A stretch of 64,000 bases of DNA. Origin: Eledone cirrhosa (Eukaryota). Both the position numbers and the translations under genes were made by a program. The stretch is taken from contig OZ024747.1 of the NCBI GenBank assembly GCA_964016885.1, positions 71,486,001 to 71,550,000 on the forward strand, given 5' to 3'. How positions within the stretch are numbered: position 1 is the first letter of the stretch; each line of letters starts with the position of its first letter. The notes beneath the pieces were generated by a model, which saw nothing but the letters and a program-made list of their open reading frames with translations, ran no database searches and was not told where the DNA came from. This document shows positions 1 to 64,000 of this stretch, in pieces.

Positions 1-125
1 TTCTGCAAGGCGGGCTGCGATGCCGGGGTTTGTGGCCGAAGCGATTAAGTTGGAGGCGGAGAACGTGTCGCAGCAGGTGGCGTCCCAGGTGAGGGATCTA
101 CCTCCTTCGAATAGGAAGAGGGTGG
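1..125 (-). mobile_element. Fragment of CRE-like non-LTR retrotransposon, restriction-like endonuclease region (runs off window edge)
   Basis: Minus strand reads TLFLFEGGRSLTWDATCCDTFSASNLIASATNPGIAARLAE, homologous to the copies at 1858-2300, 32095-32480 and 56290-56720. Confidence 0.75.
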
Positions 126-677
126 TTATTAATTATCATTATAGTAATCTGTGACGAATTTATTTTCAAATTTCTATCTCCTGTGTATTTCTATATACAC
201 CAATAAACACATATTTAATCACTCATAGGATTGTGTGCATAGCTTTTTACGTTAAAGGATTTCATTGTTGCTGTTTTGCAGAGTGCACCCGATACTACAT
301 TAAACAATGTTCTTCCTTTTTAAGATGACAAGGTGTTATTTGAAGAAGATTTGGCTGCTATTTCTAGCAGATCGCACAACGATGAAGAGACACCCTTTAC
401 TATATGCTATCCGAGAAGCATTTACTAGTAGTGTCTTCACGATATTGCTAATACACCTCACTGAACACTATATATTATATATTAATTCTATCTTTACGCC
501 CACCAATCAATCATCTGTTAGTAATTCTTCAACCATCACTGACCTCTCATCTACATTATTTCAGATACTACAACCTCTATTACTACTGTTTCTACTTAGT
601 TCACTGCTGCTACTTCTAATACTTATACCACTACTACTGCAACAACTACTAATACTAACAGCATCAACAAGAATAAT

Positions 678-851
678 GATTTCTAGTATAGGCACAAGTC
701 CAGTAATTTGGGAGGAGGGGAAAGTCGATTAAAATGACCCCAGTACGTTACTGATACTTTATTTTATCGGCCCCATAAGGATGAAAAGCAAAGTTAACCT
801 CGGTGGGATTTGAATTCAGATCATAAAGGGCCGTAACTCCCACCGCCCTTA
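678..851 (-). mobile_element. tRNA-derived SINE copy (internally deleted) with 13-bp TSD
   Basis: Shares ggcacaag..., ttttatcg...ggatgaaa and the B-box reverse complement ggatttgaattc with the other copies; TSD caacaagaataat at 665-677 and 852-864. Confidence 0.85.
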
Positions 852-1319
852 CAACAAGAATAATAAAAACAATCTTTTCTCTATTTGACAGATGAGAGAT
901 TACAAGAACGGTGGGGATTTACGTAGTAACGAATATGGCCAATAAAAAACAGGTATAGAAATAAAAGGAACTGAGATGATCCAATAGGATCTAAATGGGA
1001 ACAACTGTGGAATCCAACAGATTCCGGACTAGTTTTACTGCCAAGAGAAAATGCTTTCACCCAGCTGACTTTCCGACCTACAGGTATATGCTGAGGGTAG
1101 ACCCATTCACTTAGCTACACTCACCGCCCTCACACACCTTAACCTACTACTATGAACTAGACAAATCTATTTTAACTTTAAACCACAAGCGACTTTAAAA
1201 AGTAAAATTTCTCAACACAGTTTCATAGTCATACGTACAACCCCAGGCGGAACCACAGGCGGAGCCACAGCCATCTGACGAAACTGAGCCGGAATAACAA
1301 TATAGCTATCTAATATGAA

Positions 1320-1416
1320 ACACATAATAACTACACCGTCCTCTCTCTCTCACTCTCACTTTTACTCTCCCTTTCTCTCTCTCTCGCTCTCTCGCTCTCT
1401 CGCTCTCTCTTCCTCA

Positions 1417-1447
<31 letters not shown>

Positions 1448-1464
1448 AGCTTTCTCTCTCTCTA
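1320..1464 (+). repeat. Dispersed copy of 4936-5084 (unique head plus CT-rich tract)
   Basis: acacataataactacaccgtcctctctctctcactctcacttttactctccc... is identical at both sites, including the order of CT-tract interruptions. Confidence 0.85.
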
Positions 1465-1623
1465 ATATGAATCACAACTTAAGCAAAACTTGAAAATCTG
1501 CAACTATAGGAAAACTGTAAACACCCCAGTAGAGGAACATCGTATACGAATGTAAAATATCATAAACCAACGGTACATACAAACATATCAGCGAAACGGT
1601 GAAGAGACAGTTCAGAATATAAT

Positions 1624-1842
1624 TGTTTCTGCTTTAGGCACAAGGCCAGCAATTTTTTTTTTGGGGGGGGGGGTCGATTAAATCGACCCCAGTGCATTAC
1701 TGGTGCCTTATTTTATCGATCTCGTAAAGATGAAAGGCAAAGTTAACCTTGGCGGAATTTGAACTCAGAACGTAAAGGGCCATAACTCTGTGTTGAAAAG
1801 CATGGTGTCTGACGCTCTACCAATTCTGCCAATCAACCACAC
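1624..1842 (-). mobile_element. tRNA-derived SINE, near full length
   Basis: Minus strand has A box tggcagaattggtagagc and B box gagttcaaattcc, then the ctttgcctttcatc...gtcgataaaataa-type core and cttgtgcctaaa tail; diverged TSD gttcRgaRtataat. Confidence 0.85.
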
Positions 1843-1857
1843 TCAGAGTTCGGAGTA

Positions 1858-2300
1858 TAATCAACGAGGTCATAAAGCATGGCTTGGACGCTGCAGGCTT
1901 CCCTTCCCAGCTCGAGCCGGTGGGGCTGGACTGAGGGGACGGCAAAAGCCAGATGGTATGACCATCTTCCCTTTCCGCGGTGGCAAACCCCTCGTCTGAG
2001 ATGCCACTTGCACCGACACTTTCTGCAGCCGCAACCTGGTGCAGTCTACGACTAACCCAGGTTCTGCTGCACGTCGGGTTGAGGGGGCCAAACTCTTCAA
2101 ATACCAGTCGCTCTCCGACAGGTTTGCGGATGTACCCTTGCAGTGGAGATTTCTGGTGTCCTAGGCCCTAGGGCTACCTCCCTACTCACCACCATAGGCG
2201 CTGAGATGGCCAGCCGTAGGTGTGAGCCCCGCGAGTTGGAGTGGCTTTTCCAGCGCGTCTCCCTTACCGTCCTTCGGGGTAACCCCTTCGCTATCTCTTC
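1858..2300 (+). mobile_element. Decayed 3' end of CRE-like non-LTR retrotransposon (REL endonuclease)
   Basis: Across frameshifts and stops: INEVIKHGLDAAGFPSQLEPVGLD*GDGK-PDGMTIFPFRGGKPLV*DATCTDTF...VEISGVLGP...WLFQRVSLTVLRGN (PD..D-type REL motif). Confidence 0.8.
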
Positions 2301-2424
2301 GTCAATCGTATTTCATCTTCTGTTTCGATTCATCGAATTACCCTACTTTTCTACCAAGAACTGCAGCAGAACGTCGAAATAGGAAGTAAGGCCTACCTGC
2401 TTCGATCCATTATTGCATCTAGAC

Positions 2425-2690
2425 CAGGCATACGCAACCTTTTTCGAGAAGCAGTTGCATGAGATAAGGCTCATCATCAGGCGGGCCTCAAGCGCTAATT
2501 TACATTCGTGCCCACATTAAAATAAAGGGCGGTAACTCAGGTCGTTTTGATTTGTTTCTTCAGAATTCGTACACGTTTTCCTCGATCATAAAAATGATAG
2601 AAAAATAAATTACGACTGAAAAGTTGAGGTAAAACAATCAAAAAGATTTCACTTAGGTGACTTAGGTGAGCCACAGGTTGCCCATAACTG
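2425..2690. mobile_element. Non-autonomous hAT (Charlie-like) DNA transposon / MITE
   Basis: Imperfect 16-bp TIRs CAGGCATACGCAACCT / AGGTTGCCCATAACTG; perfect 8-bp TSD ATCTAGAC at 2417-2424 and 2691-2698 (NTCTAGAN is the typical Charlie target). Confidence 0.85.
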
Positions 2691-3120
2691 ATCTAGACAG
2701 TCGTGTTCACTAATCTAGTCGCCCGCAATAACACGTTCACCTTCGAGCAACCAGCCTGGCTCCTGTCTATACCCCATAATTATATGGAGCCCACAGATCA
2801 CAAACTTGTGATCTTTGTAGCTGGACAAACAATATTGTGGAGGCTATACGCTATCCTTATCCGCTAACTTTTTAAATACTCAATCTAGATATGACATGGA
2901 TGACCTGAGACGGTTTAGCCAAGTCCACATTATCATATTCGGTAAACCCAGCCGGCGCATGTCAGACATTTGGAACTGCTTGAAAATGTTTGTAAGTCTT
3001 TTACCCTGATTTTATATTCGTTACTACCACTGTGTGTGACTGGCGGGGGGGGGGGGGGGTAGTTGATGTTTTGTGTGGTATTGATATAGTGGTATAGTGA
3101 TATATTAGTAGTTAAATAAT

Positions 3121-3973
3121 GGTTTCTGATTTAGGCACAATGCCAGAAATTTTGGGGGAGGTCAAAGTCGATTAAATCGACCCTAGTGTATTACTGGTGT
3201 TTTATTCTATCGACGCCCGTAAGGATGAAAGGCAAATCTGAACTCAGAACATGAAGGGAGGTAACTATGGCGCGAAGTATGGTGTCCGAAGCTATACTTT
3301 ACGGCATAGTTACGTCCCTAGTAGTTAAATAATTGTTTCTACTTTAGGCACAAGGCCAGCAATTTGGGGAGGGGGAAGTCGATTAAATCGATCCCAGTGC
3401 ATTACTGGTGCTTTATTTTATCGATCCCGTAAGGATAAAAGGCAAAGCTACCTCGGCGGGATTTGAACTCAGGCTGTAAGGGGCCGCAACTCTATGCTGC
3501 AAAGCATGGTGTCTGACGCTCTACCAATACTGCCAATCCACCGCCCTTTTTTAAATAATTGGTTCTACTTTAGGCACAAGGCCAGCAATTTAACAGTACA
3601 TTACTGGTACTTTATTTTATCGACCCCGTAAGGATGAAAGGCAAAGTTAGCCTCGGCGGGATTTGAACTCAGACTGTAAAGGGACGTAACTATGCTAGAA
3701 AGCATGGCGTCCAACCCTCTACCGATACTGCCAATTCACAATAATAAGAGTGGATTCTAATTGTCACCCAAGGCAAACAATGTTCGATCTTTGGGTGTCG
3801 AGTGAGGGGTTGATTATATCCATTACAGGAATTGACTCATACTTAATTGACCCCTGAATGTATGAAAGACAATGTTGACTTTGGTGGGATTTGAACTGAG
3901 AACGTGACGAGTCAAACAAATACCAGAAAGGGTTTGTACGAGGCTCTAACGATTCTGCTAACCACCACCATCC
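3121..3973 (-). mobile_element. Stack of four same-orientation SINE copies (~3121-3318, 3334-3548, 3560-3740, 3757-3973)
   Basis: Each carries the core and B-box motifs; separated or flanked by tagtagttaaataat (3106-3120, 3319-3333, 3974-3988) and ttaaataat (3551-3559). Confidence 0.85.
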
Positions 3974-4390
3974 TAGTAGTTAAATAATAGTGTTGGTTAG
4001 GTTATATTTACCATCCAATTCCCTTTGACATTAGAACCAAGTCGTTAAAGACGAGACTAACATTAAAACAGAAGATATACATTACCAATGACATATTCAC
4101 TAAATTCGAACTAACCTTAAAACTCTTATAATATCCAATTTATTATCTCTTTCTCTCTCTTCTTCTCTACTCTTTCTCCCCTCTCTCTCTCTCTCTCTCT
4201 CTCAGTCTCTTCTTCTCTACTCACTCTCTTCTTCTTCTCTGCTCCCTCTCTCTTCTTCTCTACTCACTCTCTCTCGCACACACACACACACACAGACACA
4301 CACTTTCATCCCAATTTCTCTTATTCTATCTCCCCTCACTCTCTCTCTCTCTTCTTCTATGCTCTTTCTCTCTTCTTCTCTACTCTCTCA

Positions 4391-4423
<33 letters not shown>

Positions 4424-4634
4424 TCATCTTCATTTCTCTAATTCTATCTCCTCCTCTTTCTCTATTTGTCTCCCCCCCCTCCCCTCTCTCTTATTTTATC
4501 TATCGATATATCACCCTTTATCAACCTATCACACTCCCTCATGCTCTCCCTGTCTCTTTCTCGCTATGTAAATCTCTCATCATTTACATCAATGTATAGC
4601 CTTGCTCTTTATCAACTTCCCTACGCTTACTTTA

Positions 4635-4787
4635 CTCTCTATACACGCTCTCTAATGAGCCCACTCTCTATACACGCTCGCTAATGGAGTCCTCTCTCTA
4701 TACACGCTCTCTAATGAGCCCACTCTCTATACACGCTCTCTAATGGAGTCCACTCTCTATACACGCTCTCTAATGGAGTCCACTCTC
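4635..4787. repeat. ~30-bp tandem repeat, ~5 copies, within CT-rich low-complexity region (~4140-5430)
   Basis: Unit cactctctatacacgctctctaatggagtc. Confidence 0.85.
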
Positions 4788-5021
4788 TTGCAAACATTCG
4801 GTCAATGTCTTTCGTTTGAAAATGTCTTCTTTCTTTCCTACGAAGTTCGAATGTTCTGAAAAGAATCATCAGACCTCCGCCTCCTCCTTCTCCTCCTGAC
4901 TACGCCATTAAAAAACTCACCTTCTGTATTAATTCACACATAATAACTACACCGTCCTCTCTCTCTCACTCTCACTTTTACTCTCCCTTTCTCTCTCTCT
5001 CGCTCTCTCGCTCTCTCTTCC

Positions 5022-5063
<42 letters not shown>

Positions 5064-5309
5064 AGCTTTCTCTCTCTCTCTCTAGCTCTCACTTTCTCTC
5101 TCTCTCGCTCTCTTCCTCTCTCTCTCTCTCTCACTTTTTCTCTCACTCTCTCTCTCACTTTTTCTCTCTCTCGCGCTCTCACTTTCTCTATCGCTCTCTC
5201 TCTCTCTCACACACACACATTCTCGCTCTCGCTCTCTCTCACATTCTCACTCTCTCTCTCTCTCAATTCTCTCTCTCTCGATCTCTCTCACACATTCTTT
5301 CTCTCTCAC

Positions 5310-5385
<76 letters not shown>

Positions 5386-5504
5386 CTCTCTCTCTAACAC
5401 ACTCCCCCCTCTCTCTCTCTATCCACCTCTTTCTTTTTCAGTTCACACTTACTAACACCTTTTATTCTCTCTCCACACCGATGAATTTTATGTGATCAGT
5501 TTAC

Positions 5505-5524
5505 CTGTGCGTGTGTGTGTGTGT

Positions 5525-5590
<66 letters not shown>

Positions 5591-5697
5591 TTGTGTGTGT
5601 TTGTGTGTGTGAGAGAGAGAGAGAGTGTGTGTGTGAGAGAGAGAGTGTGTGTGAGAGAGAGTGTGTGTGTGTGTGTGTGTGTGTGAGTGTGTGTGAG

Positions 5698-5794
<97 letters not shown>

Positions 5795-6207
5795 AAGATA
5801 GTGTGCATGTATGTATGATCGTGTGGTGCGTCCAGGTGTATGACTGTATGTCTGTGCATGTGTCGCATTTGTGTGCATATGTATTTGAGGACGGGGAGGG
5901 GGGATATGCATACATGTCAATTTATGGTTCTTCATAAAACTGCTATATATGTATTTATGTGTACCCTCTCGCTCTATCTCTCCATCTATCCCTCTCTTTC
6001 CATATATATATATATATATACACACATACATATATAAATATACACACATACATATATATATATACATATGTATATATACACATACATATATGTATATATA
6101 TATATATATATATACACATACATATATATATATATATACATATATATACACATACATATATATATACATATATATACACATACATATATATATATATACA
6201 TATATAT

Positions 6208-6278
<71 letters not shown>

Positions 6279-6330
6279 TGTTTGTATATATATATATATA
6301 TATATATATGTTTGTGTATATATATGTATA

Positions 6331-6393
<63 letters not shown>

Positions 6394-6691
6394 GTATATA
6401 TATGTGTGTGTGTATATATATATATAGAGAGAGAGGGGGTAGAGATAGATAGATACATGATTGTGTTGTTAACGTATATGTGTGGATAGGAATATATATT
6501 GTATTGTCTGAACGTGTAGAAGCTTGTGTGTAACATGCATATGCTTGAATATGTATGTTTATGTGCTCTTTATGTATATAGGCAAACATTTATGCAGTTC
6601 TGCATATACACATGAAGGGATGTAGAAACATATATTGACACATTCACATACATGCAGAAATATATAAACACACACACACATATATATATAC

Positions 6692-6759
<68 letters not shown>

Positions 6760-6921
6760 AGTATTTCCGTTGAAAGGGTAAAGGAAAGAAGAGCGCTCTA
6801 TGTATAGTATATATACATATATATATACATACATATATATCTGTGTGTGTATGCATGGGGTGATGTTTGTGTATAGTGCATATATATATGTGCGTATGTG
6901 TATTTGTCCACGCGCGAGCGT

Positions 6922-6976
<55 letters not shown>
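5505..6976. repeat. Compound (GT)n/(GA)n/(TA)n/(TACA)n microsatellite mosaic
   Basis: Direct reading; source of the HT/CV/IY ORFs. Confidence 0.95.
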
Positions 6977-6977
<1 letters not shown>

Positions 6978-7171
6978 CTAATCCTTTATTACATATTCTG
7001 AATAACCACTTCTATATTGACTTTCAATAAACATATCCTGTAGCAACAGATAAAATAAGCTTCAAAATACATATATACACACCCACGCATAAATTCATAT
7101 ATTTAGTTATGAATGTCAAACTAAATATCTCTCTTCTCTCCAAAATTTACCTAAATGTGAAGTGGACTCGA

Positions 7172-7336
7172 GAAGAAGAAGAAGAAGAAGAAGAAGAAGA
7201 AGAAGAAGAAGAAGAAGAAGAAGAAGAAGAAGAAGAAGAAGAAGAAGAAGAAGAAGAAGAAGAAGAAGAAGAAGAAGAAGAAGAAGAAGAAGAAGAAGAA
7301 GAAGAAGAAGAAGAAGAAGAAGAAGAAGAAGAAGAA
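7172..7336 (+). repeat. Pure (GAA)~55 tract
   Basis: Direct reading. Confidence 0.95.
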
Positions 7337-8074
7337 GACTTAGATAGTGTGAAACGTTCAGTTTAAAAGACACACCTAAATTACAAGAAATACACAGAGA
7401 TCGCAAACACATACATACATACATACATACATACATACATACATACATACATACATACATACATACATACATACATACATACATACATACATACGGTCAC
7501 ACAATCACATATACGTATTGTCAGACAGATATATGTTTACAAAGCGCTGCCGATACATGTATTATCAGAGAAGTTGTAAAATGCAGGTAATAAAACTTAT
7601 CAAAATGGTATTCTATAAGCGAATGTGAAGCTATATATTCTCGATTTCAATGAAATGTGTGAAAGACAAAGAAAAATCTTTGGATGATAGTGAAACAAGG
7701 AAAACATAGTGGCTAACCCTGTAACACTTATTCACAATAAAATGTACTAAATTTATGACCGAGACGTTACTAATACTGATGTATTCTTAATTCCAGACTT
7801 GTGTTAGGGATATCCTATCTAGAAAACTGAATTATTTGGACGAAATGATTGTCAAATAAACGATCGGCGAGTCCTGCTCGGCTGCTTTCTACGATTTACT
7901 TGGCCTTTTTGTAAATATGCTGCATTCTATGATGTAAAGCAGTCCGGATTCACCTAGTTGAGTCATCAAATGTTTCTTCAATGGATGCACATTTACATTG
8001 GTGATTTTCTTGATACGTTATGGCACCAATGCTGACCAATGCTGATCAACCACCACCACCACCACCATAACACC

Positions 8075-8670
8075 TCTATATATGTATATATGAATGTATG
8101 TACGTATGTGTGTATGTATGTATGTATGTAAGTATGTATGTATGTATCTATGTATGTATGCATGTATGTATGCTTGCATGTATATATATATATTTTTATG
8201 AGTATAAAACTATATATATAGAGAGCCATATATATATAGATACATATATAATAACAAAGAACATGCATGCACACACAAATGCACACATACAGACACGCAC
8301 ATATATATACATATACAAATATATATATGTATATATATATATATATATATATACGTACATATATATATGTATGTATATATGTACACACACACACAGTCAT
8401 ATACATACATAAATACATTCATCCCTCAATACGTAACTATCTACGTACATACATACGTACATACATACATACATACACACATATATACATATATATATGT
8501 ACACATACATACACACACACACACACATACATACATACACACATACACACATACACACATACATACATATATATATACACACACACATACTTATATACAT
8601 ACACACACATATATATACATACATATATACATACATACAAACATACATGCATGCCTACAAACATACATGC
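8075..8670. repeat. Degenerate (TA)/(TACA)/(CA) microsatellite region
   Basis: Direct reading. Confidence 0.9.
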
Positions 8671-9466
8671 TTATATAAAGAAATAGGAATGAGAAGGGAG
8701 AGTATTAGGGAGAGAAAGATGGAGAAAGTAAGAAATACAAAGTAAAAGAAAGAAAACTGTCTAATTTATATGCAAATGGTGTCCAGTGCCAGGTTTATAG
8801 TATAAAAAAAATAGACCGTAAGTAAGTGAGTGGTAGTAGAAGAGGATTTATTAAAGAGAGTGGTACTAATTATCGTTGGGACAATCAAATTCAGCTTTTG
8901 ACCTGAAAGATTAATGATGGAATCTCTGACATCTTTTGACAACTCTGAATATTCGTAGTTGATTAATATCTTAGACTTCCTAACACAGTGCCATCCCCTA
9001 TGGATTATCAAATCACTGCTGGCACTCGGCGTGATGGAACTGGAGCAAAAGTTCTAGCTTCTTACATTAGCTTCAAATGGGTTAATCTTTTTACCGAAAA
9101 ACAGCTGTGTCCCTTCAGCCGAGTGGAAATACACCGATTCCTATTAATAATAGTTCATTCTTCATCTAAATGGTATAAACTTGTATCATGTGTGTGGCTA
9201 TGCGTATGTGTCTGTGTGTGTGTCGGTGTAAATGTATGTGCACCTATGCCTGTGTAACTATATGTGCGCCTGCGTGTGTGTAACTGTATGTGCGCCTGTA
9301 TCTTTGTGTGCATGTACACGTACGCGAGTGTGTGTGTGTATTAATTCAAGTATGATTTTTCTTTAAAGCGTTATTGGTATTTAGCCTTGACCGAGCAAAC
9401 TTAAATACCAAAGGTATTTCTGCTGTGACCAGCATATCTTTTTGTATCAGGTTTAAGAGTATTATA

Positions 9467-9605
9467 GGCGGTGAATTGACACAGTCGCTAGAACGTCGGA
9501 TAGAATGCTTTGCGGTACTCGTTCCGACTCTCTGCTTTCGGAGTTCAAATCCCGCCGAGGTCAATTTGCCTTTCATCATTTCGAGGTCGATAAAAAAGTC
9601 CCAGT
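9467..9605 (+). mobile_element. tRNA-derived SINE, 3'-truncated, related subfamily
   Basis: ggcggtgaattgac...gagttcaaatcccgccgaggtcaatttgcctttcatc...gtcgataaaaaagt. Confidence 0.8.
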
Positions 9606-10269
9606 CTAAAACTTTATATCTCTTTCTCGTTTCCTCTATCTCACTTTCTATCTTTCTCTGGAAGAAATCTGCTGTTCTCAGGGCTGGATTGGGATGGGCT
9701 CCACAGGGTTTCAAATGCCCAAGAAACGCCGTCTGTCAATACGGCCCCCTACGACTCTATCGGGAGTTATGGGACCATACTGTACATACGAGTATAGCGA
9801 GGAAAATGACTGTGTGAGACTGAATGGGTTAAAAATTAAAGGTATCTTTCTTGCGGGTGGCGGATAGTGATACGGCTAGAAGATATGGTGGTTAGTTGCA
9901 ATATAAGCGGGCTCCAGTCGGGCGAATAAGCTGTAAGGACCAACTGCTAGTGGGAATGGAACAATGGATGATACTGTTAGCTCCCCAGAAAACTCTCACA
10001 ACCCAGTGATGTAGCTAATGCGAGACAAGTAAAGGCCGCCTCTTAAAAAGCCTAGTTTTGGAGGTTGTGAGAAAAGTACCAAATTAAGACGTTCGCTTTG
10101 CAACAATTACGTCCCGGATACAAACCCACTGTGTATCTTCTTGTACAATTGTCATTTACCACGACCTTGGATCGACCCTTGTGAATGCAATCGGATACAC
10201 AGAAACTGTTCAAAAGCCCAACGGCTGGTCTGTAATTCAAAGTACCATCCTTGTCATACACTCTCTCGT

Positions 10270-10436
10270 GAAGAAGAAGAAGAAGAAGAAGAAGAAGAAG
10301 AAGAAGAAGAAGAAGAAGAAGAAGAAGAAGAAGAAGAAGAAGAAGAAGAAGAAGAAGAAGAAGAAGAAGAAGAAGAAGAAGAAGAAGAAGAAGAAGAAGA
10401 AGAAGAAGAAGAAGAAAAAGAAGAAAAAGAAGAAGA
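10270..10436 (+). repeat. (GAA)~49 pure tract with short degenerate tail
   Basis: Direct reading. Confidence 0.95.
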
Positions 10437-11311
10437 TGTTGATTAAACCTGATAACGTTTCTAAAATTCTGCATCCATGTTTATCGCATTGTATAGTTTT
10501 TACACAAAGCTCTTTTACTTAATAGCGTCAAATAGTCTGTTTTGGGAGACATATGATCAAAGGTGTTCCATACATGAGTCACACGTCGTATTTCTTCGGG
10601 ACAGGTTTTGAAGGGCGATAACCCAATGATCCTTCCTATTTTATGATGGACGGTACTGGCGGGCTTATTTTGAGAGAAACATGGCTGCACTTTCTAAAAG
10701 TTAGTATCTCAAACGCGTGACACGTGGATCTATCTTATTGCGCCAAACTTTGGACAAATGTATGAGTGCCGATCCAACGAGTCTCTATCAAAAAGAATTA
10801 CAGTCATGATTATCCCGTACCTTTGACTGACTTATATTCCGCACTATATTATACAAAGTGTCTCTCAGTGAATTGAGCGACATTTCGTTACTATGTCAAA
10901 CAAATTAAGTTAGCATACAGAGGCTACTTTAGGTGGAATCTGTGAAAAAATGATGCCACCGCCACCTTTTAATTCACATGTCAAATTACAGTCACATTAT
11001 CCATTAAAACTCCCACCAATGTAATTCTTTCTAGAGATACTAACATGAGAAAATCAGAGAACTAATGTTTTTGTTGTTTAGTCCTTTTTGACACTGGGTA
11101 TGACGTAGCTCAATGGTTAAGAAAGAAACGGTTTGACATGAGTTGGTTTCGAAAGAGAAATGTCATGATGTGAGTCTGAGCTGCACACACGCGCATACTC
11201 GCATATATATCCATATAAACAAACACACATAAATATACAAATATATATATATGTGTGTGTCTGTGAGTGTGAATGTATGTACATGTATATACATACAGAC
11301 ATACACACGTC

Positions 11312-11382
<71 letters not shown>

Positions 11383-11398
11383 ATACATGTACATAGAT

Positions 11399-11450
<52 letters not shown>

Positions 11451-11841
11451 ACGTCGTACCTTCACATATATCTTCAATTCTGCAATGGCTGCACCAATCC
11501 TCACTATTGCATGCAATAAAACAAAAAGAGAGAAGGAAATATTACTCTAGTTAATTTGACATCTACTTCAAATGGTCACAACTTGGCTCTCCCTTTTTTC
11601 ATATTCATATTTTAGTTTATTTTACTTTTTAGCACTAAAAGACATGAGGAATGGATGTTACACATCTTGTCAAATAGAGTGGCCAAGATGGCAGTCAAAC
11701 AAAATGTCTTTTGCTAGAAGAAATATATAGAACGTGTTTAAGGATGACGTTAACAATTGACAAGCAAAGCCATGTTTCTTTGTTCCTGCTTGTACGTGTC
11801 TGTCTGCTTTTGTGTATGCGTGTGCATCTACGTGTGTGTGC

Positions 11842-11926
<85 letters not shown>

Positions 11927-13879
11927 TGGATGCTCTTGTGAATGTCTGAGTGTCTGTCAGAGAGAGAGAGGGAGACTGTGCTGCTATGTGTATGTGTTTT
12001 TATGCGTGTGTGTTTCCAACTGTTTTTCGTCCGTACCATTCATCTGTAACTGGACAAAACCAAACCTCTTTCTGCATATTTCTTTCTGAACTTTAAAGTC
12101 GTTTGAACAGGCATTCATTGTAATAAAAGCTATAGTTGTTGTTATTGCTTAACCCTAATACCACTCAATTCGAAATTGCCTTTATATTTCATTGCAACTA
12201 ATATGTACAGCCTCTGGAGTAAACGAGGTAGGATTTCCGCTATCGCTTGACTTGCGAGAAAGTCCAGCCAAATTTTCTACAAATTGCAACCTACTTTCTT
12301 GAAAAACGAAGGACACTTTGGAGAACATATGTAGTATTCTCGTCTCGTTTATGCACTTATATATTAAAAGTAATGTACTAGTTTTTTATCTGTTTTGTTT
12401 TGTTTTTTTAGGGAAATGGCTCAGTCTGTAATAATCAAACAGAAAACTCAGCATATATTATTTATATATAATTTTATGGTAGCAGCGTTGTTCGTGGAGA
12501 CATAAGAAACTTGCCGAAATACATTTCCTAACTGGCAGTTTTCCAATTCGAGGTTCTTTTTAACTTTTTATTTATCTGACGAACTTAAAACAAAATTCAT
12601 TACTGAGCTTAAAAAACATATATGAATTTTATTTAAATGATATTCTTCTCTTCCTCACACATATAAATATTACTATCACATTATAAATATTTCTCAACAA
12701 TGCATTTATCGGTGCAATGTGAATTGCGTTAGGCAAAGGTTACAACAAGTATACTAGTATACTTAAGGTAGGCGTATATGGAGGCATATACCATATTTTT
12801 ATGTATAACAAACATACATAAGTCTCACTGTGAGTAATTTAAGCTGTGGTCATTCACAGCTATCTCAGTAACCACGTGAAAACCCAAAATGCTATAGTAT
12901 TCAAGTATTATTAATTTATCATGGGTGACATCTGTTCACTCGGTACTGAGGCAAGAATATTAAAGCTTCTTACGATATGTACAGAACTTTTCAAATAATA
13001 CGGTTACTAATATAATTGTGACGTGTTAGTACTACTGCTATTCCAGCCCGGGAAGCCCACACGATAAGTAAATAAATATCTCCATGAATGTATTATTTAC
13101 AAACTTCTATGTATAAGGTATGTCAGGTCACTCTTGAATGCTAGTGGTAACATGTAACACAGTACAACCTGTCGTATGGTCGGGTTTACTTGATGAGGAG
13201 GGTGATTTTGGACACCCTGCAGGACAAAAAACAAAACCCGACAAAGAGTGGAAGAACTCATAAGAGACAACGGCCATCCAAAAATGTGTAAATATGTATA
13301 TACTGTATGGGTGTGGATGTGTGTAGTATTGATTGCGTGTTTGTCTGTGTACATATGTGTATATATTTGATAAAAGAAGTTTTTTTTAAATGTGTTTATA
13401 TGAGTATATGTGCGCATGTGTGTATGTATACATGTGTATATGTATGTGCGTGCGTGTGTGAACATATGTGTATATACTGCGAAGGTTAAAGTACCAAATT
13501 GAGATCTAGCGCGGGATAGCCTCTCTTGATGAGTTGTGGGTGGAGTCTCTCTGAGTCTTAGTTAACAGCCCACCTAGTGATGGTGTCACGATAAAAACAC
13601 TGGTCTTTGCGTTACCTTACAAACGCTCTCTTCCAACATGCCTTGACCCAGCACGGAAGAGTAGAGTCATAAAATTAACACGAAAAAGTTACCCCCATAG
13701 ATTCGTTGTACAGAGGAAACCACCTCCGGACCCTCTAAGAGTGAACAGGAGGGCACACCAGCAGCCTTAGACTGATGTGACAGATATGACTAGGGGGATC
13801 ATACCAGCAACCTCGGACGTGTTTGATTTATATGAATAGAAGAAACACCCAGACAATGAAAAAGACCCTTAATACCTGC

Positions 13880-15960
13880 ACATACAACCATTAATGTCCG
13901 TAATACCAACTCTGTTGAGACAATGATGTATGAACTTGAGAAAGTAAACTGGGATATTATCGGACTAGCAGAGACTAAATCAAACGAAAACAAAATAAAG
14001 GTACACCAAGATACCGGATATTATTTATATGTCAAGCAATGTGACTCGTCGCATGAATGAAGTGGGTTTCTTGGTGAACAAAGATTGCGCATCATTAGTA
14101 CACAACTATTGACCTATATCAGACAGACTAGCTGTTCTGAGCTTGAAAAGTATGTTTTGTAAACTCGTACTTATCCAGTGCTACTTTCCCACATCTACAC
14201 ATCCAGATGAAGAAATCAATGAGTTATATGACAACATACAGGCCATTATAGATAAGACACCAAAGAGAGATCACCTCTTTCTGACGGGTAACTTTAACTG
14301 TAAAGTTCGCCAACTGAATCAACCATTCCCATCGAGTATTGGAAAATATACCACAGTTACAGTTAACTCGAGAGGCGAGCTTCTAGCCTAATTTTGTATG
14401 AAGAACAATATGCAGATCACCAACACAATATTTCAAAAGAAAAACCTGTTCACTAGGATATCGCCAGACAGTATAACTAAGAATCAAATGGACTTTATAA
14501 TAGCAAGAAAATCTTCAGCAAAATTAACCATATTAGACATCATTGTTCTTAACATTCCTGATATATCTGCCCATCGAATGCTGCGCACAAAGTTTCGTAT
14601 CAAATTTGTTTGGCCACAAAGAACTAAGATACTATTGAAAGTTAATTTAGACAAACTCTCATTTAACGAAACAGCAAGCCGATTCAAGCTCAAGTTGCAA
14701 AACCGCTTTTCAGCTTCTCAATCTGATGAAACTCCGACAAGATTTATGATACTATCTGCAGAAACATAAAAAAGGTATCTGAAGAAATTTTACCTAAGGA
14801 AACCTTTCCATCCTACAATGGATGTCACACAAATAAAGAAAGAAATATCTGAAAAACATCAGAAGAGAATGTGGTCACACATCAGCCCAATATAGAATAG
14901 TAAAGACTGAATCCAAAAATCTCGTTAAATCAGACAAACTTAAGCAAATGTACAACATTGAGGAGCTGAATAACCTACCAGTTATATCATGTTGTTCTGA
15001 AGAAACTAAAGACTAAACCATGAAATCTTAGCTGGGGCATTAAAGACTATCCTTACTTACAAAGATGATATCCTTGAACGCTGGGCTAAATTCGATGAGG
15101 AACTGTACTTAAAGCAACTCAGAACCAACAACCATTCATGATTCGACATCAGATGCCATTCCATCTATCTTAGCTAGCGATATCTCATGCCATCAAAAAT
15201 GTGAAGGGGGGAAAGAGCTCTGGACTGGACAACATATACTCAGAATTCATCAAAGCTGGAGGTGAACCAATTATTAAAGCACTCAACATCTTTTTAACTG
15301 TATTATCACTACAGGAAAAAAGCCCAGACACGTTCAAGAAAGCATTGATATCTGTACTCTACTAAAAAGGTAGCAGACTTGATTGTGGAAACTATCGTCC
15401 TATCAGCCTATTGAGTCACCTTTACAAGCTTTTCATGAGTGTCATTGCAGCACGAGTGAAGTCAGACCTTTACACTTCATTTCCTGAAACACAAGCTGCG
15501 TATCAACCTGGAAGAAACACCATTGAGCAGATCCTAGCTATTGAACAAATCAGTGAGAAATCAATAGAATTCAACAGCCCTGTGCACATCTTCGATACTT
15601 ACATCCTACCAGTTGTGTTATATGGTCTTGATTGAGTTAATTGGACGACAAGGTCATTTCAGAAGCTCTCTACATTCCAGAACCACATCATGAGACTGAT
15701 GACTGGCAAGCGGCTCAGTGACCGTATCTATATCAGTGAGCTGCTCAACATCACTTAGACCAATTACATCAATTGTCAGGTCAAGGGTGCTTAAACTGTA
15801 CGATCATATCAAAAGATCAACTCTTGGTGTGAGTAAGTTATGCCTAGAAGGAAAGTTGGCTGGTAAGACAAGCAGAGGTCGGCAGCCAAAACGGTGGCTT
15901 GACAATGTCAACTTATAGAATGAACTTGATCTTTGCTCTTTAAACTCTGCTGTTGGTGAT
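13880..15960 (+). mobile_element. Decayed RTE-clade LINE (AP endonuclease + RT), internally deleted
   Basis: APE motifs (WDIIGLAETK, IQCYFPT, GNFNCKV, NSRGELL, KNQMDFI); RT N-terminus (GLDNI, GNYRPISLLSHLYKLF, QAAYQPGRNTIEQI); RTE C-terminus (ILPVVLYG, LEGKLAGKTSRGRQPKRWLDNV); many stops and frameshifts. Confidence 0.88.
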
Positions 15961-16084
15961 CGAACTTTGTTGCAACTGGCGGAGTTTAGCGTCTGGATGA
16001 TGTATAAGCAGCTTTAGTTTTCTTGTATCATTACCGAGTAAATAAACGTCATTGGGATTAATGGTCCTGAAATACTATGTTAGA

Positions 16085-16300
16085 GGGCGGTAGATTGGCA
16101 GTATTGGTAGAGCATCCGACAACATGCTTTTTGGCATAGAGTTACTGCCCTTTAAGTTCTGAGTTCCAATACCGCCGAGGTTAGCTTTGCCTTACATCCC
16201 TACGGAGTCGATAAAATAAAGTACCAGTAACGCACTGTGGTCGATTTATTTGACTTTCTCCTCCCCAAAAATTGTTGGTCTTGTGCCTAAACCAGAAACT
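16085..16300 (+). mobile_element. tRNA-derived SINE, full length
   Basis: A box tggcagtattggtagagc, B box gagttccaatacc, core ctttgccttacatccctacggagtcgataaaataaagtaccag, tail cttgtgcctaaaccagaaac. Confidence 0.88.
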
Positions 16301-16455
16301 CTTATATTGTATATATGCTTCCATATACTCCTTTTTTCTGAATCGCGCTGTGTTAGTACTACTGTTAATTAAAATAGCTATGATTCACGTTGCATGCTTC
16401 TTTACATAACAATGTGAAGATTTTTATTGTTTTTTTAGTTCGATGATGTGGAGAA

Positions 16456-17142
16456 AATATACAGCACTCCGGTAATGTATGACATGTCTAATATAATAAC
16501 TTAATATACAGCACTCCGGTAATGTATGGTATGTCTAATATAATAAGTTAATATACAGCACTCCGGTAATGTATGGTATGTCTAATATAATAAGTTAATA
16601 TACAGCACTCCGGTAATGTATGACATGGTATGTCTAATATAATAAGTTAATATACAGCACTCCGGTAATGTATGACATGTCTAATATAATAAGTTAATAT
16701 ACAGCACTCCGGTAATGTATGGTATGTCTAATATAATAAGTTAATATACAGCACTCCGGTAATGTATGGTATGTCTAATATAATAAGTTAATATACAGCA
16801 CTCCGGTAATGTATCACATGGTATGTCTAATATAATAAGTTAATATACAGCACTCCGGTAATGTATGGTATGTCTAATATAATAAGTTAATATACAGCAC
16901 TCCGGTAATGTATGACATGTCTAATATAATAACTTAATATACAGCACTCCGGTAATGTATGGTATGTCTAATATAATAAGTTAATATACAGCACTCCGGT
17001 AATGTATGGTATGTCTAATATAATAAGTTAATATACAGCACTCCGGTAATGTATGACATGGTATGTCTAATATAATAAGTTAATATACAGCACTCCGGTA
17101 ATGTATGACATGGTATGTCTAATATAATAAGTTAAATATACA
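16456..17142. repeat. 47/52-bp minisatellite, ~14 copies
   Basis: Unit aatatacagcactccggtaatgtatg(acatg)gtatgtctaatataataagtt; starts at 16456, 16503, 16550, 16597, 16649... Confidence 0.95.
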
Positions 17143-18471
17143 TTTTGTAATAATCTAAATAATCAAATCTTATATAATTTGGCAGTTGCTACCAGTTGAT
17201 AGTATCAGCAGTGGAAAGACGAATGGAAACATTGCTACCTTGGTCTGATTTTACAAGTGAGATCTGGAATCTTGTCAATCGATAAGAAAGAATCGTCTTA
17301 GACATATATATGCTCTAACTTAAAGATATTTATGATACAACTCTCCAACAGATATTGGAGTCAAACTAATTTCTTTTCGTTCAATACGGTCGTCTTGTGC
17401 TTGGGCTAGGTGGTCGGTAGGTGTCAACTGGCTCTTTAGACGAAGATAAACTTATATTCCATAGTAATTTTATTATACATTTCTTGTATAAATATATTAC
17501 TGTCACTTCTTTTCTTGACATCAAAAGACTTAAAATACATAATAAAATTGGCATTGCTTGAACACAGGAAATGTTATGCTTTGAGTCTACCACAGAACCA
17601 TCGTCTCGGATAGAGACTGTATCTTGAATCATGGTTTGTCTTTATGGCTCCATGTTTCTAGTTTCTTTTTGCTTTGTTTTGTTGTTTTTGTTTGCTTTTT
17701 TGGTGTGTGGATAATGTATTAAGAATATATTGCTTTTATAATGAATATAATGTTTCAATGATATATTAAAAAAATATCTAAAGAGCAATGTAAATAATCT
17801 CTCGTGGTGTGATAAAGAACTGTACATCGTGTAAAATATCTCATTGCTATAAGAACTCTGACGTGTCTCTCTAGTGAACTGCAGAGTTTATAAAACCAAA
17901 TTATTAAACATGATACTGATGGGTGATACGAATAATGGCTAAAAACACCAATGGAAGGTCGGTCAACTGAATACAAGAGAAACAGTCTTTCAAAACGAAT
18001 ATATATAAGTGTTATTTGATATCAGATATCACACACTATTCCTGACCTATACACTGCAACCATCCATATACGACATATTTAATCAGATAACTGAAAAACT
18101 CTTAAATAAATTTCTGCTATGGCTTTTACGAAGAAAGTATATATATCCAGGGATGTACTTTTAAAGACAAGTTCATACATGTATTCCGACAAAATGTACG
18201 ATGCATGCTTTATAAAGAATGCCAAAATAATGATTTCTTACAAAATAATGCAAAAATAATACCACAAATGCAGGCCTGAAGTGAAAGGCATAAACTGATA
18301 ATTGGTGAATCAGTTTACACAGGAAACGTAAAACAGGATAACTGGACTGAGAAATATATCATGTATAGCGTTAGCTAAAACATTTGGGTTAACACATTCA
18401 CAACGCCTTTCTCTCACAGCATATCAATTGATACACACATATAAATATATACACACATATGTATGTATTTA

Positions 18472-18518
<47 letters not shown>

Positions 18519-19089
18519 ATATATATATATATGTATATGTGTGTGTGTGTGTGTATACATATATATATATATATGAGAGAGAGAGAGGGGGGGAATCTAC
18601 ATGCCTATTCATATACACATTTGGTACATATAGAGAGCGTTGGAATAATAGAATTGCTAGAGCATCGTAATATTTGATCCGTCTCGTTACATTCTGAGTT
18701 CAAATCTCACCAAAGGCAACTTTACGTTTCATACTGTAAGGGTTAATAAAAGTAAAATACTACCCACACACATGCATATATATATATATGTGTGTATGTA
18801 TGTATATATATATAATATATACATATATATACACATATATATATATATATATATATATACAGAAAGAGAGAGAGCTAAAAAGGGAAGAGCGGCAGACAGA
18901 CAAATAGAGCGTTGAATTCTGGGGGTCAATGAAAGCACGATTTAGTTAGATTGTCAGTGTTCGTGTGATAGACAGATAAAGATTAGTCTTTGATTAATAT
19001 TGATTTTCTTTTACTTGCATAATTATCGATAGCCTGTTTTTTTTTAATAGTTCCTGCACTAAATATGTTAAACATAAACTTCAGTGTTT

Positions 19090-19320
19090 GTTACCCTTGA
19101 CAACTAGCAAGACATTCGACTGTGTCTGGTACATAAATCTCATGGGTAAAGCTACCCACCGTCCACTCCGTCTCACTCTCATCTTTAAAATCGATGATTT
19201 CCTGTCAAATCACACCATTGTGGTATGTGTTGGTCGATCTCTCTCTCTCTCTCTCACTCACCCATACTCCATCACCTTTTTATTTTGTGTTCCAAGGTCC
19301 AAGGTCCTGTTTAGTTCTCA
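19090..19320 (+). mobile_element. Short decayed LINE RT fragment (Jockey/L2/CR1-like)
   Basis: SKTFDCVWY..L..K...IDDFLSNHTIVVCV... resembles the DxSKAFDxVWH...FLSxRT...GVPQG region. Confidence 0.55.
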
Positions 19321-19544
19321 AGTACGCGAGTAACATCCACTTGCAACTGAGACACCTCCCCTTAAATCTGCGTTGACTCCAACACCAACGACCTCGAAAA
19401 CATCTACCAATGTACTCCTAGATGAATTAGGCCTGTCAACAAAGCTCTTCTTTACAGCTCGAAAGTCTTTGATCGTAGATAGATTTCTGATCGATCAGGA
19501 ACAACTTATCGGTGTTTGTTATTATTGTTTCTTAACCTCAGGTT

Positions 19545-19637
<93 letters not shown>

Positions 19638-19719
19638 GTATTTCTGTAGAAAAGGTAAAGGAAAGAAGAGTGCTCTATGTACAATACAGAGATATTTAAT
19701 TACATAATAAACAACACAA

Positions 19720-19796
19720 TAGAATTATTTCATTACCAAAGGTTTCAGGAAACTAGACAATCCTAACAAAAACGTCCATCGGATGAAATAGTTATA
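19720..19796 (-). ncRNA. Degenerate hammerhead ribozyme copy (inverted partner of 19798-19870)
   Basis: Minus: tataactatttcat-CCGATGG-...tctagtttcct-GAAA-CC-TTT-GG-TA-atgaaataattcta; core mutated. Confidence 0.55.
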
Positions 19797-19797
19797 C

Positions 19798-19870
19798 TAT
19801 AACTATTTTATCTGATGAACGTACTGGACGTTTCTAGTTTCCTGAAACCTTTGGTAATGGAATAATTATA
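19798..19870 (+). ncRNA. Type I hammerhead ribozyme
   Basis: Stem I tataactattttat/atggaataattata (13 of 14 pair), CTGATGA 19812-19818, stem II with actgga-cgtt-tctagt, GAAA 19844-19847, stem III A-CC-ttt-GG-T, cleavage triplet GTA. Confidence 0.75.
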
Positions 19871-19884
19871 TTTTGGTGGTAATC

Positions 19885-20480
19885 GATATAGAAAGGAAGG
19901 TTGGGAGAGTGTGTTGTATATTAGATTTAGAGAGGGCGAGAGATTGATGTTTATTGATATAGAGAGGAGGATTGGAAGAGAGTTCCGTGTAGTAGATATA
20001 GAGAGGGGGAGAGTTTGGTGTTAATTAATATAGCGAGGGTGATTGGAAGAGAGTTCAGTGTAGTAGATATAGAGAGGAGGGGGGTGTTAATTGATAACGC
20101 GAGGGGGATTGGAAGAGAATGTTGTATGGTTGATGTAGAGAGGGGGAGTTTGGTGGTAATGAAGAGAGTGAGAGGATTGATAAAGATAGGTATTGACAGA
20201 TATAGAGAGGGAGAGAATTTGGTAGTAATGGATAGAGTGAGGGGGATTGAGATAGAGTGTTGTATGGTAGATATAGAGCGGGCATAGTTTGGTAGTAATT
20301 GATATAGAGAGGGGGATTGGAAGAGAGTTCCGTGCAGTAGATATAGAGAGGGGAGAGATTGGTGGTAATTGATATAGAGAGGGGGATTGGAAGAGAGTTC
20401 CGTGCAGTAGATATAGAAAGGGGGAGAGTTTGGTGTTGATTGATATAGAGAGGTGTATTGGAAGAGATTTCCGTGTAGTA
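19885..20480. repeat. Degenerate ~70-bp purine-rich tandem repeat, ~8 copies
   Basis: Unit approx. gatatagagagggggagagtttggtggtaattgatatagagagggggattggaagagagttccgtgcagta. Confidence 0.85.
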
Positions 20481-20768
20481 GTGTCTCCCTAAACTCCCAA
20501 AACACATCTATTTGGATATGCGCTACAATTTATGTACATGTTGTGTTTATCGCATATCGAAGTTTTCTTAACATTTTACAGTACAAAGAGCTAAGCTAAT
20601 CAGTACAACTAAATTCACCAAATGTTCCCACACCCCATTCAGAAATGCTTCCACCGCCCCTGTATATAAATATATATGTAGATAAATCTACCAAGAGTTT
20701 ACGGTAGTGTCCAATCCGTATGAAGAACTCAATGTAATCCGGATATCATGGAAAGAAGAGATGCAATG

Positions 20769-20932
20769 AAAAATCACTTTCTGAAGACGGCATATATATG
20801 TGTTTGGTATGTATATTTAATTTTGATAGTTTGTGTAATTTTGTATAATTTTGTACATAGATCTGTTGAATATGCATGCCAATTCTAACACATATATATC
20901 CTAGAAACGATCGTTAAATAATGAACTTTTTT
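20769..20932 (+). ncRNA. Hammerhead-like motif with very long stem II
   Basis: CTGAAGA 20781-20787; atatatatgtgtt pairs with aacacatatatat (20887-20899) and ttggtatgtatatttaa with ttgaatatgcatgccaa; GAAA 20904-20907 then palindrome CGATCG and TT; weak stem I. Confidence 0.55.
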
Positions 20933-20979
20933 TGTTTAATATAAGGAACTGTTTCATTGTTTTATTCATTATTTTTTTA

Positions 20980-21073
<94 letters not shown>

Positions 21074-21258
21074 AAGAATAAAGAATAACATGGTCGGCTG
21101 TACAAAAAGGGTTTATTTACAGTATTAACAATTGTTTCATTAATCAGGTGAGTACTCACAACCTTTAACTGTATTACCTTAAACGATACCTTGTTATCCT
21201 ATATATATATATATATACGTATATATATATATATATATACGTATATATATATACGTAT

Positions 21259-23677
21259 AAGCCATCCTCTCCTTCATCCACAACCTCAACCACAACCTCT
21301 TCTCGTTCCTCAGCTCCACCAAAGCCCGCAAGCTACACTCACTCCCCCCCCCCCCCCCCCCATCCACCACCACCCGCCCATCCCCATACGCCCACCTCTC
21401 CCCCGACCGCCACCCCCACCCAATCTCCACCCCTCACCACACCCTCCCTTCCCTCCCCTAACACCCAAACCCCACCCCTTGTTGTCACCATACCCCCTGA
21501 CCTCCCCCTCTCCGCACCTGAGCGCTCACTCCTTAGTAGAGGCCTTCGCTTCATACCCCACACTCCGCTCAGCGACGAGTTCCGCACCCGAACGGAAGTC
21601 GAGCGATTCGTGCGACTCACTAAGCTACAGGCACATTTCGGTCAAACGCCACCGGCTCCGGACGCGCCAGACCCGTTTCTCGCCCTGGGCCGACGACCAT
21701 CTTCTTGGACGCCGGCCCCAGGGCAATTTAGCACCCTGGACGCCTTCGTCGATGCCAGCCGTAGCGCAGTAAATCGTTTCGACTTCCGCCACCGTTTCAA
21801 ACGGCACAACATCTCACGGGGCGAACTCCTCGCTCTCCGCTCCCTCCGTAGCCGAGATGACATCGTCATCAAACCGGCGGACAAGGGAGGCGCCGTGGTG
21901 GTATGGCGCGCGGACCTCTACAAGGCCGAAGCCCTCAGGCAGCTCTGTAACCCCCTCTTTTACCGCCCTCTACCCTCCGATCCCACCCCCCTCTACCAAC
22001 AACAAGTCTCCTCCACCATCCAAGACCTTATCGCCTCCTCCCTCCTCCCCCCCACCGCTTCCCACCTCATCGTCCGCACACCCCGCACCCCCACCATCTA
22101 CTTCCTCCCCAAACTCCACAAACCCGACAACCCCGGCCGTCCCATCGTCTCCGCTTGCAACTGCCCCACCGAACTCATCTCCGCCTTTCTCGACTCCCTC
22201 CTCGCCCCCCTTGTCACCACCCTCCCCTCCCACATCTCTGACACCAACCACGCCCTGCGCCTTTTCGACTCCTTCACCTACCTACCCGGCCCTCAGCCAT
22301 TCCTCTTCACCCTAGACATCAAGTCCCTCTATACCGTCATCCCCCACGCCGACGGCCTTCGCGCCCTCAAACACTACCTCGACCTTCGCCCCTCCCCCAT
22401 TCCCTCCACCCCCACCCTCCTTCGCCTCGCCGAGCTGGTCCTCACCCTAAATTGTTTCTCCTTCTCGGGTGAGTTTTACCAACAGGTCACGGGGGTAGCC
22501 ATGGGCACAAGAATGGGCCCGAACTATGCCAACCTTTTTGTTGGCCATGTTGAGGCCCAAATCTTTGCCCAGTACACCGGCCCCACGCCCGAACTGTACG
22601 GTCGTTACATTGACGACTGTATCGGAGCCACGACCCTCACCCGAGTACAGCTCGACTCCTTTCTCTCCTTCTTCTGCTCCTTCCACCCCTCCCTCCACTT
22701 CACCACCTCTATCTCCACCACCCACGTCCACTTCTTGGACATCTCCGTCGCCTTCGACCCCTCCCACCACTCCCTCGTCACCTCCGCCTTCTTCAAACCC
22801 ACCGACTCCCACTCTTACCTCGACTTCACCTCTTCCCACCCCACCCACACTAAACTCTCCATTCCCTACTCCCAACTTCTCAGGATCCGCCGCCTCTGTA
22901 GCCGAGATGCTGACTTCGAGTCCCAAGCCCTTTCCCTAGTCAGCCATTTCATCCGCAGAGGTTACCCCCCCCTCTCTCGTCCACACCGCTCTCACCTGCG
23001 CCCGTGCTATCCCCCGCTCTACCACCCTCACCCCACGCCACCGCACACCCACCGTCTCCCCTTCCCCATCACCTACCACCCCTCCACCTTACCCCTCCAC
23101 CGCACCATCCGCCGCCTCTTCCGACACCTCCAGTCCGACCCCTCCACCTCCCACATCTTCCCAACCCCACCACTCCCCTCCTTCAAACGCGCACGCAATC
23201 TCCGCACCCTCCTCGTCCACAGCTCCCTACCCCCCAACCCACGCTCCGTTCCCCCCCCCCGGTTCCTTCCCCTGTTCTAGGCCCCGCTGCAACACCTGTC
23301 CCCACATCACCAACACCACCACCTTCCAGGGTCCCAACGGCCACCCTCTCTCGGTCCGGCATGCCTTCCGCTGCACCTCCTCCAACCTAGTCTACGGACT
23401 TCGTTGCACGAGGTGCAGCGCGACTTATGTCGGACAGACGGGACGCCGCCTGGCGGACCGAGTCACAGAGCACCTCCGGGACATTCGTCTCGGGGGCAGT
23501 TCCCCCATCGCCCGCCACTTTGGTGGCCCTGGACACTCCGCACACCATCTCACAGTCTGTGGCCTACTCCAGTGCCACGGAACACCCGCCCATCGCCTCA
23601 CGGTCGAACAACGTACTATCTTCCTCTTACAGACCCACACTCCCCCCGGCCTGAACTCCCCACCCTTATTCCTTTAG
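21259..23677 (+). pseudogene. PLE reverse transcriptase / GIY-YIG endonuclease ORF with frameshifts
   Basis: In-frame upstream of 21610: LSAPERSLLSRGLRFIP; then IKPADKGGAVVVW, YFLPKLHK, GRPIVS, TLDIKSLYT, GVAMGTRMGPNYANLF, RYIDD, FLD, KPTDSHSYL. After a shift at the C10 run (23251-23260): PCSRPRCNTC...NLVYGLRCTRCSATYVGQTGRRLADRVTEH...ARHF...E...GLN, stop at 23675-23677. Confidence 0.92.
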
Positions 23678-24153
23678 CGTTCGACCGCCCCCCTCCCCCA
23701 CTTATCCCCCACTAACACCACTAACACACCCCTCCTTTTCACCGCCCACCCCACACTAACAATACTAACACCTCCACTCCACCCCTCATCTAACCACCCT
23801 TCCCCAACTAACATACTAACATCCCTTCCCTCCCCTCTTCTCCTCCTCCCCCCTCCTTATCACACGCACACACTCACACCACCCACCCCACACGCAACTA
23901 ACATCACTAACACCCTCCAACCCCACGCACACGTACCCACACACCCTCGTACACCACCAACTCTACACACCCTACCCCCACTAACCCCCACTCACACCTG
24001 CATTCCACCCCTCCCCACCTCCCGTCTACTAACACCCACTAACACCTCCTCACCAAACTACACACACACCAGTACACCACACTCCCTCCATAGAACCACA
24101 CACACCCTTCTCTCCCCACTCCACACTCACTCATCCCACTAACACCCCTACTA

Positions 24154-24212
<59 letters not shown>

Positions 24213-25056
24213 CCTCACTCCAACTCTCACACCTACCCATTCTCGCCTCCCTACCATTCCGCTGACTGCTGCTATGCCCTTCCGACCACTGTCTCAGCAC
24301 CAACTGACCACAGCACTTCCACTGCTGACCACTTCCTGTTGCGCGCGCACCCCACATCTCTCCTCTTCCGACCACCGCTTCTTGGATTACCCACACGCGT
24401 TTTGACTTCCAACCAAAATCTCCATACATCCGTGTAACTTACCACTTTCAACCATCCTCTAACACCATCACCTATATAACTCACCCACACACACATCCCA
24501 AAACAAAAATTTTTTTTTTTTATCCACACGCCACCCACACCCACAACACGCTTAAACCACCACACACACGTGCTTCCCACCACATATTTACACCCTCAGC
24601 CCCCTGATTCCTCTCCCCCCACCCCCTATCCACACACGCACAGACCCTCCGACACACAAAAACACCCCCCACACACACCTTCCTGAACATGCAACCCCGT
24701 TCTTCCCCCAACCCTCACTTTCACATACACACACACACACACACACGCACACCTAACCACACACACCACCTTCAGCCCTCCCCGCTCGGACACCCCGTCT
24801 CCCTCTCCCCACTCCACCCGCCTCCACCTCTACTCACCCCACACCCTTCCACCACCTGTTTACCCCCCTTTTAATTTCAGTTTATTTTGATCATACCTTT
24901 ATTTTTAAATGTTCTCATTCCTTGTATTTTGATCATGCTTTATTTTTATTTATTATTTATTATATTTTTGTCTTTATTTGTTAATTTTTCATTCGCACCG
25001 TTTCCTTTCGCTATATGTCTCTCCACCACTCCCCTACACACCTTTTGAACTCTTAC

Positions 25057-25087
25057 CTGAAGAAGGGCTTATGCCCGAAACGTCGTC
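25057..25087 (+). ncRNA. Hammerhead-like core at Neptune PLE 3' end (no evident stem I)
   Basis: CTGAAGA-a-GGGC-ttat-GCCC-GAAA-CGtCG-TC. Confidence 0.55.
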
Positions 25088-25171
25088 CTCCACCTACCCC
25101 CCACTCTCCTGAGCGTGAATCTAATAAACATTTGTCGTACTGCCTCTCTGTTCTGTCCCTGTTCAATTTTT

Positions 25172-25209
<38 letters not shown>

Positions 25210-25261
25210 GTGTATATATATATACGTATATATATATACGTATATATATATATATATATAT

Positions 25262-26918
25262 ATGGAAAGTTATATTTAAAATTGTTGGGTTACAACTAGT
25301 AAATATTTATAACTGATATAAAAGCACTCGACAAATATTTGGAGTATATTTACAATATTAAATAAATGGAAACTATATTTATAAAACCATATTTATTTCA
25401 TTATATATATTTCAGGGATATCATATTAACAATATGCTATGCCTTCCTCAGACAAAATACAATATAAACAGTTTTATAGATAAATAGATTCGACATACCG
25501 TAACAACATCGACTTGCATTTGAAGAGGTTGATTTGGCAGTGAAAAAATTGTACACAGAGAGAAAGAAAGAGAGAAACAAGAAAGAAAGACAGAAAACGA
25601 AGAAAAGGAAGAAAAAGAAGAAATGCATTGAACAAAATAGAGAGATGGAAAGATAGATAAAGAGAAGAACTTCATGTAAAGAAACAGAAAGAGATATATA
25701 TATAGAGAGAGGAAATAGAGATAGATACATATATATATAGAAAATTAGGTAGTGGGAGGTCTGTTGAGTAACTGTATCAATGATACATTTATTTATTATT
25801 TATTTAGCTCTAGTACTAATGTAAGGGAGATATATAGAGAGAGAAAAAAATATATAGAGAGAAAAAATATAGCGAGAGAAAAAATTTAAAAATAACCAGA
25901 TATATGCGAGGCGTAAAAACCCTATGTTTTAACGTAGAGGTATTAGTATTTATAAAACATCCACTATATTGTAAATATCAGTATTCCTGAATGAGACAAG
26001 TATCCATAGTGTGTGAAAATTAATGATCTTATGTTTAGTTTTTTAAAAAAATTTCATATGTTTATGTGATAGCTACAAACATCCATGTGAATCTACATGA
26101 TCAACTCTGCAAAGCCTAAGTTCACGGAAAACATTCTCAATGTGGTATAAAAATTTGAGTATACATATATGTGTATTATTATTCCTGTCTTTACTCTACA
26201 AGATTATCTATCAAGCAGAAATAGAGAGCAGATTTCAATATACTAATAAAAAATATATATCAGAAACAAAACTAAAAAATAATAATAAGTAATAATAAAA
26301 TAGAAAACTAAAAAAATATTACGAAAGAATATTACATATTAAAAATATTACATATTAAAAAATTTACATATTAAAAATATTAAAAATAAAAATATTAGAA
26401 AATACTACAATAATAAAAAATAAAAATAAACCACAAAGATCAACCCTTCAAAATTAATTGACAATATATTGCCAAGTTCATTATAAGCATCAGAGTCGAA
26501 AAACAGATAAAGCCAAAAATTATCTAGCAAATCACATCTAGCAAAGATCATTTCAAAAAGTATTAGGATGCCCAATTTGGTCTACATGTGTTCTTATATT
26601 TAATATAGAAGTTTATCTAGTGTAACGTTTATTCGAAATATTTGGAGCATCAGCTTTTAGGGTAGCTTAATTTTTCATGAGGAATGTTTAAATAAAAATA
26701 AAAATAAAATAAAAATAAAAAATAAAAAAAGAATAAAAAGAAGGAATCAAAGATTTATCGGCTAGTTTCCCATATAAATATAAATCAAACTAAATATACT
26801 ACATTTTAAATTTAAATTTATATTTAAACGTTGAGTTTAATCTATGTTTGCAACAACTGAATAAATTTGTCCGTAGATTAAGGGAATTTTTAGATTTTAG
26901 TATAAAGAATATCTCCTC
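25262..26918 (-). repeat. 3' pseudo-LTR (includes the last 120 nt of the ORF)
   Basis: Near-identical to 29060-30716, with only a handful of differences seen. Confidence 0.95.
25388..25466 (-). ncRNA. Type I hammerhead ribozyme (3' pLTR copy)
   Basis: Minus: tatatt(g)tattttgt-CTGAGGA-AGG..catatt-gtt-aatatg..CCT-GAAA-TATATA-TA^-atgaaataaatatg; predicted cut between 25402 and 25401. Confidence 0.82.
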
Positions 26919-29012
26919 TGCGCAGAGGTCACATGTCTCAGAGGATGAATTAAAAGGAATCCCTCTTGAGACTATATTCCAAGCCGTCGAATATCTAACG
27001 TTATCTAGCTTAAGTTGCCAGAGTACGCCTGATAGTGCCGTTGAAGATTTTGTTCTTGGATCTGTGAAAGACTTCTTGTGGTTATTATAGCGAAGTTTAA
27101 ATTCCGTCGATGTGGAACCGACGTAGTTAAAAGAATTAGAGTCAGTATTAACATTACAATTGTATACTATATTTTTAACTAAGCAGTTGTTATTTAACGG
27201 ACATTTAGATCTATCTCTACAGTTACATTTGTTAACCTGTATATTATTTATGCTATTATCACTAGGTTTTAAGTTCTTATTATTTATTCTATTAATATTT
27301 TGTGCTAAATTTTTGGTGGATGAGTAGGTTAATTTTATTGTATGTCTATTGAAAATTGAGTGATACCTATGTGTTCTAGGGAAGCGATTATCAAGAGCTT
27401 TGAAAAATAGTTTAGCGATGTGGGTTTTAATGTTTAGTGAGAAAGGGGGGGCAAACCAAATTATGTTCCTAGTTCTATTTCTTTTTTGGCCTTTGGAATT
27501 ATTGTAATGCTTTCTATTATAGTTGTTAAGGTTGTTGCCGTAATTAAAAAAGTTGTTACTTTGCTTAGTTTGTCTATCATTATCTATGTACACAATCTTA
27601 TCAGCATATCCTGCTCTAGCTAATGCTTCATTATAGTATTGGGCTTTTTCGTCGAAAATCTTTCTATTCGACGAGATCCTAGAGATACGTTTTTGAACAG
27701 AGTTTACTATAGTGTTTTTGACAGATCTGGGGTGGTTAGAGTTAAAGTTGACATAGTTTAAGTTTTCATTCAACTTGTGAAAAGGATAGTGAAGACATGT
27801 GTTGAGATTTAATGTTATATCTAGGAAATTGACTATTCTATGGTTGTTCTCAATTTCTATTTTAAGATTAAAGTAATTAAAAAATTGTGTAATTTGTTTA
27901 CATTTTCTATTTAGTTCAGGGTTATTATTATCAATAAGTAAAAGCATGTCATCTCTATATAAACCTCCGGTAGTACCAGGTATTTTCCTATGTAGCGAAT
28001 TGATTAAAAATAAGCCCACAAGGTCAGTTACCTGAGCTGAGTCGGATGATCCCATAGTTATGTCAAAATTGCTATCTCTATCTGCTCTGGTCCATAGTTT
28101 GTCATTAAATTCTATCAAAGTTTTCCTAGCCGATAATATAATATGCATTTCATTGCTAGTTAGGTCAGTATGTTTGAATGCGTAATTTAGTGCCTTATTT
28201 AGTAGATTAGGGGTAATAGAAGAATAATAGTTAGCTATATCAAGTTGAATAAACTTATTATTATTGTTATATTTAATTTGCTTAAACCACTCAACAACCT
28301 CTCCAGTTCCCTTCCATAAGCTCAGGTTAGATAAACAATCCAAGTTCTTAATTTGTTGTATCACCCTGTCAAGAATGTTTTTGCTTAATTTGCCCAGGTC
28401 CGATTTTGATGGTGCGATCAATCTAACTGGCAGGTCATTTTCAAAATTCCTCTTGTGATCTTTCATATTGATCTTCGGTTTCCTGGGCACGAAAGGTTGT
28501 GTTCTGTTCTCAATTTCCAACTCGTGCATTATACAAGATGCTTCGACATTCATTTTCTCAAGTTCGGCCTTATCTGCTACCTTGTACTTTTTCCTCAGCT
28601 CTTTCAGTATGAGGCCATTATACATGTCTTTCTGCACTCCATAGAGGTTGTTGGTCTTGTCAGATTTCACCAAGATCTTCTCAGTTTTCTCTAAGCTCTC
28701 AATGTTATCCTTAATGCCTTTCAGATATTCCTGGCCTTTGAAGTTTCTCTTGAATTTGACCCCTTGTATGATAGAAATTATATCGTTTTCAAAGTCAGAT
28801 AAAAGTTTGTTAGGGGGTGGATTTCTTTTAGATTTGAAAACTTTGTTTAAGTCCGAGACATTTTCGTTTGTATTAGATTTATCAAAGTGGAATGCTCGCC
28901 ACCTGATTCTCCTTATAAAAGAGTCAGATTTATCAATTAATTGTTTTATAAAGTCTTTGTTTCTAGGTAGAGGTATGTCTTTTAGAGAGGAAGTAATCTT
29001 AAAGAATTCCAT
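26799..29012 (-). CDS. Intact 737-aa PLE reverse transcriptase with C-terminal GIY-YIG endonuclease (Hydra-clade-like)
   Basis: SLKDIPLP...IRRIRWRAFHF, KSDKT, PVRLIAP, IQLDIANYYSSI, TMGSSDSAQVTDLVG, LYRDD, VNFLDITL, SNHP; CNCRDRSKCPLNNNC, IVY-YVG-FKLRYNNHKKSF, CDLCAEE, CKHR; no stops. Confidence 0.93.
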   Translation of the reverse strand: MEFFKITSSLKDIPLPRNKDFIKQLIDKSDSFIRRIRWRAFHFDKSNTNENVSDLNKVFKSKRNPPPNKLLSDFENDIISIIQGVKFKRNFKGQEYLKGIKDNIESLEKTEKILVKSDKTNNLYGVQKDMYNGLILKELRKKYKVADKAELEKMNVEASCIMHELEIENRTQPFVPRKPKINMKDHKRNFENDLPVRLIAPSKSDLGKLSKNILDRVIQQIKNLDCLSNLSLWKGTGEVVEWFKQIKYNNNNKFIQLDIANYYSSITPNLLNKALNYAFKHTDLTSNEMHIILSARKTLIEFNDKLWTRADRDSNFDITMGSSDSAQVTDLVGLFLINSLHRKIPGTTGGLYRDDMLLLIDNNNPELNRKCKQITQFFNYFNLKIEIENNHRIVNFLDITLNLNTCLHYPFHKLNENLNYVNFNSNHPRSVKNTIVNSVQKRISRISSNRKIFDEKAQYYNEALARAGYADKIVYIDNDRQTKQSNNFFNYGNNLNNYNRKHYNNSKGQKRNRTRNIIWFAPPFSLNIKTHIAKLFFKALDNRFPRTHRYHSIFNRHTIKLTYSSTKNLAQNINRINNKNLKPSDNSINNIQVNKCNCRDRSKCPLNNNCLVKNIVYNCNVNTDSNSFNYVGSTSTEFKLRYNNHKKSFTDPRTKSSTALSGVLWQLKLDNVRYSTAWNIVSRGIPFNSSSETCDLCAEEIFFILKSKNSLNLRTNLFSCCKHRLNSTFKYKFKFKM

Positions 29013-29059
29013 TTTTCCAGTTATAATATAAAGCGCTCAACAGTATTGGAGCAAGATAC

Positions 29060-30716
29060 ATGGAAAGTTATATTTAAAATTGTTGGGTTACAACTAGTAA
29101 ATATTTATAACTGATATAAAAGCACTCGACAAATATTTGGAGTATATTTACAATATTAAATAAATGGAAACTATATTTATAAAACCATATTTATTTCATT
29201 ATATATATTTCAGGGATATCATATTAACAATATGCTATGCCTTCCTCAGACAAAATACAATATAAACAGTTTTATAGATAAATAGATTCGACATACCGTA
29301 ACAACATCGACTTGCATTTGAAGAGGTTGATTTGGCAGTGAAAAAATTGTACACAGAGAGAAAGAAAGAGAGAAACAAGAAAGAAAGACAGAAAACGAAG
29401 AAAAGGAAGAAAAAGAAGAAATGCATTGAACAAAATAGAGAGATGGAAAGATAGATAAAGAGAAGAACTTCATGTAAAGAAACAGAAAGAGATATATATA
29501 TAGAGAGAGGAAATAGAGATAGATACATATATATATAGAAAATTAGGTAGTGGGAGGTCTGTTGAGTAACTGTATCAATGATACATTTATTTATTTATTT
29601 ATTTAGCTCTAGTACTAATGTAAGGGAGATATATAGAGAGAGAAAAAAATATAGAGAGAGAAAAAATATAGCGAGAGAAAAAATTTAAAAATAACCAGAT
29701 ATATGCGAGGCGTAAAAACCCTATGTTTTAACGTAGAGGTATTAGTATTTATAAAACATCCACTATATTGTAAATATCAGTATTCCTGAATGAGACAAGT
29801 ATCCATAGTGTGTGAAAATTAATGATCTTATGTTTAGTTTTTTAAAAAAATTTCATATGTTTATGTGATAGCTACAAACATCCATGTGAATCTACATGAT
29901 CAACTCTGCAAAGCCTAAGTTCACGGAAAACATTCTCAATGTGGTATAAAAATTTGAGTATACATATATGTGTATTATTATTCCTGTCTTTACTCTACAA
30001 GATTATCTATCAAGCAGAAATAGAGAGCAGATTTCAATATACTAATAAAAATTTATATCAGAAACAAAACTAAAAAATAATAATAAGTAATAATAAAATA
30101 GAAAACTAAAAAAATATTACGAAAGAATATTACATATTAAAAATATTACATATTAAAAAATTTACATATTAAAAATATTAAAAATAAAAATATTAGAAAA
30201 TACTACAATAATAAAAAATAAAAATAAACCACAAAGATCAACCCTTCAAAATTAATTGACAATATATTGCCAAGTTCATTATAAGCATCAGAGTCGAAAA
30301 ACAGATAAAGCCAAAAATTATCTATCAAATCACATCTAGCAAAGATCATTTCAAAAAGTATTAGGATGCCCAATTTGGTCTACATGTGTTCTTATATTTA
30401 ATATAGAAGTTTATCTAGTGTAACGTTTATTCGAAATATTTGGAGCATCAGCTTTTAGGGTAGCTTAATTTTTCATGAGGAATGTTTAAATAAAAATAAA
30501 AATAAAATAAAAATAAAAAATAAAAAAAGAATAAAAAGAAGGAATCAAAGATTTATCGGCTAGTTTCCCATATAAATATAAATCAAACTAAATATACTAC
30601 ATTTTAAATTTAAATTTATATTTAAACGTTGAGTTTAATCTATGTTTGCAACAACTGAATAAATTTGTCCGTAGATTAAGGGAATTTTTAGATTTTAGTA
30701 TAAAGAATATCTCCTC
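29060..30716 (-). repeat. 5' pseudo-LTR
   Basis: Direct repeat of 25262-26918. Confidence 0.95.
29186..29264 (-). ncRNA. Type I hammerhead ribozyme (5' pLTR copy)
   Basis: Identical to 25388-25466; predicted cut 187 nt upstream of the ORF ATG. Confidence 0.82.
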
Positions 30717-30952
30717 CTTCTTTTTCTTCCTTTTCTTCGTTTTCTGTCTTTCTTTCTTGTTTTTTTCACTGCCAAATCAACCTCTTCAAATGCAAGTCGA
30801 TGTTGTTACGGTATGTCGAATCTATTTATCTATAAAACTGTTTATATTGTATTTTGTCTGAGGAAGGCATAGCATATTGTTAATATGATATCCCTGAAAT
30901 ATATATAATGAAATAAATATGGTTTTATAAATATAGTTTCCATTTATTTAAT

Positions 30953-30958
<6 letters not shown>
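30717..30958 (+). repeat. Inverted copy of pLTR end (reverse complement of ~25351-25620 with a ~26-bp internal deletion)
   Basis: Direct comparison; joins (TA)n at ...aatattgta. Confidence 0.92.
30843..30921 (+). ncRNA. Type I hammerhead ribozyme (inverted copy)
   Basis: tatattgtattttgtCTGAGGAaggcatagcatattgttaatatgatatccctGAAAtatatataatgaaataaatatg. Confidence 0.82.
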
Positions 30959-31397
<439 letters not shown>

Positions 31398-31869
31398 GTG
31401 TGTGTGAGTGTGTTTGTGTGTGCCTCTGTGTGTGTGTGTTTGTGTTTGTGTGTGTGCGTGTGTATGTGTGCGTATGAATATCTTATGCTAATTATTTCTT
31501 TAAAAAATAAAATATTAACTGGTATATAATAAAGAACAAAGGAAGTTCAAAAACGCCAATGAGGGGTTTAAAGAAATTCTGAAGAAGACAACAAAGAAAG
31601 AAGATTAAAATAAATTACAGATGTGAAATGTCTTACAGTATTTAATTTTCCATTCATTTGACTGAAGCTCTCGCTAAGAAAAGGGAAAGAAAAAAACATG
31701 TATTAACTGCTGACTTAGCTTTCTGTTTACTTTTCTAGTGGTCAGAGGAGAGTTTAATTTATGGCACAATTGTTTCATAAAACCTAGTTTGACAAATATG
31801 TCCGAACACGGAAGAACCGAACTCCCACTGTCATCGCGTCCATCTCTCTCGCCCTCCCCATATTTCTGT

Positions 31870-32480
31870 ATTATGAGTAAATGGGGTCCCACGTGCTGGC
31901 CGCCCCACAGCCCCGACGGACAGAAGGAGAAGGCGTTTCCCTGGAGTATGGTAAGGGAGATGCACTGGAAGAGCCATTCCATCTAGCTTATATTCAGTTA
32001 CCTTTATCTTATAAAGAGCGTGCGATCGTTTATGTTCTTTCTCTTTCTTTCACTGCTTCTGTCTCTCCTACTCTCCCCATCTCTCACTATTATAAGCAAG
32101 TGGGAGCCCACGCGCTGGTCGCCCCGCGGTCCCGGCGGACAGAATAGAGATATTTTACGAGAGGATGGTGAAGGAGACGCGTTGGAAGAGCCATTCCAGC
32201 TCGTGAGACTCACACCTGCAGGTAGCCAACTCCATACCGATGGTGGTGAGTTGGGAGGTAGCCCTAGGGCCAAGGACACTACAAGTCTCCACTGCTACAG
32301 GCTCGGCCGCAAACCTGTCGGAGAGAGACCGATACTTGGAGAGTTTACCCTCCTTGGCCCGAAGTGCAGCAGAGCCTGGATTAGTCGAAGACTACATCAG
32401 GTTGCCGTTAGAAAAAGTGTCGCTGTATGTGACATCCCAGATGAGGGGTTTACTACAGTGAAACGGGAACAGGGTCACTG
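31870..32480 (-). mobile_element. Two tandem 3' fragments of the CRE-like retrotransposon (~31870-31985 and ~32095-32480)
   Basis: Minus strand PLIWDVTYSDTF...NPGSAA...AVETCSVLGPRATSQLTTIG...EWLFQRVSFTILVK; both share the tail ttctgtccg.cggg..gcg.ccagc.cgtggg..ccca. Confidence 0.75.
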
Positions 32481-33929
32481 TATTTCAGGTATATCGAGGA
32501 AGTGCGCTGAAATCCGTTTATTGTTTGCAATAAAGTATATGCTTTCAATGGCGGTGAATGAATTTTCAGTTTGTATTAATTAAATCTGTGTTTATTCCTC
32601 CCAGAAAAAAGTAATTTATATATATATTTCTTTTTTCTTTGTTTTGTTTTTTTTTAATTGTTTTTTTTCATAACATTCTGTGGTAGCATATTTATTATCA
32701 TCTTGCCAGCATTTATCAGTCAGGCATGTAATCAAAGACGGCATTCAGTGATCACATCGTCTTTTTGTATATTTATGACGAAGTTTTTTATATATCCTTC
32801 TTTAAGGGTGTGATTTATTTCCAGCAAGTCGAACATCTATGTAGAATCTTTGTTGTAGTTAGATGTATATATATTGAGTATATATTCAGAACAACAGTGA
32901 CAAAGAAAAAAACACAACATTATTGATGTACAAAATCACACAAACGTCATTTCGGAATGAATAGACATGGTCCACGGTATATTTCAAATTTTGAAATTTG
33001 TAGTAGCTGTCCTTTTGGTAGACATTTTACGAGGATCACTATATGATATTGGTTTCCAGATTTTTATTCAGTTTTAGACACCAATCATATTTTCTGTAAA
33101 AATATTTTCCTATCCAATTTCCTTCTATAATTCCTTGTTATTCATTCGCCTCTTCTGATTTATGAATATTTAGGTAACGTATCGAATATCACAATGGAAC
33201 TTTTCTTCATAGGGTTTTTTCGTTTCTATGTAAATGGCATATTTTTAGAATCGTAAGAGGGAAGAGCGAAATGCCTTGTGGTATTTATTATAGCTCTTTG
33301 TGTTCTGAGTTCGATTACGTTGAGGTCAATGTTCCTTTTCAACGTTCTGTATTCGACAAGTAAAGTACCAATATAAGGTCGGTCGTTCGAGCGTCAGATA
33401 GGATGCCATGCGGTATTTGTCCCAGCTCTGTGTTCTGAATCCAAAGCTAACCATTGCCTACATGGGTGGTGATTTAATCAGTTGCTTGATCTAACACCAG
33501 TGCTGGCCCTTTAGGATGTTTTTAACGGAGCCCACTCACTTGCAAGCATTCGGACGGTGACTCAGATTTGAAGATACCCCCTAGTTTTCTGTGTCCCTGA
33601 GAAGGGATAAGGAAAAATGCGCCTCATCGTGATTAATGTTTTTATGTGGATGTCTGTTAAATGTAAACAATTTTTTTCTGAGCAAAGTTCAGATTTATAT
33701 TTTCATTATTATATATTATGATGAGTTCAAATCCCGTTGAGATTAGCTTTACCGTATGGAGTCGATAAAATAAAGTACCAGTAACACACATGGATCAATT
33801 TAATTGACTTTCCCCTCGTGCAAAACCTCGGGTAGGTATTGTTCCGTGTTCCCAGCAGACAGTTGCAAAGGCGTTACCTCGGAGGGCAGTATGAAAGAAA
33901 TTTTTTTAATAATTTTGAGTTCAGTTTCA

Positions 33930-35181
33930 TCTCTATCACTTATAAAAGGAAGTCTGTTTGTACGTTGGCTGCTAATGACACTAAATAAAATTGGTAATAA
34001 TTAAAATTTTTCGTGTGTTTTCAACTAATCTGACCTCCAACATGCTCGCAATCTACTTTTTCTCTGAAAATGGCATGTGGAGGAGCAAGGTTGGGGGGGG
34101 GGGGACACTCAGATTTTCCCAACCTCGGAGATTTCTTTAGTGAGATTTCTTTCTTTATAGCTTTTTTTTTTTTTCGTTTGTTTTCGACCTATCTGACATC
34201 CCACTCACTCACTAACGACTCCTTTTTCCGAAAAGGGAGACGGGGGTGGAAGGGGACCCTCAGAAATACAGATAAGCACCTCTCAGTCGTTTAAATTCAT
34301 AGAAAAACAGTCCCTTGATACAGAAGGATATTTTGATCTTTCATCATTTTGTACAGTTTTAGAAAGTGTTGTAAAGTTAATCAAGTGCTCCACCATTCCA
34401 ACGAGATGTAACTGTGTGAAAGAGCAATCCTTGTACCCCAAAACATCACAGTGACTGCCATCAACAAAAATCTCTCACAAATGATCCCTGAATGTAGCCA
34501 GACCTATAAATATATCGACAAAATTGTTGACGAGGATGAAGCTGCTCATTATCCTGTTGAATATCTCAACAGTCTGGAACCATCCAGTATGCACAACCTT
34601 GAATTGAAGAAGGGCACAGTCATCATGCTTCTCAGAAACCTGGATTAGCCATGGTTGTGCAATGAGACGCGTATGGTTGTGACTGAACTACATCCTCACA
34701 TTATCGAAGTCAAAATCCTCACTGGATGTGATAAGGATGACATCGTATACCGCTAATATCAATAGATGCCCCTTTTCTTTCAAACGATTGCAATTCCTAG
34801 TGAGAGTCAGTTGCACAATGACTATTAACAAGTCCCAGGTTGTTGGCTCCATCTAGAAGAGGGCTGTTTCTCACAAGGTCAATTGTATGTAGATTGTTCC
34901 AGAGTAGGAAGTCCCCACAAACTCTTCATGTATGCTCCAAAGAAAAACCGTTAAAAACATTGTTTATGCTGAAGTTCAGTAAATGTTTTATAATTTTCGT
35001 AGAATACATTTTTCTATTATTATCTTTATTACTTTCTGTATTTAGATATTCAAAATAATGTTATGCAATATTTAAATACCCTTTAACACCTTTTATTATA
35101 AAAAAAACGGGCATTACCATAGGTGCCTTATGAATAGATTTGAGCACAATACAAATCGGGGCAAAGGCCGGAGGCCGCTCG
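33930..35181 (+). mobile_element. Internally deleted, decayed Helitron
   Basis: Helitron-like 5' end (a|TCtctatcacttataaaa...gtctgtttgt), helicase remnant, 3' GC-rich hairpin-like cggggcaaaggccgg followed by ctcg|t; ends tentative. Confidence 0.55.
34415..34980 (+). pseudogene. PIF1-family (Helitron) helicase C-terminal fragment
   Basis: ERAILVPQN...YPVEYLNSL...HNLELKKGTVIMLLRNLD*..LCNETRMVV...FKRLQF..MTINKSQ...FSQGQLYVDCSRV...KNIVYAEV. Confidence 0.88.
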
Positions 35182-36716
35182 TATCGACATTCAAGATATT
35201 CATATGTCAAGGTTTGCTGACAAACTCATCAGTGATTGAAACGAAATCTGAAGACGTCATATTTAAACGTGAAAGAGGATATATTACGAAATTGATGATT
35301 TAGCACAAACAATGAAGAGAAATATCAATAATCGGGTATCAAAATAAAGTCCACAGACTTGGTATCCAAGTGACTAATCTTTATTCTTTATACTTACTTT
35401 TATGTAAATATGTAATAGAACTAAAGGTGTTAGAAGAATGATACTGTAATACATCGCATTCATTAAAATAAAGATATTATTATAAAATAAGTTAGAAAGT
35501 TATTTTGAAATACAACAAACTATTATAAGCTACACTTTCTTGGTTTTCACCCCCACCACAACTCACCCCCAAGAAATCCATTTAAAGCTAAAAATTTCGT
35601 GATATTTATTGAACTAGGGATGTAAATTGAGAAAATGGTCAGAAGTTAAGTAAGAAAAATATCGAGTTCTTTTCTATCGAATCACTGATATCTCTTGACA
35701 TGTTCTAAATATCTTAATTAGCCAAAGGGCATCTATTCTGGTTAAATAAAGCCATCGTGTAAGCTGAGAGGCTTCTTCAGGGTTCACTTTTTAGAAGCTA
35801 GATATTCAGTGGAGAGCATATATAAGGAGAGAAAGAAAGAACAGAAATATCGATAGATATGAAAACAAAAAAAAAGTAAAAAGAAAATATTGGAAAAGAA
35901 ATGTATAAAAACTGAATTAGCAAAATGTATAAGAAGAATAAATACTATTACTTAGATAAAATGCTGTCAAAAATCAGTGATACATTTTTGCATCCGTTTG
36001 GCTGCAAGGCAAATGGCCATTTTAAGTGACTGGTCATGCAAAAAGTAAGTTTTGGTCATTATAGTGGAAGGGAGGCGAGAGATATTAAGTAAGACTGCGT
36101 TAAGTCAGAGATCTTTTAAAGAAACCATGATCTGTTCAATGAGATTTGTTCAACGGTGAGAAATATTGTTCTTGTAGGCATACATACGGCATGATTAAAG
36201 AGGTGCTTACCAAATCTCCTTTAATATAGATGAAGACTTCTCAATGGTGGTGATAGTAGTGGTGGTTGTGGTGCTGGTGGTGGTGGGGAGATGATAGTGG
36301 TGGTGGTAGTAGTGGTAGTGGTGGTGTGTGTCCTAGTCGTGGCCTCACTGCAATGTGGGTGGAGATTGGGGAGGCGGAGGAGGAGGAAGACAATGGGAAG
36401 AGGTGGTGGTGGTGATTATCGTGATCATGGTTGTAGTTGCAGTGGTGTTGGTGGGTGACGTAGTTGTGGCCTCACTGCAATGTGGGTGGAGATTGAGGAG
36501 GCAGAGCAGGAGACAGAGGAAGAGGTGGCGATAGTGGTAGTGGTGGTGTTGGTGGTGGTGGTGGTATTATCACGGTGACGCTTTTGTAAAACGTTAGTGG
36601 TGTTTTTGCAGCAAGATGTTGATGGTAGTGGTCAGATAATGGTGGTGTTAGTAATGGTAGGATGTTGACAGAGATAGTGGTGGTGATGGTGGTAGTGGGG
36701 GAGAGATGTTTGTGAT

Positions 36717-39700
36717 AGTAGTGATGGTAGAATGTTAGAGATGATTGGTAGTGGTGGTAGTAGTGATGGTAGAATGTTAGAGATGATTGGTAGTGGTGGT
36801 AGTAGTGATGGTAGAATGTTAGAGATGGTTGGTTGTGGTGGTAGTAGAGTTGGTAGAATGTTAGAGATGGTTGGTTGTGGTGGTAGTAGTGATGGTAGAA
36901 TGTTAGAGATGATTGGTAGTGGTGGTAGTAGTGATGGTAGAATGTTAGAGATGATTGGTAGTGGTGGTAGTAGTGATGGTAGAATGTTAGAGATGGTTGG
37001 TTGTGGTGGTAGTAGAGTTGGTAGAATGTTAGAGATGGTTGGTTGTGGTGGTAGTAGTGATGGTAGAATGTTAGAGATGGTTGGTTGTGGTGGTAGTAGT
37101 GATGGTAGAATGTTAGAGATGATTGGTAGTGGTGGTAGTAGTGATGGTAGAATGTTAGAGATGGTTGGTTGTGGTGGTAGTAGTGATGGTAGAATGTTAG
37201 AGATGATTGGTAGTGGTGGTAGTAGAGTTGGTAGAATGTTAGAGATGGTTGGTTGTGGTGGTAGTAGTGATGGTAGAATGTTAGAGATGATTGGTAGTGG
37301 TGGTAGTAGTGATGGTAGAATGTTAGAGATGTTTGGTAGTGGTGGTAGTAGTGTTGGTAGAATGTTAGAGATGGTTGGTAGTGGTGGTTGTAGTGTTGGT
37401 AGAATGTTAGAGATGGTTGGTAGTGGTGGTAGTAGTGTTGGTAGAATGTTAGAGATGGTTGGTAGTGGTGGTAGTAGTGTTGGTAGAATGTTAGAGATGG
37501 TTGCTAGTGGTGGTAGTAGTGTTGGTAGAATGTTAGAGATGGTTGGTAGCGGTGGTAGTAGTGTTGGTAGAATGTTAGAGATGGTTGGTAGTGGTGGTAG
37601 TAGTGTTGGTAGAATGTTAGAGATGGTTGGTAGTGGTGGTAGTAGAGTTGGTAGAATGTTAGAGATGGTTGGTAGTGGTGGTAGTAGTGTTGGTAGAATG
37701 TTAGAGATGGTTGGTAGTGGTGGTAGTAGTGTTGGTAGAATGTTAGAGATGGTTGGTAGTGGTGGTTGTAGTGTTGGTAGAATGTTAGAGATGGTTGGTA
37801 GTGGTGGTAGTAGTGTTGGTAGAATGTTAGAGATGGTTGGTAGTGGTGGTAGTAGTGTTGGTAGAATGTTAGAGATGGTTGGTAGTGGTGGTAGTAGTGG
37901 TGGTAGTAGTGTTGGTAGAATGTTAGAGATGGTTGGTAGTGGTGGTAGTACTGTTGGTAGAATGTTAGAGATGGTTGGTAGTGGTGGTAGTAGAGTTGGT
38001 AGAATGTTAGAGATGGTTGGTAGTGGTGGTAGTAGTGTTGGTAGAATGTTAGAGATGTTTGGTAGTGGTGGTAGTAGTGTTGGTAGAATGTTAGAAATCG
38101 TTGGTAGTGGTGGTAGTACTGTTGGTAGAATGTTAGAGATGGTTGGTAGTGGTGGTAGTAGTGTTGGTAGAATGTTAGAGATGGTTGGTAGTGGTGGTAG
38201 TAGTGTTGGTAGAATGTTAGAGATGGTTGGTAGTGGTGGTAGTACTGTTGGTAGAATGTTAGAGATGGTTGGTAGTGGTGGTTGTAGTGATGGTAGAATG
38301 TTAGAGATGGTTGGTAGTGGTGGTTGTAGTGATGGTAGAATGTTAGAGATGGTTGGTAGTGGTGGTAGTTGTGTTGGTAGAATGTTAGAGATGGTTGGTA
38401 GTGGTGGTAGTAGCATTGGTAGAATGTTAGAGATGATGGGTAGTGGTGGTAGTAGAGTTGGTAGAATGTTAGAGATGGTTGGTAGTGGTGGTAGTAGCAT
38501 TGGTAGAATGTTAGAGATGATGGGTAGTGGTGGTAGTAGAGTTGGTAGAATGTTAGAGATGGTTGGTAGTGGTGGTTGTAGTGATGGTAGAATGTTAGAG
38601 ATGGTTGGTAGTGGTGGTAGTAGTGTTGGTAGAATGTTAGAGATGATGAGTAGTGGTGGTAGTAGTGTTGGTAGAATGTTAGAGATGGTTGGTAGTGGTG
38701 GTAGTAGTGTTGGTAGAATGTTAGAGATGGTTGGTAATGGTGGTAGTAGTGTTGGTAGAATGTTAGAGATGGTTGGTAGTGGTGGTAGTAGTGTTGGTAG
38801 AATGTTAGAGATGGTTGGTAATGGTGGTAGTAGTGTTGGTAGAATGTTAGAGATGGTTGGTAGTGGTGGTAGTAGTGTTGGTAGAATGTTAGAGATGTTT
38901 GGTAGTGGTGGTAGTAGTGTTGGTAGAATGTTAGAGATGGTTGGTAATGGTGGTAGTAGTGTTGGTAGAATGTTAGAGATGGTTGGTAGTGGTGGTAGTA
39001 GTGTTGGTAGAATATTAGAGATGTTTGGTAGTGGTGGTAGTAGTGTTGGTAGAATGTTAGAGATGGTTGGTAGTGGTGGTAGTAGTGTTGGTAGAATGTT
39101 AGAGATGGTTGGTAGTGGTGGTAGTAGTGTTGGTAGAATATTAGAGATGTTTGGTAGTGGTGGTAGTAGTGTTGGTAGAATGTTAGAGATGGTTGGTAGT
39201 GGTGGTAGTAGTGTTGGTAGAATGTTAGAGATGGTTGGTAGTGGTGGTAGTAGAGTTGGTAGAATGTTAGAGATGATTGGTAGTGGTGGTAGTAGTGTTG
39301 GTAGAATGTTAGAGATGATAGGTAGTGGTGGTAGTAGCGTTGGTAGAATGTTAGAGATGATGGGTAGTGGTGGTAGTAGTGTTGGTAGAATGTTAGAGAG
39401 GGTTGGTAGTGGTGGTAGTAGTGTTGGTAGAATGTTAGAGATGATTGGTAGTGGTGGTAGTAGTGTTGGTAGAATGTTAGAGATGGTTGGTAGTGGTGGT
39501 AGTAGCATTGGTAGAATGTTAGAGATGATTGGTAGTGGTGGTAGTAGAGTTGGTAGAATGTTAGAGATGATTGGTAGTGGTGGTAGTAGTGTTGGTATAA
39601 TGTTAGAGATGGTTGGTAATGGTGGTAGTAGCATTGGTAGAATGTTAGAGATGGTTGGTAGTGGTGGTAGTAGTGTTGGTAGAAGGTTAGAGATGGTTGG

Positions 39701-42700
39701 TAGTGGTGGTAGTAGCATTGGTAGAATGTTAGAGATGGTTGGTAGTGGTGGTAGTAGTGTTGGTAGAAGGTTAGAGATGGTTGGTAGTGGTGGTAGTAGT
39801 GTTGGTAGAAGGTTAGAGATGGTTGGTAATGGTGGTAGTAGCATTGGTAGAATGTTAGAGATGGTTGGTAGTGGTGGTAGTAGTGTTGGTAGAAGGTTAG
39901 AGATGGTTGGTAGTGGTGGTAGTAGTGTTGGTAGAAGGTTAGAGATGGTTGGTAATGGTGGTAGTAGCATTGGTAGAATGTTAGAGATGGTTGGTAGTGG
40001 TGGTAGTAGTGTTGGTAGAATGTTAGAGATGATTGGTAGTGGTGGTAGTAGAGTTGGTAGAATGTTAGAGATGGTTGGTTGTGGTGGTAGTAGTGTTGGT
40101 AGAATGTTAGAGATGATTGGTAGTGGTGGTAGTAGCATTGGTAGAATGTTAGAGATGATTGGTAGTGGTGGTAGTAGAGTTGGTAGAATGTTAGAGATGA
40201 TTGGTAGTGGTGGTAGTAGCATTGGTAGAATGTTAGAGATGGTTGGTAGTGGTGGTAGTAGTGTTGGTAGAATGTTAGAGATGGTTGGTTGTGGTGGTAG
40301 TAGTGTTGGTAGAATGTTAGAGATGGTTGGTTGTGGTGGTAGTAGTGTTGGTAGAATGTGAGAGATGATTGGTAGTGGTGGTAGTAGAGTTGGTAGAATG
40401 TTAGAGATGGTTGGTAGTGGTGGTAGTAGTGTTGGTAGAATGTTAGAGATGGTTGGTTGTGGTGGTAGTAGTGTTGGTAGAATGTGAGAGATGATTGGTA
40501 GTGGTGGTAGTAGTGTTGGTAGAATGTTAGAGATGGTTGGTAGTGGTGGTAGTAGCATTGGTAGAATGTTAGAGATGGTTGGTTGTGGTGGTAGTAGTGT
40601 TGGTAGAATGTTAGAGATGGTTGGTTGTGGTGGTAGTAGTGTTGGTAGAATGTGAGAGATGATTGGTAGTGGTGGTAGTAGTGTTGGTAGAATGTTAGAG
40701 ATGGTTGGTAGTGGTGGTAGTAGCATTGGTAGAATGTTAGAGATGATTGGTAGTGGTGGTAGTAGAGTTGGTAGAATGTTAGAGATGATTGGTAGTGGTG
40801 GTAGTAGCATTGGTAGAATGTTAGAGATGGTTGGTAGTGGTGGTAGTAGTGTTGGTAGAATGTTAGAGATGGTTGGTTGTGGTGGTAGTAGTGTTGGTAG
40901 AATGTTAGAGATGGTTGGTTGTGGTGGTAGTAGTGTTGGTAGAATGTGAGAGATGATTGGTAGTGGTGGTAGTAGAGTTGGTAGAATGTTAGAGATGGTT
41001 GGTAGTGGTGGTAGTAGCATTGGTAGAATGTTAGAGATGGTTGGTAGTGGTGGTAGTAGTGTTGGTAGAATGTTAGAGATGGTTGGTTGTGGTGGTAGTA
41101 GTGTTGGTAGAATGTTAGAGATGGTTGGTTGTGGTGGTAGTAGTGTTGGTAGAATGTGAGAGATGATTGGTAGTGGTGGTAGTAGTGTTGGTAGAATGTT
41201 AGAGATGGTTGGTAGTGGTGGTAGTAGCATTGGTAGAATGTTAGAGATGATTGGTAGTGGTGGTAGTAGTGTTGGTAGAATGTTAGAGATGGTTGATAGT
41301 GGTGGTAGTAGCATTGGTAGAATGTTAGAGATGATGGGTAGTGGTGGTAGTAGAGTTGGTAGAATGTTAGAGATGGTTGGTAGTGGTGGTAGTAGAGTTG
41401 GTAGAATGTTAGAGATGGTTGGTTGTGGTGGTAGTAGTGTTGGTAGAATGTTAGAGATGATTGGTAGTGGTGGTAGTAGTGTTGGTAGAATGTTAGAGAT
41501 GGTTGGTAGTGGTGGTAGTAGCATTGGTAGAATGTTAGAGATGATGGGTAGTGGTGGTAGTAGAGTTGGTAGAATGTTAGAGATGGTTGGTAGTGGTGGT
41601 AGTAGAGTTGGTAGAATGTTAGAGATGGTTGGTTGTGGTGGTAGTAGTGTTGGTAGAATGTTAGAGATGATTGGTAGTGGTGGTAGTAGAGTTGGTAGAA
41701 TGTTAGAGATGATTGGTAGTGGTGGTAGTAGTGTTGGTAGAATGTTAGAGATGATTGGTAGTGGTGGTAGTAGTGTTGGTAGAATGTTAGAGATGATTGG
41801 TAGTGGTGGTAGTAGTGTTGGTAGAATGTTAGAGATGATTGGTAGTGGTGGTAGTAGCATTGGTAGAATGTTAGAGATGATTGGTAGTGGTGGTAGTAGT
41901 GTTGGTAGAATGTTAGAGATGATTGGTAGTGGTGGTAGTAGTGTTGGTAGAATGTTAGAGATGATTGGTAGTGGTGGTAGTAGTGTTGGTAGAATGTTAG
42001 AGATGATTGGTAGTGGTGGTAGTAGTGTTGGTAGAATGTTAGAGATGATTGGTAGTGGTGGTAGTAGCATTGGTAGAATGTTAGAGATGATTGGTAGTGG
42101 TGGTAGTAGTGTTGGTAGAATGTTAGAGATGATTGGTAGTGGTGGTAGTAGTGTTGGTAGAATGTTAGAGATGATTGGTAGTGGTGGTAGTAGTGTTGGT
42201 AGAATGTTAGAGATGATTGGTAGTGGTGGTAGTAGTGTTGGTAGAATGTTAGAGATGATTGGTAGTGGTGGTAGTAGCATTGGTAGAATGTTAGAGATGA
42301 TTGGTAGTGGTGGTAGTAGTGTTGGTAGAATGTTAGAGATGATTGGTAGTGGTGGTAGTAGTGTTGGTAGAATGTTAGAGATGGTTGGTAGTGGTGGTAG
42401 TAGTGTTGGTAGAATGTTAGAGATGGTTCGTAGTGGTGGTAGTAGTGATGGTAGAATGTTAGAGATGGTTGGTAGTGGTGGTAGTGGTGGTAGTAGTGTT
42501 GGTAGAATGTTAGAGATGATTGGTAGTGGTGGTAGTAGCATTGGTAGAATGTTAGAGATGATTGGTAGTGGTGGTAGTAGTGTTGGTAGAATGTTAGAGA
42601 TGGTTGGTAGTGGTGGTAGTAGTGTTGGTAGAATGTTAGAGATGATGGGTAGTGGTGGTAGTAGAGTTGGTAGAATGTTAGAGATGATTGGTAGTGGTGG

Positions 42701-45700
42701 TAGTAGTGTTGGTAGAATGTTAGAGATGATTGGTAGTGGTGGTAGTAGCATTGGTAGAATGTTAGAGATGATGGGTAGTGGTGGTAGTAGAGTTGGTAGA
42801 ATGTTAGAGATGATTGGTAGTGGTGGTAGTAGTGTTGGTAGAATGTTAGAGATGATTGGTAGTGGTGGTAGTAGCATTGGTAGAATGTTAGAGATGATGG
42901 GTAGTGGTGGTAGTAGAGTTGGTAGAATGTTAGAGATGATTGGTAGTGGTGGTAGTAGAGTTGGTAGAATGTTAGAGATGGTTGGTAGTGGTGGTAGTAG
43001 AGTTGGTAGAATGTTAGAGATGGTTGGTTGTGGTGGTAGTAGTGTTGGTAGAATGTTAGAGATGATTGGTAGTGGTGGTAGTAGCATTGGTAGAATGTTA
43101 GAGATGATGGGTAGTGGTGGTAGTAGAGTTGGTAGAATGTTAGAGATGGTTGGTAGTGGTGGTAGTAGCATTGGTAGAATGTTAGAGATGGTTGGTAGTG
43201 GTGGTAGTAGTGTTGGTAGAATGTTAGAGATGGGTGGTAGTGGTGGTAGTGGTGGTAGTAGTGATGGTAGAATGTTAGAGATGGTTGGTAATGGTGGTAG
43301 TAGTGTTGGTAGAATGTTAGAGATGGTTGGTAGTGGTGGTAGTAGTGTTGGTAGAATGTTAGAGATGGTTGGTATCGGTGGTCGTAGAGTTGGTAGAATG
43401 TTAGAGATGGTTGGTAGTAGTGGTAGTAGTGTTGGTAGAATGTTAGAGATGGTTGGTAGTGGTGGTCGTAGAGTTGGTAGAATGTTAGAGATGGTTGGTA
43501 GTGGTGGTAGTGGTGTTGGTAGAATGTTAGAGATGGTTGGTAGTGGTGGTCGTAGAGTTGGTAGAATGTTAGAGATGGTTGGTAGTGGTGGTCGTAGAGT
43601 TGGTAGAATGTTAGAGATGGTTGGTAGTGGTGGTCGTAGAGTTGGTAGAATGTTAGAGATGGTTGGTAGTGGTGGTCGTAGAGTTGGTAGAATGTTAGAG
43701 ATGGTTGGTAGTGGTGGTAGTAGTGTTGGTAGAATGTTAGAGATGGTTGGAATTGGTGGTAGTGGTGTTGCTAGAATGTTAGATATGGTTGGTAGTGGTG
43801 GTAGTAGTGTTGGTAGAATGTTAGAGATGGTTGGTAGTGGTGGTAGTAGTGATTGTAGAATGTTAGAGATGGTTGGTAGTGGTGGTACTAGTGTTGGTAG
43901 AATGTTAGAGATGGTTGGTAGTGGTGGTAGTGGTGTTGGTAGAATGTTAGAGATGGTTGGTAGTGGTGGTAGTAGCATTGGTAGAATGTTAGAGATGATG
44001 AGTAGTGGTGGTAGTAGAGTTGGTAGAATGTTAGAGATGGTTGGTAGTGGAGGTAGTAGTGTTGGTAGAATGTTAGAGATGTTTGGTAGTGGTGGTAGTA
44101 GTGTTGGTAGAATGTTAGAGATGGTTGGTAGTGGTGGTAGTACTGTTGGTAGAATGTTAGAGATGGTTGGTAGTGGTGGTAGTAGTGTTGGTAGAATGTT
44201 AGAGATGATTGGTAGTGGTGGTAGTGGTGTTGGTAGAATGTTAGAGATGGTTGGTAGTGGTGGTAGTAGTGTTGGTAGAATGTGAGAGATGATTGGAAGT
44301 GGTGGTAGTACTGTTGGTAGAATGTTGAGATGGTTGGTAGTGGTGGTAGTAGTGTTGGTAGAATGTTAGAGATGGTTGGTAGTGGTGGTAGTAGTGTTGG
44401 TAGAATGTTAGAGATGGTTGGTAGTGGTGGTAGTAGAGTTGGTAGAATGTTAGAGATGGTTGGTAGTGGTGGTAGTAGAGTTGGTAGAATGTTAGAGATG
44501 GTTGGTAGTGGAGGTAGTAGGGGTGGTAGAATGTTAGAGATGTTTGGTAGTGGTGGTAGTAGTGTTGGTAGAATGTTAGAGATGGTTGGTAGTGGTGGTA
44601 GTACTGTTGGTAGAATGTTAGAGATGGTTGGTAGTGGTGGTAGTAGTGTTGGTAGAATGTTAGAGATGGTTGGTAGTGGTGGTAGTAGTGTTGGTAGAAT
44701 GTTAGAGATGGTTGGTAGTGGTGGTAGTACTGTTGGTAGAATGTTAGAGATGGTTGGTAGTGGTGGTAGTAGAGTTGGTAGAATGTTAGAGATGGTTGGT
44801 AGTGGTGGTTGTAGTGATGGTAGAATGTTAGAGATGGTTGGTAGTGGTGGTTGTAGTGATGGTAGAATGTTAGAGATGGTTGGTAGTGGTGGTAGTGGTG
44901 TTGGTAGAATGTTAGAGATGGTTGGTAGTGGTGGTAGTAGCATTGGTAGAATGTTAGAGATGATGGGTAGTGGTGGTAGTAGAGTTGGTAGAATGTTAGA
45001 GATGGTTGGTAGTGGTGGTTGTAGTGATGGTAGAATGTTAGAGATGGTTGGTAGTGCTGGTAGTAGTTTTGGTAGAATGTTAGAGATGATGAGTAGTGGT
45101 GGTAGTAGTGTTGGTAGAATGTTAGAGATGGTTGGTAGTGGTGGTAGTAGTGTTGGTAGAATGTTAGAGATGGTTGGTAATGGTGGTAGTAGTGTTGGTA
45201 GAATGTTAGAGATGGTTGGTAGTGGTGGTAGTAGTGTTGGTAGAATGTTAGAGATGTTTGGTAGTGGTGGTAGTAGTGTTGGTAGAATGTTAGAGATGGT
45301 TGGTAATGGTGGTAGTAGTGTTGGTAGAATGTTAGAGATGGTTGGTAGTGGTGGTAGTGGTGTTGCTAGAATGTTAGATATGGTTGGTAGAGGTGGTAGT
45401 AGTGTTGGTAGAATGTTAGAGATGGTTGGTTGTGGTGGTAGTAGTGATGGTAGAATGTTAGAGATAGTTGGTAGTGGTGGTAGTAGTGTTGGTAGAATGT
45501 TAGAGTTGTTTGGTAGTGGTGGTAGTGGTGTTGGTAGAATGTTAGAGATGGTTGGTAGTGGTGGTAGTAGTGTTGGTAGAATGTTAGAGATGATTGGTAG
45601 TGGTGGTAGTGGTGTTGGTAGAATGTTAGAGATGGTTGGTAGTGGTGGTAGTAGTGTTGGTAGAATGTGAGAGATGATTGGAAGTGGTGGTAGTAGTGTT

Positions 45701-48700
45701 GGTAGAATGTTAGAGATGGTTGGTAGTGGTGGTAGTAGTGTTGGTAGAATGTTAGAGATGATTGGTAGTGGTGGTAGTAGAGTTGGTAGAATGTTAGAGA
45801 TGATGGGTAGTGGTGGTAGTAGTGTTGGTAGAATGTTAGAGATGATTGGTAGTGGTGGTAGTAGTGTGGTAGAATGTTAGAGATGGTTGGTAGTGGTGGT
45901 AGTAGTGTTGGTAGAATGTTAGAGATGGTTGGTAGTGGTGGTAGTAGTGTTGGTAGAATGTTAGAGATGATTGGTAGTGGTGGTAGTAGTGTTGGTAGAA
46001 TGTTAGAGATGGTTGGTAGTGGTGGTAGTAGTGTTGGTAGAATGTTAGAGATGATTGGTAATGGTGGTAGTAGTGTTGGTAGAATGTTAGAGATGATTGG
46101 TAGTGGTGGTAGTAGAGTTGGTAGAATGTTAGAGATGGTTGGTAGTGGTGGTAGTAGAGTTGGTAGAATGTTAGAGATGATTGGTAGTGGTGGTAGTTGT
46201 GTTGGTAGAATGTTAGAGATGGTTGGTAGTGGTGGTAGTAGTGTTGGTAGAATGTTAGAGATGGTTGGTAGTGGTGGTAGTTGTGTTGGTAGAATGTTAG
46301 AGATGGTTGGTAGTGGTGGTAGTAGTGTTGGTAGAATGTTAGAGATGGTTGGTAGTGGTGGTAGTAGTGTTGGTAGAATGTTAGAGATGGTTGGTAGTGG
46401 TGGTAGTAGTGTTGGTAGAATGTTAGAGATGATTGGTAGTGGTGGTAGTTGTGTTGGTAGAATGTTAGAGATGGTTGGTAGTGGTGGTAGTAGTGTTGGT
46501 AGAATGTTAGAGATGGTTGGTAGTGGTGGTAGTAGTGTTGGTAGAATGTTAGAGATGATTGGTAGTGGTGGTAGTAGTGTTGGTAGAATGTTAGAGATGT
46601 TTGGTAGTGGTGGTAGTAGAGTTGGTAGAATGTTAGAGATGGTTGGTAGTGGTGGTAGTAGTGTTGGTAGAATGTTAGAGATGATTGGTAGTGGTGGTAG
46701 TAGTGTTGGTAGAATGTTAGAGATGGTTGGTAGTGGTGGTAGTTGTGTTGGTAGAATGTTAGAGATGGTTGGTAATGGTGGTAGTAGTGTTGGTAGAATG
46801 TTAGAGATGATTGGTAGTGGTGGTAGTAGTGTTGGTAGAATGTTAGAGATGATTGGTAGTGGTGGTAGTAGAGTTGGTAGAATGTTAGAGATGGTTGGTA
46901 GTGGTGGTAGTAGTGTTGGTAGAATGTTAGAGATGGTTGGTAGTGGTGGTAGTTGTGTTGGTAGAATGTTAGAGATGGTTGGTAATGGTGGTAGTAGTGT
47001 TGGTAGAATGTTAGAGATGATTGGTAGTGGTGGTAGTTGTGTTGGTAGAATGTTAGAGATGGTTGGTAGTGGTGGTAGTAGTGTTGGTAGAATGTTAGAG
47101 ATGATTGGTAGTGGTGGTAGTAGAGTTGGTAGAATGTTAGAGATGGTTGGTAGTGGTGGTAGTAGTGTTGGTAGAATGTTAGAGATGGTTGGTAGTGGTG
47201 GTAGTAGTGTTGGTAGAATGTTAGAGATGGTTGGTAGTGGTGGTAGTAGTGTTGGTAGAATGTTAGAGATGATTGGTAGTGGTGGTAGTAGAGTTGGTAG
47301 AATGTTAGAGATGGTTGGTAGTGGTGGTAGTAGTGTTGGTAGAATGTTAGAGATGGTTGGTAGTGGTGGCAGTAGTGTTGGTAGAATGTTAGAGATGGTT
47401 GGTAGTGGTGGTAGTACTGTTGGTAGAATGTTAGAGATGGTTGGTTGTGGTGGTAGTAGTGTTGGTAGAATGTTAGAGATGGTTGGTAGTGGTGGTAGTA
47501 GTGTTGGTAGAATGTTAGAGATGATTGGTAGTGGTGGTAGTAGAGTTGGTAGAATGTTAGAGATGGTTGGTAGTGGTGGTAGTAGAGTTGGTAGAATGTT
47601 AGAGATGGTTGGTAGTGGTGGTAGTAGAGGTGTTAGAATGTTAGAGATGGTTGGTAGTGTTGGTGGTAGTGGTGTTGGTAGAATGTTAGAGATGGTTGGT
47701 AGTTGTGGTAGTAGTGTTGGTAGAATGTTAGAGATGGTTGGTAGTGGTGGTGGTAGTGGTGTTGGTAGAATGTTAGAGATGGTTGGTAGTGGTGGTAGTA
47801 GTGTTGGTAGAATGTTAGAGATGATTGGTAGTGGTGGTAGTAGAGTTGGTAGAATGTTAGAGATGGTTGGTAGTGGTGGTAGTAGTGTTGGTAGAATGTT
47901 AGAGATGGTTGGTAGTGGTGTCAGTAGTGTTGGTAGAATGTTAGAGATGGTTGGTAGTGGTGGTAGTAGTGTTGGTAGAATGTTAGAGATGGTTGGTAGT
48001 GGTGGTGGTAGTGGTGTTGGTAGAATGTTAGAGATGGTTGGTAGTGGTGGTAGTAGTGTTGGTAGAATGTTAGAGATGGTTGGTAGTGGTGGTAGTAGTG
48101 TTGGTAGAATGTTAGAGATGATTGGTAGTGGTGGTAGTAGAGTTGGTAGAATGTTAGAGATGGTTGGTAGTGGTGGTAGTAGTGTTGGTAGAATGTTAGA
48201 GATGATTGGTAGTGGTGGTAGTAGAGTTGGTAGAATGTTAGAGATGGTTGGTAGTGGTGGTAGTAGTGTTGGTAGAATGTTAGAGATGGTTGGTAGTGGT
48301 GGTAGTGGTGGTAGTAGTGTTGGTAGAATGTTAGAGATGATTGGTAGTGGTGGTAGTAGTGATGGTAGAATGTTAGAGATGGTTGGTAATGGTGGTAGTA
48401 GTGTTGGTAGAATGTTAGAGATGATTGGTAGTGGTGGTAGTAGTGTTGGTAGAATGTTAGAGATGGTTGGTAATGGTGGTAGTAGTGTTGGTAGAATGTT
48501 AGAGATGATTGGTAGTGGTGGTAGTAGCATTGGTAGAATGTTAGTGATGGTTGGTAGTGGTGGTAGTAGTGTTGGTAGAATGTTAGAGATGGTTGGTAAT
48601 GGTGGTAGTAGTGTTGGTAGAATGTTAGAGATGGTTGGTTGTGGTGGTAGTAGTGTTGGTAGAATGTTAGAGATGGTTGGTAGTGGTGGTAGTAGTGTTG

Positions 48701-50554
48701 GTAGAATGTTAGAGATGGTTGGTAGTGGTGGTAGTAGTGTTGGTAGAATGTTAGAGATGGTTGGTAGTGGTGGTAGTAGTGATGGTAGAATGTTAGAGAT
48801 GGTTGGTAGTGGTGGTAGTGGTGGTAGTAGTGTTGGTAGAATGTTAGAGATGATTGGTAGTGGTGGTAGTAGTGATGGTAGAATGTTAGAGATGGTTGGT
48901 AATGGTGGTAGTAGTGTTGGTAGAATGTTAGAGATGATTGGTAGTGGTGGTAGTAGTGTTGGTAGAATGTTAGAGATGGTTGGTAATGGTGGTAGTAGTG
49001 TTGGTAGAATGTTAGAGATGATTGGTAGTGGTGGTAGTAGCATTGGTAGAATGTTAGTGATGGTTGGTAGTGGTGGTAGTAGTGTTGGTAGAATGTTAGA
49101 GATGGTTGGTAATGGTGGTAGTAGTGTTGGTAGAATGTTAGAGATGGTTGGTTGTGGTGGTAGTAGTGTTGGTAGAATGTTAGAGATGGTTGGTAGTGGT
49201 GGTAGTAGTGTTGGTAGAATGTTAGAGATGGTTGGTAGTGGTGGTAGTAGTGTTGGTAGAATGTTAGAGATGGTTGCTAGTGGTGGTAGTAGTGTTGGTA
49301 GAATGTTAGAGATGGTTGGTAGCGGTGGTAGTAGTGTTGGTAGAATGTTAGAGATGGTTGGTAGTGGTGGTAGTAGTGTTGGTAGAATGTTAGAGATGGT
49401 TGGTAGTGGTGGTAGTAGAGTTGGTAGAATGTTAGAGATGGTTGGTAGTGGTGGTAGTACTGTTGGTAGAATGTTAGAGATGGTTGGTAGTGGTGGTAGT
49501 AGAGTTGGTAGAATGTTAGAGATGGTTCGTAGTGGTGGTAGTAGTGTTGGTAGAATGTGAGAGATGATTGGTAGTGGTGGTAGTGGTGTTGGTAGAATGT
49601 TAGATATGGTTGGTAGTGGTGGTAGTAGTGTTGGTAGAATGTTAGAGATGGTTGGTAGTGGTGGTAGTAGTGTTGGTAGAATGTTAGAGATGGTTGGTAG
49701 TGGTGGTAGTACTGTTGGTAGAATATTAGAGATGATTGGTAGTGGTGGTAGTAGTGTTGGTAGAATGTTAGAGATGGTTGGTAGTGGTGGTAGTACTGTT
49801 GGTAGAATATTAGAGATGATTGGTAGTGGTGGTAGTAGTGTTGGTAGAATGTTAGAGATGGTTGGTAGTGGTGGTAGTAGTGTTGGTAGAATGTTAGAGA
49901 TGGTTGGTAGTGGTGGTAGTGGTGTTGGTAGAATGTTAGAGATGGTTGGTAGTGGTGGTAGTGGTGTTGGTAGAATGTTAGAGATGGTTGGTAGTGGTGG
50001 TAGTGGTGTTGGTAGAATGTTAGAGATGGTTGGTAGTGGTGGTAGTAGTGTTGGTAGAATGTTAGAGATGGTTGGTAGTGGTGGTAGTGGTGTTGGTAGA
50101 ATGTTAGAGATGGTTGGTAGTGGTGGTAGTGGTGTTGGTAGAATGTTAGAGATGGTTGGTAGTGGTGGTAGTAGTGTTGGTAGAATGTTAGAGATGGTTG
50201 GTAGTGGTGGTAGTAGAGTTGGTAGAATATTAGAGATGGTTGGTAGTGGTGGTAGTAGTGTTGGTAGAATATTAGAGATGATTGGTAGTGGTGGTAGTAG
50301 TGTTGGTAGAATATTAGAGATGGTTGGTAGTGTTGGTAGTAGTGTTGGTAGAATGTTAGAGATGGTTGGTAGTGGTGGTAGTAGAGTTGGTAGAATATTA
50401 GAGATGATTGGTAGTGGTGGTAGTAGTGTTGGTAGAATGTTAGAGATGGTTGGTAGTGGTGGTAGTAGTGTTGGTAGAATGTTAGAGATGGTTGGTAGTG
50501 GTGGTAGTAGTGTTGGTAGAATGTTAGAGATGATTGGTAGTGGTGGTAGTAGTG
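36717..50554. repeat. 42-bp minisatellite, ~330 copies (~13.8 kb), within (GGT/AGT)n low-complexity flanks (~36240-51075)
   Basis: Consensus GGTAGAATGTTAGAGATGGTTGGTAGTGGTGGTAGTAGTGTT. Confidence 0.98.
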
Positions 50555-51393
50555 GTGGTCGTGGTGGTGGTAGTGGTGATGGTGATGGTGGTTGTGGTGG
50601 TGGTGGTAGTAGTAGTGGTGGTGGTGGTAGTAGTACGACAATAGTGATAGTGATATGGATGATAAAGTGTTGGAATTGTAGGATATTAGGGATGATAGCG
50701 GTTGTATGACGTGGGGTGGTAGTAGAGGTAGAAAGTTGGTGGGCATTTTGTTGTTATTGTTGACAGTGATGATGATAATGGCGATGGTGGTGGTGGTGCT
50801 GATGATGATGTTGGTGGAGATAGTGGTGGTAGCAGTGGTGGTGATGGTGGTGGTAGCATTGTTGGTGGTGGTGATGATGATGGTGTTGGTGGTTTTCTTG
50901 TGGCGACGGTGATGGATATAGTAGTGGTGGTGGTGGTGGTGGTGGTGGTGGTGGTGGTGGTGGAAGTGGTGGTCGTGTTGGTGGTGGCGGTGATGGAGGT
51001 ATCGATGGTGGTGGTGGCGGCGGTAGTGGTGACGGTAGTGGTGGCTGGGGTCCAGAAGTTCGCCACCATCACCACCACCCCCGCCCACGAAAATAAAAAA
51101 AGAAAAAGAAAACATAAATATATAAAGAAGATATATATTTCAGAAGCCAGTATAAGCAAGCATGCCTATCATGAAAGAAAACAATACTTAGTTGAGGGAG
51201 ACATCAGTGTCGAGTGTAGCGAGGTTTATGTGATGATGTATAAATAAATGTGAAAGAGCTTGTAACCGTCTTCTAAAGAATGTTAGGGTTGTCTCTCACC
51301 GTACGTGTTTACAAAGTCAGATAATAGCTGCTTAAGTGGCTATATATGTTCTAGTGCTTTTGTCCGTGAATTTATGTTGCTGTACATGCATAC

Positions 51394-51478
<85 letters not shown>

Positions 51479-51624
51479 AACATACCTACGTACAAATATA
51501 CATACAAACATACCTACGTACATATACATACAAACATACCTACGTACATATATATACTTACATGTTGGCTGCCAACTCGTTTTCGAGTTAGGCCACTACT
51601 TTATATCCATGTAGCAGAACCCTT

Positions 51625-51805
51625 ACCGATGCGCTGAACGAGTGTGACTTTTTAGTCCAGCCAGCGACTTGAAAACTCTGGTACAAACACTACACTTGTG
51701 ACAATTATTGTCACAAGTGCTGGGCCCATGGTACCATGTGACGACAAGTGCAGAGAGATCTCCAGATATAAAGCAATGCCTGTGCCGTGAAGCTTTTATA
51801 GTGAG
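51625..51805 (-). mobile_element. Probable LINE 3'-end fragment with terminal C2H2 zinc finger
   Basis: CSVCTRVFKSLAGLKSHTRSAHR* abutting (TATG)n; isolated C2H2 fingers like this end some RTE-group ORFs. Confidence 0.5.
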
Positions 51806-51976
51806 CAATACATACATACATACATACATACATACATACATACATACATACATACATACATACATACATACATACATACATACATCTCTCTCTCTCTCTC
51901 AGTATATATATAAATATATATATATTAGAGATTCGGGGTCTAGTGGCTGAGCTCTTGCCGTTTCGATAGCAAATCC

Positions 51977-52010
<34 letters not shown>

Positions 52011-52250
52011 CTTCTTTCGTTGTTTTAGTATTGTATGGTTGGGTTTTGCCTTCCGCAATTTTCAATTTGTCAAGCTATCTCAACGTAACGTTATTACTCT
52101 AAGGACCTCCTACCCTTATTCCTAATTGTAGGTCGACTTTGCTTGGCCGCAGCCAAAGCTTCGATTTTACTAATCTTCCACTTCTATATATGTGTGTGTA
52201 CTATAAGAATAAAGGAACAAAGTGTCAGTGTTGCATCATAACATATTTAA

Positions 52251-52345
52251 GAAGATATTACATGTTTCACAATCGATCAACTCGAGGAACGATCTATTAT
52301 TGATCGAACCTGACTCTGGAATCAAAAGATCGTCAGATATGCTTC
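52251..52345 (-). ncRNA. Hammerhead-like motif
   Basis: Minus: gaag(c)atat-CTGACGA-[61 nt containing tcgatcaa...ttgatcga]-GAAA-CATG-TA-atatcttc; stems I and III fit, base of stem II does not close. Confidence 0.5.
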
Positions 52346-52646
52346 CGTATCCGCATGTGATCTCGTCTCCGATTCTGTGTGCGAATTTCTCCAGCCGGTT
52401 GTTATATATATGTGTGTGTGTGTGTGGGTGTGTGTGTGTGTGTGGGTGTGTGTGTGTGGGGGGGGGGGGGGTGCGCGCGCGCGTGTGTGTGTGTGTGTGT
52501 GTGCGTGTATGTGTAACATGATGATTTCTCCCGAATAAAACAGTTCTAGTCCTGTAGAACCCATTTCTATACTAAATAATTATGCTCTGCTATCTATTGA
52601 GTACCTTACTTACTGTGGTTACCCCCGATTGAACCCGGGATAAACT

Positions 52647-52685
<39 letters not shown>

Positions 52686-53018
52686 ATAAAAGGTAAACAG
52701 AAATAACAACGCAATCGGAACAGTATATGGAAGGAATATATTAGTTTAACTAGTTCATCGTTCCTGTGTCAAGCTTGAACAAAAGGACAGCGATGGTTGC
52801 CGAACACTGTACGGCGTAATTCGGGATGTTTGTTTACAAACAAACGGAGCATTATAATAAATGTTCGGTAAACCCATACGTCCATATATATGTGTGCATG
52901 TATGTATATATATACATACGACTGTACGTCTGTATACATATATGTATGTACGTATACATACTGATATTTAAGTATCAGCCGTACTAAGAGTGAGAAATGA
53001 AATTTCATTTTTTCCATT

Positions 53019-53142
<124 letters not shown>

Positions 53143-53389
53143 CATGCATGTATGTTTGTTTGTTGTTTGCGTGTTTATAGTATTTTAACATGGCTTCTCT
53201 TATGGATATCGAATATCTCTCGGGCTATAAATTACTTTAAATAATTAAAATCGATGACATTTTGCTAAATTTTCAGAATTTTCTTTTCTTTTTCTTCTGA
53301 TCTGTTTGTTTGTTTCCCTGTTTTTTTGTGGGGGGGGGGGTAGTTTTTGTTTTTGTTCTTTCTTTTTTTTATAACAGGTGATCTGGACT

Positions 53390-53508
53390 TACGTCGGTTT
53401 CTGTGACGATTGTTCTAGTTGTTCGATCAACGGAATAGCCTTCTCATAACATTGAAGTGTAAATTGTTAAGCATTCCACGGGACGCGCGTCCCCTTAATG
53501 TAATTCTC
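53390..53508 (+). mobile_element. Decayed SINE-like interspersed repeat fragment
   Basis: cgatcaacggaatagcc...gcattccacgggacgcgcgtccccttaatgtaattctc resembles a common octopus repeat from memory; not verified. Confidence 0.35.
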
Positions 53509-54225
53509 TCTCTATCTATCTATCTATCTATCCCCCCTCCTCTCTCTCTCTGTACATATATATGAAATGTTCGTGGTACTGTACGGAAAACGGGAAGATC
53601 TCAGATCATGATAGTACTTGATGCATGTTTAGGTATAGAATTGGTATAGTAATTAGCAAAATTCCAACGGATAGCGTACTTCATTTAAGCTGACCTGCAA
53701 GTATACTTACTGGCTTTGAACAATTCAAATTCATTAAGCTTACAAGCAAATTTTACTAATTCCTATGTTTGTGTTCTATTCAGTATGGGGTTTGCCACTG
53801 CCCTCTATTCACATCCTCTACAAAATCGAATAATTAATTACCCCACTGAAATAATGAATCATGTATCATTAAGTGTTGATTGAGCTATTCCATATAGATC
53901 AACTCGTCATGCCTTCCTGCAGATAAAACATCGATACATTCCTAATATATCTATATAGATATGTGTGTGTGTGTCTGAGACCGTATGTATGTATATCTAT
54001 ATCTATCTGTGCGTATGTATGCATATCTATAACTATATCTATCTATCTCTATATATATAGAGAGAGATAGATAGATAGAGATATGCATAGATACGCACTC
54101 AGGCACACACATAGGAGCCTTTATTCTTATAGCCTGATCTAATTGATTTTTTTATATGGTTAATTATGCTAATTGGGAGAGGAAATGGTATATATTTTAT
54201 CTAATAATTCTAAGGACATGATTTA

Positions 54226-55845
<1,620 letters not shown>

Positions 55846-56289
55846 TATGTATGTATGTATGTATGTATATACGTATGTATGCATATATAGTAGTAATAGT
55901 AACTACAAAGACCAAATCCAAAGAGGACTCGATAAGGGTTGTATATATAAGTATATATATAAGCCCGTAGACCAAATATTTATTATTAGCACAGATTAAA
56001 AGTTTAAATAAACAATTTCTGCTTTCACTCTAAAGAGGGGTTCTTCAGAAGAACATACTTTAAATAAATATGTGTTGGCGTCTTCGTTTTGGTTATTATA
56101 ACCACAAATTTGTGGCCGTTGTTCCCTCCCTCCTTATTCAGAGGTGTCTGTCGTAATCGATCATATCCTCGGAATTTTGGACCGAGCCATTAATTAAGCA
56201 ACGTCTATAGATTGTTCTCATTCCGTTGACAATGCTTGCAGGATAGTTGTTAAAAAAATGGTGCGCATCCTTTTGTTGACAGCATGATC

Positions 56290-56720
56290 CTCCCCGAGAT
56301 CACAAAGCATGGCCTGGACGGCGCAAGCTTCCCTTCCCAGCTCGAGCCAGCAGGACTTGACCGAGGAGACAGCTAAAGGTCAGACGGCATGACAATACTC
56401 CCGTTCCACGTAGGTAGGACCCTCATCTGGGATGCCACATGCTGTGACACCTACTCAAGTAGCAGCCTGGTGTGTTCAGCTACCAGCCCAGGCTCTGCTA
56501 CCCGCCAAGCCGAAGAGAGCAAACTGGTCAAGTATCGGCCGCGTGCGGATAGGTTTGTGGCAGTGGATACTTCCGGCGTTCTTGGTCCTCGGACCACATT
56601 TCTACACGCTGCTATCAGAGTGGAGTTGGCCACCTGAAAATGCGAGCCACGTGAGGTGGAGTGGCTGTTCCAACGCTCTCTCTCGCCGTCTCCTGGGGCA
56701 ATGTATTTTCCATCCTGCAG
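56290..56720 (+). mobile_element. Decayed 3' end of CRE-like retrotransposon
   Basis: KHGLDGASFPSQLEPAGLDRGDS*RSDGMTILPFHVGRTLIWDATCCDTYS...VDTSGVLGP...WLFQRSL. Confidence 0.8.
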
Positions 56721-56829
56721 ATCGGGATCCTGAGTCACAGAGTAATTTAGTTGGTAGTGGAGGATACTCGTTCGGTCGTCACTTTCACTCACTTTTTAAA
56801 AAACAAAGAATTTAATTCTCAGTATAAAA

Positions 56830-57052
56830 ATATGTATAATAATGGTTTCTAAGAGCAATTTTTAGGGAGTGGAAAGGTGGCCATACTGTCCCCAGTACTT
56901 GACTAGTAGCATATTATTTTATCGACCTGGAAACTCGGAAGAATGAAAAACAAATTTGACTTCAGTTAAATTTGAACTCGGTATACAAGGAGCCGAAATA
57001 AATACCGCAAGGCATTTTGTCCGAACCTCTAGCGGTTCTGACAGTCCACCAT
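56830..57052 (-). mobile_element. Diverged tRNA-derived SINE
   Basis: ttttatcgacc...gaatgaaaa...tttgaactcg...taccgcaaggcattttgtccg...ccacc. Confidence 0.65.
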
Positions 57053-57674
57053 CTTTAAATGAATGTAAAATAATGATAATTCCTTTTCTCAGAAATTCGG
57101 ACATATATATCTGTATATGTACGTACGTACGTACGTATGTATGTTTGTATGTATGCGTGTATGTGTGTATGTATGTATATATGTATGTATGCATGTGTGT
57201 GTGTGTGTATATATGTATGCATGTATGCGTGTGTGTGTATGTGTGTATGTATAAAGAGAGGGATTGAAAACAGGAAGGAGAGGGTGAGAGAGAGAATAAG
57301 ATAGGGCTGTTTATCACCTTTATCCCATCACTCGCTCGACACACACACATTCCGTTTCAGTTACTCTAAGTAAGATTAGTGTTATATATATAAGTGTGTG
57401 TGTGTGTAGTTTGTGTGTGTGTGCATATGTGTATGTGTGTGCGTGTGTGTCCGTATATATGTGTGTGTGTGTGTGTGTGTGATTGATTTCTTTGAGTGAG
57501 TACTATTTCAGAAGAACAGAAAAAAAATTGTTTCCCCTTCAACATCTCACCATTTTTGTTTCTTGTTTCCTCTGTATTTTTTGTTCTGTTGTTTCTGTTA
57601 TATTTATACACAAACACACACACATACACACACATACACACACATACACACACATACACACATACATACATACG

Positions 57675-57711
<37 letters not shown>

Positions 57712-57787
57712 ATTCATATATATATATAGATATATATTCATATATATGTATATATATAGATATTTATATGTATTATATGTATGTATG

Positions 57788-57844
<57 letters not shown>

Positions 57845-57846
<2 letters not shown>

Positions 57847-58300
57847 GTTTTTTTTATTATTTTTACCGATTTGTGTCCATAAATTACATAAAGAAAAGAC
57901 ACCCAGACATCTGACCATGAATTGTAGTAAGTCTAAAGAAATGCGAAGTCGGTGTGGTGAGTAGAGTGGGAAGATATGATGGCTGTTGGGATAGGGAGGT
58001 GATGTTAGATTATTCCGAGTGCTTAAAAGTGTTGGGGGAGGTTTTGTTGCATTTGTTGAACTAGTAAGTGATTGCCGTGGTCCAGTGAAATATAGAGAGT
58101 GTCTGAGCCAGACCGTTGGGCGACATAAATCACGCTTGTTATTTCGCCGATATCTATCATGGCCTTTACAGCAAAAAGAACTTTCTCGACGGACGCTACG
58201 GTATCTGTTTGTGGTGGAGGTGGATAAATGGAGGGTGAGAGAAAAAGTGGACAAAAGGAAATCGGCCGAATTGGTGAAAGTAACAACTAAAGAAGCTGAA
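57845..58300 (-). mobile_element. Possible very decayed PLE GIY-YIG fragment ending at (TA)n
   Basis: CCKGHDR-Y/DIGEIT..(R)PTV and HIFPLY across frames are reminiscent of CxxC..YIGET..R; weak. Confidence 0.3.
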
Positions 58301-58491
58301 ATAAAGCTTCAGCTTAAAGAAGTAGTTATGTCGATGAAGCCGAATAAAAACTACTGTGAATAATCTCTCCACTTCATCAACGGTTTCTGTGGTTCAATTG
58401 TACACTAGACAGTTATAGATGAATATATATGTAGGTAGGTATCTATACACACGTATATACACACACACATACATACATGTATGTATGTATA

Positions 58492-58608
<117 letters not shown>

Positions 58609-58683
58609 ATATATTAGATAGATAGATGAATATTCTTGTGTGCTTTGCCCTCTGTATCTATACACACACAAATATAAATAACA

Positions 58684-58940
58684 TAGGCATGTTTGAGTGG
58701 TTGGGAAGCTCGCTTGGCAACTACATGGTCCTGAGTTCAGTCCCACATCGAGGTACCTTGGGCAACTATCTACTATTATAGCCTCTAGCTGACCAATGTG
58801 ACGCAAATGAAACGTTATATATGGAAATTGTACTGAAGTTCATTGACGATGGCTTATTTTATTAACGTCACATTGGTCGGCTCGAGGCTATAATAGAAGA
58901 CACTTGCCAAAGATGCAACGATATGGGATTAGACCCAGGG
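58684..58940. mobile_element. Tail-to-tail pair of fragments of a second tRNA-derived SINE family (+ 58684-58803; - 58866-58940)
   Basis: gagttcagtccca...accttgggcaa...ctattatagcctc.agctgaccaatgtgacg and its reverse complement cgtcacattggtcggctcgaggctataatag...acttgcc. Confidence 0.7.
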
Positions 58941-59210
58941 CATTTGGAAAGAATCACCATATCCTAGGCCTCAAAATAACTATACAAACTTAACTCAAAT
59001 AAACTTACATTTAATATACTGTAAATTGTTACGCTTAAATGCAATCTTTGAAAAATGACGCTCTACAAAATAACAGCCTACATAGTATTTAAGCTATTTA
59101 AGGTGTAATATGACTGAAATAGTTTTCATTTAGTCTATTCTTATATTATATATTTGTCTGCTGGCCTCACAACAGGATGGTAATACAGGATCAGTGACAT
59201 ATCCCCTATG

Positions 59211-59274
59211 ATTGTATGAACATCTGATGAAGTCACATTCATAACCATGTAGCAGAAATATATAATCATGCAAT
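59211..59274 (+). ncRNA. Hammerhead-like motif ~45 nt upstream of a short (TA)n
   Basis: attgtatga-acat-CTGATGA-agtcACATtcataaccATGTagca-GAAA-TATA-TA-a-tcatgcaat; 9-bp stem I with bulge, imperfect stem II base. Confidence 0.55.
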
Positions 59275-59589
59275 AAAGCAATCATGGTGAAGTAACCCCG
59301 TCTTAATTACTTATAATTAATATATATATTTAATGGCTGCAACTCGATTTCGGGTAATGCCATCGCTTGATACTTAAGCATGAGCATGACGGACGTGGCT
59401 TTTAAATCCTGCTAGGGACTTGCCTATGGCCAGCAATACCATGTATCGCAGAAAATGTCACATAAAAAGTGATGCCTGTGCATGGAGTTTTTTTAAGCGA
59501 GGAAGACTTTGCACGAGACAATCCCACTCTCTGAACATCGAAGACATTTACCCAAAAAGTAGAACTGGTCTATATCGTTATATATATAT

Positions 59590-59715
<126 letters not shown>

Positions 59716-59784
59716 GCGATAATAGTGTAGTACTTCCCTATTTCCTTTGAAACGTGCGTAGAAATGAAATGATAAATAATAATT

Positions 59785-59841
<57 letters not shown>

Positions 59842-61013
59842 ATTATATAAGATTATATGATGTCACTGAAGTGACTCTGTTACTAATGTGAGTTTCGTGG
59901 AGTGTCACTGATTACATTTATTTCTAAATATATTGCAGGAATAAGTTCCATTGAGTCGGTTTTTCACGTCCCAGTTTCGATCCTAAGATGCAACGATATC
60001 ATTTCTCTCTCTTATACATGACAACTTCTCATTTTTATCCCAGGCTTCGTTCCTAGGCTAGAAACGATTATTATTTTCCCTCGCCGTGACCGACACAGTA
60101 TTCCGGAATAAATTGCCGATGATCCGAGCATGTGACCTGTTTTCAATTCCAGTTGGGAACAATTCTCTTGTGTGTGTGTGTAACGTCCTTTGTAAAGTCA
60201 TAAGCATCACAATTTCTTATTACCAACCGTTTCTTCCTGTTCAAAAGAAAAGAAAAAAAATCTCTAGTTTTATTCACATGTAAGAGACAATTATTTTTCT
60301 TCTGCCTCCTGCCACCTTATATCATATTAAATATGGCGAGTGTAGATAAAGAAAATAGTTTCATTTCAACAAGAAAGGAAGTATTATTAGTATTATAGAC
60401 TACACCAATCAAGTCTAAAATTTATTAGCGGAGAGAGCTATCCATTTACAGAAGAACGCTATGGATACATCAAGAAAATTGCTTTCGGAATCAAATTAAG
60501 GATTATCTACAAGTGGACCAATTTGCGTTCTTGCCAGTTCATTCCAAGCGAATCCTACTGATATAAGTTCATCTTCTTCTTCGATCACATCTACAGAAGT
60601 GGACGAAATAGTGTTCTACTGGTGACGAAACTTAGTTCCATCCAATATAAATATATTGAGAAACCTGGCTTTGGTCAGAGGTGCTTTGTCTGTGAAACTT
60701 TGTAGCTCAGTGGATGATAGAGCGCTTGGTTGAATAGTTTTCCCATTTAACAAAATAGAGTTAAATGTATGGCAAAAAGCGGCTGAGCGTTAACTTAACT
60801 AACAACAGACGGCTTCTGAGAATTTCCAGTCATTAGACAGCATTCCAACTCAATAGCATTTCTCTACTCAGGAATCTCGATTCTGTAATTGCTGCAGCTC
60901 TATTCGGTTCACAAAGTTCTTGATTAACTTAATGAAGGTTGACACCAAGATCCAAGCGCAAGACTAGTTAAACACAAGAAACTCATCAGATTGTTGCTTT
61001 AGAATACACTTTC

Positions 61014-61060
<47 letters not shown>

Positions 61061-61070
61061 ACACACTTAC

Positions 61071-61104
<34 letters not shown>

Positions 61105-61254
61105 GTGAGTGAGTAAGTGTGTAGGTATGTGTGCATGTGTGCATATGTATGTGTGTGTGTGTTATGACAAGCAATATATTATTCATATATTCAGAAAAAT
61201 ATGAAACAATAAAACAATATAAGAATGTGTGTGTGCCTGTGTCTGTATGTGTGT

Positions 61255-61338
<84 letters not shown>

Positions 61339-62043
61339 GTGTGTGTATTAAAAGAAGTAGAAAGATAGATAGATGTACGAAGTAATTGTATTCTTCTCTT
61401 AGACAGGTCTAATTATTCAAAGGGAATATTTATAACTGACAGAATCCACTTTATTATTTAAGTAGTTCTTATTTCTTCAATTTTGAAACACTGAGATGGG
61501 GTGGGGAGGGATTCAACTCGACGAATTTAAATTCAAAACAAAAGCTATGCATTTCAATACTGTGATGCACCCGAATCCCCAATACTCCTCTCTGATAATA
61601 ATTTTGTAAATATGTATAGATTTATACATGAGTATAATATATGAAGCCATTCAGAAATATATCATCATCATCATAATGGAGCTTATGTAAATATACGTAT
61701 ATATGTAACCGAAACATTACCTGTCCTTCCTCACACTGCCATCATATCTTCCCTGCGTAAAAGAGAAAAAGATATAGGGAGATGGAGACAGAGAGAGAGT
61801 GAGAGAAATTGAGATTTGTTTTCTGGCAGATGAGACTATCGTCTTGTCTAACTGTTGTAGTATTGCTTATCAGATTAAAATGGTTTTTTTCTAAATCTTA
61901 AAAGCACATTGTTTAAGGATATTAAAAGGCACAATTAAATACATAACACTGACTTTCCTATATCATTTTGCATGAGCAAAACTCTATGTATTCTTACAGA
62001 TGTGATGAACATTAGAAATGATTGTGTCTAGTTCTTTACTGTA

Positions 62044-62526
<483 letters not shown>

Positions 62527-62595
62527 CAAATAGTTTTATCGCTCTACATGGCTGAATACAATAAATGTAATCTGAGTTTTTCAAATATTAATAAT

Positions 62596-62775
62596 TGTTT
62601 CTACTTTTGGCACAAGGCCACAATTACCCAGTACTGGTACTTTATTTTATCGACCCCGTAAGGATGAAAGGCAAAGTTAACCTCGGCAGGATTTGAACTC
62701 AGAATGGCAAGGGCCGTAACTCTATGCGTCAAAGCATGTCGTCTGACCCTCTACCGATATTGCCAATCCACCGCC
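62596..62775 (-). mobile_element. tRNA-derived SINE with perfect 17-bp TSD
   Basis: TSD tttcaaatattaataat at 62579-62595 and 62776-62792. Confidence 0.9.
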
Positions 62776-63455
62776 TTTCAAATATTAATAATATTCGATT
62801 CGTTTGCAATTATGCAAACAGCCTCTTTAGGGTCTGTCATTCTTAAGCCTGTGATTCTTGCTCTTGTGTTGGCATATAAACAGAACGGCATACACTAATG
62901 TTTCTGGGTGATTACACTTCGTCAGGATTGCCTTCGAAGAAAAGGATACTGTAAATAGGGTCACGTCATGTTCTCACAAGGCTGTCAATTCTGAAAGTCT
63001 GACGAAGAGATAAAGGGGGATGGACCCTAGTTCTTGACTGGTACTATATTTTATCTGACCAGAATTATGAAAGTTAGGATTGAAAATCAAAACGCAAAAG
63101 GGCGAACATATACCGCAAGTCTAAAGATCTAACGATTCTGGTAATCGAGCGCTCCCATATGGGGCTACCACTGTGTGTTTTACTGGAACTTCTAAGATCG
63201 ACAAACAACACCATAAGCAATATTAGAGGTGTAGGAAATCAGTGTTTGTTAGCCCCACACAATTAATATTAACCAAAAAATTATCCTGTTACCAGTGCCA
63301 ACAATACTTAAGACGTTATAAGCCATATCATTTATGAAAGTAATCTCTCAAAAATCAGCGAACCTAACAGATAATCTCATAATCTGTTTGATATAACTTA
63401 CTGCGTGTTTTCGCAATGAATTAAATAAAGAACTGATTTGCGTATATATGTATAC

Positions 63456-63537
<82 letters not shown>

Positions 63538-63563
63538 GCAAATCAGTTCGATATTTAATTCAT

Positions 63564-63683
<120 letters not shown>

Positions 63684-63729
63684 ATTTAATATATATGTTA
63701 TATATTTCATATTATTTACATCCCAATAC

Positions 63730-63890
63730 AATGTCAGTAGAATTACAGGGTCATTCTACTGACGTGGCTTAAAGAGGGTGTTTGCATAATTGCAAACGAA
63801 TCGAATATTATTATTATTAATATTCGAAAAACTCAGATTACATTTATTGTATTCAGCCACGTAGAGCGATAACTTTTTGTTAGTTATTTA
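63730..63890 (+). mobile_element. Short (TA)n-abutting element; inverted relative of 62525-62830 (which the SINE interrupts)
   Basis: gtttgcataattgcaaacgaatcgaatatt...aaaaactcagattacatttattgtattcagcca.gtagagcgataa is the reverse complement of 62525-62595 + 62793-62830. Confidence 0.75.
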
Positions 63891-63916
63891 TATATATATA
63901 TAAATATATATATATA

Positions 63917-63960
<44 letters not shown>

Positions 63961-64000
63961 ATATATAATATATATATATTTATAAATGTATGTGTATATA

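Follow-up and report, generated by a model that had tools for sequence, protein, structure and literature searches.

The Penelope-like element (PLE) inserted at positions 25262-30956 of the 64-kb stretch of Eledone cirrhosa DNA analysed here (the window) carries a duplicated bulged hairpin, and each of the two different outer termini of the insertion lies a few nucleotides upstream of one hairpin copy. We think it highly probable that these hairpins direct twin priming of reverse transcription at both termini. The priming would most likely take place on a 3798-nt circular RNA, cut by hammerhead ribozymes and re-ligated, with the hairpins as docks for the RT-endonuclease, a reading drawn from the sequence to which we give a probability of about 0.45. 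Once hairpin-directed twin priming is granted, a circular template has an even chance. Neither the kind of element nor the circle idea is new; what is new and useful is the bulged hairpin, a duplicated motif found at each of the two start sites and tied to both termini. The circle idea for autonomous PLEs is already in print: Cervera and de la Pena (2014; PMC4209133) proposed that PLE hammerheads cut a precursor and that the ligated circles template more-than-unit reverse transcription, explaining the head-to-tail tandems, so that the novelty attached to this idea in the original prediction falls away. The records listed from the literature of 2022 onwards contained no test of the circle for an autonomous PLE, and the accessible part of PMC5680766 held nothing further on mechanism.

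The insertion is flanked by (TA)n on both sides (25175-25262 on the left and 30957-31396 on the right), within which a target-site duplication is unreadable. On the minus strand, an intact open reading frame of 737 aa (26799-29012), encoding a reverse transcriptase with a C-terminal GIY-YIG endonuclease, occupies the space between two direct repeats, with some overlap. The 3' repeat copy (25262-26918) contains the end of the ORF, a 1.4-kb 3' UTR, a hammerhead, hairpin B and a tail, and the 5' pseudo-LTR (pLTR; 29060-30716) is a second, 5'-truncated unit. The two repeats are offset by 3798-3799 nt and differ in 5 of 1658 aligned columns. The direct part measures 5455 nt for a unit of 3798 nt, i.e. 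1.436 units, as in the ∼1.44 rounds of copying proposed originally. However, the end of the insertion had been placed at 30716, whereas it continues on the plus strand as an inverted, 5'-truncated arm (30717-30956), which is joined head-to-head, carries a third hammerhead and ends at the short terminus; the single copying run of 5455 nt that had been envisaged leaves this second arm out. The arm is a copy of 29418-29151 of the unit minus 28 nt (29345-29372). At its 5' end, the long arm breaks off at 30716, within a perfect palindrome of 14 nt (26914-26927 in the unit) that may be an RT pause site. The standard layout of PLEs comprises a partial tandem, an inverted copy on the 5' side and a tail on one end (PMC8557442, PMC3846280).

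The assignment of the element relies on its protein, its ribozyme and its target. Scoring of 8000 candidates gave 28 relatives of the 737-aa protein, at 30-42% identity, and a Pfam search of this protein returned no match. An alignment with 13 relatives places RWR at residues 36-38, DKT at 117-119, the linker CxCx5C at C595-x-C597-x5-C603 and, on either side of E699 and N711, CxxC at C693xxC696 and CxH at C720xH722; YRDD and residues Y616, Y629, G631, R640, E699 and N711 are conserved, and by eye CCHH is absent from the same alignment. The single ORF has neither an N-terminal endonuclease nor an N-terminal CxC, the endonuclease being C-terminal. An RWK-type motif, the change from DKG to DKT, CxCX5C, CxxC, CxH, a (TA)n target and a hammerhead are the diagnostics given for the Hydra clade (PMC8557442). 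By its motif set, hammerhead and (TA)n target, we therefore assign the element to the intact endonuclease-bearing (EN+) PLEs of this clade. Its unit of 3798 nt exceeds the <3 kb typical of the Hydra clade, a size that is typical rather than a strict criterion (published lengths 1080-3045; PMC8557442 supplement). A Naiad/Chlamys PLE was rejected because these have an N-terminal GIY-YIG domain, and a non-LTR retrozyme, a non-coding and non-autonomous short repeat, because an intact RT-EN ORF is present. The elements described by Craig et al. (2021, PMC8557442) share with ours the single ORF with C-terminal GIY-YIG, RW(K/R), DKT, the linker, CxxC and CxH, as well as the type I hammerhead near the 3' end, the (TA)n target, the partial tandem, the inverted 5' arm and the one-sided tail; Penelope-13_HM likewise has a 5' inverted copy (supplement of the same paper). 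The window element differs from them by its 3798-nt unit with a 1.4-kb 3' UTR, its ∼90-nt tail and an all A-U stem III, and the accessible part of PMC8557442 contains no description of a twin hairpin.

The positions of the two termini are fixed relative to the hairpins. The long terminus (site A; 25262-25264, equivalent to 29062-29060) lies 138-140 nt beyond the cut, 2 nt being common with (TA)n, in agreement with the 140 nt originally given. The short terminus (site B) corresponds to 29151-29149, the inverted arm ending 49-51 nt beyond its cut, and a tail of ∼90 nt (29060-29150, minus strand) runs from the short to the long terminus. Hairpin A (29032-29052, minus strand), formed by a 4-bp stem, a UU bulge and an upper stem, begins 7-9 nt downstream of the long terminus and is present in one copy. 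Hairpin B (29121-29143, minus strand, with a copy at 25323-25345 in the 3' repeat) has an A-U first pair and a UC bulge, begins 5-7 nt downstream of the short terminus and is a degenerate homologue of hairpin A found in both repeats. Hence, the original statement that hairpin A occurs only once stands for the exact sequence (29052-29032) but not for the motif, given the homologues at 29143-29121 and 25345-25323. The idea of internal priming in the 5' UTR next to a hairpin gains from this, the hairpin being a motif duplicated across the clade and linked to the two termini.

In public DNA runs, other copies of the element join (TA)n at 29143 (4857 reads in run X14, a reduced-representation library), at 29064 (5 contigs, X1) and at 25345 (2 contigs, X5), all of these among the 24 of 1019 loose-end rows listed. 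In 28 related loci, 20 of 30 direct-repeat ends precede a hairpin by -1 to 12 nt, and they represent 20 of 25 families; three more lie at 27-86 nt and seven have no hairpin within 150 nt. The hairpin-adjoining ends are divided equally between the first and the second hairpin, with 10 each (9 and 11 by script, L054 having been reassigned to the first on inspection). Under a generous chance model this proximity has a P of ∼1e-8, with rows that are not fully independent and chance TA matches that shorten the distances. At one locus (L030), the tailed end is the inverted end. Two others show a (TA)9 run between units exactly before hairpin A (L005, 455-472; L035, 693-710), which may reflect self-insertion, slippage or assembly collapse. 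Ten relatives among the matches listed, judged by eye to have both of their ends within a contig, were compared: five start at or inside the hairpin of their end site (L009, L012, L023, L044 and L072) and five do not (L008, L014, L048, L050 and L054). Such 'one-lap' copies of about one unit are a lead only, as selection for whole ORFs and short-read collapse of longer repeats force lengths of about one unit.

The hairpin motif, GCUC...UU-GAGC-ACU, consists of a 4-bp stem GCUC/GAGC, a 2-nt 3' bulge, an upper stem and a trailing ACU. The survey covered 78 related loci, taken from the top 80 of 440 confirmed ones, and the bulge letters of 101 distinct hairpins were UU in 68, UC in 21 and UA in 12. 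A twin between the predicted cut and the ATG was found in 34 of 64 families. The 135 nt upstream of the ORF held two copies in 41 of 63 starts, one copy in 17 and none in 5 (window included), corresponding to a density of 11.6 per kb versus 0.05 per kb in ORF bodies. The two hairpins are spaced by 91 in the window, compared with 55-83 in 33 other families. Two loose matches to the hairpin pattern on the minus strand (19692-19669 and 20761-20724) have no ORF match near and are probably due to chance.

The pairing of the upper stem was examined with one row per family (34 twin families) against 5000 shuffles, which ignore relatedness; the lower stem had served to select the motif and so received no covariation test. 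For hairpin B, the 5' hairpin, the first upper pair is formed in 34 of 34 families (21 U-A and 13 C-G; shuffle mean 26.0), the second in 30 (mean 20.1) and the third in 28 (mean 13.7), none of these values being reached in 5000 shuffles. Covariation is weaker for hairpin A, the ATG-proximal one, with upper pairs 1-3 formed in 34, 18 and 20 of 34 families and reached in 8, 244 and 4 of 5000 shuffles, respectively. Registers with a 1- or 3-nt bulge gave nothing in the pairing test. Hairpin B alone folds at only -2.0 kcal/mol, which, like the weaker covariation of hairpin A, counts against the proposed role. Rfam, run on 12 of the 78 related loci, returned no family for the twin hairpin. We found no earlier description of it in the literature, although figures, Repbase notes, bioRxiv supplements and subscription papers (e.g. 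Arkhipova 2006) may hold one.

A descriptor for type I hammerheads, built from general hammerhead rules after the motif had been noticed, matches three times in the 64-kb window, each time inside the PLE at 25262-30956. Two matches are on the minus strand (25394-25459, predicted cut 25402/25401; 29192-29257, predicted cut 29200/29199) and one on the plus strand (30850-30915, predicted cut after 30907). The predicted ribozyme comprises CUGAGGA, stem II, GAAA, a palindromic AUAUAUAU stem III and an 8-bp stem I. The descriptor found no match in 1000 dinucleotide shuffles of one unit, nor in 2000 shuffles of the last 300 nt of the unit. The two predicted minus-strand cuts are indeed 3798 nt apart, as stated originally; however, the equality of this spacing with the repeat offset, which had been put forward as evidence, is a tautology and carries no information, since the ribozyme is part of the repeat. 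An Rfam search of the element at E<=1 gave low-complexity miRNA matches alone and no hammerhead, and on 12 of the 78 related loci it gave one low-complexity miRNA match and two Hammerhead_1 matches (L065, opposite strand). The stability of two folds containing the hammerhead was not above that of shuffles (z -0.38 and -0.12). In related families seen in public DNA reads, stem II has other letters and its hairpin is still formed, which supports the predicted hammerhead. Of the 78 related loci surveyed, 58 have a hammerhead match on the plus strand. The 15.2-16.2 pair of stem III is C-G in 46 of 47 family hammerheads; here it is U15.2-A16.2, in a stem III made up of A-U pairs throughout, with a self-duplex of -3.2 kcal/mol. 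Given this all A-U stem III, the window hammerhead may cleave poorly.

Read depth is higher over the hammerhead-bearing 3' end (25297-25493, 29040-29236 and 30813-31000) than over the ORF, by a factor in the tens. The public runs listed for the element include no RNA run, a result that has no bearing on its expression. In X1, hammerhead bins reach 242,000-844,000 versus 7,000-68,000 for ORF bins, these being depth figures and not copy numbers. A side reading of this excess, together with the families that have the same end and another stem II, is the existence of many short truncated or non-autonomous copies.

The clade, the architecture, the two fixed termini, the conservation and covariation of the hairpins and the seamless hammerhead junctions can be read directly in the DNA; the mechanism that we propose for them is a reconstruction. 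A transcript across both direct repeats would be cut at its two hammerheads, through a dimeric fold and perhaps with the assistance of proteins, and the cut RNA would be closed by a host ligase into a 3798-nt circle. The GIY-YIG domain would nick both (TA)n strands. The hairpins likely dock the RT-endonuclease and set the start of reverse transcription; each would seat one RT, and each nicked (TA)n strand would prime just upstream of one hairpin. The 3' end priming before hairpin A would be extended over 1.44 units to give the tailed arm, and the other, priming before hairpin B, over ∼270 template nt to give the tail-less arm. The two cDNAs would then be joined head-to-head and filled in. The seating hairpin would not be copied, because it lies 3' of the start. 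A linear transcript of the locus would have hairpin B but no hairpin A behind the ORF and should produce tail-less daughters only, devoid of hairpin. The locus could thus not rebuild the tailed form from a linear transcript, which mildly favours a circle over multi-unit read-through or a template jump; tailed partial tandems would have to come from a circle, from a jump made with precision or from a donor longer than two units. Slightly more tentatively than the circle itself, we suggest that Hydra-clade PLEs may possess an undescribed duplicated RNA origin, in which two bulged hairpins would each seat one RT of a dimer. Replication would then proceed by rolling reverse transcription on a circular RNA of 2.4-3.8 kb that is generated by a ribozyme and codes for protein. 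With the two hairpins, this single scheme would explain the presence of a tail, of an inverted arm and of a partial tandem.

The original prediction was right that the template ran through the hammerhead site without interruption and exceeded one linear unit, a property common to a circle, a multimer or a precise jump. It went too far in holding that the geometry implies a circle, since the same geometry is displayed by Naiads lacking hammerheads and anole PLE hammerhead mutants insert unchanged. The circle is plausible and not implied by geometry. The strongest competitor, which we nevertheless regard as rather unlikely, is twin priming on uncut linear read-through RNA from a donor array of at least ∼2.4 units, in which case the hammerhead would be dispensable for copying. 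In the only PLE system studied in vitro, that of anole (PMC11167929, accessible part), the RT starts at two internal positions, one at either boundary of the tail, and both strands are extended, in line with the twin priming proposed here. Uncut RNA is the dominant substrate in this assay, hammerhead mutants insert normally and no RNA-seq read ends at the cut. Moreover, Naiads without canonical hammerheads give the same structures, i.e. partial tandems, inverted copies and tails (PMC8557442). Tandems of at least two near-identical units at L021 and L057 are possible linear donors, and the weak stem III of the window hammerhead points in the same direction. On the other hand, each round of such copying would lose the used hairpin and at least one unit, so that the arrays would need another route of rebuilding, and the retention of the hammerhead in most of the related loci would be left unexplained.

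A clearly unlikely alternative would involve hammerhead-cut linear monomers and no ligation, the RT jumping from the 5' end to the 3' end of the same or of another monomer. End-to-end jumping is a property of non-LTR reverse transcriptases such as R2. Jumps of this type would account both for the conservation of the hammerhead and for more-than-unit products. Some short head-to-head insertions fit them as well, as one of the arms frequently stops close to the cut (joints 30904-30914; among the 15 of 34 joints listed); however, this clustering of joints may reflect a detection limit, related families diverging just upstream of the cut, and we set it aside on account of possible detection bias. 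Against jumping, all three cut-site crossings are letter-perfect. The three junction copies across the cut site are identical, which argues against sloppy jumps, and we count this identity (n=3) in favour of the circle. The least probable explanation, a partial tandem arising at the DNA level when a second copy inserted at the junction, by unequal crossing-over or by mis-assembly, can draw on the self-targeting of the pLTR suggested for the anole element (PMC11167929) and on the fact that no read piece among those listed spans the whole stretch, but it is opposed by a junction that is seamless and not (TA)n, by the letters common to both repeats that nearly all public-run contigs lack (25933/29732, 26009/29808, 26114/29913 and 26815/30613), which would fit a single template or an array of recent origin, and by the continuity of hammerhead, hairpin and ATG in dozens of relatives.

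Hairpin-directed twin priming has partial counterparts in known systems. In L1 twin priming, the second target strand primes internally and a 5' inversion results. The window element shares with L1 the internal second-strand priming and the 5' inversion, whereas a hairpin would set its second site and its two cDNAs would overlap on the template. With Poseidon PAc of Anolis (Frangieh et al. 2024, PMC11167929), it has in common two internal starts flanking the tail, extension of both strands, an AT-rich target and a hammerhead upstream of the start sites. However, the PAc starts lie within the ORF, in one AC-rich stem-loop, while here they lie in the 5' leader, each immediately upstream of a bulged hairpin of its own; more-than-unit synthesis is not addressed in the accessible part of that study. 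Animal non-LTR retrozymes also carry a type I hammerhead in tandem repeats; they form circles (PMC7229834), which speaks for the circle proposed here, and, according to a 2026 preprint (bioRxiv 10.64898/2026.07.22.740005), derive from PLE pLTRs. They differ in being non-coding, mostly a few hundred nt long and non-autonomous with a demonstrated circular RNA, whereas the window element is autonomous and its circle is proposed.

The window contains a second case of the rule linking hairpins and termini. An unrelated (TA)n-flanked, head-to-head mini insertion of 155 nt (54289-54443, minus strand), which belongs to another family, is built on a 75-nt inverted repeat centred in hammerhead stem III, with a predicted cut after 54386, and has a bulged hairpin (54360-54334) located 6 nt beyond its short end and followed by a tail. 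Other features of the window were noted. A second PLE on the plus strand (21169-25174) stands tail-to-tail with the element at 25262-30956 at the same (TA)n; it encodes RT (Pfam RVT_1, E 2.5e-4) and GIY-YIG (E 0.026) in two frames, has a CX4CxxC linker like Neptune, and has a hammerhead core at ∼25057-25090 with stem I unpaired. At 62195-62457, another inverted repeat between (TA)n runs (210 nt, 96%), extended by 44 nt on one of its sides, looks like a mini insertion with a tail from yet another PLE family. Finally, a long G-rich satellite of tandem 42-bp repeats, with a GC skew near 0.98, occupies ∼36500-51300.

The reverse transcriptases of PLEs form the sister group of telomerase. The hairpins bear on the way in which PLEs choose their start sites on RNA and make more-than-unit copies. 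A short hairpin that covaries and whose two copies are linked to the two termini constitutes a defined cis element for mutation in the existing in vitro assay. The twin hairpin also makes the circle proposal of 2014 sharply testable, since a donor of 1.4 units would give tailed, ORF-bearing daughters only via a circle or a jump.

Follow-up and report, generated by a model that had tools for sequence, protein, structure and literature searches.

Two copies of a bulged hairpin in the leader of a Hydra-clade Penelope-like element from Eledone cirrhosa lie next to the sites of the two ends of its inverted insertions

Results

A Hydra-clade element between two (TA)n tracts

The window analysed here, a stretch of 64,000 nucleotides from Eledone cirrhosa, contains a Hydra-clade Penelope-like retrotransposon (PLE) on its minus strand, located between a left (TA)n target tract (25175–25262) and a right one (30958–31398). 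The intact ORF of this element (26799–29012, minus strand) encodes a 737-aa protein with a Hydra-clade reverse transcriptase (RT) plus an endonuclease of the GIY-YIG type at the C-terminus. The pLTRs are represented by a 1.66-kb direct repeat that flanks the ORF on both sides. The 3′ copy with the “tail” (25258–26918, minus strand) joins (TA)n at site A, and the 5′ copy (29056–30716, minus strand) is 99.6% identical to it. A short inverted arm on the plus strand (about 30712–30958) carries the element 3′ end at site B, joined to the right (TA)n tract, and both outer ends of the insertion are element 3′ ends. The 3′ pLTR copy contains hairpin B (25345–25323) and no hairpin A; the inverted arm contains the hammerhead (core at 30858) and neither hairpin. 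Close to the point of inversion (30712–30761), this arm is also about 29 nt short in a purine/pyrimidine-rich stretch when compared with 29330–29420.

Read on the element strand, the leader is composed of the hammerhead, site B, hairpin B, about 70 nt, site A, hairpin A, and the ATG, all features being on the minus strand. The predicted ribozyme, a minimal type I hammerhead motif read from the sequence (29192–29257), features the core CTGAGGA (29249–29243), GAAA (29211–29208), and a palindromic stem III, with the predicted cut between 29200 and 29199. It lies 50 nt upstream of hairpin B and had not been mentioned in the original prediction for this locus. Candidate start site B (29144–29151) is a short TA-like patch before hairpin B, at which tail-less ends join (TA)n; hairpin module B (29121–29143) pairs ACTC with GAGT and continues with a TC bulge, an upper stem, and then GCT. 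Candidate start site A (29055–29062), at which tailed ends join (TA)n, is a short TA-like patch 4–10 nt before hairpin A. Module A (29032–29052) is composed of a 4-bp GCTC/GAGC lower stem, a TT bulge, a short upper stem, and then GCT, and is the last leader feature ahead of the ATG. The “tail” (29060–29149) corresponds to the about 90 nt between both start sites and contains hairpin B. A third small hairpin with TTGT..ACAA arms (29080–29093) lies within the tail; it is kept across the subfamilies of this family, and none was seen in other families.

The clade assignment is consistent with the published description of Hydra elements, which comprises protein motifs, a hammerhead, (TA)n targeting, an inverted 5′-truncated arm, and a one-sided tail (Craig et al, 2021, PMC8557442). 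The 737-aa translation contains RWR and DKT, in line with the RWK motif and the replacement of DKG by DKT in this clade, as well as the CxCX5C linker (CNCRDRSKC) and the CxxC (CDLC) and CxH (CKH) that the Hydra definition places near the C-terminus. YRDD is invariant in the RT, and VY..YVG was read from the translation close to the C-terminus. The protein model (pLDDT 92) has TERT as its best fold match. Pfam and PDB sequence searches with the protein gave no match, so the nuclease call rests on motifs. In this family, 27 of 30 ends lead into an alternating run of at least 6, and the hammerhead lies in the pLTR by sequence reading (29257–29192). The unit of 3,798 bp exceeds 3 kb because of a long 3′ UTR, whereas the Hydra elements of Craig et al are usually below 3 kb, a length described as general in the clade, not as diagnostic (PMC8557442).

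The target of this insertion is the (TA)n end of a Neptune-like PLE (about 21260–25170), in which we identified an RT frame (21169–23280), a nuclease in another frame extending to 23677, and a hammerhead at 25057. A second inverted Hydra insertion in the window (about 54286–54445) belongs to another family and forms a short palindrome with both ends in (TA)n, one being an A end (tail, with hairpin B at 54360–54334) and the other a B end. A third Hydra-like family is represented by a short inverted insertion (about 19635–19860) with a hammerhead core at 19812 (plus strand) and a module at 19692–19669 (minus strand) that has a T-A/G-C type outer pair.

The hairpins in the window

The original prediction described two degenerate repeats ahead of the ORF, and both are present on the minus strand at the places given (A, 29052–29035; B, 29143–29124), each followed by GCT and with the 2-nt bulge and the compensatory swap between A and B as described. 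The equivalence that it drew between termini and leader also holds: the left end (25258–25262) corresponds to 29056–29060, and the right, inverted end (about 30958) to about 29149. The TA-like patches that it reported are each one base off (TA)n in this copy, but this property is not general among relatives.

In the originally proposed fold the isolated hairpins are weak (−2.1 kcal/mol for A and −1.3 kcal/mol for B). Folding with flanks gave z-scores of −0.64 for hairpin A, −2.49 for hairpin B, and −1.50 for the whole 126 nt, and the MFE fold of hairpin A with flanks differs from the proposed one. An Rfam search with E up to 5 returned no covariance-model match over 29030–29155 and none to the hammerhead, and yielded only TA-repeat microRNA look-alikes below threshold. 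With such weak folding the window alone is insufficient to prove the hairpins; because of this, of the deviating MFE fold of A and of the Rfam result, the case rests on comparison.

Conservation of the twin motif

The motif was defined as NCTC-stem-loop, T-N bulge, GAGN-RCT, and an alignment of 36 proteins was used to retrieve 77 metagenome loci (32–38% identity). Among the 29 intact hammerhead-to-ATG leaders of relatives (33–40% protein identity; not de-duplicated), a strict pattern that left the bulge unfixed matched twice in 23 and once in 4, and 2 had no match, compared with 0.01 for the twin motif in shuffled leaders; the hairpins are conserved in relatives, as the original prediction required. 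By eye, a degenerate second copy is present in 5 of the 6 leaders missed by the strict pattern. Clustering of 73 leaders, a set that takes in truncated leaders and 21 from this genome picked via the twin pattern, gave 50 groups, with two 3′ anchors in 38, one in 5, none in 6, and three in 1. Across this genome the twin pattern occurs at 2,398 places versus 253 for a reversed control, and in at least ten families. The core CTC..GAG and the RCT are nearly invariant across modules.

Among six published Hydra consensi inspected by eye (PMC8557442), one has both modules, two have one at the tailed end, one is degenerate, and two have none. In the supplement of that study we counted 7 occurrences of the 9-nt 3′ anchor strings, 4 in Hydra consensi and 3 elsewhere, some others being hidden by line breaks. 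A covariance model built from 15 modules ranks the five Hydra modules first in the window, and on 43 further loci it gave 24 matches, 23 of them at leader or pLTR positions by coordinates; it gave zero matches in six Neptune-like loci.

We also considered whether the Neptune-like neighbour shares the Hydra module and rejected this, with no module in its internal copy (L420) or in five other loci. Across 30 copies, the Neptune-like PLE mostly uses one end site, and a single 37-nt tail was seen (L422).

Covariation above the bulge

A 5′ anchor accompanied 56 of the 61 metagenome 3′ anchors, and these 56 modules were scored by a script that counts from the anchors and leaves the upper stem unused in anchoring; a MAFFT alignment of 51 modules left the 5′ arms unaligned. 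The first pair above the 2-nt bulge is Watson–Crick in 54 of the 56 modules (41 C-G and 13 T-A), with a mutual information of 0.90 bits that none of 10,000 permutations reached. Alternative bulge sizes of 0, 1, and 3 nt give a Watson–Crick first pair in 0, 0, and 8 of 56, respectively. These comparative data back the proposed fold with its 2-nt 3′ bulge, and they supply the covariation that the original prediction had expected from the leaders of relatives. The second upper pair is Watson–Crick in 33/52 and the third in 23/36.

The signal is unevenly distributed. On a protein tree of 29 rows, at least 8 changes map to the C-G/T-A pair of module B. About five of five independent pairs change on both sides (p 0.0625), in a tree test that cannot reach 0.05 because it has 5 pairs only. 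Module A taken alone shows little covariation at its first upper pair (27 C-G and 1 T-A; 323/10,000 permutations). For modules from this genome the same pair is Watson–Crick in 13/19 (775/10,000), with several 5′ anchors ambiguous. A pair-count tool run on 15 equal-length modules gave a covariation score reached in 2/500 shuffles, the other measures being reached in 19, 26, 19, and 439 of 500. At the outer pair, 52 of the metagenome modules have G-C and 4 have T-A, and 7 of the 19 taken from this genome have A-T. The four T-A cases are both modules of one lineage (L119, L144), which suggests that the two modules are read by the same protein or homogenised. Three of the four lower pairs are invariant, and the signal is therefore partly sequence, not structure.

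Insertion ends lie at a fixed distance from the hairpins

To place the termini, we used anchors upstream of site B from four families, with 27,370, 11,847, 59,918, and 4,191 exact matches in this genome, and took the first 30 exact matches of each along contig C1, where neighbouring matches are often the two ends of one insertion. The resulting 120 matches correspond to 115 termini and 5 internal copies. The last unambiguous element base lies at −13 to −3 from the stem in 102 of the 115 termini, and at −10 to −7 in 90. An alternating TA run of 6 or more directly follows 101 of them, and the overlap with the (TA)n tract is 2–4 nt in 80, 5–6 nt in 10, and 0–1 nt in 25. In the four families, two discrete 3′ ends, A and B, delimit the tail; no A end carries a copy of hairpin A, and tailed ends include a copy of hairpin B. 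In the metagenome contigs we found 23 non-internal hammerhead copies, of which 7 end with the contig, 2 are artefacts, and 14 are evaluable. Their termini lie 1–6 nt before the stem in 12 of the 14 (two read by hand), and some sit in AT-rich targets other than (TA)n.

The original prediction tied the junctions to the hairpins as opposed to any TA-rich patch, and the element contains its own control: a perfect 8-nt TA patch within the hammerhead, 50 nt from hairpin B. This hairpin-less patch runs into (TA)n in 44 of 11,868 copies and continues as element sequence in 11,824, which upholds the link to the hairpins. The dinucleotide TA occupies −6/−5 of the stem in 24/56 of the relatives' modules (background 7.8%), and the patch before the stem has at least 6 of 8 (TA)n matches in 24/56 modules versus 0/56 spacer windows. 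Only 8/56 of the relatives' modules reach 7 of 8, and overlaps are usually 2–4 nt; the near-perfect TA patch is therefore a trait of this family. The hairpin probably determines the position of the terminus, and the TA patch is short.

Loose (TA)n ends at 29143 and 29064 also appear in three contig runs of a single study, which may represent the source sample and were therefore not counted as independent. A search of sequencing runs listed no RNA run holding the element. The family with 59,918 anchor matches (family 3; L169, L369–L387) has no canonical CTGANGA core within 150 nt before module B; it gives rise to numerous tiny palindromic insertions as well as tandem arrays whose units measure about 3.5 kb (C1 91.47–91.49 Mb). 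Short arms often share a stop about 137–139 and 173–176 nt upstream of the anchors (L332, L333, L346, L343, and L347 in family 2; L349, L357, L353, L365, and L367 in family 4), and this common stop may be the transcription start in the pLTR. A rule that arms stop at the predicted hammerhead cut was rejected, as this was seen in 1/20 pairs of one family (L366, both arms) and was not evident in two others.

These results bear on whether the modules have anything to do with priming. The nearly invariant core and RCT favour reading by sequence, and the modules lie directly ahead of the ATG, a region where a promoter is expected; they could accordingly be a promoter, translation, or packaging element, with other nearby cues setting the ends. 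The distance between terminus and stem is, however, constant for both modules in the four families and in the metagenome relatives despite differing flanks and spacing, and the covariation above the bulge argues against a motif read mainly by sequence. We consider such a role quite improbable.

Inverted insertions combine one A end and one B end

Eighty regions with facing anchors were classified; one without an inverted partner was dropped and one was re-paired by hand. Among the resulting 79 inverted insertions, 75 combine an A end with a B end, 2 are AA, and 2 are BB (P 2.6e-18 versus a coin toss), for pairs chosen from match lists with the end types of some known beforehand. This distribution supports the proposal of two dedicated modules, one for each DNA end. 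It also bears on an explanation in which the hairpins are RNA 3′-end signals for termination or cleavage, and reverse transcription begins at the 3′ end of RNAs that stop at A or B, in the manner of LINEs. In the related element PAc, the ends of RNA-seq reads do coincide with the RT start sites (PMC11167929), but two separately made RNAs would be expected to give about half A+B pairs against the 75/79 observed, and the RNA has to read through both hairpins before reaching the ATG. PAc initiation is, in addition, internal in vitro (PMC11167929). We regard 3′-end signals as unlikely.

The relative length of the arms was informative as to how they are made. Of 29 pairs examined, 22 could be oriented; 14 of these have a longer B arm and 8 a longer A arm, and a rule that the A arm is always longer was accordingly rejected. 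The long B arm holds sequence missing from the A arm, and the A arm holds the tail missing from the B arm. Each arm thus holds what the other lacks, so they were templated separately and neither is a copy of the other; together with the A+B rule, the finding that either arm may be longer indicates that both ends are primed separately on RNA. These observations contradict, in the 14 pairs with a longer B arm, a model of single priming at site A followed by fold-back and self-copying of the cDNA to give the inverted arm (proposed in PMC3846280), and simple fold-back is excluded for those pairs. Near-symmetric palindromes are common among short insertions (32/79 inverted insertions versus 16 by permutation, on a lenient measure), as fold-back would produce, and it could operate in this symmetric class. 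As a general account of the inverted ends we consider it highly improbable.

A model for priming at two internal sites

Based on this comparison, we propose that the hairpins probably act in the element RNA as docking signals that place the RT at two internal start sites, and we infer that the RT binds them. In this model, the endonuclease would cut a (TA)n tract on both strands. The free 3′ ends would each pair through 2–4 bases (often the TA at −6/−5), one with site B and one with site A, and the two cDNAs would be extended towards the RNA 5′ end. Joining of both cDNAs in the middle would yield an insertion in head-to-head orientation that bears the “tail” on one side only. Both primings would take place on one RNA–protein particle carrying both modules.

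Hairpin A is missing from A ends and from the target and must therefore act in the template. Since the inserted copy has both hairpins ahead of the ORF only, arms that contain the ORF would call for a template in which hairpin A follows the ORF; a circle produced by the hammerhead, an RNA that reads through a tandem array, or a template jump could supply it. Circular RNA made by the hammerhead has been proposed for PLEs (PMC4209133), and tandem arrays of the element are found in this genome.

The same hairpins might instead be read in DNA, with the endonuclease recognising them in single-stranded cDNA or a circular intermediate and cutting the nearby TA, so that the ends would be cut sites and not start sites. 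The conserved TA at −6/−5 is compatible with cut sites, and the strand test that bears on RNA versus DNA is weak (8 G-U versus 3 A-C) and is compatible with DNA-level reading as well. In the published accounts, Craig et al ascribed the tail to endonuclease-mediated resolution (PMC8557442), and the endonuclease of Drosophila Penelope depended on the tail for recognition, as cited in Frangieh et al (PMC11167929). Against this, both genomic ends of PAc coincide with in vitro RT start sites (PMC11167929). The polarity is also that of target priming, with the target 3′ end joined to the antisense strand at both ends. Strand transfer is not known for GIY-YIG nucleases. We regard DNA-level cutting as improbable and continue with docking of the RT on RNA.

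Discussion

The one-sided tail and inverted arms of PLEs have long been known (PMC8557442, PMC3846280). Our comparison identifies a clade-wide paired motif, probably read at the RNA level and tied to both insertion ends, that would be a variant within the known PLE mechanism. The closest precedent is PAc, a Poseidon clade element from Anolis, for which Frangieh et al (2024, PMC11167929) reported two internal start sites in vitro that define the tail, with both strands extended. The likeness extends to the arrangement of two start sites downstream of a hammerhead with the tail between them. As described in that text, PAc initiates within one AC-rich stem-loop, needs RNA to +172, beyond its start at +111–118, and has sites inside the ORF, a tail of 30–40 nt, no target homology, and no paired motif. 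A dimer is also predicted in that study. The Hydra elements differ in having two copies of one hairpin, 3′ of each start and in the leader, with a tail of about 55–90 nt; their termini overlap (TA)n by 2–6 nt in 90/115 cases, so the absence of homology does not extend to them. By eye, the published PAc template contains a UCUC..GAGA hairpin 8 nt after the +118 start, which we offer as a lead only.

The original prediction knew of no earlier description of paired modules, and this needs qualifying: we found no twin motif in print, whereas two-site internal initiation is published for PAc (PMC11167929). No twin motif, distance rule, or A+B rule was found in the text of the accessible literature searched, which would not reveal a drawing of such hairpins. 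The text searched in a retrozyme preprint (10.64898/2026.07.22.740005) and in PMC7229834 likewise describes none of the three. The words “hairpin” and “stem-loop” are absent from the main text of Craig et al, where the motif is visible but unannotated in three of the six Hydra consensi and degenerate in one (PMC8557442).

The resemblance to telomerase suggested by the original prediction covers a related RT and, in the proposed mechanism, an internal template, short primer pairing, and RNA structure beside the template. The telomerase template boundary element is a stem 5′ of the template that stops synthesis. The Hydra hairpins are 3′ of the template, would mark the start, and are associated with no repeat addition, and hairpin B is copied through in tailed ends; the likeness is loose because hairpin and boundary element lie on opposite sides. 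Other analogues in function may be the stem-loops found at the 3′ end of stringent LINEs, eel UnaL2 among them, and the hepadnavirus epsilon, in which a small bulged hairpin recruits the RT and fixes the start. The LINE loop is copied into the insertion, and epsilon templates from its bulge with a protein primer; both are single, unlike the paired Hydra hairpins. In LINE-1 twin priming, both target ends likewise prime on element RNA to give an inverted insertion. Second priming in LINE-1 is opportunistic and occurs at variable places, whereas in the Hydra elements the two sites keep their position and are accompanied by a conserved signal. LINE-1 twin priming is treated in PMC2837659.

A more specific reading, which we put forward tentatively, is that a pair of telomerase-like RTs would sit on one RNA, possibly a hammerhead circle, each priming one cut end at a fixed distance from its hairpin. 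If true, it would explain the tail and inverted ends of endonuclease-bearing PLEs in general, and the module of 20–25 nt would serve as a portable tag for inserting an RNA into (TA)n from both ends.

Craig et al named an in vitro system as the next task (PMC8557442), and Frangieh et al mapped, in the text of their study, only a 150-nt minimal region (PMC11167929). A motif of 20–25 nt with a measurable ruler and a one-of-each rule offers a small target for mutational testing, and it provides a marker for annotating Hydra ends. The findings bear on the origin of the inverted ends and one-sided tail of PLEs, on the RNA signal recognised by their RT, and on the reading of internal templates in telomerase's sister group. 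If the proposed mechanism is true, two-ended priming in these elements would be programmed, in contrast to the accidental twin priming of LINE-1.
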